Shown in pieces: positions 1-64,000 of a DNA stretch of 64,000 nt (its first letter is position 1; the number at the start of each line of letters is the position of its first letter). A program made the position numbers and the translations under genes. The DNA lies in NCBI GenBank assembly GCA_963706325.1, contig CAVPLT010000006.1, forward strand, positions 32,001 through 96,000, in the 5' to 3' direction. This stretch comes from an uncultured Nitrospiraceae bacterium. Its GTDB lineage: Bacteria > Nitrospirota > Nitrospiria > Nitrospirales > Nitrospiraceae. The notes under the pieces are model-generated. The model saw only the letters and a program-made list of their open reading frames with translations. It was not told where the DNA came from and did no database searches.

Positions 1-1
1 G

Positions 2-496
2 ACTGCTACCCCTGCATCTTCATCCTCCGCGGGCTCGGCTACGCGGGAAGCCGCCGAGTGGTATGAACGGGGGCTCGCGCTCAAGAAAATTGGGTCGTAC
101 AAAGAAGCCCTCGAGCAATTTTCGTTGGCTGCTAAAGATGCAGGTTTCTCGTTCAAAGCCATGGCGCAGATTGGTATCTGTCTAAAATCCGCCGGCCAGT
201 CGGAGCAGGCTGTGACTGCCTTTCGCCACGCTCTTCAGGCTCAATCGGGTGCATCGGTCGACGCCATTCAGGTGCGCTACCTCCTGGGGCGCACGCTTGA
301 ATCCTTGGGACGCCACGATGACACGCTCGAACAATATCGCTGGATCAGGCGTGAGGAACCCAGCTTCAAAGACGTGGCCGAACGTATCGAACGAATGAGC
401 GCTCGCCGTTCCCCGCTGTCACGCGGCGGCGGTGATGGTAGCCACAGCACCTCCTGGATGGCCCAGCTGCAACGCATTCTCGGCGCCTCCAAGTAA
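2..496 (+). CDS. Tetratricopeptide-repeat protein, 5'-truncated by the window edge
   Basis: The frame of ORF 125..496 is open back to base 2 (…EWYERGLALKKIGSYKEALEQF…). TPR-like helical pairs such as YLLGRTLESLGRHDDTLEQY. Confidence 0.75.
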   Translation, partial: TATPASSSSAGSATREAAEWYERGLALKKIGSYKEALEQFSLAAKDAGFSFKAMAQIGICLKSAGQSEQAVTAFRHALQAQSGASVDAIQVRYLLGRTLESLGRHDDTLEQYRWIRREEPSFKDVAERIERMSARRSPLSRGGGDGSHSTSWMAQLQRILGASK

Positions 497-530
497 CAGC
501 TTCAACATCATCCACATCGTCCTAACGTTC

Positions 531-558
531 TCAAGTTCCCCCGGTCAGCAGCCGATAC
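531..558 (+). promoter_or_regulatory. Possible sigma-28 (FliA)-type promoter
   Basis: TCAAG-N15-GCCGATAC, ending 20 bp upstream of the ATG at 579. Resembles TAAAG/TCAAG…GCCGATAA. Confidence 0.4.
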
Positions 559-578
559 TGATGTAGGGGAATGTCTTT

Positions 579-1307
579 ATGAGCCTGGAAATTGTTCAAA
601 TCCTTGAGGATGACCAGAGCCATGCCAAACACTTGGATCAGATTCTTCGGGGAGCGTCTTTCCGCACCAATGTTGCCTTCGACGGACCATCCGGCATGCA
701 GGATGTCTGGCGCATCAAACCATCCCTAGTCATGGCCGATGACAACCTTCCCGGCATTACCGGGCGAGAAATCTGCAAGCGCTTACGGCAGGATCCCTCT
801 ACCAGACATATTCCAATCATCGTCATGTCGGGTTATGCGTCCGATGAACGCCGTGCTGAAGCACTGGATGGCGGCGCCGACGATTTCATCATTAAACCTT
901 ATGGAGCTATTGAGCTCGTAGCGAGAGTGCGGGCCCTTCTTCGCCGATGTCGACAAGATCAGGCACAGCAGGAGGAGGAGTTAGGAGAGGATCTCGTTTT
1001 TGCCGACAATGTCTATATGGCCGTGTACCGGGGACGAAAGCTGGCGCTGTCTGGTAAGGAATGGAAAGCCTTGCGACGGCTCGCCCTCACCGTCGGCAAT
1101 GTCGTACCTCGCGAAGAGCTGAAGGCGCTACTCTGGGGCGACGATGAACTGTTGCATGACGGCGAGCTCGATCATTGTATTGAAGAGCTCAATCAGAAAC
1201 TGGCGGGAGAGGGGAATGCAGTGGGACACATCGTCATGGTCCCAGGTGGCGGCTACCGAATGACGGCGAACAATTCAGAGATTGCGGATATCCTTCCGAC
1301 CTCATAG
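579..1307 (+). CDS. OmpR/PhoB-family response regulator (RR1)
   Basis: Receiver motifs ILEDD, MADDNLPG, VMSG and DDFIIKPY. C-terminal winged helix ending GGGYR. Confidence 0.9.
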   Translation: MSLEIVQILEDDQSHAKHLDQILRGASFRTNVAFDGPSGMQDVWRIKPSLVMADDNLPGITGREICKRLRQDPSTRHIPIIVMSGYASDERRAEALDGGADDFIIKPYGAIELVARVRALLRRCRQDQAQQEEELGEDLVFADNVYMAVYRGRKLALSGKEWKALRRLALTVGNVVPREELKALLWGDDELLHDGELDHCIEELNQKLAGEGNAVGHIVMVPGGGYRMTANNSEIADILPTS

Positions 1308-1310
1308 TGC

Positions 1311-2138
1311 TCATTTCTGATCCATTCCAATCCAGACGTCGCCGGATGCCAGCGCATCAACGATCCATGTCAGTTCCATAGGCACCGCGCGAGCTCGTGT
1401 GCGAGACCGCTTCCAATCCTGCTGAATACGCGATTGCACCTTCAGGTCCAGCGCCTTTCCCCATCGCCTGAAATCAGCCATTTCCTGGTAGCGTCCTAGT
1501 TCCGCCTGGACCTTTTTGATCCGCTCAACCAGTCGCTTCTTCGCTCCTTGACGCCCAGGCAACCATTCCGTCTGGTATCGAATGGTTTTCAACGCCAGGC
1601 GTAACACATGGAGCCGTTTACGGCGAGGTTTCTCCGAGGCTGCTGAAATCAGCCCTGCCAGTTTTTTTTCATGCATATGACGCAGAACCTCAAGCCGTGT
1701 GCTCGAGAGATGCTTGAGGCGCATGTGAGTCGGCATAGCATGTTGGCGCGCGGCCTGTTCGATCCTGTGATAGACCTGCGTATTCCGTAGTTTCTCATCT
1801 CGTGCGACGATCCATCCTTCGACTGTAGCTACGTTCGCTTGGGACGCTTCGATGTTGGCTAAATACTGTTGAAAGACCTGCAGGGCCCTCAGCTTGCTCA
1901 ACCGTCCCACGCTTTCTGCCATGACGACGGCTTGCGCCTCATTATCACAAAGCTCCAGCAATGCTTGAAGTCTCCTGCAACGCGTGCGAATGGCGTGCAC
2001 GGTGTCAGCAGAACATTGGCCATCGATCATGCGACGCGTTAATTTGAGCACCGTCGCTCGGTATGCGGCGACCATCCTGATCAGATCTTGCGAAGCATGG
2101 CCCGATCCCGTGTGAATATTTTTGAATGAACCGTTCAT
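1311..2138 (-). CDS. CHAD domain protein (polyphosphate binding)
   Basis: Two HxxRxxxK/RxxR motifs (VHAIRTRCRRL, LHVLRLALKTIRY), LG..Q/D motif, very basic, and next to sixA/ppx. Confidence 0.85.
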   Translation of the reverse strand: MNGSFKNIHTGSGHASQDLIRMVAAYRATVLKLTRRMIDGQCSADTVHAIRTRCRRLQALLELCDNEAQAVVMAESVGRLSKLRALQVFQQYLANIEASQANVATVEGWIVARDEKLRNTQVYHRIEQAARQHAMPTHMRLKHLSSTRLEVLRHMHEKKLAGLISAASEKPRRKRLHVLRLALKTIRYQTEWLPGRQGAKKRLVERIKKVQAELGRYQEMADFRRWGKALDLKVQSRIQQDWKRSRTRARAVPMELTWIVDALASGDVWIGMDQK

Positions 2139-2230
2139 ATATTCATTCTACAGTTCGCTTTAACATTACGATTGCAGAGCGAGAGTCATATTTCAAGTGA
2201 TGGTTGATTGTCAGGGAGCTTGTTTGCCTC

Positions 2231-2260
2231 TTGACGGAGGTTGTACGACACCAGTACTGT
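2231..2260 (+). promoter_or_regulatory. Sigma-70-like promoter of sixA
   Basis: TTGACG-N18-TACTGT, ending 5 bp before the ATG. Confidence 0.45.
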
Positions 2261-2265
2261 GACCA

Positions 2266-2763
2266 ATGGATATCATTCTATTCCGACACGGCATTGCGGT
2301 CGAACGTCAGGATTGGACGGGGAATGAACAGGATCGCTCCCTCACCGGTATGGGAATCAGACGCACCCGCCGTTCCGCCAGGGGATTGCTCTCACTCCGA
2401 ATCACCCCCACACATCTCCTCTCCAGTCCCTTGGTTCGCGCGCGGGAAACCGCCGAGATCTTGCAACACCTGGTTCGACCTAAAGTTACCGTTCAAATCT
2501 GCGAGGCACTGGTTCCTGAGGCCTCGCCGAATGCACTCTTCACCCTGCTCGACACCATGCCTTCTGACTCCGTCGTACTGTGTGTCGGCCATGAACCGAA
2601 CCTGAGTGTGGTGGCGGCCACTCTCTTCACGGGAAACTCTTGCGCTGGAATCTTATTGAAGAAAGCGGGAGCCTGCCTCATTCAGATCGAGAAGTCAGTG
2701 GGTGCAGCGAAAGGCCATCTTGAATGGTGGCTCACACCGAAGCAATTGCGCGCGCTCGGGTGA
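2266..2763 (+). CDS. sixA: Phosphohistidine phosphatase SixA
   Basis: RHG motif (LFRHGIA), SSPLVRARET, VGHEP. Confidence 0.9.
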   Translation: MDIILFRHGIAVERQDWTGNEQDRSLTGMGIRRTRRSARGLLSLRITPTHLLSSPLVRARETAEILQHLVRPKVTVQICEALVPEASPNALFTLLDTMPSDSVVLCVGHEPNLSVVAATLFTGNSCAGILLKKAGACLIQIEKSVGAAKGHLEWWLTPKQLRALG

Positions 2764-2987
2764 TCGCTCCTGGCGGTGATAATATCTGCCTATCGCGCTA
2801 CGGGTACTCCTTCAGCCATTGGCGGTTCCGAATGCTGCAGGTCCGCACGCACGTGACGCGTGAGCCGTGCCCGGTGGGCCGTCTTCGGGTTAGCTACGCA
2901 GACCGTCAAGGATCGCGAAAACATATGCGGTACCAGGCCATGTCGCGGGTTGAGGGCACCGTTATCTTGCAGCGGGGACCGCTAGAG

Positions 2988-4541
2988 TTACATGGCCTCA
3001 GGATCTTGAGACGCCACCATGAATTGAACCGGTCGCTTGAAAACCGATTCGAACAGATCGCTACGGCCGCGGGCGGCCCAAATCTCCAATTCGGCATCGC
3101 CCGATACCTGCAGAGTCACGATCACGGTTTGCCCAAGCGTGACATTGACGTCCTGCACCACGGAAAACTGGCTGCGGTCCAAGCCATCGGCGATGCGAAG
3201 CAGGGCAGACAACGCTCTGACCATACGTTGTGTGCCTGCCGGGAGCGCAATGAACTCGTCATGCTTTCGGTGAGGCACGGCCCGACGATGATAGCGGGCA
3301 ATGTTCGCGACGAGATCGATCTCATCAGCGGTGAATCCCGACAGATCGCTATTCTTGATCAGGTAATAGGCATGTTTGTGATGCTGCCGCGAATTGATAT
3401 GGTACCCGATATCGTGCAAGATCGCCGCGAACTCCAACCACTGGCGCTCTCGCTGCCCAAATCCATGCAACGGTTTTGTTTGATCAAACAGGCGTAGCGC
3501 AAGTCCCGCCACATGCAGAGCGTGCGTCTCAGACACATGGCAGCGTCGGGCGAGGGCTATGATGTTTCGCTTGCGGACATCCGGAATGTCCCGTTCCGCC
3601 TGAATTCCCTCGTGATGTCGCTGGATAAAGTCGTAGATGATGCCTTCCCGAATGGCTTTGTCGCAGATGGTGAGCGCGTCCTTGCGGAGCAGTCTAAGAA
3701 GAATCCTCAGCACCGTGGAGGCAGGCAATAGTGTGTCCACACGCTTGGGATCGAGGCCTGGGATGGCTAACCTGGTTTTCAGCGTGGCGACCGACAAGCG
3801 CTTCTCGACGGACGCGATGTCTTTCCCAGAAACTTTCGCCAGGTTCAGTTGTGGAAGCGGACGCCCCGTCCGTTGAAGATGGATCACTTCGGCCAAATTG
3901 GCGGCCATCCCGGAAGTGGCGATCACCTGCTCAACCCGCTTGGTCTTGTAGGGACCGAGCGCGCTCTTGAGCTGGTTGGTCACGGCTTCTTCCAGCTCAT
4001 GCAGCATCGCTTTGGAGGGAGGAGTTTTCGTCAGGTACAAGTCTTTGAGTCGGATGGCTCCCAGCTTGAGGCTACGGGCATGAAAGACCGTCTCCCGATT
4101 GCCGACAATCACCTCCACCGATCCGCCGCCGATATCAATCACGAGCGTGGGCAGATCGGGGAGGGCCACGCTGTTCTGCACGCCGAGAAAAATCAACCGC
4201 GCCTCCTCCGCGCCGGTAATGACCCGCACCGTCAGTCCAGTTTGTTGCGCCACATGATCCAGGAATTCACCGCCGTTGCGCGCCTCGCGCACCGCACTGG
4301 TGGCCACGGCTTCGATTCGTTCGTAGCCTTTGTTCCTGGCGAGGGTGACCAGATTACGAATCACCTCCAGGCCGCGCATCATGGCCTGGTCGGAGAGGCG
4401 ACGGGATGTGAAGACGCCGTCGCCCAACCGCGTCATGTCTTTGAATCGATCAAGTATCTTATAGGAATAGTCCGCCTGGACTTCCGCTAAGACCATATGG
4501 ATGGAGTTCGTACCGATGTCGAGGACGGCAAGTGTTGGCAT
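2988..4541 (-). CDS. ppx: Exopolyphosphatase Ppx/GppA family with HD domain
   Basis: DIGTNS, ATSAVREA, DIGGGSVE, REG and LHDIG motifs. Confidence 0.93.
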   Translation of the reverse strand: MPTLAVLDIGTNSIHMVLAEVQADYSYKILDRFKDMTRLGDGVFTSRRLSDQAMMRGLEVIRNLVTLARNKGYERIEAVATSAVREARNGGEFLDHVAQQTGLTVRVITGAEEARLIFLGVQNSVALPDLPTLVIDIGGGSVEVIVGNRETVFHARSLKLGAIRLKDLYLTKTPPSKAMLHELEEAVTNQLKSALGPYKTKRVEQVIATSGMAANLAEVIHLQRTGRPLPQLNLAKVSGKDIASVEKRLSVATLKTRLAIPGLDPKRVDTLLPASTVLRILLRLLRKDALTICDKAIREGIIYDFIQRHHEGIQAERDIPDVRKRNIIALARRCHVSETHALHVAGLALRLFDQTKPLHGFGQRERQWLEFAAILHDIGYHINSRQHHKHAYYLIKNSDLSGFTADEIDLVANIARYHRRAVPHRKHDEFIALPAGTQRMVRALSALLRIADGLDRSQFSVVQDVNVTLGQTVIVTLQVSGDAELEIWAARGRSDLFESVFKRPVQFMVASQDPEAM

Positions 4542-4547
4542 GAGCCT

Positions 4548-5216
4548 CTAGCGATTGGCGGAGGGAGCGATGTGCCGAATGTTCTTACCTTCGACCATAT
4601 ACACGACCAGTTCCCCGATGTTCGTGGCGTGGTCGGCAATGCGTTCGAGCGCCTTGGCGACGAACGTCAACCTGATCGCGCGGGTGATCGTACGGGTGTC
4701 CTCCAGCATAAAGGAGAGGAGTTCCCGAAACAACTGTTCGTTCACGTCGTCCACGAAATCATCGTCGGTGCAGACCTTCCGCGCCAGCATCGGATCCGAA
4801 TTGACGAAGGCATCCAGACATTCTTTCACCATGCGCATCGTCCAATGGGCCATGCGCGGGATGTCGATATAGGGCTTGAGTTGTGGCTCAACGTTCAGCT
4901 CCAACGCCCGCTGGGCAATGTTTTCCGCCAGATCACCCATCCGTTCCAGTTCCGACGAAATCTTCATCCCTGTGGTGATAAAGCGTAGATCGCGCGCGGT
5001 AGGCTGCTGGAGTGCCAGTAACTGAATGCAGAGGTCGTCGATCTCCACATCAAGGGCATTGACGTCGTGATCCTGTTCGACGACGCTGACTGCTAGATCG
5101 GAGTCCCGATCCACCAATGCTTTCAGGGCTTGCTCAATCTGAGACTCGACGAGCGAGCCCATCGCGAGCAATTGCCGCTTCAGATGGGCGAGATCTTGAT
5201 CGAAATGTCGTTGCAT
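4548..5216 (-). CDS. phoU: Phosphate transport regulator PhoU
   Basis: QPTARDLR, ELERMGD and LERIADHATNI motifs. Start moved to MQRHF, which has a GAAGGAG RBS. Confidence 0.95.
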   Translation of the reverse strand: MQRHFDQDLAHLKRQLLAMGSLVESQIEQALKALVDRDSDLAVSVVEQDHDVNALDVEIDDLCIQLLALQQPTARDLRFITTGMKISSELERMGDLAENIAQRALELNVEPQLKPYIDIPRMAHWTMRMVKECLDAFVNSDPMLARKVCTDDDFVDDVNEQLFRELLSFMLEDTRTITRAIRLTFVAKALERIADHATNIGELVVYMVEGKNIRHIAPSANR

Positions 5217-5235
5217 GGTGCGGCTCCTTCTGAAT

Positions 5236-6108
5236 TTATCCGAACCGGCCCGTAATGTAATCTTCAGTCCGTTTGTCGCGCGGCGTCGTGAAAATAGTTT
5301 TGGTATCGCCGAATTCAACCAGCTCGCCCATCAAGAAAAACCCGCATTGGCTTGATACTCGGGCAGCCTGCTGCATGTTATGGGTGACGATGACCACGGT
5401 GTAGGTGTCCTTCAATGTATAAATAAGCTCCTCGATCTTCCCTGTGGCAATGGGATCGAGCGCTGAGCAGGGTTCGTCCATCAAGATCACTTCCGGCTGC
5501 ACGGCCAAAGCCCGCGCAATGCAGAGCCGTTGCTGCTGTCCTCCTGACAAACCAAGGGCGCTCTGCGTCAGGCGATCCTTCACCTCCTCCCACAGTCCCG
5601 CGCCGTGCAAACTTTGTTGTACCAGTTCGTCTAGCCGTCGTTTGTCCTTCGTCCCATGGAGACGAGGCCCGTACGCCACATTGTCGTAAATGGATTTTGG
5701 GAAGGGATTCGATTTCTGGAAGACCATGCCCACGCGTTTCCTGAGATCGGTCACATCGATTTCGTGGTCGTAAATGTCAGCTCCGTCCAGCTCCACCCGA
5801 CCAACCGCCCGCGCCCCTTCCACTAGATCATTCATACGGTTCAGGCAACGCAACAAGGTGGATTTACCGCAACCGGAGGGCCCGATGAAGGAGGTCACCG
5901 AATGCGATCGCACCGTCAGGACCACATGAAAGAGGGCCTGCCGGTCGCCATAATAAAAGTCCAAATTCCGCACCTGAATTTTGGAGTCCACCGATGGGGC
6001 CGGCTGCGCCTGGTTGCCGGTCAGCCGAGACTGTGGAAAGCTCGGAACGATGGGACGAGTCGGGATGATTGGTGGAGTGGACGATAGACTCATAGAATGG
6101 ACTTCCAT
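5236..6108 (-). CDS. pstB: Phosphate ABC transporter ATPase
   Basis: [32 protein letters not shown]-terminal YITGRFG. Confidence 0.97.
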
Positions 6109-6126
6109 GCAAACTCCTCTCAGTGA

Positions 6127-7776
6127 TTACACCGCGGACATCGCAAAACGTTTGCGAAGGCGGTTACGCAACATCACGGCCATCCAATTCAGCAGGACGA
6201 CCACGAGGATCAGAATCAGGGTGGTCATGTACACCATCGGTTTGGCGGCTTCGACGTTCGGCGATTGAAATCCTACGTCATAGATATGAAATCCCAAATG
6301 CATAAACTTTCTGTCGAGGTGCAGAAAAGGCAGGTAGCTGTCCAAGGGGAGCGCGGGCGCTAATTTCACCACGCCGGTCAGCATCAGCGGCGCGACTTCT
6401 CCGGCCGCGCGGGCCATGGCCAGAATCAATCCTGTTAAAATTCCCGGCAGCGCGCAGGGCAGAATCACATGCCAGATCGTTTCGAACTTGGTGGCGCCTA
6501 ATCCAACCGACCCTTCCCGGAAATCTCGCGGGACGGCGGATAGGCCCTCTTCGGTCGCCACGATCACTACCGGCACGGTCAGGAGCGCCAGGGTCAGCGA
6601 TGCCCAGAGAATCCCACCGGTGCCGAACGTAGGATTCGGCAACGATTCCGGAAAGAGCAGTTGGTCGATCGTTCCGCCCAATGCATAGACGAAAAAGGCC
6701 AACCCGAATACACCGAACACGATGGAGGGGACGCCGGCGAGATTATTCACCGCAATTCGGACCAGTCGTACGAGCACCCCTTGCTTGGCATATTCGCGCA
6801 AATAGATCGCGGCCATGACCCCGAACGGCATCACGGCGATCGTCATCAAGAACACCATGAGGACCGTGCCGAAAATCGCCGGAAAGATCCCGCCTTCCGT
6901 ATTCGCTTCACGCGGCTCGCTGGACACAAATAGCCACAGGTTGTGAAGGTAGGCGACCGACTTGTCGATCCAATTCATGTCGTTCGGCCGGCTGACCGCG
7001 ATGACCTGGGCGAGCGTGAGACGTAAGGACTGCCCGTTGGAAAGGGTCAGGAGGAGTGACTTTTTCTCAGCCTCCTTGTGCAGCTGCTCCAACTCCACCG
7101 TTTTAGCTTGGTAATCCTGTTCGAGTGCCGCGATCTGATCTGTCAGACTGCGGTCCACCTCGGTTTCGCGCGAACTGAGCTGTCCGTCGAGCATAAGGCC
7201 CTGACGCTCGAGCCTGGCTTTTTCGATGCGATAGTTGATCGCGCCGATCTCGTCACGCTCAAGATGTTCGGTACGCCGACGCAGCGTGGTGGATTCCTTC
7301 ACCAGCGCGCCGATGGTCGACCAGGTGTCGTCGTCCGAAGTTTCCGTCGTTCCATCCACGGCTACGATGCCGAGGCGACCGAACGCGGGGCCCCACTCGC
7401 GGCGCTCCACGAACGTCAGGTCTTTCGGGCTACTGGTGGAGACGATATCGTCTCCGTTGATCCAACGATACTCAGAGCCCAACACATCACGATTGCCGAC
7501 ACGATAGCGAAATCGTTCCAATCCCTGGGGGTTCTCCGGCGTCGCCGAATGGGGAATGACTTCCTGTCCCACCACCCGGCCGATGACGCTCTCGTTCGTC
7601 TTCAACAGGAGCTGATGCAGGGGGGCGGGCCAGAATTGCCCCAGCCCGTTGACCATAATCAAGCCGAGCATGGCGCCCACCATCAAGAGACTGATCGCCA
7701 CACCGGAGGCCGTCATCCACACGAAGAGTTCGCCACCCCGCCAAAAGCTTTTTATCGAGTCAGCGCGTTTACCCAT
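6127..7776 (-). CDS. pstA: Phosphate ABC transporter permease PstA (long form with periplasmic insertion)
   Basis: PREANTEGGIFPAIFGT, LAGVPSIVFG and ARAAGEVAP motifs. Start MGKRAD overlaps the pstC stop. Confidence 0.92.
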   Translation of the reverse strand: MGKRADSIKSFWRGGELFVWMTASGVAISLLMVGAMLGLIMVNGLGQFWPAPLHQLLLKTNESVIGRVVGQEVIPHSATPENPQGLERFRYRVGNRDVLGSEYRWINGDDIVSTSSPKDLTFVERREWGPAFGRLGIVAVDGTTETSDDDTWSTIGALVKESTTLRRRTEHLERDEIGAINYRIEKARLERQGLMLDGQLSSRETEVDRSLTDQIAALEQDYQAKTVELEQLHKEAEKKSLLLTLSNGQSLRLTLAQVIAVSRPNDMNWIDKSVAYLHNLWLFVSSEPREANTEGGIFPAIFGTVLMVFLMTIAVMPFGVMAAIYLREYAKQGVLVRLVRIAVNNLAGVPSIVFGVFGLAFFVYALGGTIDQLLFPESLPNPTFGTGGILWASLTLALLTVPVVIVATEEGLSAVPRDFREGSVGLGATKFETIWHVILPCALPGILTGLILAMARAAGEVAPLMLTGVVKLAPALPLDSYLPFLHLDRKFMHLGFHIYDVGFQSPNVEAAKPMVYMTTLILILVVVLLNWMAVMLRNRLRKRFAMSAV

Positions 7777-9976
7777 GGCTGTACTTGTCCCGCAGCCGCT
7801 GGCGAACGATTTCAGCCAATGTGTTGATGCCAAAGGTAACAATGAATAGGAGGACGGCCGCCAGGAACAACACCCGATACAGACTGCCCCCGTGAGGGGC
7901 TTCGGGTATTTCCACCGCGATATTGGCCGACAGGGTCCGGAATCCGCTCGCCCAGTTCCAATCCAAAATCGGGGTATTACCGGTCGCCATGAGGACAATC
8001 ATGGTCTCGCCGATCGCGCGACCGAACCCGATCATCACCGCGGAAAAGATTCCGGGGCTGGCCGAGAGCAAAACCAAATAAAGAACGGTCTGCCAGCGAG
8101 TCGCGCCCAACGCGAGGGAGCCGGCAATTTGAGTCTTGGGCACATTCGCGAGCGCTTCTTCTGCGATGCTATAGATGACGGGCACGATCGCGAACCCCAT
8201 GACGATGCCCACCACCAGAGCGTTGCGCTGGTCGTACTGAATCCCAAGCCGGTTCGAGAGCCACGCCTTGATATCGCCGCCGAACCACCAGGTCTCGATT
8301 GACGAATTGGCCCAGAGACAGGTTCCAATCCCAAGCGCCAGGATGGGAATCAAGAGGAGCGCCTCCTGTCCAGGGCGTAGGCGTCGCCTGAGGGCGGGGG
8401 GAACGAGATACCACAGAAGAGAGCTCGCGATGACGAGCAGCGGCAATGCCACGGCCATTCCAGCGACGGCCGGGAGCAACCGCTCCAGCAGGGGTGCCAG
8501 CCACAGTCCGGCAAGAAAGCCCAATACGACCGTCGGCAAGGCGGCCATCACCTCAATGACCGGCTTGATCTTCGCGCGAAGATCCGGATGCATGAATTGC
8601 GCCGTGCACATCGCCGCCAGAATGGCGATCGGCACGGCCAGGAACAACGCGTACACGGTGCCTTTGAGCGTCCCGAAGGCAAGCGGCATCAAACCGAGTT
8701 TGGGTTCAAAATCATCCGACCCGGAAGACGATTGCCACACGTAGGCGGGCTGGTCGTACCCTTCATACCAGACCTTGCCGAACAGGGTCTCAAAAGTTAC
8801 TTCAGGGTAGGCATTGTTCAATTGATAGAGCGACAACTGGCCAGCCTGATCGAAGGCCATCAACCCGTCGCCTTTCGGCGCGAAGGTCACGGCGCGAATC
8901 GGAGACTCACCGTTCGACAACTTGAGCCAGGTTTGGTCGGCCGTTGCATGGTGGAGAAACATGTGGCCCTTCGCATCCGCCGTAACAAACCCCTTCACCC
9001 GCTGGGAGGGAGCAAAGGCCGTCACCGGCGCGGCGTGAGACCGGAACGTATGCATTTTGGTGAGACGCCAACGAGACTGATCCTCTGCGTGCCGTATAAG
9101 CCCCCAAGTCGAGACCTCGCCCTCCGCCGTCATGACAACCAGGCTGCGATCACCGCTCAAGAAGCCGAGCCCCGTCACCGCCGTGTTCGGTGTGGTCACC
9201 GCATAGCCGCCTTTCACGGCGGGCGGCTCCCTGTCGGAATCTACGGCGATATGCAGCACGATCCCTTCCCCCGTGCCGATGTACAAATTTTCGAACGAGC
9301 CGTCGAGCGCCAGGGACGTCACGGCACCTGTGGGCTTAGGAAGCTCTGTGATGACTGGATCGTGATCCGCGGCGTCCTCCGCCGGTATTCGCACCAGGAT
9401 CAGCCGACCTGCTTGGGAGAGAATGGCCAACAGGCTTCCACGGTCGTTGAACCGGTACGCCAGCGTCTTGATGGGACCTATCGTAAGCGGGAGTAGTCGA
9501 CCGGCTCGGACCATCGGACGTTTTTGTCGCTCGCCGGAACTGGAAAATTCCGTGCTCGTGCCGATCTTCAGCAACAGCACTTCGCCCTCGGCCGTGCCGA
9601 CCGCGTAACGGGGAGCACTGCCTCCTCCTTGGGCCATTGCCGTGAAATGCCTACTCTTGAGGTCGGCCGGCAGCTCCATCGGAATCGGCTGGCCGGAAGC
9701 CAGGTCGATGAACTGCACACCGCTCGATGTGAGTATCTGCGCGATCTCACGATGTTCATCTACCGCCAGTTGAACCGGCCCCTCCGCCGTGAGTAAGGAA
9801 GGCACGATCATGCGCTGGGTCAATTTAGCGGTAGGGGCCGTAAACAGCGGCGTGACTTCTCGAAAGAGGAAAAAGAAAATGCCGAGAATGCTGAGGATCG
9901 TCGCCAAGCCGCCGACGGTGATCACGACGCGTGCCAGGCGATCGATCAGCGGACGCATGTGAAGCGGTGTGAACAT
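7769..9976 (-). CDS. pstC: Phosphate ABC transporter permease PstC (long form with beta-propeller-like periplasmic domain)
   Basis: KVWYEGY, WQSSSGSDDFEPK, GRAIGETMIV. WD40-like repeats in the N-terminal half. Confidence 0.92.
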   Translation of the reverse strand: MFTPLHMRPLIDRLARVVITVGGLATILSILGIFFFLFREVTPLFTAPTAKLTQRMIVPSLLTAEGPVQLAVDEHREIAQILTSSGVQFIDLASGQPIPMELPADLKSRHFTAMAQGGGSAPRYAVGTAEGEVLLLKIGTSTEFSSSGERQKRPMVRAGRLLPLTIGPIKTLAYRFNDRGSLLAILSQAGRLILVRIPAEDAADHDPVITELPKPTGAVTSLALDGSFENLYIGTGEGIVLHIAVDSDREPPAVKGGYAVTTPNTAVTGLGFLSGDRSLVVMTAEGEVSTWGLIRHAEDQSRWRLTKMHTFRSHAAPVTAFAPSQRVKGFVTADAKGHMFLHHATADQTWLKLSNGESPIRAVTFAPKGDGLMAFDQAGQLSLYQLNNAYPEVTFETLFGKVWYEGYDQPAYVWQSSSGSDDFEPKLGLMPLAFGTLKGTVYALFLAVPIAILAAMCTAQFMHPDLRAKIKPVIEVMAALPTVVLGFLAGLWLAPLLERLLPAVAGMAVALPLLVIASSLLWYLVPPALRRRLRPGQEALLLIPILALGIGTCLWANSSIETWWFGGDIKAWLSNRLGIQYDQRNALVVGIVMGFAIVPVIYSIAEEALANVPKTQIAGSLALGATRWQTVLYLVLLSASPGIFSAVMIGFGRAIGETMIVLMATGNTPILDWNWASGFRTLSANIAVEIPEAPHGGSLYRVLFLAAVLLFIVTFGINTLAEIVRQRLRDKYSHG

Positions 9977-9997
9977 TCGTCGGTCTCGTGCTGATCG

Positions 9998-11017
9998 TCA
10001 GCGGATCTTGGTCGCTTGTTTCTCAGCCAGAGTCGCATCAACCGGAAAATACCCGTCTCTCATGACGTCAGATTGACCCTCCCGGCTGTAGACATAGGTG
10101 AGAAACTCTCTGACGATCGGCGATAGGGGTTTGCCGGGAGCTTGATTCACGTAGATGTAGAGGTAGCGCCACAGAGGATAACTACCGTTCTTGGTGTTCG
10201 CTTGGGTCGGCTCGATATACGGCTGGCCCGCCTTCGCCGCCAGAGGAACCATTCTCACGCCGGACGTCGTATAGCCGATCCCGCTGTAGCCGACCCCATA
10301 GCGGTCTTCGCTGATGCCCTGAACCACTGACGCGGATCCCGGCTGTTCCTTCACCTGATCCTTGAAGTCGCCATTCTTGAGCGCATGGTCTTTGAAAAAT
10401 CCATAGGTTCCGGAAGCCGAATTTCGTCCGTAAAGACTGATGGGGGCCGGAACCCAATCGCCGCTTAATCCCAGCTGACCCCACTTAGTGAGATCCGTCG
10501 CCTGTCCCTGTCGCCGTGATTTCGAAAAGAGCGCATCCACCTCCGGCATGCTCAATCCTTTGATCGGATTGTCTTTGTTGACGAAGAGAGCCAAGGCGTC
10601 GACTGCCACGGGGTAGGGAGTCGGCGGATATCCGAACTTCGCTTCGAATGCATCGATCTCGCTGGACTTCATCGTCCGGGACATGGGGCCGAGTTGCGCC
10701 GTGCCTTCAATGAGGGCCGGCGGCGCCGTGCTGGACCCTTTCCCTTCCACCTGGATCTTCACATTGGGATATTGTTTTCGAAATCCTTCGGCCCAGAGGG
10801 TGATCAGATTGTTGAGCGTGTCCGATCCGATGCTGTTGATCGTGCCGGACACACCACTCACTTTCTGATAGGGCTTCATCTCCTGGTCGAGCTTCACATT
10901 TTCGGTGATGGCGGCAGGCTCACCCGTGCCGGCGCTCCACAAATTCGTCGTCATGAACGGCCCCAATACGGTGAGCGTGACACCCATGCAGATCTGACGA
11001 CGCGAAGCAATCATCAT
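9998..11017 (-). CDS. pstS: Phosphate-binding periplasmic protein PstS (copy 1)
   Basis: GSDT, GSST, GRNSASGTY and YPLWRYLYIY motifs. GGAGG RBS upstream of 11017. Confidence 0.95.
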   Translation of the reverse strand: MMIASRRQICMGVTLTVLGPFMTTNLWSAGTGEPAAITENVKLDQEMKPYQKVSGVSGTINSIGSDTLNNLITLWAEGFRKQYPNVKIQVEGKGSSTAPPALIEGTAQLGPMSRTMKSSEIDAFEAKFGYPPTPYPVAVDALALFVNKDNPIKGLSMPEVDALFSKSRRQGQATDLTKWGQLGLSGDWVPAPISLYGRNSASGTYGFFKDHALKNGDFKDQVKEQPGSASVVQGISEDRYGVGYSGIGYTTSGVRMVPLAAKAGQPYIEPTQANTKNGSYPLWRYLYIYVNQAPGKPLSPIVREFLTYVYSREGQSDVMRDGYFPVDATLAEKQATKIR

Positions 11018-11065
11018 AGAATTCCTCCAGGAGGTGATGAAATCGAACCGTAACAATGATGCAAC

Positions 11066-11119
11066 AGCGTAGAATTGACTCATTGCGTGACCGTCACTGT
11101 CGCGTTAACGGCATGTTAA
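11066..11119 (-). promoter_or_regulatory. Pho-box-like promoter of the pstSCAB-phoU-ppx operon
   Basis: Coding strand TTAAC-N6-TTAAC-N6-GTGAC-N6-GCAAT-N10-TACGCT. Confidence 0.75.
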
Positions 11120-11166
11120 ATCTCTACCCTTGTGCTGCAGAGTCCTGCGTCGTCTCGAGACCGGAA

Positions 11167-11220
11167 TTAACGCGGGCGCGACCATTTCAAGAGGAGACGG
11201 TAACAAGTCGGTCTTATCCT
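11167..11220 (+). promoter_or_regulatory. Pho-box-like promoter of RR2
   Basis: TTAAC-N6-GCGAC-N6-(AAGAG)-N6-GTAAC-N10-TATCCT. Confidence 0.55.
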
Positions 11221-11228
11221 CGCTTCCT

Positions 11229-11921
11229 ATGTCAGGCGCCATGATCCACATCATTGAAGATGAACCGCACCATGCCATATTGCTCGACCGAGCCTTATGC
11301 CAGGCTCGGTTCGCCACTACTCTGGCCGCGGATGGCCATACCGGATGGGAGAATGTGCAGCGCCTCATGCCCTCATTGATTCTGCTCGACCTCATGTTGC
11401 CAGGCATGGATGGTCAAGAGGTCTGCCGGTTGGTTCGAAGCACTCCGTCCACCAGACATATCCCCATCATCATGCTGAGTGCGCTGGGCACCGAAGAAGA
11501 TCGTATTTCGGGAATTCAAATGGGGGCTGATGACTATGTGGTGAAACCATTCAGTCCGCGTGAAGTCGTGTCTCGCGTGCAGGCCGTCCTGCGTCGAAGC
11601 CAAGAGCTCGTTTCTGCAGCGACCGCCCTGTCGGACGCCTCGATCACGGTGCAAGGGCCATATTTCGTGGTATCTCTGGAAGGGCGGCAACTCACAGTTT
11701 CAAGTATGGAACTGGCGCTCCTCCGCGCGATACTCCCTCGGGAGGGTGAATTAGTCAGGGCAGAAGAGCTGACCGCCCTTCTAGTTGGAGAGAACCAGCG
11801 GATTCCGCTGGAAGAGCTCGATCACCGGATTCGATTTCTTCGCCGAAAACTCGAGAATAGCGGCGCAGGAACCATCGAGATATTGCCAGGGTTCCGCTAT
11901 CGACTTCCTACGGCTCTGTGA
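11229..11921 (+). CDS. OmpR/PhoB-family response regulator (RR2), divergent from pstS
   Basis: IIEDE, LILLDLMLPGMDG, IIMLSA and DDYVVKPF motifs. Divergent winged helix. Start is 11229 or 11241. Confidence 0.9.
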   Translation: MSGAMIHIIEDEPHHAILLDRALCQARFATTLAADGHTGWENVQRLMPSLILLDLMLPGMDGQEVCRLVRSTPSTRHIPIIMLSALGTEEDRISGIQMGADDYVVKPFSPREVVSRVQAVLRRSQELVSAATALSDASITVQGPYFVVSLEGRQLTVSSMELALLRAILPREGELVRAEELTALLVGENQRIPLEELDHRIRFLRRKLENSGAGTIEILPGFRYRLPTAL

Positions 11922-11963
11922 CAATCGTCATGCGCCGCCGTCAGTCAACGCCGCATGTCGTCG

Positions 11964-12201
11964 ACGGCCAACAACACCCCCGTCATGACAGATATCCGCC
12001 CGGACGAGCCAGGCGTCATTTCCGGTATGCTCAGCCTCTCGCGGAATCTCGGGCTCATCACCAGTGCATCCTTAGGGGCGCTGTGTTCGCGTTCGCATCG
12101 GCGACGACCAACATTTCAACGGCGCACCCGAGGCAGTTGCCACTGGTATGAGAATTACATTCGCAATCGCGGCGGTTCTGATCGTCGTCGCGATCGCCAT
12201 A
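11964..12201 (+). pseudogene. Frameshifted C-terminal remnant of an MFS (DHA2-like) transporter
   Basis: Three frames join into TANNTPVMTDIRPDEPGVISGMLSLSRNLGLITSAS / GAVFAFASATTNISTAHP / EAVATGMRITFAIAAVLIVVAIAI, with shifts near 12073 and 12130. Confidence 0.7.
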
Positions 12202-12365
12202 CAACTAGCCAACACGGTGTTTGATACACATTTTCTCCGATCCGGGAGGGTGTTGTCGGTCAGTTCTCGGCAGTTGAGTAAAATTCTACGGTTCCGGCGT
12301 ACATCCCGTGATGGGCGTGGGCGTAGCGAATGGATGGGAGGAGGTGGCCGTATTAAGAGAGCGGA

Positions 12366-12934
12366 TCAGCGCACCTGGAGGCCTCGGTGGAACCGAGTGC
12401 CCCGCAAACGGCAGCAGGTTCCACTTAGCTGGGCAACAGTATTGACTTGGCTGCTGGAGGATGTCTGCCAAGAGGACGAGCCGTTACTCGACGCCTGCTG
12501 ATACTTCGCCAGCGAGTCATTGGCGATTTCACTCGCGGGTTGGTCCATGAAGGATCCGCCTGTCGCACTTGAGCTCGAGGAGCCTGGCGTTGATGACCGG
12601 GATGACGTCGAGCCGTCGGTCCTTGTAGCCTGCTGAGGATCGCTTACAATCGATTGGGCGAACCGATTCACAAAGGAGTGGCCGTCTTGAGCGCCACCAT
12701 GGTGACGATGCCGATGGTGCCCCTGACGCCATTGACGCCCGAGGTCTGAGCCGGATCAATGGCCTGCGAGGGTTGACTCGCATTCTACTGGGCCGCTGCC
12801 TTGGAAATGGAGGTCCTGTCAGCTGGCTGCTGACAACCGCAAGAGGATTGGTTTCTCGTCGAAGCGCCGACTCCAGAAAGATAACTCTGAAGCCACTGCA
12901 GAACAGGAGAGGACCCCACACTTGAGACAGACAT
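12366..12934 (-). pseudogene. Disrupted Ser/Gln/His-rich hypothetical protein
   Basis: AAGGAG RBS, then MSVSSVGSSPVLQWLQ…SISKAAAQ, an in-frame TAG at 12785-12787, NASQPSQ…, and a frameshift near 12724 into GHHRHRHHGG…FVNRFAQSIVSD…. Confidence 0.55.
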
Positions 12935-13070
12935 ACCGTCTCCTTGGTAATCAGAAAGTCTTGCGATCCATGCTTGATGACTCGCTGATTTGGAGAAAAG
13001 GCGCCGATCCATGTGCCGCCCTCAGCGGAACTTGCGCAGCAAGAAACACCACCGCATCTCGTGGCCCCAG

Positions 13071-13310
13071 TTAGCCTACAGAAGCCAGCGCAGGCGCTCT
13101 GCTTGAAGTCCGTTCGACCTCGTATTGAAATCCTCTCCGAAGAAGAATGAGCTTCCCTCTCCGGCTCAGGTCATCGATGGTCTTGAATACTTGGTTCCAG
13201 GTGAGCTCGGGAAGCAGAGTGACGACCTGCTCCAGGGTTAAAGATTTCCGAACGCGCAACAACTCGAGGATGAGAGATTCACTCTTGAGGGAGATAGCTG
13301 GATGGACCAT
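13071..13310 (-). CDS. Small hypothetical protein, winged-helix-like
   Basis: 79 aa with AGGAGG RBS. Helix-helix-helix-beta pattern (ILELLR…LTLEQVV…TWNQVFKTIDDLSRRGKLIL). Confidence 0.7.
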   Translation of the reverse strand: MVHPAISLKSESLILELLRVRKSLTLEQVVTLLPELTWNQVFKTIDDLSRRGKLILLRRGFQYEVERTSSRAPALASVG

Positions 13311-13411
13311 GATGCTCCTCCTGGTTGGACTTTCTGTCTCCTTGAGAACGGCTCGCTCGCAGAGCCAGTGAACAGAGACTACCTTCGCACCCTAGTCTTT
13401 GCCTCGGCGGT

Positions 13412-13449
13412 GTCTCTTGGAGATCAACAATGCGTCAATTTCGTGTTAA
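13412..13449 (-). promoter_or_regulatory. Pho-box-like repeats upstream of the 79-aa gene
   Basis: TTAAC-N6-TTGAC-N6-TTGAT-N6-GAGAC. No -10 element at the spacing seen in the other promoters. Confidence 0.5.
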
Positions 13450-13464
13450 CTCGCCGCGATGCCT

Positions 13465-13974
13465 CTAGAATTCCTCTCGGCCGCACACTGTGCCTTTAAC
13501 GGCGGCATCTCCATAGGCCGGGGAACAACGCACGGCCACGACCCGCACGGCGCCCAATGTCAGAAGAATCGCTCCCAAGAGCAGCAACTTGACCTGATCG
13601 GCCTCCTTGAACCACAGAGAAATGATCTCTGTCAGCATGACGACCAGGATGGTATCCACGATGAAGGTCACCTTCACGCGCCCCTCGGAGAAGTACGTCA
13701 CGGTGGTCTTAAATACCTCGACCACCGCAAGCAAGATCAGCGTATCGACGATGATTTGCCGGAGACCGACTTCGACCGGTGCGTTGAACATCAACCCGAT
13801 ATCCATGAAGGTCTTGATTACGCCGCCCGTCAGCGCGATGAGAATCGTCAGAATCAGGAGACTCAAGACCGCTTTGATTCCCTTCATCCATAACTCAGTG
13901 AGATCTGTATCGATGACTCGGGCCGCCAAATCAGAGAAACGATGCACGCGAGGCTGAAGATTTGTGAATGTCAT
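13465..13974 (-). CDS. psiE: Phosphate-starvation-inducible PsiE-family membrane protein
   Basis: Four TM segments, motif LAVVEVFKTTVTYF…VKVTFIVDT. AGGAG RBS before MTFTNL. Confidence 0.8.
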   Translation of the reverse strand: MTFTNLQPRVHRFSDLAARVIDTDLTELWMKGIKAVLSLLILTILIALTGGVIKTFMDIGLMFNAPVEVGLRQIIVDTLILLAVVEVFKTTVTYFSEGRVKVTFIVDTILVVMLTEIISLWFKEADQVKLLLLGAILLTLGAVRVVAVRCSPAYGDAAVKGTVCGREEF

Positions 13975-14036
13975 ACGTAAGGACTCCTGGTGGTGAAGGA
14001 AACTTCCTGCCATCGTTAGACCTCTACATTACGCTG

Positions 14037-14090
14037 AGTCTATGCGAGCGCTGTTCCAGGAGGATCACGGCTCCATTACAGAAGCGTTAC
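14037..14090 (-). promoter_or_regulatory. Pho-box-like promoter of psiE
   Basis: GTAAC-N6-GTAAT-N6-GTGAT-N6-GGAAC-N10-TAGACT. Confidence 0.7.
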
Positions 14091-14142
14091 GTTAGTCGGA
14101 AATCACTCGACGTCCATTCGCACGGCGCAAGATTCGAAAGGA

Positions 14143-14196
14143 TTTACGCCGGCGTAACAGTGGAGATATGCCAATGAAATCTCGCTCCGTTACTCT
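14143..14196 (+). promoter_or_regulatory. Pho-box-like promoter of RR3
   Basis: TTTAC-N6-GTAAC-N6-GATAT-N6-GAAAT-N10-TACTCT. The ATG begins 7 nt after the -10. Confidence 0.6.
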
Positions 14197-14202
14197 TGAT
14201 CC

Positions 14203-14913
14203 ATGCAGGCTCCAATGGACTCTATGCGCCATCGAGGAATCGCCGTCCTCCTCGTCAGCAGGGACGAGCTGTATGCCGAGGCGATCCATCACCTGTTGAG
14301 ACCCAACGGGTATTACGTGACACTCGCGCCGACCGCCGAAGCCGCTCTGTCCCTCGCGCCACGAGTGGCTTTCAAACTGGCTCTGATCGACCGACGACAC
14401 AAGATCATCGCGATCCTGCGGCGCGATCCGGCCCTTCGACACATCCCCATGATCGCCATCCAGCCTCATGGGGAACCCTGCACAGAAGAGGACACGTTGG
14501 AGGAGCTGGCTGCTGGGTTCGATATGGTGCTGGACTCTCACCGTCATCGCGAATGGCTGGCCATCATCAAGGCGCTGATTCGAAGGCAAGAGTTTCAGGC
14601 TGTTCCCGTCAGGGAATTTCGGGTGAACTCACTGTCCATGAACCTGGACCGACACGAAGTCATGGTCGGAGAGAAGCCGATCCAACTAACCCCAAAAGAG
14701 TTCCAGATTCTTCGAGTCTTCCTCCAGAACCCCGGGCGCGTGCTGACACGCCAGGAGCTCCTCAACCTCGTATGGGGAGAGGACTATGCGCTAGAGGAAC
14801 ATGCCCTGGACGTGCATATCCACGCACTCCGACAGAAACTGGAATACAATCCGCCTGCCCCGCGATGGATTCTCACGATCAGAGGAGTGGGATATAAATT
14901 GTCTTCCACGTGA
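14203..14913 (+). CDS. OmpR-family regulator with atypical (pseudo-)receiver domain (RR3)
   Basis: Well-conserved wHTH (LTPKEFQIL…LDVHIHALRQKLE…TIRGVGYK). The receiver lacks the acidic pair, the switch Thr/Ser and the conserved Lys-Pro. Confidence 0.85.
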   Translation: MQAPMDSMRHRGIAVLLVSRDELYAEAIHHLLRPNGYYVTLAPTAEAALSLAPRVAFKLALIDRRHKIIAILRRDPALRHIPMIAIQPHGEPCTEEDTLEELAAGFDMVLDSHRHREWLAIIKALIRRQEFQAVPVREFRVNSLSMNLDRHEVMVGEKPIQLTPKEFQILRVFLQNPGRVLTRQELLNLVWGEDYALEEHALDVHIHALRQKLEYNPPAPRWILTIRGVGYKLSST

Positions 14914-14985
14914 GAGGAGAGACACGATGTGCTCCATGATCTCCCGGCAAGAAACAATGCGCTGTCACGGATTCCACGACAGAGT

Positions 14986-15039
14986 TTTACACGTTGGTAA
15001 CATCGCTCGAACGCTGGTGTGATCCAGATCGACTACCTT
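14986..15039 (+). promoter_or_regulatory. Pho-box-like promoter of the porin operon
   Basis: TTTAC-N6-GTAAC-N6-CGAAC-N6-GTGAT-N10-TACCTT. Confidence 0.7.
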
Positions 15040-15084
15040 CCCCCCGCGTTCACTACACCAATAGACACAAGGAGGATGTTCGTA

Positions 15085-16632
15085 ATGGAAGTACGCTCGT
15101 TGGTTACATCCATCAGCGGCCTCGTCGGGACTGCAGTATTGAGTCTCTGCGTGACTGCATCCTGGGCCGATGATTCGTCAGGACAGGGGGGAAAGACCCC
15201 TCAGCCGAATCCCGTCGTGGCCCAAACCATCGGTCCGTCTCCCGCTGGCGCCAGCGCTCCGCCATCATCTCAGGAAGTTCCGTTGGGAGGCACGTCGATC
15301 GAGGATCTTCTCATGCAGAAGGGGACGATCACCAAGGAAGAATGGATTCAGATTCGCGCCGAGCAGGAATACAAGGGCGGGGAGATAGACAAACGGGTCG
15401 ATACGCTGGATGAATGGAAGTCCAGGAATGAATTATTGCCGATCCTCCGGGACAAGGTGAACTTCGGACTCAATGCCCTGCAATTTTTATACACCCACCA
15501 GGATGCGCATGTGCCGGAAGGCAGGAGCCAGGACAACCTCTCGATTCGGCGCTCTGAAATTCTGTTCTGGGGCCGGCTCAGCGATACCCTCCCACGATGG
15601 CATACATTGATGGAGTTTCAGAGCATCACCTTGCAGAACAACACGCCGACGGGCGGAAGCGCCGCCACCGGCGGAGTGCCGACCTCGGCGACTTTCTTTC
15701 GTGAAGCCTATCTCGACGTACGACCGGTGCAAGCTTGGGCCCCCAATCTGAATTATTTTCGAATGGGTGTCTTTCGAATGCCCTTCGGTATCTTCACGGA
15801 AACCTCGGGTGGTTTGCGCGACGTCATCAGTTCTCCTTACCTCACCTCGGTGGGCTCCGGAGTCGGCAACCGCACCGGGTCGGCCGGAACGATTGACTTT
15901 ATCCAAGAGCGCGATTACTTCGTTGACATGCGCGGCAAATTGTTCAACCGGTTGGAATATGCGGCCGGTATTATGAACAATAATAACTACACAGCGAACG
16001 CCACCGGAGCGAACGCGCCAAAAGCCTTCTATTCCCGGGTCCGTCTTTTCGGAAACGATGTCTCCTTCATCAGCTTCACGACGATTCAAGGCGAATCGAA
16101 CAACGCCAATACCAACATCAACGGCCGTGGCAAGGGCGCCTTCGATCGCTATGGATTAGATGCCCGCTATACATCGAAAATCATTCCTGGTCTGATGGTG
16201 CAGGGCGAATGGTGGCAGGGACATGATGGGGCCAATCAAACGACGGTCGGTCGACCGGCCAACGGGACCTGTGATTTTCAGCCGAGTTGTGGAGGCTCCG
16301 GCGCACCCGGTGTGCAACGACGCACCTGGTATGTGTTGGCTAAGTACTTGATCACCCGGGGACCATTTGAGAATTTCGAGCCCGTTATCATGTATGACCA
16401 ATTTGATCCCAACACCGGGATCGGCAACGATCTGTACACGAGAACCATCGCCGGACTCACCTATTACTTTGAAAACTTTCCGCCGAAGGTTCAATCCAAA
16501 TTGCAGGTTAACTACGAGTTCCGCCATCATTCCGGCAATGGGCCGGGCAACGTCGTCGATCCCACGCGTGGCGTCGGAGACCCTTTCGCCCAGAATGCTT
16601 TCTTGGTACAGTGGCAAATACGATTTATGTAA
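15085..16632 (+). CDS. Outer-membrane porin, probably phosphate-selective (OprO/OprP-like)
   Basis: Signal peptide, IEDLLMQKGTITKEE segment, amphipathic beta strands, C-terminal QWQIRFM. AGGAGG RBS. Confidence 0.7.
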   Translation: MEVRSLVTSISGLVGTAVLSLCVTASWADDSSGQGGKTPQPNPVVAQTIGPSPAGASAPPSSQEVPLGGTSIEDLLMQKGTITKEEWIQIRAEQEYKGGEIDKRVDTLDEWKSRNELLPILRDKVNFGLNALQFLYTHQDAHVPEGRSQDNLSIRRSEILFWGRLSDTLPRWHTLMEFQSITLQNNTPTGGSAATGGVPTSATFFREAYLDVRPVQAWAPNLNYFRMGVFRMPFGIFTETSGGLRDVISSPYLTSVGSGVGNRTGSAGTIDFIQERDYFVDMRGKLFNRLEYAAGIMNNNNYTANATGANAPKAFYSRVRLFGNDVSFISFTTIQGESNNANTNINGRGKGAFDRYGLDARYTSKIIPGLMVQGEWWQGHDGANQTTVGRPANGTCDFQPSCGGSGAPGVQRRTWYVLAKYLITRGPFENFEPVIMYDQFDPNTGIGNDLYTRTIAGLTYYFENFPPKVQSKLQVNYEFRHHSGNGPGNVVDPTRGVGDPFAQNAFLVQWQIRFM

Positions 16633-16702
16633 TGATCGGGACGGGCTCGCACAGCCATACATTCACAACCGAGCATGTCTCAATACAAGAGAAGGACAAC
16701 CA

Positions 16703-17242
16703 ATGAAGCTACAACGAGGAGCGCTCGTAGTCTTACTGATCGGGATAGTTTTCAGTGGATGCGGATCACCAAGGATCTTTTCGCCCCAGGTGTTGGAGGG
16801 CGTGGATGACAACTTTGATTTTGCGGGCTGGCGGATGGTCCCGAACGCCAAGGCGGGAAAAAAGGTGCAACTCGGTGGCCGTATCGTGCAGGCTCCGCAA
16901 AAAGACGGCCTTGTGACCATGGTCCTCACGCAGCTCCCGATCGTCGACCACCCGGCCTATGGGCCGACTGATACAGGACGCGGACGGGGAGAATTCCTGG
17001 TCTATTTCCATGGGAACATTCCACCCAACTGGTTGCAGGCGGGCAATCGTGTCATCGTGATCGGAACGACGCAAAACGCTGCGGTCGTGGCCGTTGAGGA
17101 CAGTCAACGCAGCCTTCCCGCGCTCACGGCGCAGTGTCTCCATATTTGGAATACCGGCGGAAAAGAGATTGCCGAATTCCCGAACTTTGGAGCAGGATAC
17201 CAGCCGCTTGAAGAGGATACCTATTGCGCGGAGTCACGGTAA
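16703..17242 (+). CDS. Slp-family outer-membrane lipoprotein
   Basis: Lipobox FSG-C, GKKVQLGGRIV and GNRVIVIG motifs. GAAGGA RBS. Confidence 0.8.
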   Translation: MKLQRGALVVLLIGIVFSGCGSPRIFSPQVLEGVDDNFDFAGWRMVPNAKAGKKVQLGGRIVQAPQKDGLVTMVLTQLPIVDHPAYGPTDTGRGRGEFLVYFHGNIPPNWLQAGNRVIVIGTTQNAAVVAVEDSQRSLPALTAQCLHIWNTGGKEIAEFPNFGAGYQPLEEDTYCAESR

Positions 17243-17586
17243 CAGTCCCGACGAGAGGGCGGCTCGCCAGACAAGGGGGCGGCGCGCGTGATCGATTCTT
17301 CGCGCTCCTCCTGGTGTTGGCTTTCACCGCCTGCGGGGGCGAGGTCACTCTTGTCCGAGACACCCCGAATGGAGGAATCGTCACCTATACGTTCCAGAAT
17401 GAGACCGATGTACTCACGTCGAGCCATCGGCGTGAGGCCATGGGACTCATCAAGCAGAAATGCCCCGCTGGATCACATATCCAGAAAGAAGGCGAAGTTC
17501 CGAAGGTCAGCCAGGCGGCGGATCGCGCCTGGCGCGGGCAAATGGGAGGCGACAGATTGTGGGGTATTCAGTTCACATGCGATTAG
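17224..17586 (+). CDS. Hypothetical lipoprotein
   Basis: Lipobox FTA-C, two further Cys (KC…FTCD). GAGG RBS before the TTG start. Confidence 0.7.
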   Translation: MRGVTVTVPTRGRLARQGGGARDRFFALLLVLAFTACGGEVTLVRDTPNGGIVTYTFQNETDVLTSSHRREAMGLIKQKCPAGSHIQKEGEVPKVSQAADRAWRGQMGGDRLWGIQFTCD

Positions 17587-17618
17587 CTCACCTGCGGACC
17601 ACATGCACACTAACGGGT

Positions 17619-18548
17619 ATGCGACGTGGCATCTACCTGGCATTGCTCGCCTTGCTGGTATCCGCCTGTTCGCTAGCGACCGGGGGGAAGGTCTTGTACG
17701 ACCAACAGGACCGTCAAATCGGTCTACAAACGGACCCCACAATCCGTCGCGCCCCGTCACCGACAGAAAACAATCATCCTGCGCAGCTCACTGCCGAAGA
17801 TGTTCGAACACTGCTCGTCTCATTGATGATAAGCGGTTGGAGCGGGACCCTCGTTGGAGTTGTGGAACAGCCCCGGCCGATTCCAGTCTTCACCGAGGCC
17901 GAGCTCAGTCACATCGCAGCGCCCATCGCCCTTGCCTTTCAGCAGGCGGGCCCCACCGACCGAATATTCTTCTCCTTGCCCAGGTCACAGACGACCTATA
18001 GCGAGGAACGCACAACCGGTGCCCTGTTTCTTCGTGGCCGCTATCTCCATGTGGTCATTACGGATCATTCCGCCTTCACAAAGGCCGATACGGCCGGGGG
18101 AGACGTGAAAGATCCACGCGATATGAAAGGGATGAAGCTGTGGGTTGCGGCACCGGCAACGAGAGCTACGGTGCCCGATGCGGAGGAGCCTCGCTGGGCC
18201 CACTTTGAGACGGTACACCTCTCATTGAACGCCAAGGATATCATCGCGCTGCGAAGCCGGGCCGCTGAACCTTCGTTCGAAGCATCGCACCCGATTCCGC
18301 CACCGGTGAAGACCTCATCGTCGACGGTGGTGAATAATGGCGCGACAGCTGAACCACTCACCAATCAGACAGACGAACTTCGTCAGCAGGTCCGGGAACT
18401 CACCAGGTCAAATTTGGATCTTCGCGATCGCCTGGAGGATCAACATAAGCAGATGCAGGCCTTGCAGGATCAGTTAGTGAAAGCCCAGCAGGAGCTTGAC
18501 TCAGCCCGCCCAAAGACCAAGAATTCCCGCAAGGCTCCAGCTCCATAG
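17619..18548 (+). CDS. Hypothetical lipoprotein with C-terminal coiled coil
   Basis: Lipobox VSA-C (MRRGIYLALLALLVSAC) and a heptad-rich C-terminus. Confidence 0.75.
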   Translation: MRRGIYLALLALLVSACSLATGGKVLYDQQDRQIGLQTDPTIRRAPSPTENNHPAQLTAEDVRTLLVSLMISGWSGTLVGVVEQPRPIPVFTEAELSHIAAPIALAFQQAGPTDRIFFSLPRSQTTYSEERTTGALFLRGRYLHVVITDHSAFTKADTAGGDVKDPRDMKGMKLWVAAPATRATVPDAEEPRWAHFETVHLSLNAKDIIALRSRAAEPSFEASHPIPPPVKTSSSTVVNNGATAEPLTNQTDELRQQVRELTRSNLDLRDRLEDQHKQMQALQDQLVKAQQELDSARPKTKNSRKAPAP

Positions 18549-19342
18549 AGAATCCACCAACCTCCGAGCCGTTTCAGCGCCGGTGCCACGTCTGGAAACT
18601 GTGGGTTCTTCAAGCAGAACGGCCCTTGCCGCCGCAGAACTGCATATGGGTGAGCCTGAGCAACGCCGTATTTGGCCTGCCTCCCCTGCGGCAATTGCGA
18701 TAGAACCAAACGCACTATTCTTTGGGGCTCGTCGCTTTGAACCTCGTCCTCTGCCCATCGCCTTCTTGTAGGTCTCCCTGACTGCTTGGCCTACAGCCAT
18801 TTGACCGAACGCAATCTGTCTGAGAATCTTCGCACGGTCCGGGCGACGCGACGTTTCATGTCCCTCCATCATCCTATGTTTCCGCCTGGGTCTCCATGAT
18901 GTCCCGGCGAACCCAATTCCGCTGTCCGTCCTTCTCAATAGTCGTGGCCACCCTCCTCGCCTGAGCGATGTCGTCGTCATGAACAAGGGTCGCCGCAATT
19001 CTTTACTGAACATCAGCCGGCGCGAAGGCATGAGCTGTCGCTGAGGCAGCCTTGCAGCGACCGTCAAACTCGCCCGACACCCAGGCACATCACCTCAGCC
19101 CCATTCACTGTCGGCGATGCCTGCAGAGGCGATGTGGACAGGGTGATCGGGGAGCAGATCAGCAAGGAGCGAGGTTCCTCAATGGTCCGATAATAGGAAA
19201 GGGGATAACTGTTTGTGCAGACTATAGAGGCGCAGATAGTTCCTCAAAATAGCGCGCTGCTACTTGTAGCCCAGCGCCGCAGGCATGAGACTGGGGTGGC
19301 TCAATGACCCTGCAGACGCAAGGGGTTGCAAGAGTAACACGA

Positions 19343-20467
19343 TCAGTCGGGGAGTGGGGCATTTGAGCCGGCGATGCCGAGCGCCAGAAAGTTCTTCTTC
19401 AGTTGGTTCATCGGAAGGGGGAACAACCCTGCCTTCATGACGGTTTCCTGTCCCTCACGGCTCGTGATGAACGTCAAGAACTCCTGCACAGCAGGCGCGA
19501 GGGACGCTTTCGGAGCCTTGTCAACATAGAGGTACAACATCCGGCGCAAGGGGTAAGTTTGATCACCCATTGTTGCCGCCGTGGGGGCCACGTAAGGCAT
19601 GCCCTCGTTCTCCGCAAGAGGAACGATCCGCACGTTGGAGGTTTCCAGGCCTAATCCACTGTAGCCGATGCCTAATTGATCGCGGGTCAGATCCAGAATT
19701 ACCGAAGCCGCACCTGGTTCCTCCCGAAGAGTCGGCACAAACTCACCCCCGGCCAAACAATGTTCCTGGAAAAAAGCCCGCGTTCCGGACCGGCGATCCC
19801 GACCATAGAGCCTGATCGCTGCCTTCTCCCATCCATCATGAAGGCCCAGCGCCCCCCACTGTGTCAGGTTCGCTTTTAATCCGCGATTGTGAGTGGTTGA
19901 AAACATCGCGTCCACCTGGTCGAGTGTGAGCCCCGGGAGTGGATTGTCCCGATGGACATAGAGTGCCACGGCATCCACCGCCACTGGAATCCCCGTCGGT
20001 TCATATCCATGTTGCGTCACAAATTGATTAATTTCCGTATCCATTAACTCGCGTGAGGAGGCCACGAGAGACACATAGGTCGGTCGTTCTTCCTTGAGGG
20101 TGATTTTCCCGCTCAGTTTGGCGGGTGGTTGAATAAACTCCGTAACCGCCTTGCTCGATCCTCCGCCGCTCACATTGATCCTGACATTCGGCTGGCGCCG
20201 TTGGAATTCGCCTGCAAGACGATTCAGGAGAGGGGCCATAGTGTCGGAGCCTTGGACGCGGATGCTTCCAGCCACCTGAGTCTGCGCGGAATATTGTTGC
20301 AGCCCTTCATCAATCGCCAGACTCGCCGTTGGACCGGCATTCTCGGCCTTCGCAGCCTGAATCGGAAGCACGGCGAAGGAACCGGCGGTCGCCATGATAC
20401 CCGCCAAGCTCACTACAGCTGTTCGTTGTCCCCATCCCCGCTTCGGTTCCTGACTCAGCATGCTCAT
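19343..20467 (-). CDS. pstS: Phosphate-binding protein PstS (copy 2, stand-alone)
   Basis: GSDT, GSS, GRDRRSGTR and YPLRRMLYLY motifs. GGAGG RBS before MSMLSQ. Confidence 0.85.
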   Translation of the reverse strand: MSMLSQEPKRGWGQRTAVVSLAGIMATAGSFAVLPIQAAKAENAGPTASLAIDEGLQQYSAQTQVAGSIRVQGSDTMAPLLNRLAGEFQRRQPNVRINVSGGGSSKAVTEFIQPPAKLSGKITLKEERPTYVSLVASSRELMDTEINQFVTQHGYEPTGIPVAVDAVALYVHRDNPLPGLTLDQVDAMFSTTHNRGLKANLTQWGALGLHDGWEKAAIRLYGRDRRSGTRAFFQEHCLAGGEFVPTLREEPGAASVILDLTRDQLGIGYSGLGLETSNVRIVPLAENEGMPYVAPTAATMGDQTYPLRRMLYLYVDKAPKASLAPAVQEFLTFITSREGQETVMKAGLFPLPMNQLKKNFLALGIAGSNAPLPD

Positions 20468-20507
20468 ATCCTCCGGTAAAGTGGTTGCATCGTCTGTAAA
20501 TGGCCTC

Positions 20508-20561
20508 ATCCTACGGATCGATGATTGCTGATACATCACTGGTATGTTACGGCTGTGTTAA
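20508..20561 (-). promoter_or_regulatory. Pho-box-like promoter of pstS2
   Basis: TTAAC-N6-GTAAC-N6-GTGAT-N6-GCAAT-N10-TAGGAT, nearly the same as the pstS1 element. Confidence 0.78.
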
Positions 20562-20624
20562 ATACCGAGGCCCTCTGGGAAGGTGGGCAGACACACGCTC
20601 GAGACAAAGTCTCCGGCCTCGAAA

Positions 20625-21008
20625 CTAGAATTCGTCGACCGACACCGGCTGCAACAGGTCCCGGACCGACAAGACACCGACAATGGCGCCGCTCTTTAAG
20701 ACCCCCAGATGGCGCGTGTGATGGTGCTGCATCAAGTCGGCGGCCTCCGTGATCGGTCGTCGTTCGTCGATGCTGATGACCGGCGTGCTCATGATCGACT
20801 CCACCGGCACGTAAAGCGCCGGTTTGCTTTCCCCGACGACCTTCCTGACGATGTCAGGTTCTGTCACGATCCCGACCACACGATCATTCTGCGCGACAAA
20901 CACGCTGCCGACATTACGGTCGTTCATCACTCTGGCAGCATCTGCCACGGATGTCCCGGCCTGGACCGTCACGAGTTTCGTCGTCATGAGCTGACTGATT
21001 GTTACCAT
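20625..21008 (-). CDS. Stand-alone CBS-domain pair protein
   Basis: Two CBS motifs (VVGIVTEPDI, IVGVLSVRDL). AGGAGG RBS. Confidence 0.9.
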   Translation of the reverse strand: MVTISQLMTTKLVTVQAGTSVADAARVMNDRNVGSVFVAQNDRVVGIVTEPDIVRKVVGESKPALYVPVESIMSTPVISIDERRPITEAADLMQHHHTRHLGVLKSGAIVGVLSVRDLLQPVSVDEF

Positions 21009-21081
21009 TCTGGCACCCTCCTGGTTGATCTGTAGCGCATTGCCTCGGTGCATCACCGGCCATGCAGGTTCTCTACAGGGA

Positions 21082-21135
21082 AGACTAGACGAACCTCGTT
21101 GCAGGACGGTTAGGAGAGGGTAACTTTTCTGTTAC
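21082..21135 (-). promoter_or_regulatory. Pho-box-like promoter of the CBS gene
   Basis: GTAAC-N6-GTTAC-N6-CTAAC-N6-GCAAC-N10-TAGTCT. Confidence 0.68.
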
Positions 21136-21184
21136 GTATCTAGTCCGAGCTGTGATGAGGCAAAGCACCAGGAACGATAGGGGC

Positions 21185-21212
21185 GCGGCACGGGCGAGAT
21201 GGCCCGTGCCGC
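21185..21212. terminator. GC-rich hairpin downstream of pal
   Basis: GCGGCACGGGC-gagatg-GCCCGTGCCGC perfect 11-bp stem with no clear U-tract. Confidence 0.5.
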
Positions 21213-21237
21213 AGCACTCGGGGAGGACCGAAGCAGA

Positions 21238-21825
21238 CTAGTCTTTTACGAGGAAATGCACACTGCGATTTTTTTGCCAGCAGACAGGGTTATGTTGTAG
21301 GCACAATGGACGATCCTTGCCGTAACTCGTGACATCCACCTGCAGTTTGCTGAACCCCAACGATTCGAGATACCGTTTCACTGAGAGGGCCCGCCGTTCT
21401 CCCAGCACAAGATTGTATTCCGCGGTGCCGATTTCGTCACAGCGACCTTCCAAGACCACCCTGGTTACCTGATGATCTTTCAGCCGTTTGGCATTATCCT
21501 CGACCGCCGTGAGGGCGTCGTCTCGTAACACGTATTGATCGAAATCAAACAGCACGTCGGGAAAGGGAATATTCTGCTGTCCCGTAGCATTGCGAGCGGC
21601 CATCTCAGTAGATCGGAGAGGGATTGGAGCTGCCTCAGCAGACGGAGCCGTTTCTTGCACCGGCGCCGCAACAATGCGCTCTTCCACGCGCGGCTTGGGC
21701 ACCGTCGCAGTGTTCCCTCCGCTGGTTCCTGATTTGCTTGCACAGCCGTCAAGCAGCACAGGCCCGGCGACGGCAAGGAGTCCGAGCAGGACACAGGGGC
21801 GCAAACGAATCATGAAGACCTCCAA
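21238..21825 (-). CDS. pal: Peptidoglycan-associated lipoprotein (Pal/OmpA family)
   Basis: Lipobox LDG-C, FDFD, EGRCDEIGTAEYNLVLGERRA, SYGK and NRSV motifs. Confidence 0.85.
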   Translation of the reverse strand: MEVFMIRLRPCVLLGLLAVAGPVLLDGCASKSGTSGGNTATVPKPRVEERIVAAPVQETAPSAEAAPIPLRSTEMAARNATGQQNIPFPDVLFDFDQYVLRDDALTAVEDNAKRLKDHQVTRVVLEGRCDEIGTAEYNLVLGERRALSVKRYLESLGFSKLQVDVTSYGKDRPLCLQHNPVCWQKNRSVHFLVKD

Positions 21826-21887
21826 GGGAAAGTGGGGTTCGTGGATTCTACGGGCCCAGAATAATCAAATCGTAGGAACGAGGCAAG

Positions 21888-24800
21888 TTACTTCTTCGCG
21901 GCGCACAACTCGTAGATCGATCGAGGATTCGGCAAAGGGTCCCAACGCAGGATCTCCAGCGCATCATTCACGTAGGTTGGTGACCGCATCCCATTCAGTA
22001 CGGAAGTGACGCCTGACGTACTGGCAAGAATCCACAGCGCTTTTTGTGACAATGATACTTTTCGCCTTCCTTCAGGCAGCAAGGGATTCAATGTCCGATG
22101 TAACTCGTCGGCGCGCAGCCGGCTTCGCTCGGCGGCTTCCCACTGCAATGCCTTTAGAAGGGCCAACAGTTCCGGCACATAACGATCACGCCAAGACTCC
22201 CACTGTTCAGCCACGGTTCCGGTGAAGGCTTCGGAGAGTGCCCTCATGACCTGATTGACGTGGGGCGCGATCATCTGTTGCTCGATCTGTTCCCAATGTT
22301 CCAATCCTTGTACCTGCGTGCGGATTCGGCCTAGCTCCTCAGCCCATCGAAAGAAGTCGCTCGGCACCATGCCCTGCCCGCTATGGGCCACCGCCGGCGC
22401 GAGGTCCTTCCGATATTCCTCCTCCAATCGCGCGACCTTCTGCTGCTGCGCATCGAATTCTACTTCCAGTGACTGCGCGGGCACATCTGCCAGACGCACG
22501 ACGCCCCCTCGTTGCGAGGGCATGGCGTTCAGCGGGCGATTGACTAGCACCGCGATGCCTTCATGCACGGCTTCTTCCAGCAGCGTACGGCCTTGGCCAG
22601 GACCGGTGTTGCGCATGAGGGCGGCGCCGGATTCGTACAGATTCATGGGGCATTGCAACAGGGTAAAGTGATGCGTAGGACTTGCCACTTTCTTGGCAGC
22701 CTCCTGGGCCGCGGCGACCATGCGCGACAACGACGTGGCGCCAGAATCCTCCGGAGCTGCGGTGGACGTATTCGACGACACCCCATAGGCTCGAATTCGG
22801 CCGGCATGCACCTGTGTCTCGCAATACTCAAAGGCTAGCTGGAGACGCGCATAGAATTGCCCGCGCAACGCATTTAGATCAGGCGCGTCCGCGCTGCCGA
22901 GACGGGTGGCGTGCGAGAGAAAATATTCCGGATTGTGGAGCAGGCACACATCCAAGGTGGCCAGCCCCAGCCGATCCAGCGATTGCGTCAGTTGGTCGGC
23001 TAAAAAGTCAGGGTGGATGCAATGCCAAATGTCCTCCCCATATTTCACCATATCCGGATAGGGCTTGCCGGATTTTTCACGGGCTTGTGCCTGAGTGAGA
23101 TTCTGGCCTTGCACATAACCAATCTTCGACACGACAATGACTTCCTCGCGGGCTATCTCGCCGGTCCTGATCATCTCTTGCAGCACCGTCCCCACGAGTT
23201 GCTCGCTCTCACCGTCCATATAATTGGTCGAGGTGTCGATCAGGTTACAGCCCATGCGCAGCGCTTTGATCAACGCTTCGCGCTGTTCGGCTTCACCTTG
23301 TCCCACTCGATAGGTGCCGAATCCAAGGCGGCTCACCGTGAGACCAGTCGCGCCCAATACACCGAAACCTTTTGCGAGAGAACCGGTCGCCGATGTCTCA
23401 TGAATCTTTCGCGCCGCATAGGCTGCTGTGCCCTGGATGGTGGCTGCGCCAGGTAACAACGTTCCACCTAACACCTTTTGCTCCGAGACGGTCGGTGAAG
23501 AGGATCCGGGTTCCTGAGGAGTGAGGAGGGCAGGGAGGGCCGCCGGATCGGTGATCGGCTGTCGACAGGCGAAGTTGCGACACACGTAGAGCGCCGCTTT
23601 ACCGCCCACCAAGGTTTTACCTTGCAATAAGGGATGGGTAGTCTCGGTGTGCGACGGAATGCGGTGCGCCAGCATACGATTGGGAAGATAGAAGCGACCC
23701 ACCGCGGCGCGCAAAGAGGCCGTGCCGGAATCATTGGGCGAGCCGATCAAGGCGATCTCCACCGGACCGCTTATCAGCAGATCCACCACCAGAAGGCTTT
23801 TGGCAAACGCTCTGGGATATCGCGCAATCTGTCTGCCATAGGCTCGAACGGCTGCAGTGGCTGATTGACGGAAGTCATCGCGGTCGAAGTGGTAGGAGAG
23901 TCTGGCCAAAACCGAGGCGGCCACCGCGTTCCCGCTCGGCGTGGCTCCGTCCGGCCCTTCGCGGCTGCGCATAATCAAGGATTCGTGGCCGCTGGCCGTG
24001 GTGAAGAACCCGCCATGCTTGTCGTCCGCAAAATCCGCTAACATCCGCTCGGACAGTCGGACAGCCGCCAGTACATAACGCTCATCGCCGCCGGCTTCAT
24101 AGGTCTCGATCAAACCCTCGGCGAAATACGCATAGTCTTCGAGATAGGCATCCAGATGGGCCGTGCCTGCCCGATAGGTCCGCAGGAGCCGACCGTCCGG
24201 TTTCGAAAGTCTGCCGAGAAGGAAATCCGAGGCGCGCTGGGCCGCATCACGGTACCGAGACATGTCAAACACACGTCCGGCTTCCGCCATGGCGCAGATC
24301 ATCATCCCGTTCCATGCCGTAATAACCTTATCGTCAAGACCGGGAGGAACTCGTTTAGCGCGCGCGGCATAGACCATCGGCTTGACCCGGGCAATGGTCT
24401 CTTGCAACTCGTCGACCGTGATCCCTAGTTCCTTGGCAACGGCCTCGATGGGCTTGGGCGTATGCAACACATTCTGGTGTTCCCAGTTTCCGGCCGGCGT
24501 GACATCGTAATAGGCGCAGAAGCGACGCGCGTCTTCATCGGTTTGAACGGCCGCGCGGATTTCCTCGGGAGACCAGACGAAGAACTTTCCTTCGACTCCT
24601 TCGGAGTCGGCATCCGTTGCGGAGTAAAACCCTCCTTCAGGCGACGTCATTTCACTCAGGATGTAATCCAATGTCTCGCAGGCCACACGACGATAATTCG
24701 GCTCACCGGTGATCTGAAAGGCTTCGACATACACACGAGCCAACAATGCATTGTCGTACAGCATCTTCTCAAAATGCGGCACGAGCCAGCGTTCGTCGGT

Positions 24801-25586
24801 AGAGTAGCGCGCAAAACCGCCCCCGACGTGATCATAGATGCCGCCGGCCGCCATGGCGTCCAACGTTTTCCGCACCATAGTGAGTGTGTGGGCATCTCTT
24901 GTGCGATGGTAGCAATGGAGCAACAACGACAGGCCTGTCGCGGGTGGAAACTTCGGCGCCCCGCCGAACCCGCCGTGCTTGGCATCGAAATCTTCCGCAA
25001 ATTGAGTGACGGCCGTATCGAGCTCCGCTTCACCGACCGTAGTCGGGGAGGGGGCATGAGCGCCATCCTGCAACCGGGCCGTCAGCGTCGCCGCTTGCGA
25101 CAGCACTCCCGCCTGGTCTTGCTCCCAATAGTCCGCAATCTTCTTCAAGAGGGTCGGAAACCCCGGTCGGCCCCAGCGATCTTCCGGGGGGAAATACGTG
25201 CCGGCAAAGAATGGTTTCTGATCCGGAGCGAGAAATACCGTCATGGGCCAACCGCCTTGATTGCGATTGAGCGCCAAGGTGGCCTGCATGTAAATCTCGT
25301 CAAGATCAGGCCGTTCTTCCCGATCGACCTTGATGCAGACGAAATGTTGATTCATCAGCTGGGCGATGGATTCATTTTCAAACGATTCTCGCTCCATCAC
25401 ATGGCACCAGTGACAGGAGGAATAACCAATGGACAGGAGAATAGGACGTTTGAGCAAGGCCGCCTGCGCGAGCGCCTCCGGCCCCCAGGGATACCAGTCA
25501 ACCGGGTTGTACGCATGTTGGAGAAGATAAGGACTGGTCTGATGAATGAGGCGATTCGGCCGGCGCTCTGCGATTGTATCTGTCAT
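21888..25586 (-). CDS. YyaL/DUF255 thioredoxin-domain protein fused to an aldo/keto reductase domain
   Basis: [21 protein letters not shown] and [10 protein letters not shown] motifs, then AKR motifs GFGT, IDTSTNY, VSK and LLHNP. Confidence 0.88.
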
Positions 25587-25824
25587 ACGCGAACCGTAGC
25601 ACGCGTCGAGCAAATGGGTCAATGAAACAGGATGGCGCAGCCACGAAGGGTCGGATCAGAGATAAAATCGCCTCGCGCCGGCCTCAGCACTCGCGAGCCA
25701 ATCTGAAAACTACGAAACAACGTCGGCCCCAGCGAGCCCCCGCTGATTCCTCATGCGCGAGCCTCTCCACCTCAACGGCTGTGATAGAATTTTAGAACGC
25801 CCTCACCGCTGGGGATCACAGACC

Positions 25825-27267
25825 ATGACGACTGACGACATCGGCCCCTATTCAAACTACCGCCTGACTGTCCGCCTCGCGCTCCTTAACAAGCCAGGCA
25901 TCTTCGCTAAGGTCGCGGCCCTGCTGGCGGAGGAAGGGGCAAACCTCGGCGCAGTGGACATCGTGTCGGCCAATGCCGAACGCATGATCCGCGACATCAC
26001 GTTTGACGTGCACAACGACACCCACGGCGAGCGGGTCCTCGAACGTTTGGAAAGCCTCCCGGAAGTGAATGTACTGTCCGCGTCCGACCGGATTTTCTTA
26101 CTCCACCTAGGCGGAAAAATCAGGGTTCAGAGCAAGGTGCCGGTCAATACACGCAATGTGCTCTCCATGATCTATACACCCGGGGTCGGCCGCGTCTGCC
26201 AGGCCATCGCCAAGGACCCGAGTAAGGCCTATGCCTTCACCATCAAGAGCAACAGTGTGGCGGTCGTCACCGACGGCTCCGCCGTGCTCGGACTGGGCAA
26301 CCTCGGGCCCGCGGCAGCACTACCGGTGATGGAAGGCAAGGTCATGCTCTTCAAAGAGTTGGCCGGCATTGATGCCTGGCCGATCTGCGTCGCCACCCAA
26401 GATGCGGGAGAAATCATTCGCGTCGTCCGCGGCATCGCCCCCGGTTTTGGAGGCATCAATTTGGAGGATATCAGCGCGCCGCGCTGTTTCGAGATTGAAC
26501 GGGCGCTCAAAGCGTCGCTTGACATTCCCGTCATGCACGACGACCAGCACGGCACGGCTGTGGTGTTGCTGGCCGCGCTGACGAACGCACTGAAGGTCGT
26601 GGGCAAGCAGATGGATGACGTCCGCATTGTGGTGAACGGCCTTGGCGCAGCCGGAACCGCCTGTTGCCGTATTCTGCTCGCAGCGGGCGCCTGTCATCTT
26701 GTCGGGTGCGATAAGGAAGGGATCGTTTTGATGGGGGAGGCCGAGGAGCTGCGCGCCTGCCGTACCGATCTGCAGGCTTGTATCCGACGAGACCACCCAC
26801 GCGGAACCTTGCGCGACGCCTTAAAGGGAGCCGACGTATTTATCGGTCTCTCCGTAGGCAATGTACTGGTCAAAGCAGATCTCGAGCGCATGAATCAGGA
26901 TCGCATCGTCTTCGCCATGGCCAACCCCGACCCGGAGATCGATCCCAAGGTCGGTGACGAAGCCTCGAGAATTTTTGCCACCGGTCGTTCGGACTTCCCC
27001 AACCAGATCAATAATGCGTTGGCGTTTCCGGGAATTTTTCGCGGGGCGCTTGATGTCCAAGCCTGCGAGATCAACGAGGCCATGAAGCTGGCGGCGGCGC
27101 AGGCGATCGCCGAGTGCGTTCCGGCCGCGGCCCTTTCAGAAGACTACATCATTCCCAGCCTGTTCGATCGGGACGTCGTGCCGCGCGTGGCAAAGGCTGT
27201 CGCGGCTGCGGCACGCGCCACGGGCGTTGCAAGACGCCGCACCAAAATCGACGACGAGCTGCACTAG
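25825..27267 (+). CDS. NAD(P)-dependent malic enzyme with N-terminal ACT domain
   Basis: YTPGV, VMEGK, INLEDI, HDDQHGTA and GRSDFPNQINN motifs. N-terminal ACT (NKPGIFAKV). Confidence 0.92.
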   Translation: MTTDDIGPYSNYRLTVRLALLNKPGIFAKVAALLAEEGANLGAVDIVSANAERMIRDITFDVHNDTHGERVLERLESLPEVNVLSASDRIFLLHLGGKIRVQSKVPVNTRNVLSMIYTPGVGRVCQAIAKDPSKAYAFTIKSNSVAVVTDGSAVLGLGNLGPAAALPVMEGKVMLFKELAGIDAWPICVATQDAGEIIRVVRGIAPGFGGINLEDISAPRCFEIERALKASLDIPVMHDDQHGTAVVLLAALTNALKVVGKQMDDVRIVVNGLGAAGTACCRILLAAGACHLVGCDKEGIVLMGEAEELRACRTDLQACIRRDHPRGTLRDALKGADVFIGLSVGNVLVKADLERMNQDRIVFAMANPDPEIDPKVGDEASRIFATGRSDFPNQINNALAFPGIFRGALDVQACEINEAMKLAAAQAIAECVPAAALSEDYIIPSLFDRDVVPRVAKAVAAAARATGVARRRTKIDDELH

Positions 27268-27408
27268 TCAAATTCCGCACTCCTTTCCCGTTGTTTCGCT
27301 TTCCCGCTTGGCCAACTGTGTGCGGGCCATGTAGAGTGGGCAGGATTCTCACGCTCAAGTCGGCGTTCAAGGACAGGAATCAAGGTCAGCGATAGTACGG
27401 GCAATCGG

Positions 27409-28668
27409 GTGACGCCAACAACCATCCAAGTAATCGGCGCAGCACTCTTAGCCGTCGCCATTCTGCATACCTTCGCCACCTCGTTCTTTGAACATGTGGC
27501 ACATACCCGACCGGCGCATGCGGGACTTTGGCGTCTTTTAGGAGAAGTCGAGGTGGTCTTTGGCTTTTGGGCTTGTGTGCTCGTAGCTGTCATGTTCATG
27601 ACCGATGGCGCCGCAGCCGCCATGCAGTACCTTGACTCACGCACCTTCACTGAACCGATGTTCGTGTTTGCCATCATGGTGATAGCCGGCACGCGTCCGG
27701 TGTTGCAGACCGCCATGGCCGGAGTGCGACTCCTCAGCCAGGCTATGCCGATGCCGGCGAACATGGGATTTTATTGTACGGTTCTGGCCTTGATTCCATT
27801 GCTGGGCTCGTTCATTACAGAGCCTGCCGCCATGACATTGGCCGCTCTGATTCTGCGCGACCGATTTTTCCAACAGGGACTGTCCTCGCGCCTGAAATAT
27901 GGGACAGTCGGCGTACTCCTCGTGAACATTTCTATCGGCGGCACACTTACCCCATTTGCCGCGCCACCCGTATTAATGGTGGCGTCAACCTGGGGATGGG
28001 ACCTGAATTTCATGATGCTCACGTTTGGATGGAAGGCCGCATTGGCCGTTGTGGTGAACGCCGCCGTCGGGACGATGCTGTTCCGTAAGGAGCTGTCCAC
28101 GCTTGCCGTGAACGGTCCCGATCTGCGTAGCGACACTGTCCCTCTGCCCATGATTGGGATTCATCTGGCATTGCTTGCCGCAGTGGTCATCTTCGCCCAT
28201 CATCCTGTGATGTTTATGGGCCTGTTCCTCCTTTTCCTTGGCATCGCTCAGGCCTATGAGCGCTTTCAGGATCGGTTGATCCTTCGCGAAGGCCTGCTGG
28301 TCGCATTTTTTCTGGCGGGCCTGGTTGTCTTGGGTGGAATGCAACAATGGTGGCTTCAGCCGCTCCTCATGGGTCTGCGCGATGAAGGGGTGTTCTTCGG
28401 CGCAGCAATCCTCACGGCCTTTACGGACAATGCCGCGTTAACCTATCTTGGATCGCTGGTCGAAGGATTATCCGAAGGGTTTAAATATGCGTTGGTCGCG
28501 GGCGCGGTCACGGGCGGCGGGTTGACCATCATCGCCAATGCGCCGAATCCGGCTGGGATCGCGATCCTTCGAGGTCATTTCGAGGACGAAACCATCCATC
28601 CGGTCGGATTATTTCTCGCCGCCTTTCCACCGACCATTGTGGCAGTCATTGCATTCTGGTACTTGTGA
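27409..28668 (+). CDS. Putative Na+/H+ antiporter (DUF1504-type)
   Basis: Multi-TM protein with LLGEVEVVFGFW, FITEPAAMT, TDNAALTYL and IANAPNPAG motifs. Confidence 0.8.
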   Translation: MTPTTIQVIGAALLAVAILHTFATSFFEHVAHTRPAHAGLWRLLGEVEVVFGFWACVLVAVMFMTDGAAAAMQYLDSRTFTEPMFVFAIMVIAGTRPVLQTAMAGVRLLSQAMPMPANMGFYCTVLALIPLLGSFITEPAAMTLAALILRDRFFQQGLSSRLKYGTVGVLLVNISIGGTLTPFAAPPVLMVASTWGWDLNFMMLTFGWKAALAVVVNAAVGTMLFRKELSTLAVNGPDLRSDTVPLPMIGIHLALLAAVVIFAHHPVMFMGLFLLFLGIAQAYERFQDRLILREGLLVAFFLAGLVVLGGMQQWWLQPLLMGLRDEGVFFGAAILTAFTDNAALTYLGSLVEGLSEGFKYALVAGAVTGGGLTIIANAPNPAGIAILRGHFEDETIHPVGLFLAAFPPTIVAVIAFWYL

Positions 28669-28797
28669 GCTATCGGCGAGGCTGCTCAGGCTTGGTAAGC
28701 AACTCTTATCGAAGTGCAAAGCCTTGTGCTAATATGCGACCAACCTGCCGCGAATCGCCGTCTGGATCGCGCTTAATCGAGGACCCATAGAGGATCC

Positions 28798-29427
28798 GTG
28801 GCCTTTTCAACCAATCGACTGTTCAAGTATCAGCGCGGCATGCGTCGACGAATCGGCATGCTCCGTGCCAAAAACGTGGACAGCATTGATTTTGCCGTCG
28901 ACTTCATGATGCAGGAGCGGGTCGACAGTTATTTCCGTGTCGAGCCAGGACTCGAAGAAGTCGAATTGTCTCTGCAGCAAATCGAAGAGGAATTGGAGCA
29001 GGTCCGGGATGTGTCAGGAGCCATTCGATTGGAATCCCGGCTGGAGTTCGTGGAAGATCGCTGGGATGAGCTTGACAGTGAAGTGCGGGAGCGGCCGCGG
29101 CGGCGGCGGCGGAAAATCAATCTCGCGGATTTCTTGAAAGCGGCAGGAGGCGAGGGAAGTTCCACCGGCGCAACCAACGAAGTCACCAATGCCTACGACG
29201 CCTACCAGATTCTGGGTCTTGAGTTCGGCACCCCGCTCGCCGATGTGACCACGTCCTTTCGCCAACGCGCCAAGGAACTGCACCCCGATTCCCGCAATGG
29301 AGATCGGAGTTCAGAACCGGAGCTCCGGCGGATTCTCGAAGCCTATCAGTTCTTGAAGGAATATTTGAGCTTAAGCAATACCGAACCGCCGATTTCGCGC
29401 GGCACGGAATATCGTCCTACCGAGTAA
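28798..29427 (+). CDS. J-domain protein (C-terminal DnaJ domain)
   Basis: AYQILGL…KELHPD…ILEAYQFL with an N-terminal coiled coil. Confidence 0.85.
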   Translation: MAFSTNRLFKYQRGMRRRIGMLRAKNVDSIDFAVDFMMQERVDSYFRVEPGLEEVELSLQQIEEELEQVRDVSGAIRLESRLEFVEDRWDELDSEVRERPRRRRRKINLADFLKAAGGEGSSTGATNEVTNAYDAYQILGLEFGTPLADVTTSFRQRAKELHPDSRNGDRSSEPELRRILEAYQFLKEYLSLSNTEPPISRGTEYRPTE

Positions 29428-29430
29428 ACT

Positions 29431-30639
29431 ATGCCGACTGCGCAACCCGATCAGACTTTGATTACATCCGACGCATCACTGGAGGCTCTCTGCGACCGCC
29501 TTGAGGCCAGCTCGGTCATCGCCATCGATACTGAGTTCATGGGCGAAGAACACTTCACTCCACGCTTGGAATTGATCCAAGTCGCCGCAGAGGGCGTGGG
29601 GGCGGTTATCGACTTTCCCGCGGTGCAGGACACCACGCACATCGCACGCTTCTGGGAAATCCTCTGTGACAGCCGCATTGAAAAAGTGCTGCATGCAGGG
29701 CGCCAGGATCTTGAACTGTTCGCCCATCATGCGGAACGCTTGCCGAAACCTTTTTTTGATACTCAGATTGCGGCAGCCATGGTCGGCTATGGCGCGCAAA
29801 CCGCCTATGCCAACTTGGTACAGCGCGTCCAGGGCGTCAAACTCGACAAGGCCCATACGTTTACGAATTGGAGTCAGCGCCCTTTAAGCCACGAACAGCT
29901 GGTCTACGCCCTGGATGACGTGACCTACCTCCTTCCTATCCACAAGCATCTTCGTCAAAAACTGACCGTCATGGGTCGGCTGGATTGGGTGGATGAGGAG
30001 TTTTCGCGCCTGGAAGTCTCACTGGGGGCGCAAGCGCGCGACCCTCTGGAACGGTATCAGCGGATTCGCGGATGGGAGAGTCTCAAGCCCCGCGCCGCCG
30101 GTGTCCTGCGCGATCTTGCAGCCTGGCGGGAAGGGGAAGCCCGGCGGCGGAATGTGCCGAGGGGACGAGTCATGCGTGACGAAGTGCTGGTGCAGTTGGC
30201 CCGGCAGACGCCCCGCACGCTCGATCAGCTCCGTGGCATACGCGGCATGTATTCGTCTGAGGTGGAACGCAATGGTCAGGCTCTTCTCATGACCATGCAG
30301 CAGGCGTTGGCGCGACCCGAATCCGAATGGCCTGAGGTTCCCCGCGATCGAAAACCAGATCCTGAATCCACCGGCGTAATGGAGCTCCTTCAGTCCGTGT
30401 TAAAGTCCAGAGCCGCCGTGGAAAACATCGCTTCGACCTTGATCGCTACCACCGGCGACCTACAAGCTCTGGTCGAACGCACCTCGCCGGATCCAGAACT
30501 CGATATTCCGGTGTTACGCGGATGGCGCCGTCAGCTCGTGGGGGAAACGCTGCTCAGCGTCTTGGCAGGCGATTTGAAAGTGTGGATCGACCCGCAACTG
30601 GGCAAAGTTCGATTCGGTCGCCTCGATCGTCCTACGTAA
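29431..30639 (+). CDS. rnd: Ribonuclease D
   Basis: IAIDTEF, LHAGRQDL, FDTQIAA, WSQRPL…YALDDV motifs and an HRDC domain. Confidence 0.93.
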   Translation: MPTAQPDQTLITSDASLEALCDRLEASSVIAIDTEFMGEEHFTPRLELIQVAAEGVGAVIDFPAVQDTTHIARFWEILCDSRIEKVLHAGRQDLELFAHHAERLPKPFFDTQIAAAMVGYGAQTAYANLVQRVQGVKLDKAHTFTNWSQRPLSHEQLVYALDDVTYLLPIHKHLRQKLTVMGRLDWVDEEFSRLEVSLGAQARDPLERYQRIRGWESLKPRAAGVLRDLAAWREGEARRRNVPRGRVMRDEVLVQLARQTPRTLDQLRGIRGMYSSEVERNGQALLMTMQQALARPESEWPEVPRDRKPDPESTGVMELLQSVLKSRAAVENIASTLIATTGDLQALVERTSPDPELDIPVLRGWRRQLVGETLLSVLAGDLKVWIDPQLGKVRFGRLDRPT

Positions 30640-30687
30640 CCTCAGACGGCACCCTCTCCGCCCCTGCAGGGCGGCCACACAACCGGC

Positions 30688-30933
30688 TCAACGCCCGGCA
30701 TCGCGAGGAAATCCTGCTCGACGATAATTACGACGGTCTTTCCACAATCCCAGCAGGAGCGTGAGTAACGCCAGGCCGATTTCATCGGCCAACGGAATGA
30801 CGTCCGGAATGATGATGTCGGCCACGGTGAGCAGGGCGAAAATGACAAAGAGCGAAGGGAACCGCAGATTGAGTCGATTCAGTACACGCCCGACGAAAGA
30901 CACCCGATTCACAGAACTAAACGTAGGCCTCAA
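30688..30933 (-). CDS. Small hypothetical membrane protein
   Basis: LRFPSLF…DIIIPDVIPLADEIGL hydrophobic hairpin. Confidence 0.7.
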   Translation of the reverse strand: MRPTFSSVNRVSFVGRVLNRLNLRFPSLFVIFALLTVADIIIPDVIPLADEIGLALLTLLLGLWKDRRNYRRAGFPRDAGR

Positions 30934-30978
30934 CTCAATTCTCCATCCTTTTGCGCCGACACTCCAACCCCGCCGTCT

Positions 30979-31329
30979 TTATAGCAGCTTCCTGATCGTA
31001 TCGGCCGGTCTCGCCAACATGGCCAGGTCTCCTTTTTCCACGAGCGGGCGCTGAATCAAGTCCGGGTGCTTGATCATCAGATCGAGCAGTTCATCATCGC
31101 TCAGCTTGTCGTTCGCAAGCTTGAGGGACTTGTACAGATCTTCCTTGGTGCGCAGAACATCCCGTACCGCAAGCCCCGCCTTTCTGATGACCGATTTCAG
31201 GAGACTCTTGGTAAACGGCTGCTCATAATAATTGACGGCAGTAAACGGCTGTCCGCTTTCCCGCGCCAGACGAACCGCTTCACGACAGGTTGAGCAGGTG
31301 GGTTTTTGATAAATCGTGATTTCCGCCAT
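30979..31329 (-). CDS. ArsC/Spx-family protein
   Basis: CSTC motif and HPDLIQRP. Confidence 0.88.
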   Translation of the reverse strand: MAEITIYQKPTCSTCREAVRLARESGQPFTAVNYYEQPFTKSLLKSVIRKAGLAVRDVLRTKEDLYKSLKLANDKLSDDELLDLMIKHPDLIQRPLVEKGDLAMLARPADTIRKLL

Positions 31330-31424
31330 ATCCCTCGTCTCTCCTTCCGCATAGGCTCCCTTGACGCAATTTTTTCACCTGTGTTACATCACTGCTTTAG
31401 CCATCAGCACAGAATCGATTCTCT

Positions 31425-31802
31425 ATGCCGACCTACGGAACCGACACCAGCGACCAGGCAGGAAAATTCTCTTGCGCCTCAACAGCTCAACGTACCTTGA
31501 AAGACCTGCGTACCAAACGCAAGGGGCAACCAGTCTTCGTGGTGGGTCACCGGCTGGATCGGAAGGGCAGGGAAGCTACGTTCGAGCTCTTCAACGACCG
31601 TCTGGCAATCATCCGTTTCGAGGACAATGCTCGGCTGGGCTACGATCCTCTGGAACTCTTGTTACCAACCGATATCGATGAGCAAGGAGTGGCATATTTC
31701 GAAATTCGCTCCTGCCGACTGTGTGAACAACTCTTCCCCCTCACGGCCGACGAATGCGACTCCGAACAAGAACCGACGTGCTGCCCGGACTGCGCCTCCT
31801 AA
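31425..31802 (+). CDS. Hypothetical protein with C-terminal zinc-ribbon-like motif
   Basis: CRLC…CCPDC. Confidence 0.65.
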   Translation: MPTYGTDTSDQAGKFSCASTAQRTLKDLRTKRKGQPVFVVGHRLDRKGREATFELFNDRLAIIRFEDNARLGYDPLELLLPTDIDEQGVAYFEIRSCRLCEQLFPLTADECDSEQEPTCCPDCAS

Positions 31803-31889
31803 AATATAGTCTTTAATCCCCTCGATCCGGATGTCTTGGCAACGGGGAGCAGGATCCGTGGAGCGAAACCTGTACTTCCGACACCCCGA

Positions 31890-32273
31890 TTAATCCACCA
31901 TTGGCGCAATCTCCACGGCTTTTTTGATCAGGCAATCTCCCGCATATCCCTGCAACGCCATGGGTAGCATGGAGGCGTCGAGCGCTCGCGCGGAGTTCAC
32001 CTTAAAGCTATCGCCTGATTTCGTGCCTTCAAGCTTAAGCGCATGACAGACTTCAACGCTACGCCATACCGGATTGCCAAGGACTGATTCGGCGGGCACC
32101 AGTTTCATATCCGATACCACACCATCGAGAAGGGTCTTGGCCGCGATACGTGTCTTGTCTTTGGGTGGATCGCTGATAACGGCAAAGACCGTCACGTCCA
32201 GCTCTGCCCACAGGGGTACCGCGAAGTACAGCATGCCCAGCGTTCCGATTGCCAGTGCACGGAACACACTCAT
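31890..32273 (-). CDS. Hypothetical exported protein
   Basis: Signal peptide ending PLWA and a GAGG RBS. Confidence 0.7.
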   Translation of the reverse strand: MSVFRALAIGTLGMLYFAVPLWAELDVTVFAVISDPPKDKTRIAAKTLLDGVVSDMKLVPAESVLGNPVWRSVEVCHALKLEGTKSGDSFKVNSARALDASMLPMALQGYAGDCLIKKAVEIAPMVD

Positions 32274-32276
32274 TCA

Positions 32277-32549
32277 TTACCTCTTTGTCGCTTGAGGATG
32301 GTCGGAAGGGATGTTCTCGACAGGCTTCAGGGAACGGCCTTGCGGATCCAGATGACCGTTCACAGTGGGACCCCCATGGCTGAGCGTACTGCTGCCCGGC
32401 CGCGGCGCTCCCGATGAAACACCCGACTGCTCCAGATTCGCCGAGCGATCGTCTCTCCAAAGTATCAACAGGCCCACTACCAAGACCAACAATCCGAACA
32501 CGAGAAGGATCCTCGCCAATCCCGTCACGTTCACCTCATATTCACACAT
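32277..32549 (-). CDS. Hypothetical single-TM protein
   Basis: N-terminal hydrophobic helix; stop abuts the next gene. Start uncertain. Confidence 0.55.
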   Translation of the reverse strand: MCEYEVNVTGLARILLVFGLLVLVVGLLILWRDDRSANLEQSGVSSGAPRPGSSTLSHGGPTVNGHLDPQGRSLKPVENIPSDHPQATKR

Positions 32550-32716
32550 GCCATGTGGAGGTCAGTATGCCAAGGGGATCTGATCAATTCAAGGCGAGGG
32601 CTGAGTCGTTATCATAGATCATGGTAAGCTGGCTCCAGGGTAACTGCCACCGACTCGTGCAGAAGTGGCTCAATCGTGACTGCTGCGAGTAGGCAGAGAG
32701 AGAGGGGAGAGACGTT

Positions 32717-33850
32717 ATGCCGCATGATTTTATGCCGGGCCTGGCCGGTGTTCCAGCCGCAAAATCGGCGATCAGTGATGTCGACGGAGAGCGGGGGGTG
32801 CTCGAGTATCGAGGCATCTGCGTGGAAGAGCTGTGCCAGCAGTCGTCATTTCTGGAGACCAGCTACCTTTTGCTTTTTGGCCGCCTACCGACGGCGACCG
32901 AGCTCGCTCAATGGGTTCAGGATGTGACCCACCATCGCCGCATTAAATTTCGCATCGTCGATTTGTTGAAAGTGCTGCCCGAACATGGGCATCCCATGGA
33001 TGCCCTGCAGGCGGCCGTCGCGGCATTGGGCATGTTTTACCCAGGACGCAATGTGAAAGACGTCGAAAACAATTACTGGTCGGCGGTGCGACTCATCGCC
33101 AAACTGCCGACCATCGTGGCAGCGTGGGCTCGTCTGAGACGGGGAGATGAGTACATTCCTCCACGGGACGATCTTCCGTTCGCCGAAAACTTTCTGTACA
33201 TGCTAACCGAGACCGTTCCGCACCCCCTCTGGAGCGAGGTGTTCGATGACTGCTTGATTCTGCATGCCGAACACACCATGAACGCCTCGACATTTGCCGG
33301 CATGGTCACGGCCTCGACCCTGGCCGACCCGTACACCGTGGTGGCTTCGTCGATCGGAGCCTTGAAGGGGCCGCTACACGGCGGGGCGAACGAGGAAGTC
33401 GTCATCATGCTGAGGGAAATCGGCACGTCGGCTCATGCGCGTGAGGCAGTGGAGGCCAAGTTCCAGAAGAAACAGAAACTTATGGGATTCGGGCATCGGG
33501 TCTATAGAGTGAAGGACCCCCGCGCGACCGTGCTGCAGGAACTTTCAATGCGGCTCTTCAACGTCTGCGGAACCTCGCCGCTCTATGAAGTGGCGGTGGC
33601 GGTGGAGCAACTGGCGACTGAGCGCCTGCAAGGCAAGGGTATCTACCCCAACGTCGATTTTTACTCGGGTATTGTCTATGACAAGATGGGCATCGAGGTG
33701 GATCTGTTCACGCCGCTGTTTGCCATGGCGCGGGTGAGCGGCTGGCTGGCACATTGGCTGGAACAGTTACGGGAAAATAAACTCTACCGGCCTGATCAAA
33801 TTTACTCGGGGGAGCATAATCGATCGTACGTCCCGATCGAGCGTCGGTAG
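32717..33850 (+). CDS. gltA: Citrate synthase
   Basis: HAEHTMNASTF, GPLHGGANE, GFGHRVY and YPNVDFYSG motifs. Confidence 0.95.
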   Translation: MPHDFMPGLAGVPAAKSAISDVDGERGVLEYRGICVEELCQQSSFLETSYLLLFGRLPTATELAQWVQDVTHHRRIKFRIVDLLKVLPEHGHPMDALQAAVAALGMFYPGRNVKDVENNYWSAVRLIAKLPTIVAAWARLRRGDEYIPPRDDLPFAENFLYMLTETVPHPLWSEVFDDCLILHAEHTMNASTFAGMVTASTLADPYTVVASSIGALKGPLHGGANEEVVIMLREIGTSAHAREAVEAKFQKKQKLMGFGHRVYRVKDPRATVLQELSMRLFNVCGTSPLYEVAVAVEQLATERLQGKGIYPNVDFYSGIVYDKMGIEVDLFTPLFAMARVSGWLAHWLEQLRENKLYRPDQIYSGEHNRSYVPIERR

Positions 33851-33853
33851 CCG

Positions 33854-33943
33854 TTATTCGGTCCGACCGATGAACCACCACAACACGAAAGACGTCATGA
33901 ACAGAATCCCGCCAAGCAACCCATAGGACATGAATTCCAACAT
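33854..33943 (-). CDS. Unannotated 29-aa single-pass membrane protein
   Basis: MLEFMSYGLLGGILFMTSFVLWWFIGRTE*. AAAGGAG RBS at 33954-33960 and TTGACA at 34001-34006. Confidence 0.65.
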   Translation of the reverse strand: MLEFMSYGLLGGILFMTSFVLWWFIGRTE

Positions 33944-34136
33944 AGACCGAACACTCCTTTCCATCCAAAGGGGGCTACTAAATAATGCCGGCCCCTCCAA
34001 TGTCAAGGCCCTCCTCCAAGCATATCTCTTCGCCCGTTGCTATTGACTTCGTCGGCGCCAAGATTACCTGCTTACTAGCGCACAGGATGTTCCGTAGATG
34101 AATCCACTCAGCACATCCACACAAGGAGGTAGGACA

Positions 34137-34592
34137 ATGGCAGTCGTAAGATGGGATCCATTTCGCGAATTGGAAGAGATGTCCGAGCGGTTGAATCGCA
34201 TGGTTGCCAGGCCGGCAGCCGGCCCGTCCGTAGGATCCGCAAAGGAAGTGATGACTGTGGCAGACTGGACCCCCACGGTCGATATCAGCGAATCGGAGGC
34301 GGAGTATGCCATTAAGGCAGAACTTCCGGAGGTCAAGAAAGAAGACGTGAAGGTCACGGTAGAAGACGGCGTCCTGACCATTCAAGGCGACCGGAAACAG
34401 GAAAAGGAAGAGAAGGGCAAAAAGTATCACCGGATCGAGCGTTCCTACGGACGGTTTGTGCGGAGCTTTACGCTTCCCGATACGGTCGATGAAAGCAAGG
34501 TGAAGGCGGAGTATACCGATGGCGTCCTACACTTGCATCTTCCGAAATCCGAGAAGGCCAAACCGAAACAGATCGATGTAAAGATCGGTTAG
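34137..34592 (+). CDS. Small heat-shock protein Hsp20
   Basis: WDPFREL, ELPEVKKEDV, ERSYGRFVRSFTLP and GVLHLHLPK motifs. AAGGAGG RBS. Confidence 0.95.
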   Translation: MAVVRWDPFRELEEMSERLNRMVARPAAGPSVGSAKEVMTVADWTPTVDISESEAEYAIKAELPEVKKEDVKVTVEDGVLTIQGDRKQEKEEKGKKYHRIERSYGRFVRSFTLPDTVDESKVKAEYTDGVLHLHLPKSEKAKPKQIDVKIG

Positions 34593-34614
34593 CCGAAGCG
34601 GCTTAACGCGAACG

Positions 34615-34646
34615 ACGGCCCGCTCGCCGCGGGCCGTTCTTTCTCT
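34615..34646 (+). terminator. Rho-independent terminator of hsp20
   Basis: ACGGCCCGC-tcgcc-GCGGGCCGT followed by TCTTTCTCT. Confidence 0.7.
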
Positions 34647-34878
34647 GCTACCCATACTCAGATCGGGCCGCAACACGCTTACCTGACGAGTGGCAGGTTC
34701 AACAACGAGCCTGTGAGACGTCCAACTGAACATCATTCTCTGTCGCACCTCCGCAGATCGGCCTGCACCTTACCCGCCTACGACGCTGCGACCTGCTTGT
34801 GCTTCCGCCGCATGACCGTTTAAGATGCGCGGCTCCAGCACGTCTATGTCCACCGCAGCCATTCGAGGAGACCCGACG

Positions 34879-36333
34879 ATGAAGAAAGCTTCGCGCACGC
34901 CCAATACTTTCACATCAATCACGACATCTACCCGCATGGAGCGGGATACAATGGGCGAGCTGCCGGTTCCCTCGGACGCGTATTATGGTGTGCAGACGGC
35001 GCGGGCGATCGAAAATTTCCCTATCAGCTCGCTACGTTTCCCACGGGCCATGATCCGAGCTATGGGACTCATCAAGCGGGCTGCCGCAGGTGTGAATCAC
35101 TCGCTGAATCTCCTCGACAAAAAGCCCGCTGAGGCTATCAGACGCGCAGCCACTGAAGTGGTGGATGGACACCTGGACGCCGAATTCCCGGTGGATATTT
35201 TTCAAACCGGGTCCGGCACCTCCACCAATATGAATACAAATGAGGTCATTTCGAATCGTGCGACGGAACTCCTCGGCGGCGCAAGAGGCAGTAAGCTGGT
35301 GCACCCGAATGATCACGTGAATTTAGGCCAGTCAAGCAATGACGTGATTCCGACCGCCATCCACATTGCGGCCTCAGAAATGATTCATCGTGAATTGCTC
35401 CCCGCGCTGACACGACTTCACAAGGCGCTGAACGGCAAAGCTCGAGAGTTCGACAAGATCGTCAAGATCGGCCGCACCCATTTACAAGATGCGACACCGG
35501 TTCGGTTGGGACAAGAATTCAGCGGCTACGCCAGACAAATCGAATTGGGCATCGCTCGAATGAAACGGGCGCAAACCGCCCTGAGTGAAGTCGCGCTCGG
35601 CGGTACGGCGGTCGGGACCGGACTCAATTGCCATCCAAAGTTCGCCTCCAAAGTTATGGCCCTCATCTCGAAAGAAACCGGATGTCACTTCCAGGAAGCC
35701 GTAAACCACTTTGAAGCTCAATCAGCCCAGGACTCCCTCGTGGAGGCCAGCGGGGCATTGCGGACGTTAGCGGTCAGTCTCATGAAGATCGCGAACGACA
35801 TTCGTTGGCTGGGGTCTGGCCCTCGCTGTGGCTTAGGCGAGATCAATCTGCCGGAAACCCAGCCGGGTTCATCCATCATGCCGGGCAAGGTCAATCCGGT
35901 CATCGCGGAATCCGTCACGATGGTCTGCGCGCAGGTAATCGGCAACGATGTCACCATCACCGTCGGTGGCCAGGCTGCGAACTTCGAACTGATCGTCATG
36001 CTGCCTGTGATGGCCTATAACCTGTTGCAGTCCATTGAACTCCTGGCAACGGCATCCACGAATTTTGCGGTGAAATGCATCGACGGGATCAAGGCGAATG
36101 AGGAGCGATGCAAAAGCCTCATCGAAGAAAGTCTCGCGATGTGTACGGCCCTCGCTCCCGTCATCGGCTATGAAGCCGCCGCCAAGCTTGCCAAGGACGC
36201 GTATAAGTCTGGCAAGACTGTCCGGGAAGTTGCGCGCGAACAGAACGTGCTGCCGGAAAAACGACTTACCCAACTCCTGGATCCCTGGCGCATGACCCAG
36301 TCCGGTGGGCCGGTCGGAAGCGCGGGTGGGTAG
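34879..36333 (+). CDS. fumC: Class II fumarate hydratase
   Basis: QTGSGTSTNMN, GRTHLQDATP and GSSIMPGKVNP motifs. Confidence 0.95.
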   Translation: MKKASRTPNTFTSITTSTRMERDTMGELPVPSDAYYGVQTARAIENFPISSLRFPRAMIRAMGLIKRAAAGVNHSLNLLDKKPAEAIRRAATEVVDGHLDAEFPVDIFQTGSGTSTNMNTNEVISNRATELLGGARGSKLVHPNDHVNLGQSSNDVIPTAIHIAASEMIHRELLPALTRLHKALNGKAREFDKIVKIGRTHLQDATPVRLGQEFSGYARQIELGIARMKRAQTALSEVALGGTAVGTGLNCHPKFASKVMALISKETGCHFQEAVNHFEAQSAQDSLVEASGALRTLAVSLMKIANDIRWLGSGPRCGLGEINLPETQPGSSIMPGKVNPVIAESVTMVCAQVIGNDVTITVGGQAANFELIVMLPVMAYNLLQSIELLATASTNFAVKCIDGIKANEERCKSLIEESLAMCTALAPVIGYEAAAKLAKDAYKSGKTVREVAREQNVLPEKRLTQLLDPWRMTQSGGPVGSAGG

Positions 36334-36504
36334 CCTCCATCGAAATAGGGCCGCGGGCATGACCTGTTTTGCCCTGTCAACCAACGCCGCGGACTGCCCT
36401 GGTTTTTGACAGTTTGAGGACCCCTATGCTAACGTGCGCAAAATTTTGGATACCTGTGCCGTCTGACGGCTTCTGTTTACTAGAGACAGATTGAAGGATA
36501 GATA

Positions 36505-37875
36505 ATGAGTGCAATGGGTTCGGATAGAAGCGGGCATGTCGTAATTGTAGTGGGAGCCGGTCCAGCCGGAATGGCATTGGCCAAGAAATTGACGGACGCC
36601 GGCCATGAGGTGATCATCCTCAATCGCGATATCAAGTTCGGCGGATTGGCCGAGTATGGTATTTTCCCCAGCAAACTCAAACTGCGCGGCGGCTTGAAAA
36701 AGCAGTATTGGGACATGCTCGAGCAACCGAACGTGCAGTACTTCGGCAATGTCTCGGTAGGGGAGGGAAAAGACCTCACAGTCGAACAACTACGTGGACT
36801 CGGCGCAAGCGCCATTGCATTTTCAATCGGCGCCCAAGGCACGAAAGCCATCGGCGTCGAAGGGGATTCCGCCAAGGGCGTGTTCCACGCGAAGGATGTC
36901 GTGTATCACTTCAATCGCTTGCCGGGATTCGGCGACCGTCCCTTCGACATGGGAAAACATGTGGGGATCATCGGGGTGGGCGACGTGATGGTCGACATCG
37001 CCCATTGGTTGATCAAGTATAAAAAAGTGGAGCGCGTCACCGCCATCGCCCGTCGCGGGCCGGTCGAGCGCAAATACAACCCGAAAGAAATCCGAGCCGT
37101 CTGCTCCAACATGGATCGGGAAGGCATTGCCGCAGAATTTGCCCGCATCAAGGACCGGCTAGCCGCAGTCGGTCAGAACGCCGACGAAGTGCTGGCAAGC
37201 ATGACCGCTGAATTCACCAAGTGCGAAGCGACGGGAAGCTCCTCCAAGATGGGGTTTCGATTCTTGGCCTCGCCGAAGCGAGTGTTGGTCGACGCCAACA
37301 ATCGCGTGCGCGCACTCGAGATGGAAGAGAACAAATTGGAACCGAAAGGTGACGACACCGCCGCAGTTGGACTCAAACAATTGTACGAGTTTCCCATCGA
37401 CAGCGTCGTGTTTGCCGTGGGCGATCGGGTCGATGAGACCGTCGGTCTGCCTTACAAGAACGGCGTGTATGTCACCAATCCCAACAAGACCGGCAACGAT
37501 CCTGATGACGCGCTCTTTCAAGCCTACGATGAAAAATCGGGCAAGGTCATCGATGGCCTATTTCTGACCGGCTGGGCGCGTAAGGCGAGCGAAGGTCTCG
37601 TGGGTATCGCAAAGCGCGATGGGGACTGGTGCGCCGAAGTGATCGGCCGTTACCTGGCAACCAGCACGTCACAACCTTGCGCGAAGATGCCCGACGTCGT
37701 CGCCAAACTGCAGACTCTCCTAAAGGAAAGAAAGAGTCAGCCGGTCGATCTTGACGGTCTCAAAGTCTTGGATGCCGTCGAGAAAACACATGCCGGTTCT
37801 TCGGACGCTATCGGCGAGTTCAAGTTCGCGGCGAACGCCGACATGTTGGCCCATATTGAGCGCGGGCGCAGATAG
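36505..37875 (+). CDS. FAD-dependent oxidoreductase (ferredoxin-NADP+ reductase / adrenodoxin-reductase-like)
   Basis: GAGPAG, GGLAEYGI, GVGDVMVD and TGW motifs. Confidence 0.8.
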   Translation: MSAMGSDRSGHVVIVVGAGPAGMALAKKLTDAGHEVIILNRDIKFGGLAEYGIFPSKLKLRGGLKKQYWDMLEQPNVQYFGNVSVGEGKDLTVEQLRGLGASAIAFSIGAQGTKAIGVEGDSAKGVFHAKDVVYHFNRLPGFGDRPFDMGKHVGIIGVGDVMVDIAHWLIKYKKVERVTAIARRGPVERKYNPKEIRAVCSNMDREGIAAEFARIKDRLAAVGQNADEVLASMTAEFTKCEATGSSSKMGFRFLASPKRVLVDANNRVRALEMEENKLEPKGDDTAAVGLKQLYEFPIDSVVFAVGDRVDETVGLPYKNGVYVTNPNKTGNDPDDALFQAYDEKSGKVIDGLFLTGWARKASEGLVGIAKRDGDWCAEVIGRYLATSTSQPCAKMPDVVAKLQTLLKERKSQPVDLDGLKVLDAVEKTHAGSSDAIGEFKFAANADMLAHIERGRR

Positions 37876-37889
37876 CCGCTGGCGCTTTC

Positions 37890-38750
37890 TCACCCGTCTC
37901 CCCATTTTAACTTCTCACGCAACACTTCATAATAACTGCTCTCGGGAAAACGGATTAGCCGAGTCAAGTGTTCGGACGCCTTGATTTCGACGGTGTCCCC
38001 CTGCGACATCGCAACCCCGACTTGGCCATCCAGTGTGGCCATGGCCCCGTCGTCTTTGCTGGTCAACACCACCTCAATTTCGGCATTGGCAGGGACTATC
38101 AACGGACGGTGGGTCAGAGTATGCGGACAGACAGGCGTAAGGATCAAAGACTGAACGGCCGGATTAATGATGGGGCCGCCCGCAGAGAGGGAGTACGCCG
38201 TCGATCCGGTTGGGGTACTAATGATCAGCCCGTCTCCTCGAAGGTTCGTCACGAACTGTCCCTGAAGGGCAATTTTTAGTTCGATCATGCGAGCGAGGGT
38301 CCCCTTGCTGATCACCACGTCATTGAGGACTACCCCGCGCGCCACAGTTTCGCCATGTCGATGCACGTGGGTCTTCAGCATGAGCCGCTCGTCGACCACA
38401 TAGTCGTTGGCGAACATGCGTTCGAGCGATGGATACAAATTCTCAAGCAGGACTTCGGTCAAGAACCCGAGGCCGCCCATGTTCACACCGAGAATAGGGA
38501 TCCCTCGCTCTCCAGCCAATCGCGCGGCGTTGAGCATCGTGCCGTCGCCGCCCAGCACGAGCAACACATCAGCCTTGGCCGCCAATTGAGTCTTCTGGAA
38601 TCCACCCTGCTCGCCGAGCAACGTCGTCGCCGTGGTATCGAGGAGTACATCAATGCTGCGAGAACGTAGCCACGTAACCACGGCCTGCACAGTCGATTTG
38701 ACTTCAGGGAATTTTGGTTTCGTCAGAATGCCGATGCTTTTGCTTTTCAT
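37890..38750 (-). CDS. nadK: NAD kinase
   Basis: GGDGT, LGFL, LND and TPTGSTAYSLSAGG motifs. Confidence 0.95.
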   Translation of the reverse strand: MKSKSIGILTKPKFPEVKSTVQAVVTWLRSRSIDVLLDTTATTLLGEQGGFQKTQLAAKADVLLVLGGDGTMLNAARLAGERGIPILGVNMGGLGFLTEVLLENLYPSLERMFANDYVVDERLMLKTHVHRHGETVARGVVLNDVVISKGTLARMIELKIALQGQFVTNLRGDGLIISTPTGSTAYSLSAGGPIINPAVQSLILTPVCPHTLTHRPLIVPANAEIEVVLTSKDDGAMATLDGQVGVAMSQGDTVEIKASEHLTRLIRFPESSYYEVLREKLKWGDG

Positions 38751-38802
38751 AATTGATGAAACTGCGGCGGTGATCAGATGAGAGGTAGCCGAAAGGTGGA
38801 GG

Positions 38803-38832
38803 ATTGTATCGGGATGATTCTTAGGCTGTCAA
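38803..38832 (-). promoter_or_regulatory. Sigma-70-like promoter of nadK
   Basis: TTGACA-N18-TACAAT on the minus strand. Confidence 0.6.
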
Positions 38833-38922
38833 ACAAGACACCTGAGACAGAGAAACCATGACCGTCGCTGAGCCGAAACTATTTGAGCAGGCCTTCACAC
38901 GCTCTGCGTTTTGTTCAATACC

Positions 38923-38951
38923 TTGACACCCCAAATTGCGCTAGTTAGAAT
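38923..38951 (+). promoter_or_regulatory. Sigma-70-like promoter of clpC
   Basis: TTGACA-N17-TAGAAT. Confidence 0.7.
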
Positions 38952-39040
38952 CACACATCAGAGTTTTTGAGCCTTTTGACGCGCATTTATTCATTTACCT
39001 AAGGCTTCTCTTACAGACCCCATCACCATAAGGAGGCGGG

Positions 39041-41470
39041 ATGTTCGAACGGTTCACGGACAAGGGTCGCAAGATCATCATCCTGGCACGTGAAGAAGCC
39101 GAGCGCCATCAGAACGACTATCTGGGCACCGAACACTTGGTGTTGGCCATCCTTCGCGAGACGGATGGAATCGCGCTAATGATCCTCAAAAAAATGGGGC
39201 TCTCGACGGAACAAATTCGGCTCGAGATCGAGCGGAATCTTCCGGGCGGAGGCACAACGATGACCTTTGGGGAAATTCCATTCAGCCCCAGGGTCAAGAA
39301 AGTCATCGAGTACGGTGTCGAAGAGGCCCGATTACTTGGTCATAACCACATCGGCAGCGAACATTTGCTGCTGGGTCTGCTTCGTGAAGAAGAGGGGATC
39401 GGGGGAAAAATCCTCCGAAGCCTCGGGGCGAACCTTCTCACGGCTCGGCAACTCACCGTAACCTTCCTGAGAAAATCTGCGCCACGTGAGCGTGATCGTA
39501 AGAGCAACACTCCGGCGCTCGATGAATTCGGCCGCGACCTGACTCAACTCGCCCAAGAAGGGCAGTTGGATCCAGTGATCGGGCGTGCGGACGAAATTGA
39601 GCGAGTTCTCCAGATTCTGAGTCGTCGCTCGAAGAACAATCCGGTGCTCATCGGCGAATCGGGCGTTGGAAAAACCGCCATCGTCGAGGGCCTTGCGCAA
39701 CGTATTGTGGCATCCGAAGTCCCGGACAATTTATTGTCTCGGCGCGTGATCGCACTTGATCTGGGCTCGCTCGTAGCCGGCACGAAATATCGCGGCCAGT
39801 TTGAAGAGCGCTTGAAGGTCGTGATGAAGGAGATCGTGCAGGCCGGAAACATCATTATCTTCATCGACGAATTGCACACGTTAGTCGGCGCCGGAGCCGC
39901 CGAGGGGTCCATCGATGCATCGAATATGCTCAAGCCGGCGTTGTCGCGCGGAGAAATTCAATGCATCGGTGCCACCACGCTCGACGAGTACCGTAAGCAC
40001 ATCGAGAAGGACGGGGCCTTAAAACGTCGTTTCCAGCCGATCCACGTACAGCCGCCCAGCACCGATGAGACAGTTCTCATCATCCAGGGCCTGCGGGATC
40101 GCTATGAAGAGCATCACGGGGTGGAAATCACCGAAGACGCGATCGTGGAAGCAGTCAAGCTGGCAGACCGTTACATCACCGACCGTTTCCTACCTGACAA
40201 GGCGATCGACCTCATCGACGAGACGGGCTCCCGAGCGAAGTTGCAGACCTACGCGCTGCCATCGGAGCTTAAAGCCCTGGAGCAGGAACTGAAGAAAATC
40301 TCGCGTGACAAAGAGCTGGCGATCTCGATGCAAAACTTCGAGGAAGCCGTCCGTCATCGAGAAGAAGAGGAGCGTTTGCGAAAATTGCTTGATGAATCCA
40401 AGCGTGAGTGGAAGAAGAATCAAGAGAAGCACAAGCCGACCATCGGCAAAGAGGAAGTCGCCTATGTCGTGTCGAAGATGACCGGTATTCCGCTCTTTAA
40501 GTTGGAGGAAGAGGAATCCAACAAGTTACTCCGAATGGAGGAGTTTCTTCACAAGCGAGTCATCGGGCAGAACGAGGCCATTTCGGCAGTGGCTCGTGCC
40601 ATTCGTCGATCTAGAGCGGGCCTTAAGGAAGCGAAGAAACCAATCGGTTCCTTCATTTTCCTCGGACCGACCGGCGTCGGAAAAACGGAATTGGCGCGGA
40701 CCCTTGCAGAATTCCTCTTCAACAGCGAGGACGCGCTCATTCGTATCGATATGTCGGAGTACCAGGAGAAATTCACCAGTTCGCGGTTGTTTGGCGCTCC
40801 TCCTGGGTATGTCGGGTATGAGGAAGGCGGACAACTCACAGAGAAAGTGCGTCGTCGCCCCTATTCGGTAGTGCTGTTCGACGAAATCGAAAAGGCACAT
40901 CCCGACGTGTTCAACGTCCTGCTCCAAGTCCTGGACGACGGCGTCCTGACGGACAGCCTGGGACGGAAAGTCGATTTCAAAAATACGGTCGTGATTATGA
41001 CCTCGAACATCGGCACCAAGCTGATCCAGAAGGGTGTTTCGCTCGGCTTTCAGAACGACGAAAAGGGTGGACAGCTCCTGCGTCGAAAAGAAGAAGTGAT
41101 GGGAGAACTCAAACGTTCATTCAGTCCGGAGTTCTTGAACCGGATCGATGAAATCGTGATCTTCCACTCCCTTGAGAAGGAGCACCTGATCCATATTTTG
41201 GATATCCTGCTGCACGAACTCAATCTTCGTCTCATCGAGAAAAGTGTTACGATCGAGGTGGAGGATGATGTTAAACAGTGGCTCATCAAGGAAGGGTACG
41301 AACCGCTCTACGGTGCCCGTCCCATGCGTCGTATCATTCAGCGGGCGATCGGTGACCCGCTGTCTGAAGAATTGATCAAGGGCCGTTTTAAGGAAAATAG
41401 GAAGATTAAGGTGGTCCTGCGCGACGGCGCGCCGGCCTTCATCGAACAGGAAGCCATGGCGGGCGTATAG
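39041..41470 (+). CDS. clpC: ATP-dependent Clp protease ATPase ClpC
   Basis: MFERFT N-domain, two Walker A motifs ([16 protein letters not shown]), short UVR middle domain, LGF loop. Confidence 0.95.
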
Positions 41471-41527
41471 CCCGAGCAATTGCCGCGATTCAAGGATCCA
41501 AACGTACGTGCGATCCTTTCAACCGCC

Positions 41528-41575
41528 CGACAACCCCCGAGGTCCTGTTCCGGATCTGGGGGTTGTCGCATTTTT
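41528..41575 (+). terminator. Rho-independent terminator of clpC
   Basis: CGACAACCCCC…GGGGGTTGTCG followed by CATTTTT. Confidence 0.7.
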
Positions 41576-41715
41576 ATGACGGAACTACGTGCGGAACCAT
41601 TCCTCTCTGCCCAGGGCCCAGGAGGCTTTCAAGCCTTGATGTATCAACGATGCGCAGTGCTGGTGCGTCCTCATGACCCCCATAGCGTAGGCACCCAAGT
41701 CCGGCTGTCTTCCGT

Positions 41716-42786
41716 ATGAGTGACCAGAGAGCTGCTGATGTCGTCGGGCCAATTCTCGGGATCGAAACCTCCTGTGATGAAACCGCCGCAGCCGTACTGG
41801 ACGGAGTGGGTCATGTGCTTGCCAATATCATCTCCTCTCAACAAACCGTCCATGAGAAATTCGGGGGTGTCGTACCGGAACTGGCCTCGCGTGCCCATAT
41901 TCAGAATGTGGACGAGGTCACCCGAGCCGCACTCGACCAGGCCGGATTCGGCTGGCACAACCTCCATGCTATCGCCGTTACCCAAGGACCTGGGCTAGCC
42001 GGCGCGCTGCTCGTCGGAATTAGCTATGCCAAGTCGCTGGCCTATGCGTTGGAAATTCCGCTGGTCGGCGTGAACCATCTGGAAGGTCATATCGCGTCGG
42101 CATGGATCGACCGTCCGTCCTTTCCCCGGGCTTGCGTGGTGCTGATCGCCTCCGGTGGACACACCCACCTCTTTCAAGCCACGGAAAAAGGCGGTTTCCG
42201 TCTGATGGGACGAACCATCGACGACGCCGCAGGCGAGGCGTTCGACAAGGGCGCGCAGATGCTGGGTCTCGGATATCCTGGCGGACCCCTCGTCGACAAA
42301 GTCGCCCGTAACGGTCGTCCCGCTTCGGTGCGTTTCCCTCGTTCACGCGTCCGAACGGGCCAACTTGATTTCAGCTTCAGCGGGCTCAAAACAGCCTTGC
42401 TCTATCACCTCCAGCGGATGTCCCCCCAGGCCATCGCCGAACAACAAGCCGACCTTGCGGCAGCCTATCAAGAAGCCATCGTGGATATCCTCGTCCGCCA
42501 GGCATTCGCAGCTGTAGAACAAACCGGAGTATCGGCGCTCGCTGTCGTGGGGGGGGTGTCGGCCAATTCCCGGCTGCGGGCCAGGTTGGCGGCACGAGCG
42601 TCGGAAGAGGGGATTGAGTTAAGCCTGCCGGCTCTCTCTTTTTGCACGGACAACGCGGCCATGATTGCGGCGGCAGGCCAACGAGCCATTCTGTGCGGAA
42701 AATTGACAGCGTTCGATTGCGAAGCGATGCCCACTTTTGCGCTCTCTTCGCCCACCGCTGCCACCAGTGGCAGCATCAGAGAGTGA
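41716..42786 (+). CDS. tsaD: tRNA N6-threonylcarbamoyltransferase TsaD
   Basis: GIETSCDET, HLEGH, SGGHT and TDNAAMI motifs. Confidence 0.96.
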   Translation: MSDQRAADVVGPILGIETSCDETAAAVLDGVGHVLANIISSQQTVHEKFGGVVPELASRAHIQNVDEVTRAALDQAGFGWHNLHAIAVTQGPGLAGALLVGISYAKSLAYALEIPLVGVNHLEGHIASAWIDRPSFPRACVVLIASGGHTHLFQATEKGGFRLMGRTIDDAAGEAFDKGAQMLGLGYPGGPLVDKVARNGRPASVRFPRSRVRTGQLDFSFSGLKTALLYHLQRMSPQAIAEQQADLAAAYQEAIVDILVRQAFAAVEQTGVSALAVVGGVSANSRLRARLAARASEEGIELSLPALSFCTDNAAMIAAAGQRAILCGKLTAFDCEAMPTFALSSPTAATSGSIRE

Positions 42787-42811
42787 CGTTCGAATACCAA
42801 GGAGTGCGGCC

Positions 42812-44506
42812 ATCCCAACAATCTACGGACAAGTCACGGGGCTAAAGGCCAGTCATCTCTCTGCGTTAGAGCGGCTGTATCGACGGCGTGTGCCTTCCTC
42901 CGCCCTGCTCACGGCCGAACTGGCGCGCACGACCAGCCAGCTGACACGAGAGATACGTCGTCCCATCGGTCTCCTGATCACTCGCCGCGGGATCATCGAA
43001 CAGGTGCTCGTAGGAAACGGCTGCGCACCCACTTTCGAGTCGCTGGCAAAGTTTCGGGTCGGCTCTCATTCGCTCCGTGGTCTCCGGCTGATTCGCACCC
43101 ATCTCCACGACGACCCGTTGAGCCAGGACGATTTGACCCATCTGGCGCTCCTACGACTAGATCTGATCGGGGTGCTGGGCGTAGACGAAAAAGGCGAACC
43201 CAGCCTGCTGCACTTGGCGCATCTGCTCCCCCCTAATCAGCAGGGAGAAGTCTGCCGACTTCTGAAGCCCGTCCCGTTTCATGAGCTGGACCTTCAACTG
43301 GATACTTTCCTGCATGCCCTCGAAAGCGATTTGCAGCGAGCGGACACCAACCATGACGTCGCCAGCGGGAGCGAATCGGCCATTCTGGTCAGCGCGGCAC
43401 CGAAGAGTCATGCCGAACAAGAGGAGCATTTGGAAGAGTTGAACGAGCTGGCCGAATCCGCCGGGGTCCGCGTACTTGACCGAATTGCACAACGCACTCA
43501 CGAGGGATATGAGCGGTATTTGCTCGGGAAGGGAAAACTCAAAGAAGTGGTGATGCGCGCGCTTCAAAAAGGAGCCGACCTGGTGATCTTCGACCAGGAT
43601 CTCGCGCCGGCGCAAGCCCGCGCCATTTCCGAGGTGACGGATCTCAAGGTCATCGATCGCACACAGCTCATTCTGGATATTTTCGCCCGACGCGCGCATA
43701 CCCGTGAAGGCAAGGTTCAAGTGGAGCTGGCTCAGCTTCGGTATCTTCTGCCGCGACTGTCCGGACACGGCGCCTCGCTGTCACGTCTTGGAGGCGGAAT
43801 CGGCTCGCGCGGCCCCGGTGAAACCAAGCTGGAGACCGATCGCCGCCGCATCCGTGACCGCATCGCGCATCTGGAGCGGGAGATCGACGATGTGGCCCGC
43901 CACCAGGACCAGCGGCGATCCAGACGTGTGCGCCAGGGGCTTCCGATCCTCTCCATTGTCGGTTACACCAATGCCGGCAAATCGACCCTGCTCAACACCT
44001 TGACTCACAGTCAGATCCCGGCGCAGGATCGCCTCTTTGAAACGCTCGATACGACTAGCCGCCGGCTTCGTTTTCCTCATGACCGCGAAGTCATCGTGAC
44101 CGATACAGTGGGTTTTATCAGGGATCTCCCCAAAGATCTCGTCGGAGCCTTTCGCACCACGCTGGACGAATTGCGGGATGCCGACATACTTCTGCACGTG
44201 GTCGATGCCTCTGCTTCCAATGTCGATCAACAGATCACCGCCGTCGAAACCGTCTTGCAATCACTCAGCCTCGACACGATTCCCCGCGTCATGGTCTTGA
44301 ATAAATGTGATCGACTCTCGGCACACGAGTCCAGTGTCCTCTGTGAACGGTATCACGCGGTCGGGATCTCGGCGCTGCACCGTGAAACACTACGCCCGTT
44401 GATTGCGCACCTCGAAGCCCTGTTACCTGCCATCCCGACACCTCCGGGGCACGAGGAAGATCCGGACCAGCCACCCCAGGATCTGGTGTTTGCATCTCAG
44501 TCCTGA
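42812..44506 (+). CDS. hflX: GTPase HflX (long N-terminal form); probable ATC start
   Basis: GYTNAGKST, DTVGFI, NKCD and GPGETKLE motifs. AAGGAG lies 7 nt before ATC 42812. Confidence 0.9.
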   Translation: MPTIYGQVTGLKASHLSALERLYRRRVPSSALLTAELARTTSQLTREIRRPIGLLITRRGIIEQVLVGNGCAPTFESLAKFRVGSHSLRGLRLIRTHLHDDPLSQDDLTHLALLRLDLIGVLGVDEKGEPSLLHLAHLLPPNQQGEVCRLLKPVPFHELDLQLDTFLHALESDLQRADTNHDVASGSESAILVSAAPKSHAEQEEHLEELNELAESAGVRVLDRIAQRTHEGYERYLLGKGKLKEVVMRALQKGADLVIFDQDLAPAQARAISEVTDLKVIDRTQLILDIFARRAHTREGKVQVELAQLRYLLPRLSGHGASLSRLGGGIGSRGPGETKLETDRRRIRDRIAHLEREIDDVARHQDQRRSRRVRQGLPILSIVGYTNAGKSTLLNTLTHSQIPAQDRLFETLDTTSRRLRFPHDREVIVTDTVGFIRDLPKDLVGAFRTTLDELRDADILLHVVDASASNVDQQITAVETVLQSLSLDTIPRVMVLNKCDRLSAHESSVLCERYHAVGISALHRETLRPLIAHLEALLPAIPTPPGHEEDPDQPPQDLVFASQS

Positions 44507-44539
44507 CCTCTGCAGAATTGACCGGCACCACACTGCATC

Positions 44540-45211
44540 ATGAACGTAGCCAGAACAGATCGACCGGCGGGCGCCACGGCCAAGCGCCGCCTCGCACGGA
44601 TGCTGACCGCGCTGCGCGCGACCTCACCGACGAGGAAAGTCGAGCTCGATCATCGCACGCCGTGGGAGCTTCTAGTTGCCACCATCCTGTCCGCGCAATG
44701 CACCGATCAGCGGGTCAACCAAGTCACGCCGAACCTGTTTCGTCGCTACCAGGAGCCCCGCGACTATGCCGCTGCCGACCCCAAGGAATTGGAAGCCCTC
44801 ATACGGCCGACCGGGTTCTTCAAAGCGAAAGCCAGGAACCTCATGCAATGTGCGAAGGTGCTGGCCGAGCGCTTCGAGGGGAAGGTTCCCGATACGATGG
44901 AAGCACTGACCACTCTACCGGGAGTGGGGAGAAAGACTGCGAACGTCATACTAGGGAACGCATTCGGAAAACCTGGTGTGGTAGTCGATACCCATGTGAA
45001 ACGAGTGGCCTGGCGACTCCAGCTGACGCGTCATTTGGATCCGACCAAGGTCGAAATGGATCTCCGGCAGTTACTCCCTGAAGAGCAGTGGACTGAAGGC
45101 TCGCAACGACTGCTGCTGCATGGACGATATGTCTGCCTCGCACGCACGCCGAAATGCCGCCAGTGCTCTTTGTATGCCGATTGCCATTGGGAAGGGAAAA
45201 TCGCACGATGA
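44540..45211 (+). CDS. nth: Endonuclease III
   Basis: LSAQCTD, HhH motif LPGVGRKTAN, and C-x6-C-x2-C-x5-C cluster. Confidence 0.95.
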   Translation: MNVARTDRPAGATAKRRLARMLTALRATSPTRKVELDHRTPWELLVATILSAQCTDQRVNQVTPNLFRRYQEPRDYAAADPKELEALIRPTGFFKAKARNLMQCAKVLAERFEGKVPDTMEALTTLPGVGRKTANVILGNAFGKPGVVVDTHVKRVAWRLQLTRHLDPTKVEMDLRQLLPEEQWTEGSQRLLLHGRYVCLARTPKCRQCSLYADCHWEGKIAR

Positions 45212-46086
45212 TTCGAAGTATGACTGGGTATGGCAAGAAAGATGACACGTCCAAACAAGCGGGGGTCACCGTGGAGATCCGCTCGGTGAACCACCGCTTC
45301 CTGGAAGTATCCGTCAGAGTTCCGCGCTCCCTTGCCCAGCTGGAGGACCAGATTCGAAAGGCCGTGCAGCAGCATTGTCTCCGCGGCCGGGTCGACGTCT
45401 CCGTCTCGGTGCACAACAGCGGAAACGGACTTAAAGCCGTGACGATTGATCACGCGCTGGCGAAGCAATACCATATCGCCCTCAAGAAACTTCAAAAAAC
45501 ACTCGGAATGCGTGGGACTCTGGACATTTCGCTGCTCGCTGGATTTCGCGACATCGTGTCTCTAACCGATCAACCGGTCGATGCCGGTCAGCTGAGCAAA
45601 ACCGTCCTGCGCGTGCTCGGAGGAGCCGTGAAGGATTTGGACGGCATGCGCCGCCGGGAGGGGGAGGCGCTCGCCAAAGATCTTGCTATCCATTTAGAAG
45701 CCCTCCGAACGGCCAAGACCTCCGTGGCAAAGAAGGCGCCGGTATTGGCTCAAGAGGCGTTCGATCGCATGAAAACGAGGGTTCAGGCCTTGCTCCACGG
45801 CGAAGTCCCGGATCAAGCCCGACTTCTGCAGGAACTGGCGGTATATGCCGATCGTTCCGATCTATCAGAAGAATTGGTCAGACTTGAGTCACATATGCTA
45901 CAGTTCGACCAGACGCTCAGAAGTAAGGAGTCAGTGGGGAAGACCTTGGAGTTCATCCTGCAGGAAATGGGGCGCGAAGTGAACACGATCGGCTCGAAAG
46001 CGAATGACGCCGATATTGCCGCGTTGGTCGTCCGCATGAAGGCCGAACTAGAAAAATTACGCGAACAAGTTCAAAATGTGGAATAG
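45208..46086 (+). CDS. yicC: YicC/RapZ-adjacent YloC-family endoribonuclease
   Basis: MIRSMTGYG, SVNHRFLE, QEMGREVNTIGSK and REQVQNVE motifs. Confidence 0.92.
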   Translation: MIRSMTGYGKKDDTSKQAGVTVEIRSVNHRFLEVSVRVPRSLAQLEDQIRKAVQQHCLRGRVDVSVSVHNSGNGLKAVTIDHALAKQYHIALKKLQKTLGMRGTLDISLLAGFRDIVSLTDQPVDAGQLSKTVLRVLGGAVKDLDGMRRREGEALAKDLAIHLEALRTAKTSVAKKAPVLAQEAFDRMKTRVQALLHGEVPDQARLLQELAVYADRSDLSEELVRLESHMLQFDQTLRSKESVGKTLEFILQEMGREVNTIGSKANDADIAALVVRMKAELEKLREQVQNVE

Positions 46087-46117
46087 GATCGGCGGAGGCG
46101 CCGGCGCCGAATAATCT

Positions 46118-46834
46118 ATGAGCACCCCACCCATTTCCTCTCACGACAAACCGGCTCAAGTGCGCCGTGGCATCCTGTTTGTGATTTCCGCTCCATCAGG
46201 CAGCGGGAAGACGACGCTGTGCAAACAGATCACAGCCCAGGTGCCCGCTCTCTGGCACTCGATCTCATACACGACCCGCAAACCACGCCCCGGTGAAGTG
46301 GAGGGACAGGATTATTACTTTCTCGATGAGACCACATTTCGGCATATGATCGATCGCAACGAATTCGTCGAGTGGGCACACGTGTACGGGAATTTATACG
46401 GCACTCCTCGCAAGGTCTTGTCCGATAAACTGGAGCAAGGCATCGATGTCCTGCTTGAAATCGACGTGCAAGGCGCACGTTCGGTCAAGAAGAGGTTCGA
46501 GGATGCCGTCTATATCTTCATTCTCCCCCCATCGTTTGACACGCTACGGACGAGGCTCCAAAACAGGGCGGGGGACTCACCGGATGAAATTCAACGTCGC
46601 CTGCAGAAGGCGAAGGAAGAAGTGTGGAGCTACCGGGAGTACTATTACATCGTTCGAAACGACGACCTGAAACAATCCTTAAAAGAGCTCGAAAGCATTT
46701 TTCTGGCGGAACGCATCAAGACCAAACGGTTGAACATGACCTGGCTGGAAGAAAAGTTCATTCTCGACAAAGAGGGAAAGCAGGGGAGTTCTTCCTCCGC
46801 CCCCGTATCAAAGGAGCACATGCACCATGGGTGA
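46118..46834 (+). CDS. gmk: Guanylate kinase
   Basis: APSGSGKTT, TTRKPRPGE, YGT and EIDVQGA motifs. Confidence 0.95.
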   Translation: MSTPPISSHDKPAQVRRGILFVISAPSGSGKTTLCKQITAQVPALWHSISYTTRKPRPGEVEGQDYYFLDETTFRHMIDRNEFVEWAHVYGNLYGTPRKVLSDKLEQGIDVLLEIDVQGARSVKKRFEDAVYIFILPPSFDTLRTRLQNRAGDSPDEIQRRLQKAKEEVWSYREYYYIVRNDDLKQSLKELESIFLAERIKTKRLNMTWLEEKFILDKEGKQGSSSSAPVSKEHMHHG

Positions 46835-47186
46835 AATGTTAAGTCTGTTACCGCAATACGCCACCGGCGAATTCGATTCACGACACCGTCTAGTCATCAT
46901 CGCGGCTCAACGTGCCAAGCAGTTGGTGCAAGGCGCCCGTCCTGCCGGCGCATCCAAATTTACGAAAGAGACCAGCATTGCGCTCGATGAGGTCCTGCGA
47001 CATAAAGTGAAGTTTCTCATCGGCAAGGAGGCCCGTGACGCCATCAAGGAATCGAAACGCGTGAAAGAGGGCGAGACGGAGCGCTTAGCCATGATGACGG
47101 GAGAAGATGCCAAGGAAATTAAGAAAGAATTGAGCGTGTACGTTGATGACAGCGTCAAACCTGCCCCGCCACAGGGCGAAGAGTAG
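46827..47186 (+). CDS. rpoZ: RNA polymerase omega subunit
   Basis: SRHRLVIIAAQRAKQL…IALDE and gmk-rpoZ-coaBC synteny. Confidence 0.88.
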   Translation: MGEMLSLLPQYATGEFDSRHRLVIIAAQRAKQLVQGARPAGASKFTKETSIALDEVLRHKVKFLIGKEARDAIKESKRVKEGETERLAMMTGEDAKEIKKELSVYVDDSVKPAPPQGEE

Positions 47187-47195
47187 TCTCCCTCC

Positions 47196-48455
47196 GTGCA
47201 GACTGGCGGCCCCTCTCTCACCGGTCTTCGCATCGTGCTCGGTGTTTCCGGGAGTATTGCGGCCTATAAGGCCGTAGGGATCCTGCGGCTGCTTCGCCGT
47301 GAAGGGGCCGATGTCAGCGTCGTGATGACGACGGGCGCCTGTCGATTCGTCACCCCGCTGACCTTTGAGGTACTGTCCGGTGCCCATGTAGCGACGGATC
47401 TCTTCGAAGCTCATCAGGAAATGCTGCACCTCTCTCTTCCCGAGCGGGCCGATGCGATTCTCATCGCGCCGGCCACCGCAAATTGTCTGGCCAAGGCCGC
47501 GCTCGGACTCGCCGATGATCTCTTGTCCACGATGCTCCTGACGACAGGGCGCCCGCTAGTCATCGCTCCCGCGATGGACGGGGATATGTGGCGACACCCA
47601 ACCGTCGTGGAGCATGTCGCCGCTCTCCGAGGTCGCGGAGCCGTCATCGTCGAGCCGGAAGAAGGCCCCCTAGCATCCGGCTGCATAGGGCAGGGACGAT
47701 TGGCCGGGGAGCAAAACATCCTTGCGGAGCTCCAGCTGGCCGTTCGTCCACACGGAGATTGGAGCGACCGTCATGTGCTGATTTCAGCCGGACCCACGCA
47801 GGAGGCCATCGACCCCGTGCGGTATATCTCCAACCGATCCTCAGGCAAAATGGGTTATGCCCTCGCCGAAGCGGCGAAGAAGCGGGGGGCTGACGTGTGC
47901 TTGGTCTCCGGCCCCACGGCCCTTCAGCCACCCAGAGGTGTCGAAGTGCGCGCCGTGACGACGGCCGAGGAGATGAGGAAGGCGATTCTCAGCCGATTGA
48001 CATGGAGCCATGCCGTGATCATGGCCGCGGCGGTCGCCGACTTTCGTCCCGCACGGCCGTCTCTCCAAAAACTCAAAAAACAACAGGGCCCGATTACCAG
48101 CCTCTCGTTAGAGCCGACCGATGACATTCTCCTGGAACTCTCCCGGTGTCGAACGACTCAATTGCTCGTGGGATTTGCCGCAGAAACTGAGGATCTTCTT
48201 GTCCACGCACAAAAAAAGCTGCATGCTAAGGGCATTGATATGCTGGTCGCCAACAATGTCACCGGTGCCGGATCCGGCTTTGGGTCAGACACCAACCGAG
48301 TGATACTCTTGGATCGTGCTGGGCAAACGGAGGAGCTGCCGTTGTTATCCAAACGAGATGTGGCCGACCGGATTCTAGACCGTATGCTGAGGCTGGGAAC
48401 CGTTCCGCGGGTATCGGCAAAGTCGTCGCGAACGCGAACGTCTCGCAAGGAGTGA
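47196..48455 (+). CDS. coaBC: Phosphopantothenoylcysteine decarboxylase/ligase
   Basis: GSIAAYK, APATAN, DPVRYISNRSSGKMG and GFAAET motifs. Confidence 0.95.
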   Translation: MQTGGPSLTGLRIVLGVSGSIAAYKAVGILRLLRREGADVSVVMTTGACRFVTPLTFEVLSGAHVATDLFEAHQEMLHLSLPERADAILIAPATANCLAKAALGLADDLLSTMLLTTGRPLVIAPAMDGDMWRHPTVVEHVAALRGRGAVIVEPEEGPLASGCIGQGRLAGEQNILAELQLAVRPHGDWSDRHVLISAGPTQEAIDPVRYISNRSSGKMGYALAEAAKKRGADVCLVSGPTALQPPRGVEVRAVTTAEEMRKAILSRLTWSHAVIMAAAVADFRPARPSLQKLKKQQGPITSLSLEPTDDILLELSRCRTTQLLVGFAAETEDLLVHAQKKLHAKGIDMLVANNVTGAGSGFGSDTNRVILLDRAGQTEELPLLSKRDVADRILDRMLRLGTVPRVSAKSSRTRTSRKE

Positions 48456-49126
48456 GCGTGGCTTCATCACCGCGTATCGATCCGACCATCGCGCTTCAAA
48501 TCGATCGTTTGGCCACCGCTGTGGCCAAAGACCCCCGCTCGAAAGAGTTCGTTCCCCTCGCGGATGAATACATTAAAGCAGGCATGTGGCAAGAGGCGGC
48601 GGCCGTGCTTGAAGACGGTCTCAAAGCCTATCCGGGTTTTGTTACCGCCATGGCAGCGCTCGGTCGAGTGTACGACCAATTGGGTCAGCCGGTGAAGGCG
48701 AAGGCAATTCTCGAAGAAGTCGTCAAGCAACGCCCGGACAATCTGCGCGGGCATCGCATTCTGGCCAAACTCTATCAGGGCGAGGGCAAGGCGGACTTGG
48801 CGTTGCGATCCTGCGCCGTGATATTAGGCGCCAATCCTTCCGATGAAGAGGCGCTCGCCATCAAACGAAGCATCACCGGCAACCCCGATGAGCACCAGCA
48901 ATCCAAGCGTGACAAGAAACGCATCGGCAGGGAAACTACAGCAGCCCCCGTGAAACAATCCGTGCCTCCTGTCACCATGTCGGCGTCTTCCACTCCGGTG
49001 TCAACACTGTCGCCTGAAGCGACACCTGAACCTCCCAGCATGAAACATGCGGCGACCATCGCGCGACTAGAAGCCTGGTTACGCACTATTCAGTCACATC
49101 GTGAAACCGATTCCCATCGCATCTAG
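48452..49126 (+). CDS. Tetratricopeptide-repeat protein
   Basis: TPR pairs, low-complexity linker, C-terminal LEAWL helix. Confidence 0.8.
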   Translation: MSVASSPRIDPTIALQIDRLATAVAKDPRSKEFVPLADEYIKAGMWQEAAAVLEDGLKAYPGFVTAMAALGRVYDQLGQPVKAKAILEEVVKQRPDNLRGHRILAKLYQGEGKADLALRSCAVILGANPSDEEALAIKRSITGNPDEHQQSKRDKKRIGRETTAAPVKQSVPPVTMSASSTPVSTLSPEATPEPPSMKHAATIARLEAWLRTIQSHRETDSHRI

Positions 49127-49162
49127 TGTAAGGCACTTGCCATTCCATCCCCTATAGAGCGT

Positions 49163-49191
49163 TTGACCCACCCCGGACAGCCTGTTAGAAT
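49163..49191 (+). promoter_or_regulatory. Sigma-70-like promoter of the aroQ-efp-acc operon
   Basis: TTGACC-N17-TAGAAT with an extended TG. Confidence 0.6.
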
Positions 49192-49254
49192 GCCGCCGCT
49201 GCTGACTTTCCTATCCACTGCAGCTGACTGTTAACCGAGACGTGCGATCGAAAC

Positions 49255-49752
49255 ATGCTGCGGCTACTTGTGCTTCATGGGCCCAATTTGAATCTCCTGG
49301 GGACGCGAGAACCATCCGTCTACGGTAACCTGTCGCTGGCAGAGATCGATAAGTCCATCGCCCGTCATGCCGCTACCCTAGGGATTGCAGTACAAAGCAA
49401 ACAGTCGAACGTGGAAGGAGAGTTGGTGACCTGGATTCAGAACGCCAGGGGTCACTTCGATGGAATTGTGGTGAATCCGGCCGGTTACACCCATACCAGT
49501 ATCGCAATTCGAGATGCGATTGCCGCCGTCGCGCTGCCGACAGTCGAAGTGCACCTGTCGAACATTCATCAGCGGGAGGAGTTTCGCCATCACTCCTTCA
49601 TCGCGGGCGTGGCCCTTGGACAGATTTCCGGATTCGGCCCAACCGGGTATCTCTTGGCGTTGGACGGACTTCTCGCGCATCTCAACAGCCGCCAGAGGCC
49701 ATCGCGTTCGCGCCCCGCATCGAATAGAAAACCCACGGCCTCGCGCCGTTGA
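49255..49752 (+). CDS. aroQ: Type II 3-dehydroquinate dehydratase
   Basis: [22 protein letters not shown] and EVHLSN motifs. Confidence 0.95.
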
Positions 49753-49778
49753 CCTCTGTCCTATCAAGGAGTGTTGTT

Positions 49779-50339
49779 GTGATTTCGACCGCAGAGTTTC
49801 GAAACGGCAGTCGTTTAATGGTGGAGGGACAGCCCTTCTACATCGTGGAGTTTCAGCATGTCAAACCCGGAAAGGGCGGGGCGTTCGTCCGGACGAAACT
49901 GAAAAGTTATCTCACGGGCAACGTCCTGGACCGGACCTTCCGCTCCGGTGAACGGTTCGAGGATCCCGATCTGGAGGAATGCGACATGCAATTCCTCTAT
50001 GCCACCAATGACTCGTACACCTTCATGGATACGGCTTCGTACGAGCAATCGACCTATGAAAAGAGCCAGCTGGGGGACAATGCGGATCTCCTTAAAGAAA
50101 ATATGGTCGCCAAAATCCTCGTCTATCAACATCGGCCGATTGCCGTCGTGTTGCCGAACTTTATTGAGTTGAAGGTTGTCGACGGCGAGCCCGGTGTGCG
50201 TGGCGATACGGCCTCAGGCGGCAGCAAACCGGTCGTCGTCGAAACCGGCGCGACCATCAAGGTTCCCCTCTACCTGGAAATTGGCGTGACCATTCGCATT
50301 GATACCAGAACTCGGGAGTTTGTGGAGCGCGTGCGTTGA
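49779..50339 (+). CDS. efp: Elongation factor P
   Basis: KPGKGGAF loop and [11 protein letters not shown] start with AAGGAG RBS. Confidence 0.95.
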
Positions 50340-50911
50340 GCCCACTACGCAAACAAGGCGCAAAACGCAAGCCTGCAGGCAAACCAATCGTGCTGCCGAG
50401 CGCGTTCGCGCCTCGATCCCCGGGTTCGGAGACGCTGTTGTCTCCCGACCAGGCTTCTCAGATTCAGCAACTGGCCGATCTGCTTAAGCGTAATCACCTG
50501 ACTGAATTAGAGATCGAACGGAGCGGGACCCGTATCCGCATCACGCAGGAGCCGGCAGTCAGAATGGCGCCGCCACAGGCGGTGGAAACCTCTCTGAGCC
50601 AGGCGACCGCTGCCGGCACTGCGCCAACCGCGCAAGCGCATCCCTCGGCAGACACCGAAGGCCAGGTCACGATTACGTCGCCCATCGTGGGCACCTTCTA
50701 TCGCTCGCCCTCACCCGATGCGGATCCATACGTAGAGGAGGGGGATTACGTGAAGAAGGGCCAGGTCCTATGTATCGTGGAAGCCATGAAGCTGATGAAC
50801 GAGATCGAGTCCGAGGCTGACGGAAGAATCACGAAAATTTTGGCGGAGAGCACCAAGCCTGTGGAATACGGACAACCTCTCTTTTTGGTCGACCCCAACG
50901 CCACGCCCTAA
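50336..50911 (+). CDS. accB: Biotin carboxyl carrier protein
   Basis: [13 protein letters not shown] and EAMKLMNEI motifs. Confidence 0.95.
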
Positions 50912-51059
50912 CCGCGTGGCGCACGATCCTCATGAATTTCGCGTACAATGCTAATGGCGACAGCCGGGCGACGAAACAAGTCTCGGCAGCCCTTCGGTAA
51001 TCGCAAGCAACACCATCATGAACAGCGGAGTATCGGTGTGATCTACGTCGGAACAGGTC

Positions 51060-52409
51060 GTGTTTAAAAAAGTTTTAGTCGCCAACCGCGGTGAGATTGC
51101 CCTTCGGGTCATCCGAGCCTGCAAGGAACTCGGCATCAAGACCGTGGCGATCCATTCTGAAGCCGATGCGGCCAGCTTGCATGTGCGCGCAGCGGACGAA
51201 CATGTCTGTGTCGGTCCGCCGGAAGCGGCGTTGAGTTATCGGAATATTCCCAATGTTCTGAGCGCTGCCGAGGTGACCGGAGCGGACGCCATCCATCCGG
51301 GCTACGGATTCTTGTCGGAGAATGCGCACTTTGCGGAAGTCTGCGAATCGATCGGCGTGAAGTTTATCGGTCCCACCTCGGAGAACATCGCGTTGATGGG
51401 CGATAAATCCAAGGCGCGCGAGGTCGTGGCGAAGCGCGGACTCCCGGTGACACCCGGCAGTCCCGGCGAACTCAGGAGCGAACAGGATGCCCTGGAGGCC
51501 GCAAAAACCATCGGCTTCCCAGTTATTATCAAAGCGTCGGCCGGCGGCGGTGGACGCGGCATGCGCGTCGTGAACAAGCCCGAGGAATTGGCGCGAGCGT
51601 TTCAGGCCGCGCAAGCCGAGGCCAAATCCACCTTCGGTCATGACGGGGTCTATCTCGAACGGTACTTTCTCGAACCTCGGCATATCGAGGTGCAAATCGT
51701 GGCCGATCATCGCGGCCACGTGGTGCATCTCGGAGAGCGGGACTGCTCGATTCAGCGTCGGCACCAAAAATTGGTGGAAGAAACACCCTCGCCGGCGATC
51801 GATGAGCGATTGCGGCGTGAAATCGGCCGAGTGGCTGTTGAAGCCGTCAAAGCTATTCGCTACTGCAACGTCGGCACGGTGGAATTCTTGCTCGATAAAG
51901 ACCGCAACTTCTTCTTCATGGAAGTCAACACGCGCATTCAAGTCGAACATCCCATCACGGAGATGGTGACCGGTATCGATCTGGTCAAGGAACAAATCCG
52001 AATCGCCTCAGGCATGACGCTCTCATTCAAGCAGCCCGACATTAAGCTGACCGGGCACAGTTTCGAGTGCCGAATCAATGCGGAAGATCCGGAAAAGTTC
52101 ACCCCATGTCCGGGCCAGATCACCAAATATTCGGCTCCCGGAGGATTCGGCATTCGGGTCGATTCCGCGATGGAACCGAGTGCCGTCGTGGTGCCCTACT
52201 ACGATTCCTTAATTGCCAAGTTGATTACGCACGGTCGAGATCGTCAGGAAGCCATGGCCCGGATGCGACGCGCGTTGGATGAATTTGTGATCGAAGGCAT
52301 CAAGACGACCATTCCCCTCCATCGGAAAATCTTCAACGACCCCGATTTTCAAAAGGGGCATGTCTCCACCACGTTCCTCGACCGATTTCTTGCCAGCCAG
52401 ACTTCGTAG
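51060..52409 (+). CDS. accC: Biotin carboxylase
   Basis: [25 protein letters not shown] and [10 protein letters not shown] motifs. Confidence 0.96.
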
Positions 52410-52436
52410 TCCACGCAGGGCACCCGGGAGCGCGTC

Positions 52437-53096
52437 ACGTCTCACGCCACCAAACAACCATTCCTCAAGGGTCTGTATCTCATTCTTGACCCGGCCGTCT
52501 GTTCAAACCGACCGCTGACCGACCTCCTTCGGGAAGCTGCCGGATACGGCGTCCGCCTTTTTCAATATCGTGACAAACGCGCCTCGATGAAAGAGGCTTA
52601 TCTCCATGCGAGCGCGCTGCGGCAAGTTGCCACGGAGGTCGGCGCCCTCTTGATCGTCAACGATCGCTGTGATTTGGCCATGGCCGTGAATGCGGATGGG
52701 GTCCATCTGGGACAGGAAGACCTTCCCATCGCCTACGCACGGCAACTATTGGGAACTCGCAAGATCATCGGACTGTCGACGCATACGGTAACCCAGGTCC
52801 ATGACGCAATCACGGCACAGCCAGACTATATAGGGTTCGGACCGATCTACCGCACAGCAACCAAAACTGATCACGACCCGGTGGTGGGTTTGGAAGGACT
52901 ACGCGCAGTGCGGGGGATGACCACGCTGCCGTTGTTTGCCATCGGAGGCCTGACCGCGGATACATCTCGAGAAGCGATGGCGGCGGGGTCGGATGGCGTG
53001 GCTGTGATCTCTGCCATCCTTAAGGCTTCCGATCTGGGAGCGGCTATCCGGAAATTTCAGGCGGCGCTCGCCATACCAGATCGGCAAGATTCATGA
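52437..53096 (+). CDS. thiE: Thiamine-phosphate synthase; start probably non-canonical
   Basis: In-frame extension upstream of 52587 reads …LKGLYLILD…VRLFQYRDK. NDRCD, GVHLGQED, TATK and AIGG motifs. Confidence 0.88.
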   Translation, partial: TSHATKQPFLKGLYLILDPAVCSNRPLTDLLREAAGYGVRLFQYRDKRASMKEAYLHASALRQVATEVGALLIVNDRCDLAMAVNADGVHLGQEDLPIAYARQLLGTRKIIGLSTHTVTQVHDAITAQPDYIGFGPIYRTATKTDHDPVVGLEGLRAVRGMTTLPLFAIGGLTADTSREAMAAGSDGVAVISAILKASDLGAAIRKFQAALAIPDRQDS

Positions 53097-53799
53097 TAGG
53101 ACCGCTCTGAGCCAAGAGTTCGATCGCAGCGAACCAGTTACAATTAAGTTCTGGTTGATTGGGAAGCGGCCCTAGCACCGGAATGCCCGCATGTTCCCGC
53201 AAGAAAGATACCGTTGACGCCACCTGCTCTCGTTCAAAGGAAGTTCTGGAACCGACCGTCTCATTCAACACCAGCGCCTGAACCACGATGCCTTGGCGCC
53301 CAAGGGATTCCAGTGTGAGGAGCGCATGGTTGATCCCGCCAAGTCCGGCTCGCCCGACAAGCACAACCGGGAGACCCAGCCTGGCGATCAGGTCACGCAC
53401 TGTCCAATCCTGTCCCATTGGAACGAGGACGCCGCCGGCGCCTTCGACCACCATGAACGCATGCCGCTCCGCCAGTTGCCTATATGGCCCTACAATCCCT
53501 TCCACCTCGATGCTGACCCCCTCCAATCCCGCTGCGACAACCGGGGCCAACGGAGCACGGAAGCGGTAGGGACACACCAGTTCCAGCGCATCGTGCAGTC
53601 CTGCCGCAACGATCATTCGAGCGGCGTCGGACTCATCAGGCGAATTGAATCGCACGCCGGTTTCGACCGGTTTCATCACTCCCACGGAGCAGCGCATCTG
53701 CAGGAGCCTTCGGGCGAGCGCGGCGGATATGACGGTCTTCCCCACGCCGGTATCGGTTCCCGTGACGAAGATTCCGCTGTTCATCGTCGATGACATCAC
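53044..53799 (-). CDS. bioD: Dethiobiotin synthase
   Basis: TGTDTGVGKT, KPVETG, EGAGG and GGINHALLT motifs. Confidence 0.93.
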   Translation of the reverse strand: MMSSTMNSGIFVTGTDTGVGKTVISAALARRLLQMRCSVGVMKPVETGVRFNSPDESDAARMIVAAGLHDALELVCPYRFRAPLAPVVAAGLEGVSIEVEGIVGPYRQLAERHAFMVVEGAGGVLVPMGQDWTVRDLIARLGLPVVLVGRAGLGGINHALLTLESLGRQGIVVQALVLNETVGSRTSFEREQVASTVSFLREHAGIPVLGPLPNQPELNCNWFAAIELLAQSGPIMNLADLVWRAPPEISG

Positions 53800-53801
53800 A
53801 A

Positions 53802-54557
53802 CTAGGGAATACGGCTATCCAAATTCCACGTTTGTCCCGACACGTCGGAGAGTTGTGCGAGCTGGCAGATGGTCATGGCTACCTCATCCAGATTCGACGC
53901 CCGACCCAACATGTGATCGCGAAGCTGCTGCGCCGAAGGAAATACATCGCCGGCCATCTCTGTTTGCTGCCAGCCGGGACAAGCCAGATTCACCCGAATG
54001 TTATGCGGTCCCCATTCTCGGGCGGCTGTCTTCATGAGACCAGTCAGGCCGGCCTTTGAGGCCGCATAGGCGCCTTGCCCACTCCTGCCCTGTAATCCCG
54101 CATAGGAGCCGATCAGCATGATGGACCCGCCCCCATGCGTCACCATCGAACTCCCTGCAGCCTTCAGGCAATGGTAGGCGCCGGTGAGATTCGTGTCGAT
54201 GATCCGCAGCCATTCTTCTTCCTGGCACCTCACAACCAACTGCCCACCGGCAACGCCCGCATTGCAGACCAGGCCATCGAGCCTCCCCCGCCGGCATTCG
54301 ATGGCTTCGACCATGGCTTGCACATCTCGACTCGATCGTATGTCTGCGTGAAAGAGCGCACCCTTTCCACCGGCTTTCGATACCTGCGACAGCGTCAATT
54401 CAGCCTCTGAAACCTGGGTGAAATAGTGCACCCCAACCCACCAGCCGGCGCGGGCAAACGCCAGACAGAGGTGACGCCCGATGCCACCGGAACCGCCGGT
54501 GACCAGTACGGTCCGGCTTGTATGAGAGTCCTGAGTGGATGGAGAGAGACCAGTCAT
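53802..54557 (-). CDS. SDR-family oxidoreductase (FabG-like)
   Basis: TGGSGGIG, NAG and YAASK motifs. Confidence 0.88.
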   Translation of the reverse strand: MTGLSPSTQDSHTSRTVLVTGGSGGIGRHLCLAFARAGWWVGVHYFTQVSEAELTLSQVSKAGGKGALFHADIRSSRDVQAMVEAIECRRGRLDGLVCNAGVAGGQLVVRCQEEEWLRIIDTNLTGAYHCLKAAGSSMVTHGGGSIMLIGSYAGLQGRSGQGAYAASKAGLTGLMKTAAREWGPHNIRVNLACPGWQQTEMAGDVFPSAQQLRDHMLGRASNLDEVAMTICQLAQLSDVSGQTWNLDSRIP

Positions 54558-54664
54558 AAAGGCAAGCGATTATGCGAGGTGACAGGGGAGAAGGCAAGAC
54601 GCCACAGAGCTCTTGATGCGGTTCAGACGGTATGGTACCGTAATTTTTTGACTGGAGGACACCC

Positions 54665-55465
54665 GTGACCGTTCAAAACGTGCTTCGTTCATTGCTGTTG
54701 GGAATAGGAATTGGGGGATGCGCGGGCATCATGCTGACCGATGGTCACGCTCAGGCAGCCGCGCCGGCGGATAACATCCCTCAATCCGTGGACTACTTTC
54801 CTGATACGGTCGGCTCGCGCTGGCAGTACCGCGGACAGATCTCAGAAGGCCCGTTGCAGACCATCGAAAATAAGTATTTCAGCAACATCTCCTCCGTCAC
54901 CGGAACCCGCACGTTAAAGGGCGGACTGATCGTCAATGTCTTTCACGATACTAATCCAGGCAATCATGGTCCCTCCGATAGTTTTTACCGGCGGGATGCA
55001 GCCGGCATCGTCTATTACGGCTCCGAGCCGGGAACTCCCCTCGAGAAGCAGCTTGTACCGTATCAGATCATCCGGTTTCCGATGACCGTGTCGCAGGCAT
55101 TTCAGCAGTTCAGCCGTACAGATATCGATTTCGGAAGCGATATCGACGGGGACGGAACCAACGAACATGTCGATGTCGAAGGGCACTCGACGGTAGTCAG
55201 CCGTGAATCCATCACCGTGCCCGCCGGCACATTTCCCGATGCCATACGAGTAGAAGCACGAATGACGCTTCGCATTCGACTCTCTTCCGTCGATCGGACG
55301 GCAGTCGGCACAGACGTGATGACTGCCTGGTTTGCGAAGGGCGTGGGACTGGTAAAATACGTCGAACGGCAGGAGTTGGCCTCCCTTAAGGATGACCGTG
55401 GCAGCATTACCGACATCACGGAGGAACTTGAAACAGCCGATGTGAAACCCGCACCGGCGCTATAG
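54665..55465 (+). CDS. Hypothetical exported protein
   Basis: Signal peptide, YFP…GSRWQY, VPAGTF and WFAKGVGLVK motifs. GGAGG RBS. Confidence 0.75.
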   Translation: MTVQNVLRSLLLGIGIGGCAGIMLTDGHAQAAAPADNIPQSVDYFPDTVGSRWQYRGQISEGPLQTIENKYFSNISSVTGTRTLKGGLIVNVFHDTNPGNHGPSDSFYRRDAAGIVYYGSEPGTPLEKQLVPYQIIRFPMTVSQAFQQFSRTDIDFGSDIDGDGTNEHVDVEGHSTVVSRESITVPAGTFPDAIRVEARMTLRIRLSSVDRTAVGTDVMTAWFAKGVGLVKYVERQELASLKDDRGSITDITEELETADVKPAPAL

Positions 55466-58438
55466 GGTCGGTGCGAATCCACGCCGCAGAGTTTGTTCGC
55501 TGACGACACGCGAGGTCATGAATTGTCTCAGGTACTCTTCCCCGCCGGCCTTTGCACCCACCCCTGACAACCGGTGCCCGCCGAATGGCTGACGACCGAC
55601 CAATGCCCCGGTGATCGGTCGGTTGATGTATAGATTCCCGACATCGAACGCCCGGCGCGCCAGCTCAATGTGGCGGGGACTCCGTGAGTACAGGCCCCCT
55701 GTCAGCGCATAGTCAGTCCCGTTTGCGAGCTGCAGCGCCTGCTCAAACGATGAGGCCCGCATGACGGCCAGCACCGGGCCGAAAATTTCCTCCTGCGCCA
55801 TCCTGTGCGGAGGCTCGATATCGACAATCACCACCGGGCCGACCGTGTAACCAGGACCTTCCGACGACCGATCGACCAGCACACGTCCTTCACGCCGGCC
55901 GACCTCAAGATATTCGAGAATTCGCTTCTGCGCGCGTGCATCGATCACCGGGCCCACTTGCGTGGCCGGGTCGGTGGCTGGTCCTATGCGCAGACTCGTC
56001 ACTGCATCGGACAGCCGTTGAATGAACATTTCGTGAATCGACGCCAATACGATCACGCGCGAACAGGCGGAACACTTCTGCCCCGCGTACCCCGTGAAAG
56101 ATTGCACAACGCCCGTCACGGCTTCGTCCAGATCAGCAGTATCATCGACGATGATCGCGTTTTTTCCGCCCATTTCGGCAACGACCCGTTTGACGAACCG
56201 CTGACCTGACCGCACAACGGCTGCGGTCTGCATGATCCCCAGGCCCACATCCTTTGATCCGGTAAACGCAATCGTCGCGACAGACGCCTGCGCAACTAAT
56301 TCACGCCCCACATCAGGACCGCCCGGCACATATTGCAGGACGCCCACCGGCACCCCGGCTTGCTTCATGATCTCGGCAAGCCGATATCCCATCACCGATG
56401 CGCGCTCCGAGGGTTTGAACAAGACCGCATTGCCGGTGACCAACGCAGCCGCCACCATGCCGGTGGGAATCGCGAGCGGAAAATTCCACGGTGAGATCAC
56501 CACGGCGATACCGCGCGGACTCCAGAGCAGCTCATTCAATTCTCCGGAATACTGGCCCAGGCGACTGGGAATCGCCAATTGTTCCATGTCTCTCGCGTAG
56601 TACTCCAAGAAATCAACGGCCTCGGCCACATCGCCATCAGCCTCGCGCCAAGGTTTGCCTTCCTCGTACACTTCCCATGCCGCTAACTCCCAACGCTGCG
56701 CTCGCATAAGGGCGGCTGCCTTGCGCATGATGGAGACACGTTCCGCGACTGTGCGGTCTTTCCATTCTGCTGCCTGGGCTTCAGTCGCTGTCATGAGGCC
56801 TGCCACATCGGAAGGCTGGTAACTCTGCGTCACCGCCACGAGTTGATCAGGTTGACTGGGATTGAAGGAAAGCAAGTCGAGGCCTGTCGGAGAATGCGAT
56901 GCCAGCGTCGATGCATCCAGTCGCCGCCCCAACTTTCTGCGCACCTGGTCGAGGCCTTGCTGCATCGCTTCACGGAACTGCGGAAGAGAAAAATCTGCCA
57001 CCGGCTCGTTCACAAACTTCGAGCGCCCGAGGGTGGAAGAAGACTCTGCCTCTGTTTTCACAGGTGAAGTTGGCGCGGAGAAGGCATCCGGCGGAGACAG
57101 CAGAAGAGCCAGCGGCTGCGACTCCACATATTCCTTGCGCAAGAACGATTCATTCGACGTATTTTCGAGCAGACGGCGAACGAGGTAGGCCATCCCCGGA
57201 AGCAGTTCTCCTACCGGCGCATAGAGGCGCAGGCGTCGGCCTCGGTCGGTTACCGCATATTGAAAGGGCTCCGCCATGCCGTAGATCATCTGGTATTCCC
57301 ATGCATCAGACGGCAATTCGAGCGCCTCGGCTACCGCTTCGATGACAGCCAGACTGCGAAGATTGTGCGTGCCGAATGCGGGCCGCACAATATGACTGTG
57401 CTCCAGCAGGAGACGAACGAGAAACTCGTAGTTCACATCGGTGTGCGCTTTCTGTTCGAAGAGCGGTAGCGGCCATCCGCGCTGGCGATACCGAATCGCA
57501 TCCGAATCCCAATAGGCGCCCTTCACCAGCCGGATGGTGATCGGCGCTTGCCGCTCCGTCACCCATGCCAAGAGCCTCCGCACGTCCTCCTGCGTATCGG
57601 TCCGGTAGGCCTGCAACGCAATCCCCGCATGGGGAAAGGTCCGGTAGGGCTCCTCGGAAAATAATCGCATAAAAGTGGTGAGAATCAGGTCTTTCGTATC
57701 CGCTTGCTCCATATCGAACACGATCGAAGCAGGAGGAGTGCCGGCCAGATCCAAAAGCGGTCGCAAGCGTAGCGCAAGCGCGCGATAGCTGCCTTCCGGA
57801 TCGATCGAATCAAGTTGCGAATAGAGCGCCGACATCTTGATGGACAATTGCACTCGAGGGAACAGCCCCAGATGATCCCGTTCAAGCAGAGGTGAGGAGG
57901 GCCAGGTCGGACAGACGTCTCCCAGCCTGTGCAAGGCCGCCAGGCATCGATCACGATAGGCATCTGCTTCCCGCTCACTCACACTGGCTTCGCCCAGCAG
58001 GTCCACCGAAAATGCCCGGCCGTCATCCCATAACTTACGAAGGGTCGGCACAGCCTGCTCAATTGACGCGCCGGCGATAAAGCTGGCCGCCATTTGTTCC
58101 ACCTGATGCCGGATGGCCTTTCCACTGAGCGCCGCGACGAGCTTGGTGGAGGCGAGGGCTTTGAGTCCCCACTGCGCGCCGAATATGTTGGCGCTCATGT
58201 CGCCAAAGTATTCCCCGGCGAGGCGTACGACCTGCGCATCATCCTGCAACGATGGCAAGACATCGATAAAACGAAAAAGCTGCGCCTTGAATGCAGGATC
58301 TTTCATCGCCAAGTTGATGGCCGCCTGCGACCACCAACGGGAATCAAACAGACCAGGCGCCCGGCCGCCGGAACGACGCGCCAAATCTTCTCCAATTGCA
58401 CGGATACGAGGTTCGAGCAGGGCGGTATCGAGAGTCAT
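55460..58438 (-). CDS. putA: Bifunctional proline dehydrogenase / P5C dehydrogenase
   Basis: DLLGE, RLVKGAYWD, YLVRRLLEN, EMGGKN, GQKCSA and QPFGG motifs. Confidence 0.93.
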   Translation of the reverse strand: MTLDTALLEPRIRAIGEDLARRSGGRAPGLFDSRWWSQAAINLAMKDPAFKAQLFRFIDVLPSLQDDAQVVRLAGEYFGDMSANIFGAQWGLKALASTKLVAALSGKAIRHQVEQMAASFIAGASIEQAVPTLRKLWDDGRAFSVDLLGEASVSEREADAYRDRCLAALHRLGDVCPTWPSSPLLERDHLGLFPRVQLSIKMSALYSQLDSIDPEGSYRALALRLRPLLDLAGTPPASIVFDMEQADTKDLILTTFMRLFSEEPYRTFPHAGIALQAYRTDTQEDVRRLLAWVTERQAPITIRLVKGAYWDSDAIRYRQRGWPLPLFEQKAHTDVNYEFLVRLLLEHSHIVRPAFGTHNLRSLAVIEAVAEALELPSDAWEYQMIYGMAEPFQYAVTDRGRRLRLYAPVGELLPGMAYLVRRLLENTSNESFLRKEYVESQPLALLLSPPDAFSAPTSPVKTEAESSSTLGRSKFVNEPVADFSLPQFREAMQQGLDQVRRKLGRRLDASTLASHSPTGLDLLSFNPSQPDQLVAVTQSYQPSDVAGLMTATEAQAAEWKDRTVAERVSIMRKAAALMRAQRWELAAWEVYEEGKPWREADGDVAEAVDFLEYYARDMEQLAIPSRLGQYSGELNELLWSPRGIAVVISPWNFPLAIPTGMVAAALVTGNAVLFKPSERASVMGYRLAEIMKQAGVPVGVLQYVPGGPDVGRELVAQASVATIAFTGSKDVGLGIMQTAAVVRSGQRFVKRVVAEMGGKNAIIVDDTADLDEAVTGVVQSFTGYAGQKCSACSRVIVLASIHEMFIQRLSDAVTSLRIGPATDPATQVGPVIDARAQKRILEYLEVGRREGRVLVDRSSEGPGYTVGPVVIVDIEPPHRMAQEEIFGPVLAVMRASSFEQALQLANGTDYALTGGLYSRSPRHIELARRAFDVGNLYINRPITGALVGRQPFGGHRLSGVGAKAGGEEYLRQFMTSRVVSEQTLRRGFAPTL

Positions 58439-58820
58439 CGTGTCCCCCGCAGGCGTCAGCCAAGAGCTCTTTTCTGCAGTATACACCGCCCCGCAGAACT
58501 TGAATATTTGAGGACGATTGCCTGCGGAAGTAAAGCGTGCGGGCGAGTAGCCTAACCAGCCGTCGTCGTGAACGTCTCGCGACGGCATCCATGAATTGTC
58601 CGGGCCCAATCCTCGCGAGTAGTGGGAACGATGTGACCTCCTCCCGGCGAGTGATCTCTTTATGACGCCCGACTCATCGGCCGTTGTGTCATCTCACGAC
58701 ACTTCTGCGCTTGAAAATCCGCCTGCCGCTCGGGTAGCATGCGCCGTTTGCCTTGACCTACAACATTTGCATGGCGGCGCGCGGTGACCATGAGTTGCGC
58801 ACACAATTCGAAGGAGCTCG

Positions 58821-59654
58821 ATGGCCGACTCGTCTGCGCAACCCGTCTGTTGGGGCACCGTCGCCCTCTTCTCCTTGCTGACCTTATTAACCTTCATCGG
58901 CGTGCCGCTGTTCGCTTACTTGTATGACTATACCCGCCTGGATTGGATCCTCCTCGGCGTCCTGTATGTCGTGACGGGGATGGGGATCACGGTGGGCTAC
59001 CATCGCATGATGACCCACCGCAGCTTCGAAAGCCGTCCGTGGGTCAAGATCTGTCTCTTGATCATGGGCGGGTGGGCCATACAAAATTCCGCCTTGATCT
59101 GGTGCGCCGACCATATCCGTCATCATGCGCATACCGATGAAGACGCCGATCCGTACAATGCGACGAAGGGATTTTGGCACAGCCATGTCGGGTGGTTGTT
59201 CCTCAAGACGCCCTATCGTGATGATCGGTTTGCGGCAAAATTGCGCGCCGATCCTGTGGTCGGGTGGCAACATCGGTATTATTGGGTGATCGTGGCCTCA
59301 GGCCTGTTGCTGCCGTTTGCGGTCGGATATCTGAACAGTGGCTTCACCGGCGGAGTGGGTTGTTTCCTGCTGGCCGGAGTGCTTCGCACCGTGCTGGTAT
59401 TGAACTCCACGTTTACGATCAATTCACTCTGCCACATCTTCGGCAGTCAGCCGCACGGCCGTCAGGACAGCAGCCGAGACAGCTGGTGGATCTCGTTCTT
59501 CAGTTTTGGAGAGGGGTATCACAACTATCACCATACCTATTCGCGCGACTATCGCAATGGTTCGAAGTGGTATAACTTTGACCCGTCCAAATGGTTGATC
59601 TATATGCTCTCGCTTTGGGGGTGGACCTATAACCTCCATCGGGAACGCACGTAA
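58821..59654 (+). CDS. Delta-9-type fatty acid desaturase
   Basis: His boxes HRMMTH, HIRHH and GEGYHNYHH. Confidence 0.92.
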   Translation: MADSSAQPVCWGTVALFSLLTLLTFIGVPLFAYLYDYTRLDWILLGVLYVVTGMGITVGYHRMMTHRSFESRPWVKICLLIMGGWAIQNSALIWCADHIRHHAHTDEDADPYNATKGFWHSHVGWLFLKTPYRDDRFAAKLRADPVVGWQHRYYWVIVASGLLLPFAVGYLNSGFTGGVGCFLLAGVLRTVLVLNSTFTINSLCHIFGSQPHGRQDSSRDSWWISFFSFGEGYHNYHHTYSRDYRNGSKWYNFDPSKWLIYMLSLWGWTYNLHRERT

Positions 59655-59924
59655 CAGGATGTTTGGAACCCGCCGCGTTGTTCTCATGTCGCTCCGCCCA
59701 CCCCGGCACAGGTCTGGCGGGTCTCATGTTGTTAGGAGACGATCAGTTCTCAAAGATCAATCAATCATTCCTCAAGCCTGCGAATTCTGCGGCAGCGATC
59801 TGACGTTCTCTGTCTAATCGCAGACTGCGTCTACAGGCCCATTTCTTTTCGGCGACTCGATAGCTTAAGATGGCCGTGAGCCCGCGAATTCCATCCGGAA
59901 CCGTGAGGTGGAGGAGGCACGACT

Positions 59925-60812
59925 ATGGCAGATGAACAAGGCGGCGCACCGCAGCCGGAAGACGCAGCCGCCAAACCCAATATCATTCCCGGCGTCAAAT
60001 ACGTGATTGCAATCAGCAGCGGCAAGGGCGGAGTGGGCAAATCCACAGTGGCCGTCAACTTGGCCGTCGCCTTGAGTCTGAACGGCGCCAAGGTCGGATT
60101 GCTCGATGCTGACATCTATGGCCCCAACATACCCATGATGATGGGTGTCGAGAAAGCGCCCGAACAACAAGAGGGCAAAATTACCCCGGCCGAAAGTCAT
60201 GGAGTCAAACTCATCTCCATGGGATTTTTTGTTCCGGAAGATACGGCGGTGGTGTGGCGCGGTCCGATGGTCCACACGGCGATTCAACAACTGTTTCGAG
60301 ACGTTCTATGGGGGGAATTGGATTACCTCCTGATCGACCTTCCTCCTGGAACCGGCGACGCGCAATTGACCCTGACTCAGTTGGTGTCCTTGGCGGGCGC
60401 TGTGACTGTCACCACCCCACAGGAAGTGGCGCTCCACGACGTGCGCAAAGGCATGATGATGTTCCAGAAGGTCAATGTGCCATTGCTTGGCATCATTGAA
60501 AACATGAGCTTTTACGTGTGTGGCCACTGCGGGGAACGCACTGAGATTTTCTCCCATGGCGGTGGGGAACGGGCCGCGGAAAAACTCGGCATTCCCTTCC
60601 TCGGACGGATTCCCATCGATCCAGCCATTCGCGTCGGCGGGGATACGGGTAACCCGATCGTGATCACCACACCGGATTCCCCGCAAGCCAAGGCATTTCG
60701 CGAGATTGCCGCGAAACTCGCCGCCGCGCTTCAAACGGGCGAGGCAGGGGCGGCAAAGAGTCGCATTGAAAGTCTCTTGCAAAAGATAAAGCGGCCCGCA
60801 CCCGGCAATTGA
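59925..60812 (+). CDS. mrp: Fe-S cluster carrier Mrp/ApbC
   Basis: [24 protein letters not shown] and ENMS..CxxC motifs. Confidence 0.94.
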
Positions 60813-60856
60813 CTAGAAACCGGACAGAGCCCGCATCGCGCAGTCAGGGAGGACGT

Positions 60857-61162
60857 ATGGGCGAGTTGATCAGAATCGCAGGAACGACGGACATAAAACC
60901 CGGCAGCGGCATGGTGGCGGAAGTCAACGACAAGACCATCGCGGTCTTCAATGTTGACGGCGCATTTTTCGCCATCGATAACACCTGTGTTCATCGCGGC
61001 GGTCCGCTGGGTGAAGGTGAGGTCGAGGGCGATATCGTGACCTGCCCCTGGCATAACTGGCAGTTCAGCGTGAAAACCGGCGGCTGCGTGAATAATCCCT
61101 CGGCGAAGGTGACCTCGTACGAAGTGACCGTCGAGGGTACCGATATTAAAGTCCGGCTGTAA
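60857..61162 (+). CDS. Rieske (2Fe-2S) ferredoxin
   Basis: CVH…CPWH. GGAGG RBS. Confidence 0.92.
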   Translation: MGELIRIAGTTDIKPGSGMVAEVNDKTIAVFNVDGAFFAIDNTCVHRGGPLGEGEVEGDIVTCPWHNWQFSVKTGGCVNNPSAKVTSYEVTVEGTDIKVRL

Positions 61163-61241
61163 TCCTAAATCCAGTTCGTACCCTGTCGCTCGTCCCGGAA
61201 TCGAACGAAGGGTTTCGACGCAGCAGTGAATGGAGGCACCT

Positions 61242-61610
61242 ATGGTTGAGAACACACTAACGCCAAAGCACATCGAAATCGCCGAAACGTTCGTACGCCT
61301 TTATGTCTTTTTGACGCAATACATCGACCGCTGTGAAGATGAAGCCGCGCGTAAAGACTATCCCGAAGCCGAGCTTCAGAAACACCTCACGACCACCCGT
61401 GCCAAGATGATGGATATCCTCAAGGTGAATCCCGTCGTCCAGGGTAAGGTGGAAAAGGAATGCGAGAGGATCCTGACCCTTGGTGCAAAGTGCCTGATGG
61501 GAGGAACCGAGAAAGTCGCCGCACTCGACGTGTTGGGGGCGGAGCGGGTCATCCTCAAGAATAAGACTATCGCATTGAGTGATCTCTTGGCCATCTATCG
61601 CGCGTTGTAG
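61242..61610 (+). CDS. Hypothetical protein
   Basis: GGAGG RBS before MVENT, helical protein, typical codon usage. Confidence 0.7.
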   Translation: MVENTLTPKHIEIAETFVRLYVFLTQYIDRCEDEAARKDYPEAELQKHLTTTRAKMMDILKVNPVVQGKVEKECERILTLGAKCLMGGTEKVAALDVLGAERVILKNKTIALSDLLAIYRAL

Positions 61611-61615
61611 AGCTC

Positions 61616-61969
61616 ATGCCAGATCCGGCTGGAGAGAAACATCAACTCGCCGGCTTCGATGCTCAGGAACGAGGCTTCAACCGTCCTGTCGAATTCATCC
61701 GGACCGCCGCCGGCTATCATGCCACGTTACGTTATGAAGCGACGCGCATCGTTACTCCGGATGCCGGCACGCCTGCAGAGGCCCTGAAGCAGTTGATCCT
61801 GATCTTGCAGGAAGCGGGCTATACCCAGCTGCGTAGCCAACAAAGTTACCGAGACGGCGTTTACTTAGGTTCTCAGGAACTCTGGGTGGAATATCCGGAC
61901 CGTTCCGCCGCACCGGAGGTTGGAATCTTTGGGCTGCTGAAGAAATGGTTCGGACGCGCGCATGCCTGA
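61616..61969 (+). CDS. Hypothetical protein
   Basis: 5-bp gap to the previous gene and a plausible globular sequence. Confidence 0.65.
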   Translation: MPDPAGEKHQLAGFDAQERGFNRPVEFIRTAAGYHATLRYEATRIVTPDAGTPAEALKQLILILQEAGYTQLRSQQSYRDGVYLGSQELWVEYPDRSAAPEVGIFGLLKKWFGRAHA

Positions 61970-62013
61970 GGAAGCCGCAACATAGAGTCTCGGACCAGGG
62001 CGTCTCCATCGCA

Positions 62014-62042
62014 TTGACTCTCCTTTCCCCTACGCCTATAGT
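62014..62042 (+). promoter_or_regulatory. Sigma-70-like promoter
   Basis: TTGACT-N17-TATAGT. Confidence 0.6.
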
Positions 62043-62099
62043 CTCGGAGGAACTGCAGCATCACGCGATCACATCGCGATTTCCCGGGAACCGACCATC

Positions 62100-62558
62100 A
62101 TGTGGGCTCTCATTCTGCCTCTTAGCTTCGTCGCGCTGCTCTTGCCGGCGTCGACAGAAGCGAAGGTCTATCGGTGCGAAGGAGCCGGCGGAACCACTAT
62201 TCTGACGGACCAGCCAAAAGGAAAACGCGGTTGCGTGGTGATGAACACGACCTCGCCGTCGCCGCCCGGCGGCTACACCCCACCAGAGGATCCCATACAG
62301 CCGGTTCAAACTGACCTACCGGCTGCCGCCATGCCTCCATCCACATCACTGATGCAGCCGCGTCAACCCATTCCAAGCGATCAGTCCATTTCGGGCGATC
62401 AGCCCATTTCGCCACCTCAGGCATCAGCGGACCCCCAGGCTCCGGCAGCCCCCGAAGCGCAACATTGCTCGCCGCGAGTAAACCCGCTCAATCCATTTGC
62501 AGGACTCAATTGCTCGCCGGCCCCAGCCAACGATACAGGCGAGAGCAAAAACCCTTAG
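62100..62558 (+). CDS. Exported DUF4124-like protein with Pro-rich tail
   Basis: Signal peptide, VYRC…G…LTDQP motif, and P/Q/S-rich C-terminus. Confidence 0.7.
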   Translation: MWALILPLSFVALLLPASTEAKVYRCEGAGGTTILTDQPKGKRGCVVMNTTSPSPPGGYTPPEDPIQPVQTDLPAAAMPPSTSLMQPRQPIPSDQSISGDQPISPPQASADPQAPAAPEAQHCSPRVNPLNPFAGLNCSPAPANDTGESKNP

Positions 62559-62590
62559 TCCTCACTAGGCATGACAGCTCTCGCGCTTGA

Positions 62591-62619
62591 TTGACTCTCC
62601 TGCGGTCCCTTCATATAAT
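62591..62619 (+). promoter_or_regulatory. Near-consensus sigma-70 promoter
   Basis: TTGACT-N17-TATAAT. Confidence 0.7.
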
Positions 62620-62657
62620 GCAAAATCTAACCGTTTAAGCTGATTCGACAAGCACTT

Positions 62658-63032
62658 ATGCATTTTCTCTCCGCTTCATTTTTATCCTGGCGCGCACAGG
62701 ATCTTCGAGCTGGATTCAAGCACGCCTTCGCCGTTCGCCCGGAACAACAGGACTTCACGACGGCGGACCTCGCCTTGCTCGATCGCGTCGCCCGGGCCAT
62801 TGTCACGCGTGGCATGGCGACGCCGGCCACGCTGTTTCTTGACTCCATGGGTCCGATGAATTTTCTCGGCAGCCAAGCGCTGCATTTTCTCACGCCTATC
62901 ATTGAGTGCGCCCTCAGCGGAACCGAGCTCGCGCAGATTGCCCTTTTACTGGAGCGGCGCGATTCTATTGCCCGTCTTGTCGCCCTCATCGACGCACAAT
63001 CGGCTCCTCCACCTGGAGCCTCGGCTCGATGA
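62658..63032 (+). CDS. Hypothetical protein
   Basis: Stop overlaps the next start (ATGA at 63029-63032). Confidence 0.7.
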   Translation: MHFLSASFLSWRAQDLRAGFKHAFAVRPEQQDFTTADLALLDRVARAIVTRGMATPATLFLDSMGPMNFLGSQALHFLTPIIECALSGTELAQIALLLERRDSIARLVALIDAQSAPPPGASAR

Positions 63033-64000
63033 CAGTATCTCACGTCTCCGACAGGCCACGGATCGGCCGACCATTGAACGTCATCGTCGCCACCGACTGC
63101 GGCAGCACCACGACAAAGGCCATCTTGATCGAAAAGGTCGGAGACGAGTATCGCCAAACCTATCGGGGCGAAGCGCCGACGACTGTCGAAGCGCCGTTCG
63201 AAGATGTCACCCGCGGTGTGCTCAACGCCATCGCTGAAATCGAGGAGCTGTCCGGACGGACTATTCTGGATGGCGACCACATCATCACCCCCAATAAGGC
63301 GGCGCAGGGCGAGCCGAACACCGGCGTGGACATCTACGTCTCCACCAGCAGCGCCGGCGGGGGGCTGCAGATGATGGTCACCGGTGTGGTGCAAAACATG
63401 ACGGGTGAAAGCGCCCAACGAGCCGCGCTAGGCGCAGGCGCGATCGTCATCGACGTGCTGGCCTCCAACGATGGACGGCTGCCCTACGAAAAAATCGAAC
63501 GGATTCGCACCATGCGGCCCGACATGATCTTGATGTCCGGTGGAACCGACGGAGGCGCCGTGACCCATGTGGTGGAAATGGCGGAATACATTTCGGCCGC
63601 GGAGCCGCGACCACGCTTCGGCAGCACCTACCGCCTCCCCCTCGTGTTTGCCGGAAACAAAGACGCCCGACCGCAAATCAAAACGATTCTGGGCGAGAAG
63701 ACCGCGTTGGAATTCGCGGACAACATCAGGCCGGTGCTCGAGCGAGAAAATCTGACGCCCGCGCGCAACAAGATTCACGATCTATTTCTCGAACACGTCA
63801 TGCAGCAGGCGCCGGGTTACAAAAAACTCATCGATATGGCCGGTGCGCCCATCATGCCGACCCCGGCGGCGGTCGGCGTCATCATGGAGAAGATCGCCAA
63901 ACGCGAAGGCATCAACCTGATCGGCGTCGACATCGGCGGCGCCACCACCGACGTCTTCTCGGTCTTCAACGGTATGTTCAACCGCACGGTGAGCGCCAAC
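63029..64000 (+). CDS. GlmL/MutL-like (glutamate-mutase accessory family) ASKHA ATPase, 3'-truncated
   Basis: Open frame from ATG 63029 to the window end, with VATDCGSTTTK, SSAGGGL, SGGTDGG, MPTP and GVDIGGATTDVFS motifs. Absent from the ORF track because it has no stop in the window. Confidence 0.8.
   Translation, partial: MTVSHVSDRPRIGRPLNVIVATDCGSTTTKAILIEKVGDEYRQTYRGEAPTTVEAPFEDVTRGVLNAIAEIEELSGRTILDGDHIITPNKAAQGEPNTGVDIYVSTSSAGGGLQMMVTGVVQNMTGESAQRAALGAGAIVIDVLASNDGRLPYEKIERIRTMRPDMILMSGGTDGGAVTHVVEMAEYISAAEPRPRFGSTYRLPLVFAGNKDARPQIKTILGEKTALEFADNIRPVLERENLTPARNKIHDLFLEHVMQQAPGYKKLIDMAGAPIMPTPAAVGVIMEKIAKREGINLIGVDIGGATTDVFSVFNGMFNRTVSAN

Follow-up and report, generated by a model that had tools for sequence, protein, structure and literature searches.

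In Escherichia coli, PhoB activates transcription by a mechanism that involves two dimers of the regulator and sigma4, and in Bacillus subtilis the core binding region of PhoP is composed of four TT(A/T/C)ACA repeats with a period of about 11 bp. The E. coli Pho box is described as a series of 11-bp direct-repeat units (PMC1906773, PMC2648988, PMC4415409), and a 10-bp rule for the distance from the Pho-box repeat to the -10 element is stated in PMC1906773. The B. subtilis PhoP repeat is given as six conserved plus five variable nucleotides (PMC2275107), the cyanobacterial SphR box as at least three repeats of CTTAACCT with 3-bp linkers (PMC1906773), and the EMSA-validated box of Desulfovibrio vulgaris PhoB (DVU1083) as (c/t)GT(n)AC (PMC3333781).

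The window analysed here, a stretch of 64,000 nucleotides from an uncultured Nitrospiraceae bacterium, carries repeats that represent conserved promoter elements, most likely Pho boxes; phosphorylated PhoB is predicted to bind them and switch their genes on under phosphate shortage (rough probability 0.87). A sequence-only reading of this DNA had reported seven such 54-bp elements, whose coordinates and strands are correct; all seven contain four pentamers at an 11-bp period, a 10-bp gap and a TAnnnT hexamer, and each is directed into its named gene. The pentamer type roughly assigned to them, (G/T)TAAC, is exact in just 10/28 pentamers, whereas A at position 4 holds in 28/28. The two pstS elements, described as almost identical, are nearly so in their pentamers but differ in their spacers. 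An eighth site in the window had been overlooked. The predicted promoters, with scores on a matrix built from relatives, are as follows:

11066..11119 (-), Pho-box promoter of pstS1 and the pstSCAB-phoU-ppx operon; TTAAC/TTAAC/GTGAC/GCAAT, N10, TACGCT; rank 1, 40.7 bits
11167..11220 (+), Pho-box promoter of RR2; 24.9 bits; 8 nt from the -10 end to the ATG
13396..13449 (-), eighth site, upstream of a 79-aa winged-helix-like ORF; 21.9 bits; poor -10 (CAAAGA)
14037..14090 (-), Pho-box promoter of psiE; found in 17/19 psiE upstream regions of relatives
14143..14196 (+), Pho-box promoter of RR3; 6 nt from the -10 end to the ATG
14986..15039 (+), Pho-box promoter of the porin gene; found in 6/9 upstream regions
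20508..20561 (-), Pho-box promoter of pstS2; 38.1 bits; found in 21/21 upstream regions
21082..21135 (-), Pho-box promoter of the CBS-pair gene; found in 11/11 upstream regions

The genes that these elements face are:

2988..11017 (-), pstS1-pstC-pstA-pstB-phoU-ppx, predicted operon under the first box (NCBIfam/Pfam)
11229..11921 (+), RR2, OmpR-family protein; receiver intact, recognition helix degenerate and variable
13071..13310 (-), 79-aa ORF of a Nitrospirota family; winged-helix-like by Atlas name, no match in Pfam
13465..13974 (-), psiE (PF06146)
14203..14913 (+), RR3, OmpR-family protein; receiver degenerate, recognition helix strictly conserved and non-PhoB
15085..16632 (+), 515-aa outer-membrane protein, likely phosphate-selective porin O/P-like (Atlas)
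19343..20461 (-), pstS2, second PstS-family binding protein (NCBIfam/Pfam)
20625..21008 (-), CBS-pair protein of 127 aa (Pfam)

Pfam and NCBIfam uphold the labels given earlier to the two pstS genes, psiE, the CBS gene and the two OmpR-family regulators. The porin had no match in either collection; in the Atlas it falls closest to clusters of the phosphate-selective porin O/P-like kind (score 0.99), with PF07396 on 14-22% of the members of the top two, and its gene is followed by slp and then two more ORFs. A third regulator gene, RR1 (579-1307), carries no box (best score -2.7). For the eighth site, orthologous upstream regions reached a repeat-only score of at least 12 in 8/18 cases, with TAnnnT in 1 of those 8.

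The motif is real, and the sequence evidence already refutes a chance pattern as far as sequence can. In a leave-one-out scan using the pooled model plus hexamer, just 3-21 of 8,469,394 positions equalled or exceeded each held-out site, RR2 being the weakest. The matrix from relatives, built on 116 sites with none from this genome, places the seven at ranks 1-7 in the 4.2-Mb genome (24.9-40.7 bits), and is independent in sequence, not in selection, because its 116 sites were chosen with a model derived from those seven. The scores also stand clear of background, nine sites in the genome scoring 20 bits or more where an order-4 Markov simulation yields 0.2 per genome. Repeat spacings peak at 11, 22 and 33 bp (93/53/28 against a background of about 4-19), exact-pattern matches in 19 same-genus genomes number 129 compared with 8 for a reversed control, and the control genes pal, lip120, u362 and pstC have a box in 0/53 upstream regions, pstC itself lacking one in 24/24. 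Across 18 pstS1 orthologue sites, identity is 0.84 in motif columns versus 0.40 in spacer columns.

With a repeat-only model that does not use the hexamer, the gap to TAnnnT is exactly 10 in 90/110 sites, and any other gap accounts for at most 4. A -35 element is lacking, its place being taken by the repeats: the mean TTGACA match is 0.95-1.54 of 6 over 94 sites, and an extended -10 TG occurs in 0/94. The repeats are position-specific, grading from TTAAC upstream to GnAAY downstream: the upstream pair, KTWAC/KTWAY, is strongly conserved, the downstream pair, nTRAn/GnAAY, more weakly, and the base following repeat 1 is mostly A (62/94 sites). These elements show several marks of a Pho box: at least two direct repeats at an 11-nt period, a 10-bp distance between the last repeat and a sigma70-type -10 (TAN3T), and placement before pstS and other phosphate-scavenging genes.

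The earlier contention that the repeats are unlike the E. coli box applies to their letters only; in architecture they match the E. coli pstS promoter exactly (GTCAT/GTCAT/TACAT/GTCAC, 11-bp period, N10, TATTTT), in which four 11-bp units likewise end 10 bp before TAnnnT. The two regulons also have pstS, psiE and phosphate porins as common targets. In place of CTGTCAT, however, Nitrospira has KT(A/T)A(C/T) or GnAAY, with GTCAY in just 4/376 pentamers; the consensus of a strict E. coli-type Pho box is absent, and the pstS promoter of E. coli reaches only 1.9 bits when scored with the Nitrospira matrix. Other differences from E. coli are spacers that are not A/T-rich and, in this genome, a phoBR pair that is unlinked and has no box (best score at phoB, 2.8 bits). 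As far as the D. vulgaris box is described, it shares a GTnAC core (exact in 72/376 Nitrospira pentamers) and regulation of a pstS operon, and differs in having two repeats with a 4-bp spacer rather than four position-specific repeats and a fixed -10. The SphR box resembles the Nitrospira element in its TTAAC core (71/376 pentamers, mostly repeat 1), in its 11-bp period and, in the account available for it, in a regulator gene that is usually not autoregulated; in contrast, C/CT flanking letters show no conservation in the Nitrospira repeats, which follow the TTAAC-to-GnAAY gradient, and the 8-bp unit CTTAACCT of a strict SphR box does not occur in three or more repeats. By its letters, the core is intermediate between the (c/t)GT(n)AC of Desulfovibrio PhoB and the cyanobacterial CTTAACCT. 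Bacillus PhoP is similar in having four repeats at a period of about 11 bp, whereas the first position of the Nitrospira repeats is as commonly G as T.

Across Nitrospirota, the box precedes pstS in 63/66 loci and is present in families f2, f3, f5 and beyond. In relatives it also stands before phoB, phoA, phoX, Porin_O_P (OprP-type porin), an OlsB-like acyltransferase gene, pit and ppk, none of which were used in building the motif. All three single-contig genomes G022, G025 and G028, which encode no more than two OmpR-type proteins each, one adjoining pstS, have a box in the pstS region. Four f4 genomes have no box at pstS and no close PhoB match (best 39-40% or none), probably reflecting a single loss event; one of this family, G021, retains a site of 29.8 bits, which lies in AT-rich DNA and is followed by no ORF. 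At phylum scale, a PhoB-like match occurs in 147/151 genomes and the strict pattern in 117/151, a co-occurrence that is uninformative because nearly all genomes have such a match and the control pattern also matches AT-rich genomes.

The likely binder, judged by sequence, is an unlinked PhoB-PhoR pair on contig C1, outside the window. The protein encoded at C1:1187108-1187818 is the sole one of five aligned proteins to keep E. coli T194, V197 and R201, which belong to the DNA contacts of PhoB (PMC3973317); wing residue R219 is K. Its gene adjoins the best PhoR match of the genome and a pit-DUF47 pair, the orthologue in families f2 and f3 is no more than about 7 kb away from pstS, and in several families the gene is in or beside pst-phoU operons. 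The best matches of the pair are PhoB and PhoR, both under curated cut-offs (233.6 against 296.2 bits on TIGR02154 for PhoB, 307.9 against 334.2 for PhoR). Conservation, targets in relatives and a PhoB orthologue travelling with pst genes together sustain the view that this is the Pho box of the lineage. If activation proceeds as in E. coli, two dimers of PhoB would bind head-to-tail, one on the upstream and one on the downstream pair, and the latter, occupying the place of the -35, would recruit sigma70-type RNA polymerase to the hexamer 10 bp on, so that transcription would be activated from the predicted start sites with phosphate shortage as the putative signal.

Other explanations fare less well. 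One holds that the pattern of the seven sites arose by chance or was fitted by hand, or that they are functionless remnants of local promoter duplication. The degeneracy of pentamers 3 and 4 and the choice of the sites by eye might suggest this, but its probability is negligible: it is contradicted by the leave-one-out ranks and the Markov control, and again by motif-versus-spacer conservation, the spacing peaks and the control genes. The C1 regulator might instead bind the box in response to a non-phosphate signal, as in a WalR/ResD-like envelope or general stress system. Its PhoB and YycF/WalR scores are nearly equal (the latter 230.5 bits) and both below cut-off, and the CBS protein and DksA-like genes are not obviously phosphate-related targets; the targets across families nevertheless form the classic phosphate set (pstS, psiE, phoA, phoX, OprP-type porin, olsB, pit, ppk), which, with the position of the regulator gene in or beside pst-phoU operons in several families, makes such a signal improbable.

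It is about as improbable that a local regulator, RR3 or possibly RR2, binds the box in an autoregulated island circuit distinct from a PhoB regulon. Both genes sit among the sites, each with its own box, and RR3 has an intact winged helix with a recognition helix (H/A/H/A-S at 193/194/200/201) that is invariant in 17/17 homologues. RR3 lacks T194 and R201, however, and close RR3 DNA-binding domains occur in just 10/151 phylum genomes, all f1, whereas the box extends to f2, f3, f5 and beyond; the RR2 helix is variable and degenerate. Neither protein is a canonical OmpR/PhoB regulator with both an intact receiver and a PhoB-like helix: RR2 keeps its receiver residues in 23/23 cases, and RR3 has lost the acidic pocket, T83 and K105 from its receiver. 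With PhoB as the preferred binder, RR2 and RR3 are probably regulon members, that is, targets rather than binders. In the RR2 family the ATG lies 6-8 nt downstream of the hexamer in 23/23 genes, and in eight close RR3 orthologues the distance is 6 nt, distant paralogues having longer Shine-Dalgarno leaders; the RR2 and RR3 transcripts are predicted to be leaderless.

A ninth site precedes a DksA/TraR-like gene (C7:520147) beside ppk1. Members of this family contain the C4 zinc finger PF01258, and a DxxDxA-type tip motif is found in 12/19 box-bearing matches and in many full-length homologues. All three of the proteins that were scored fall below the curated DksA cut-offs, some box-bearing forms are of 71 aa without the coiled coil, and the copy in this genome is split between two frames. 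Distinct from the box-less housekeeping clade, these targets are additional paralogues that evolve fast and carry a box of their own. E. coli DksA is reported to be required for polyP synthesis (10.1101/2020.03.11.988303). A tentative proposal, which we consider possible rather than probable, is that Nitrospiraceae have a second tier in which PhoB directly induces the DksA/TraR-like paralogue, often beside ppk1, together with two complementary, half-working PhoB paralogues, RR2 and RR3, via leaderless mRNAs. The DksA/TraR-like paralogue might then retune RNA polymerase and polyphosphate storage in phosphate starvation, RR2, with an intact receiver and a dead DNA-binding helix, might serve as a sink for phosphate or hold PhoB back by forming heterodimers with it, and RR3, with a dead receiver and an invariant new helix, might activate a different set of genes independently of phosphorylation. 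A literature search found no description of such a tier.

The chief nitrite oxidisers and comammox organisms of soils, waters and treatment plants belong to Nitrospira. The specificity of the motif (nine sites at 20 bits or more versus 0.2 expected per genome) could make the phosphate-starvation regulon readable from the genomes of uncultured members, with Pho-box genes as marker transcripts for phosphate limitation in nitrifiers. The type of switch is textbook knowledge; new here are the eighth window site, the ninth site and the predicted leaderless RR2 and RR3 transcripts, and specialists may be surprised that a DksA-like paralogue and two atypical response regulators are predicted to be under direct control. 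The literature search found no paper describing a Nitrospira Pho box or regulon, and the main text of the N. moscoviensis transcriptome paper has no phosphate content (PMC6606698).

Several candidates were set aside. Use of the box by phages was rejected: the 35 strict-pattern matches in IMG/VR are mostly AT-rich (GC 0.21-0.51), 11 lie inside open frames of at least 150 codons, and by inspection none of the downstream ORFs is phosphate-like. Several sites that are mid-scoring on the seven-site matrix, among them C5:276935 (before a desaturase-like gene), C1:173439 and C4:145252, were rejected because they reach at most 9 bits on the relatives matrix. Separately, a site at C4:19963, without a -10 or a clear gene, scores 18.6 bits.

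All seven 54-bp elements described in the sequence-only reading, upstream of pstS1, RR2, psiE, RR3, the porin gene, pstS2 and the CBS gene, are present with the architecture claimed for them (four pentamers at an 11-bp period, a 10-bp gap and a TAnnnT hexamer), and pentamer position 4 is A in 28 of 28 cases. The window, C6:32001-96000, belongs to a 4.24-Mb genome (completeness 96%) whose nearest named pstS relatives are Nitrospira records, among them N. defluvii FP929003.1 (83%). The elements accompany genes of one island:

Window 579-21008, phosphate island: RR1, CHAD, sixA, ppx, phoU, pstBAC, pstS1, RR2, 79-aa ORF, psiE, RR3, porin, slp, pstS2, CBS protein

When each site was held out in turn from a pooled model with hexamer, 3-21 of 8,469,394 scanned positions equalled or outscored it. 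A genome-wide matrix scan bore out the motif: a matrix from 116 sites of relatives placed the seven at ranks 1-7 in the genome, followed at ranks 8 and 9 by sites at C7:520055(+) (22.1 bits) and, before the 79-aa ORF, at window 13396-13449(-) (21.9 bits), with nine genome sites at 20 bits or more versus 0.2 per simulated genome. The refined consensus is KTWAC-n6-KTWAY-n6-nTRAn-n6-GnAAY-n10-TAnnnT, in which repeat 1 is almost invariant and repeat 3 the weakest. Before the first repeat only, positions -3 to -1 are enriched in A-(G/A)-A (A 65, G 59/A 31, A 82; n=110), perhaps a wing or minor-groove contact. A weaker family of TTAAG/CTAAT repeats, likewise with 11-bp spacing and TAnnnT at gap 10, occurs between genes at C2:74540, C1:451989, C7:328606 and C2:101965; a different OmpR-type regulator may use it as its operator.

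The element is widely retained in relatives. Across 33 pstS-region loci, orthologue upstream regions searched with a repeat-only model contained sites scoring at least 12 before pstS1 (27/31), pstS2 (21/21), psiE (17/19), porin (6/9), CBS (11/11), RR3 (13/17), RR2 (10/17), the 79-aa ORF (8/18) and slp (3/19); under the same model and cut-off, none was found in the control regions of pal (0/12), lip120 (0/13), u362 (0/4) and pstC (0/24). With the score cut-off raised to 14, 110 distinct sites remain; TAnnnT starts at gap 10 in 90 of them, every other gap accounting for at most 4. In a second, overlapping set of 80 named pstS loci (3 left out because too little sequence preceded the gene), sites reaching 16 bits occurred within 500 nt in 63 of 66 Nitrospirota loci versus 3 of 11 from other phyla, and in-gene controls scored below 1 bit, with the single exception of a control window overlapping a real site. 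By hand tally, the exact pattern gave 129 matches versus 8 for a reversed control in 19 same-genus genomes and 95 versus 7 in 26 genomes of family f1. It is present in 117 of 151 phylum genomes, single matches being weak in AT-rich lineages because the control pattern also hits there.

Within the island, the CHAD-domain gene and a sixA-like phosphatase gene adjoin ppx (window 1311-2763), polyphosphate- or phosphorelay-linked and without a box here; at one relative's locus (L218), a sixA homologue is divergent from a boxed psiE. The ~1.1 kb from RR2 to the 79-aa ORF (window 11918-13070) holds only short fragment-like ORFs, and the two genes are nearly adjacent in most relatives.

The E. coli pstS promoter, with four repeats, an 11-bp period, N10 and TATTTT, has the same 54-bp frame; the 10-bp rule for E. 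coli appears in PMC1906773. The contrast with E. coli drawn in the earlier reading holds for the repeat letters only, the architecture being shared: among 376 pentamers (94 sites), KTnAY occurs 204 times, GTnAC 72, TTAAC 71 and GTCAY 4, and neither a -35 nor an extended -10 was seen in these sites. Two non-Nitrospirota loci read GTCAT/GTCAT/GT(A/C)AC/GTAAC-N10-TAA, a spelling halfway from that of E. coli to that of Nitrospira. In the literature, the cyanobacterial box is given as CTTAACCT (PMC1906773) and the Desulfovibrio PhoB box as (c/t)GT(n)AC (PMC3333781), and an 11-nt unit is defined whose letters differ among species (PMC4415409, PMC2648988). Boxes also precede genes for alkaline phosphatase (PF00245), PhoX (PF05787), Porin_O_P, pit, a ppk paralogue, phoB and an OlsB-like acyltransferase (match below cut-off), at loci picked because the pattern matched there or because phoB occurred in a second copy; these targets, not used to build the motif, make up the classic phosphate set. 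The element is real and most likely the Pho box of Nitrospirota, with binding predicted: a known operator whose letters are particular to the lineage. A description of the motif was not found among the papers listed for Nitrospira on Pho box, PhoB and phosphate limitation, pho regulon, binding motifs and start sites, or phosphate starvation, pstS and comammox, subscription journals and supplements lying outside coverage. At L134 (G018:C6:1302000-1310000), divergent boxes precede 372-aa and 816-aa proteins, neither with a Pfam match.

Seven OmpR-type domains are encoded in the genome, four in kinase operons (PhoR-like, KdpD-like and two others) and three, kinase-less, in the island. When the PhoB-like candidate on contig C1 and the three island proteins were aligned with E. 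coli PhoB, the other three kinase-linked regulators being left out, only the C1 protein among these genome proteins kept T194, V197 and R201, base contacts according to PMC3973317; its R219 is K. It is conserved at 88-92% identity in 18 of 18 same-genus genomes, and its gene has as neighbours a pit-DUF47 pair and the best PhoR match, its orthologue adjoining pst genes in families f2, f3 and f5. A box lies directly upstream of phoB in G108 and G038. It is also present in G022, G025 and G028, even though each of these encodes just two OmpR-type proteins. Of 151 genomes, 10 had close RR3 domains, and every one of these belongs to f1. Four f4 genomes have pstS loci without a box and no close PhoB match, a joint absence that is likely one event. 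That likely single event was counted against the C1 PhoB as the probable binder, as were the scores of the C1 PhoB and neighbouring PhoR, which fall under curated cut-offs, the nearly equal score of the C1 protein with the YycF model, and a 29.8-bit site at L137:3261-3314 in a genome (G021) without a close PhoB match, with no ORF directly 3'. In several genomes of genera g7 and g10 (L209-L218, L143) phoB is present twice, the second copy, at 70-75% to the C1 protein, lying in a phosphate island alongside phoX, ppk, olsB-like and DksA-like genes.

The C7 site is directed into a PF01258 (DksA/TraR-like) gene, G000:C7:520147-520547 (L036:3148-3548), which lies in two frames; the break near C7:520266 is a mutation or an assembly error. 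Relatives have intact 101-153-aa and short 71-aa forms. At same-genus loci picked by off-island sites, ppk1 is nearby in 13 of 14, and the resolved boxes face zinc-finger genes, not ppk1. In a reciprocal test, the best 30 loci of 151 matches in 81 genomes yielded 33 DksA/TraR-like hits, 19 with a box-like site (6.2-27.3 bits; 11 at 16 or more) and 14 without (-3.0 to -15.1). A quick tree was built from 29 rows, leaving out the split copy and three short forms; in it the 14 box-less proteins cluster tightly together (support 100), separate from the long-branched box-bearing proteins. Given the long branches, 71-aa truncated forms and split copy, these genes could be decaying. No Pho-controlled DksA paralogue was found in titles and abstract openings of the papers listed on DksA/TraR with PhoB or pho box.

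Among the island regulators, RR2-family genes have ATG 6-8 nt past the hexamer in 23 of 23 cases (18 at 8 nt, including one with a nearer in-frame TTG start), a gap into which a ribosome-binding site does not fit. Eight close RR3 rows have a 6-nt gap, distant paralogues having ordinary leaders. From this spacing, RR2 and RR3 transcripts are predicted to be leaderless. Receiver residues are intact in 23 of 23 RR2 proteins, with a freely variable recognition helix; RR3 has lost them and keeps HALDVHIH(A/S)LR invariant in 17 of 17 homologues. RR1 (window 579-1307, +), the third kinase-less OmpR-family protein, has an intact receiver, a recognition helix degenerate as in RR2 and no box in its upstream region; in many genomes of the genus, related genes recur at a distance of ~10 kb from pstS.
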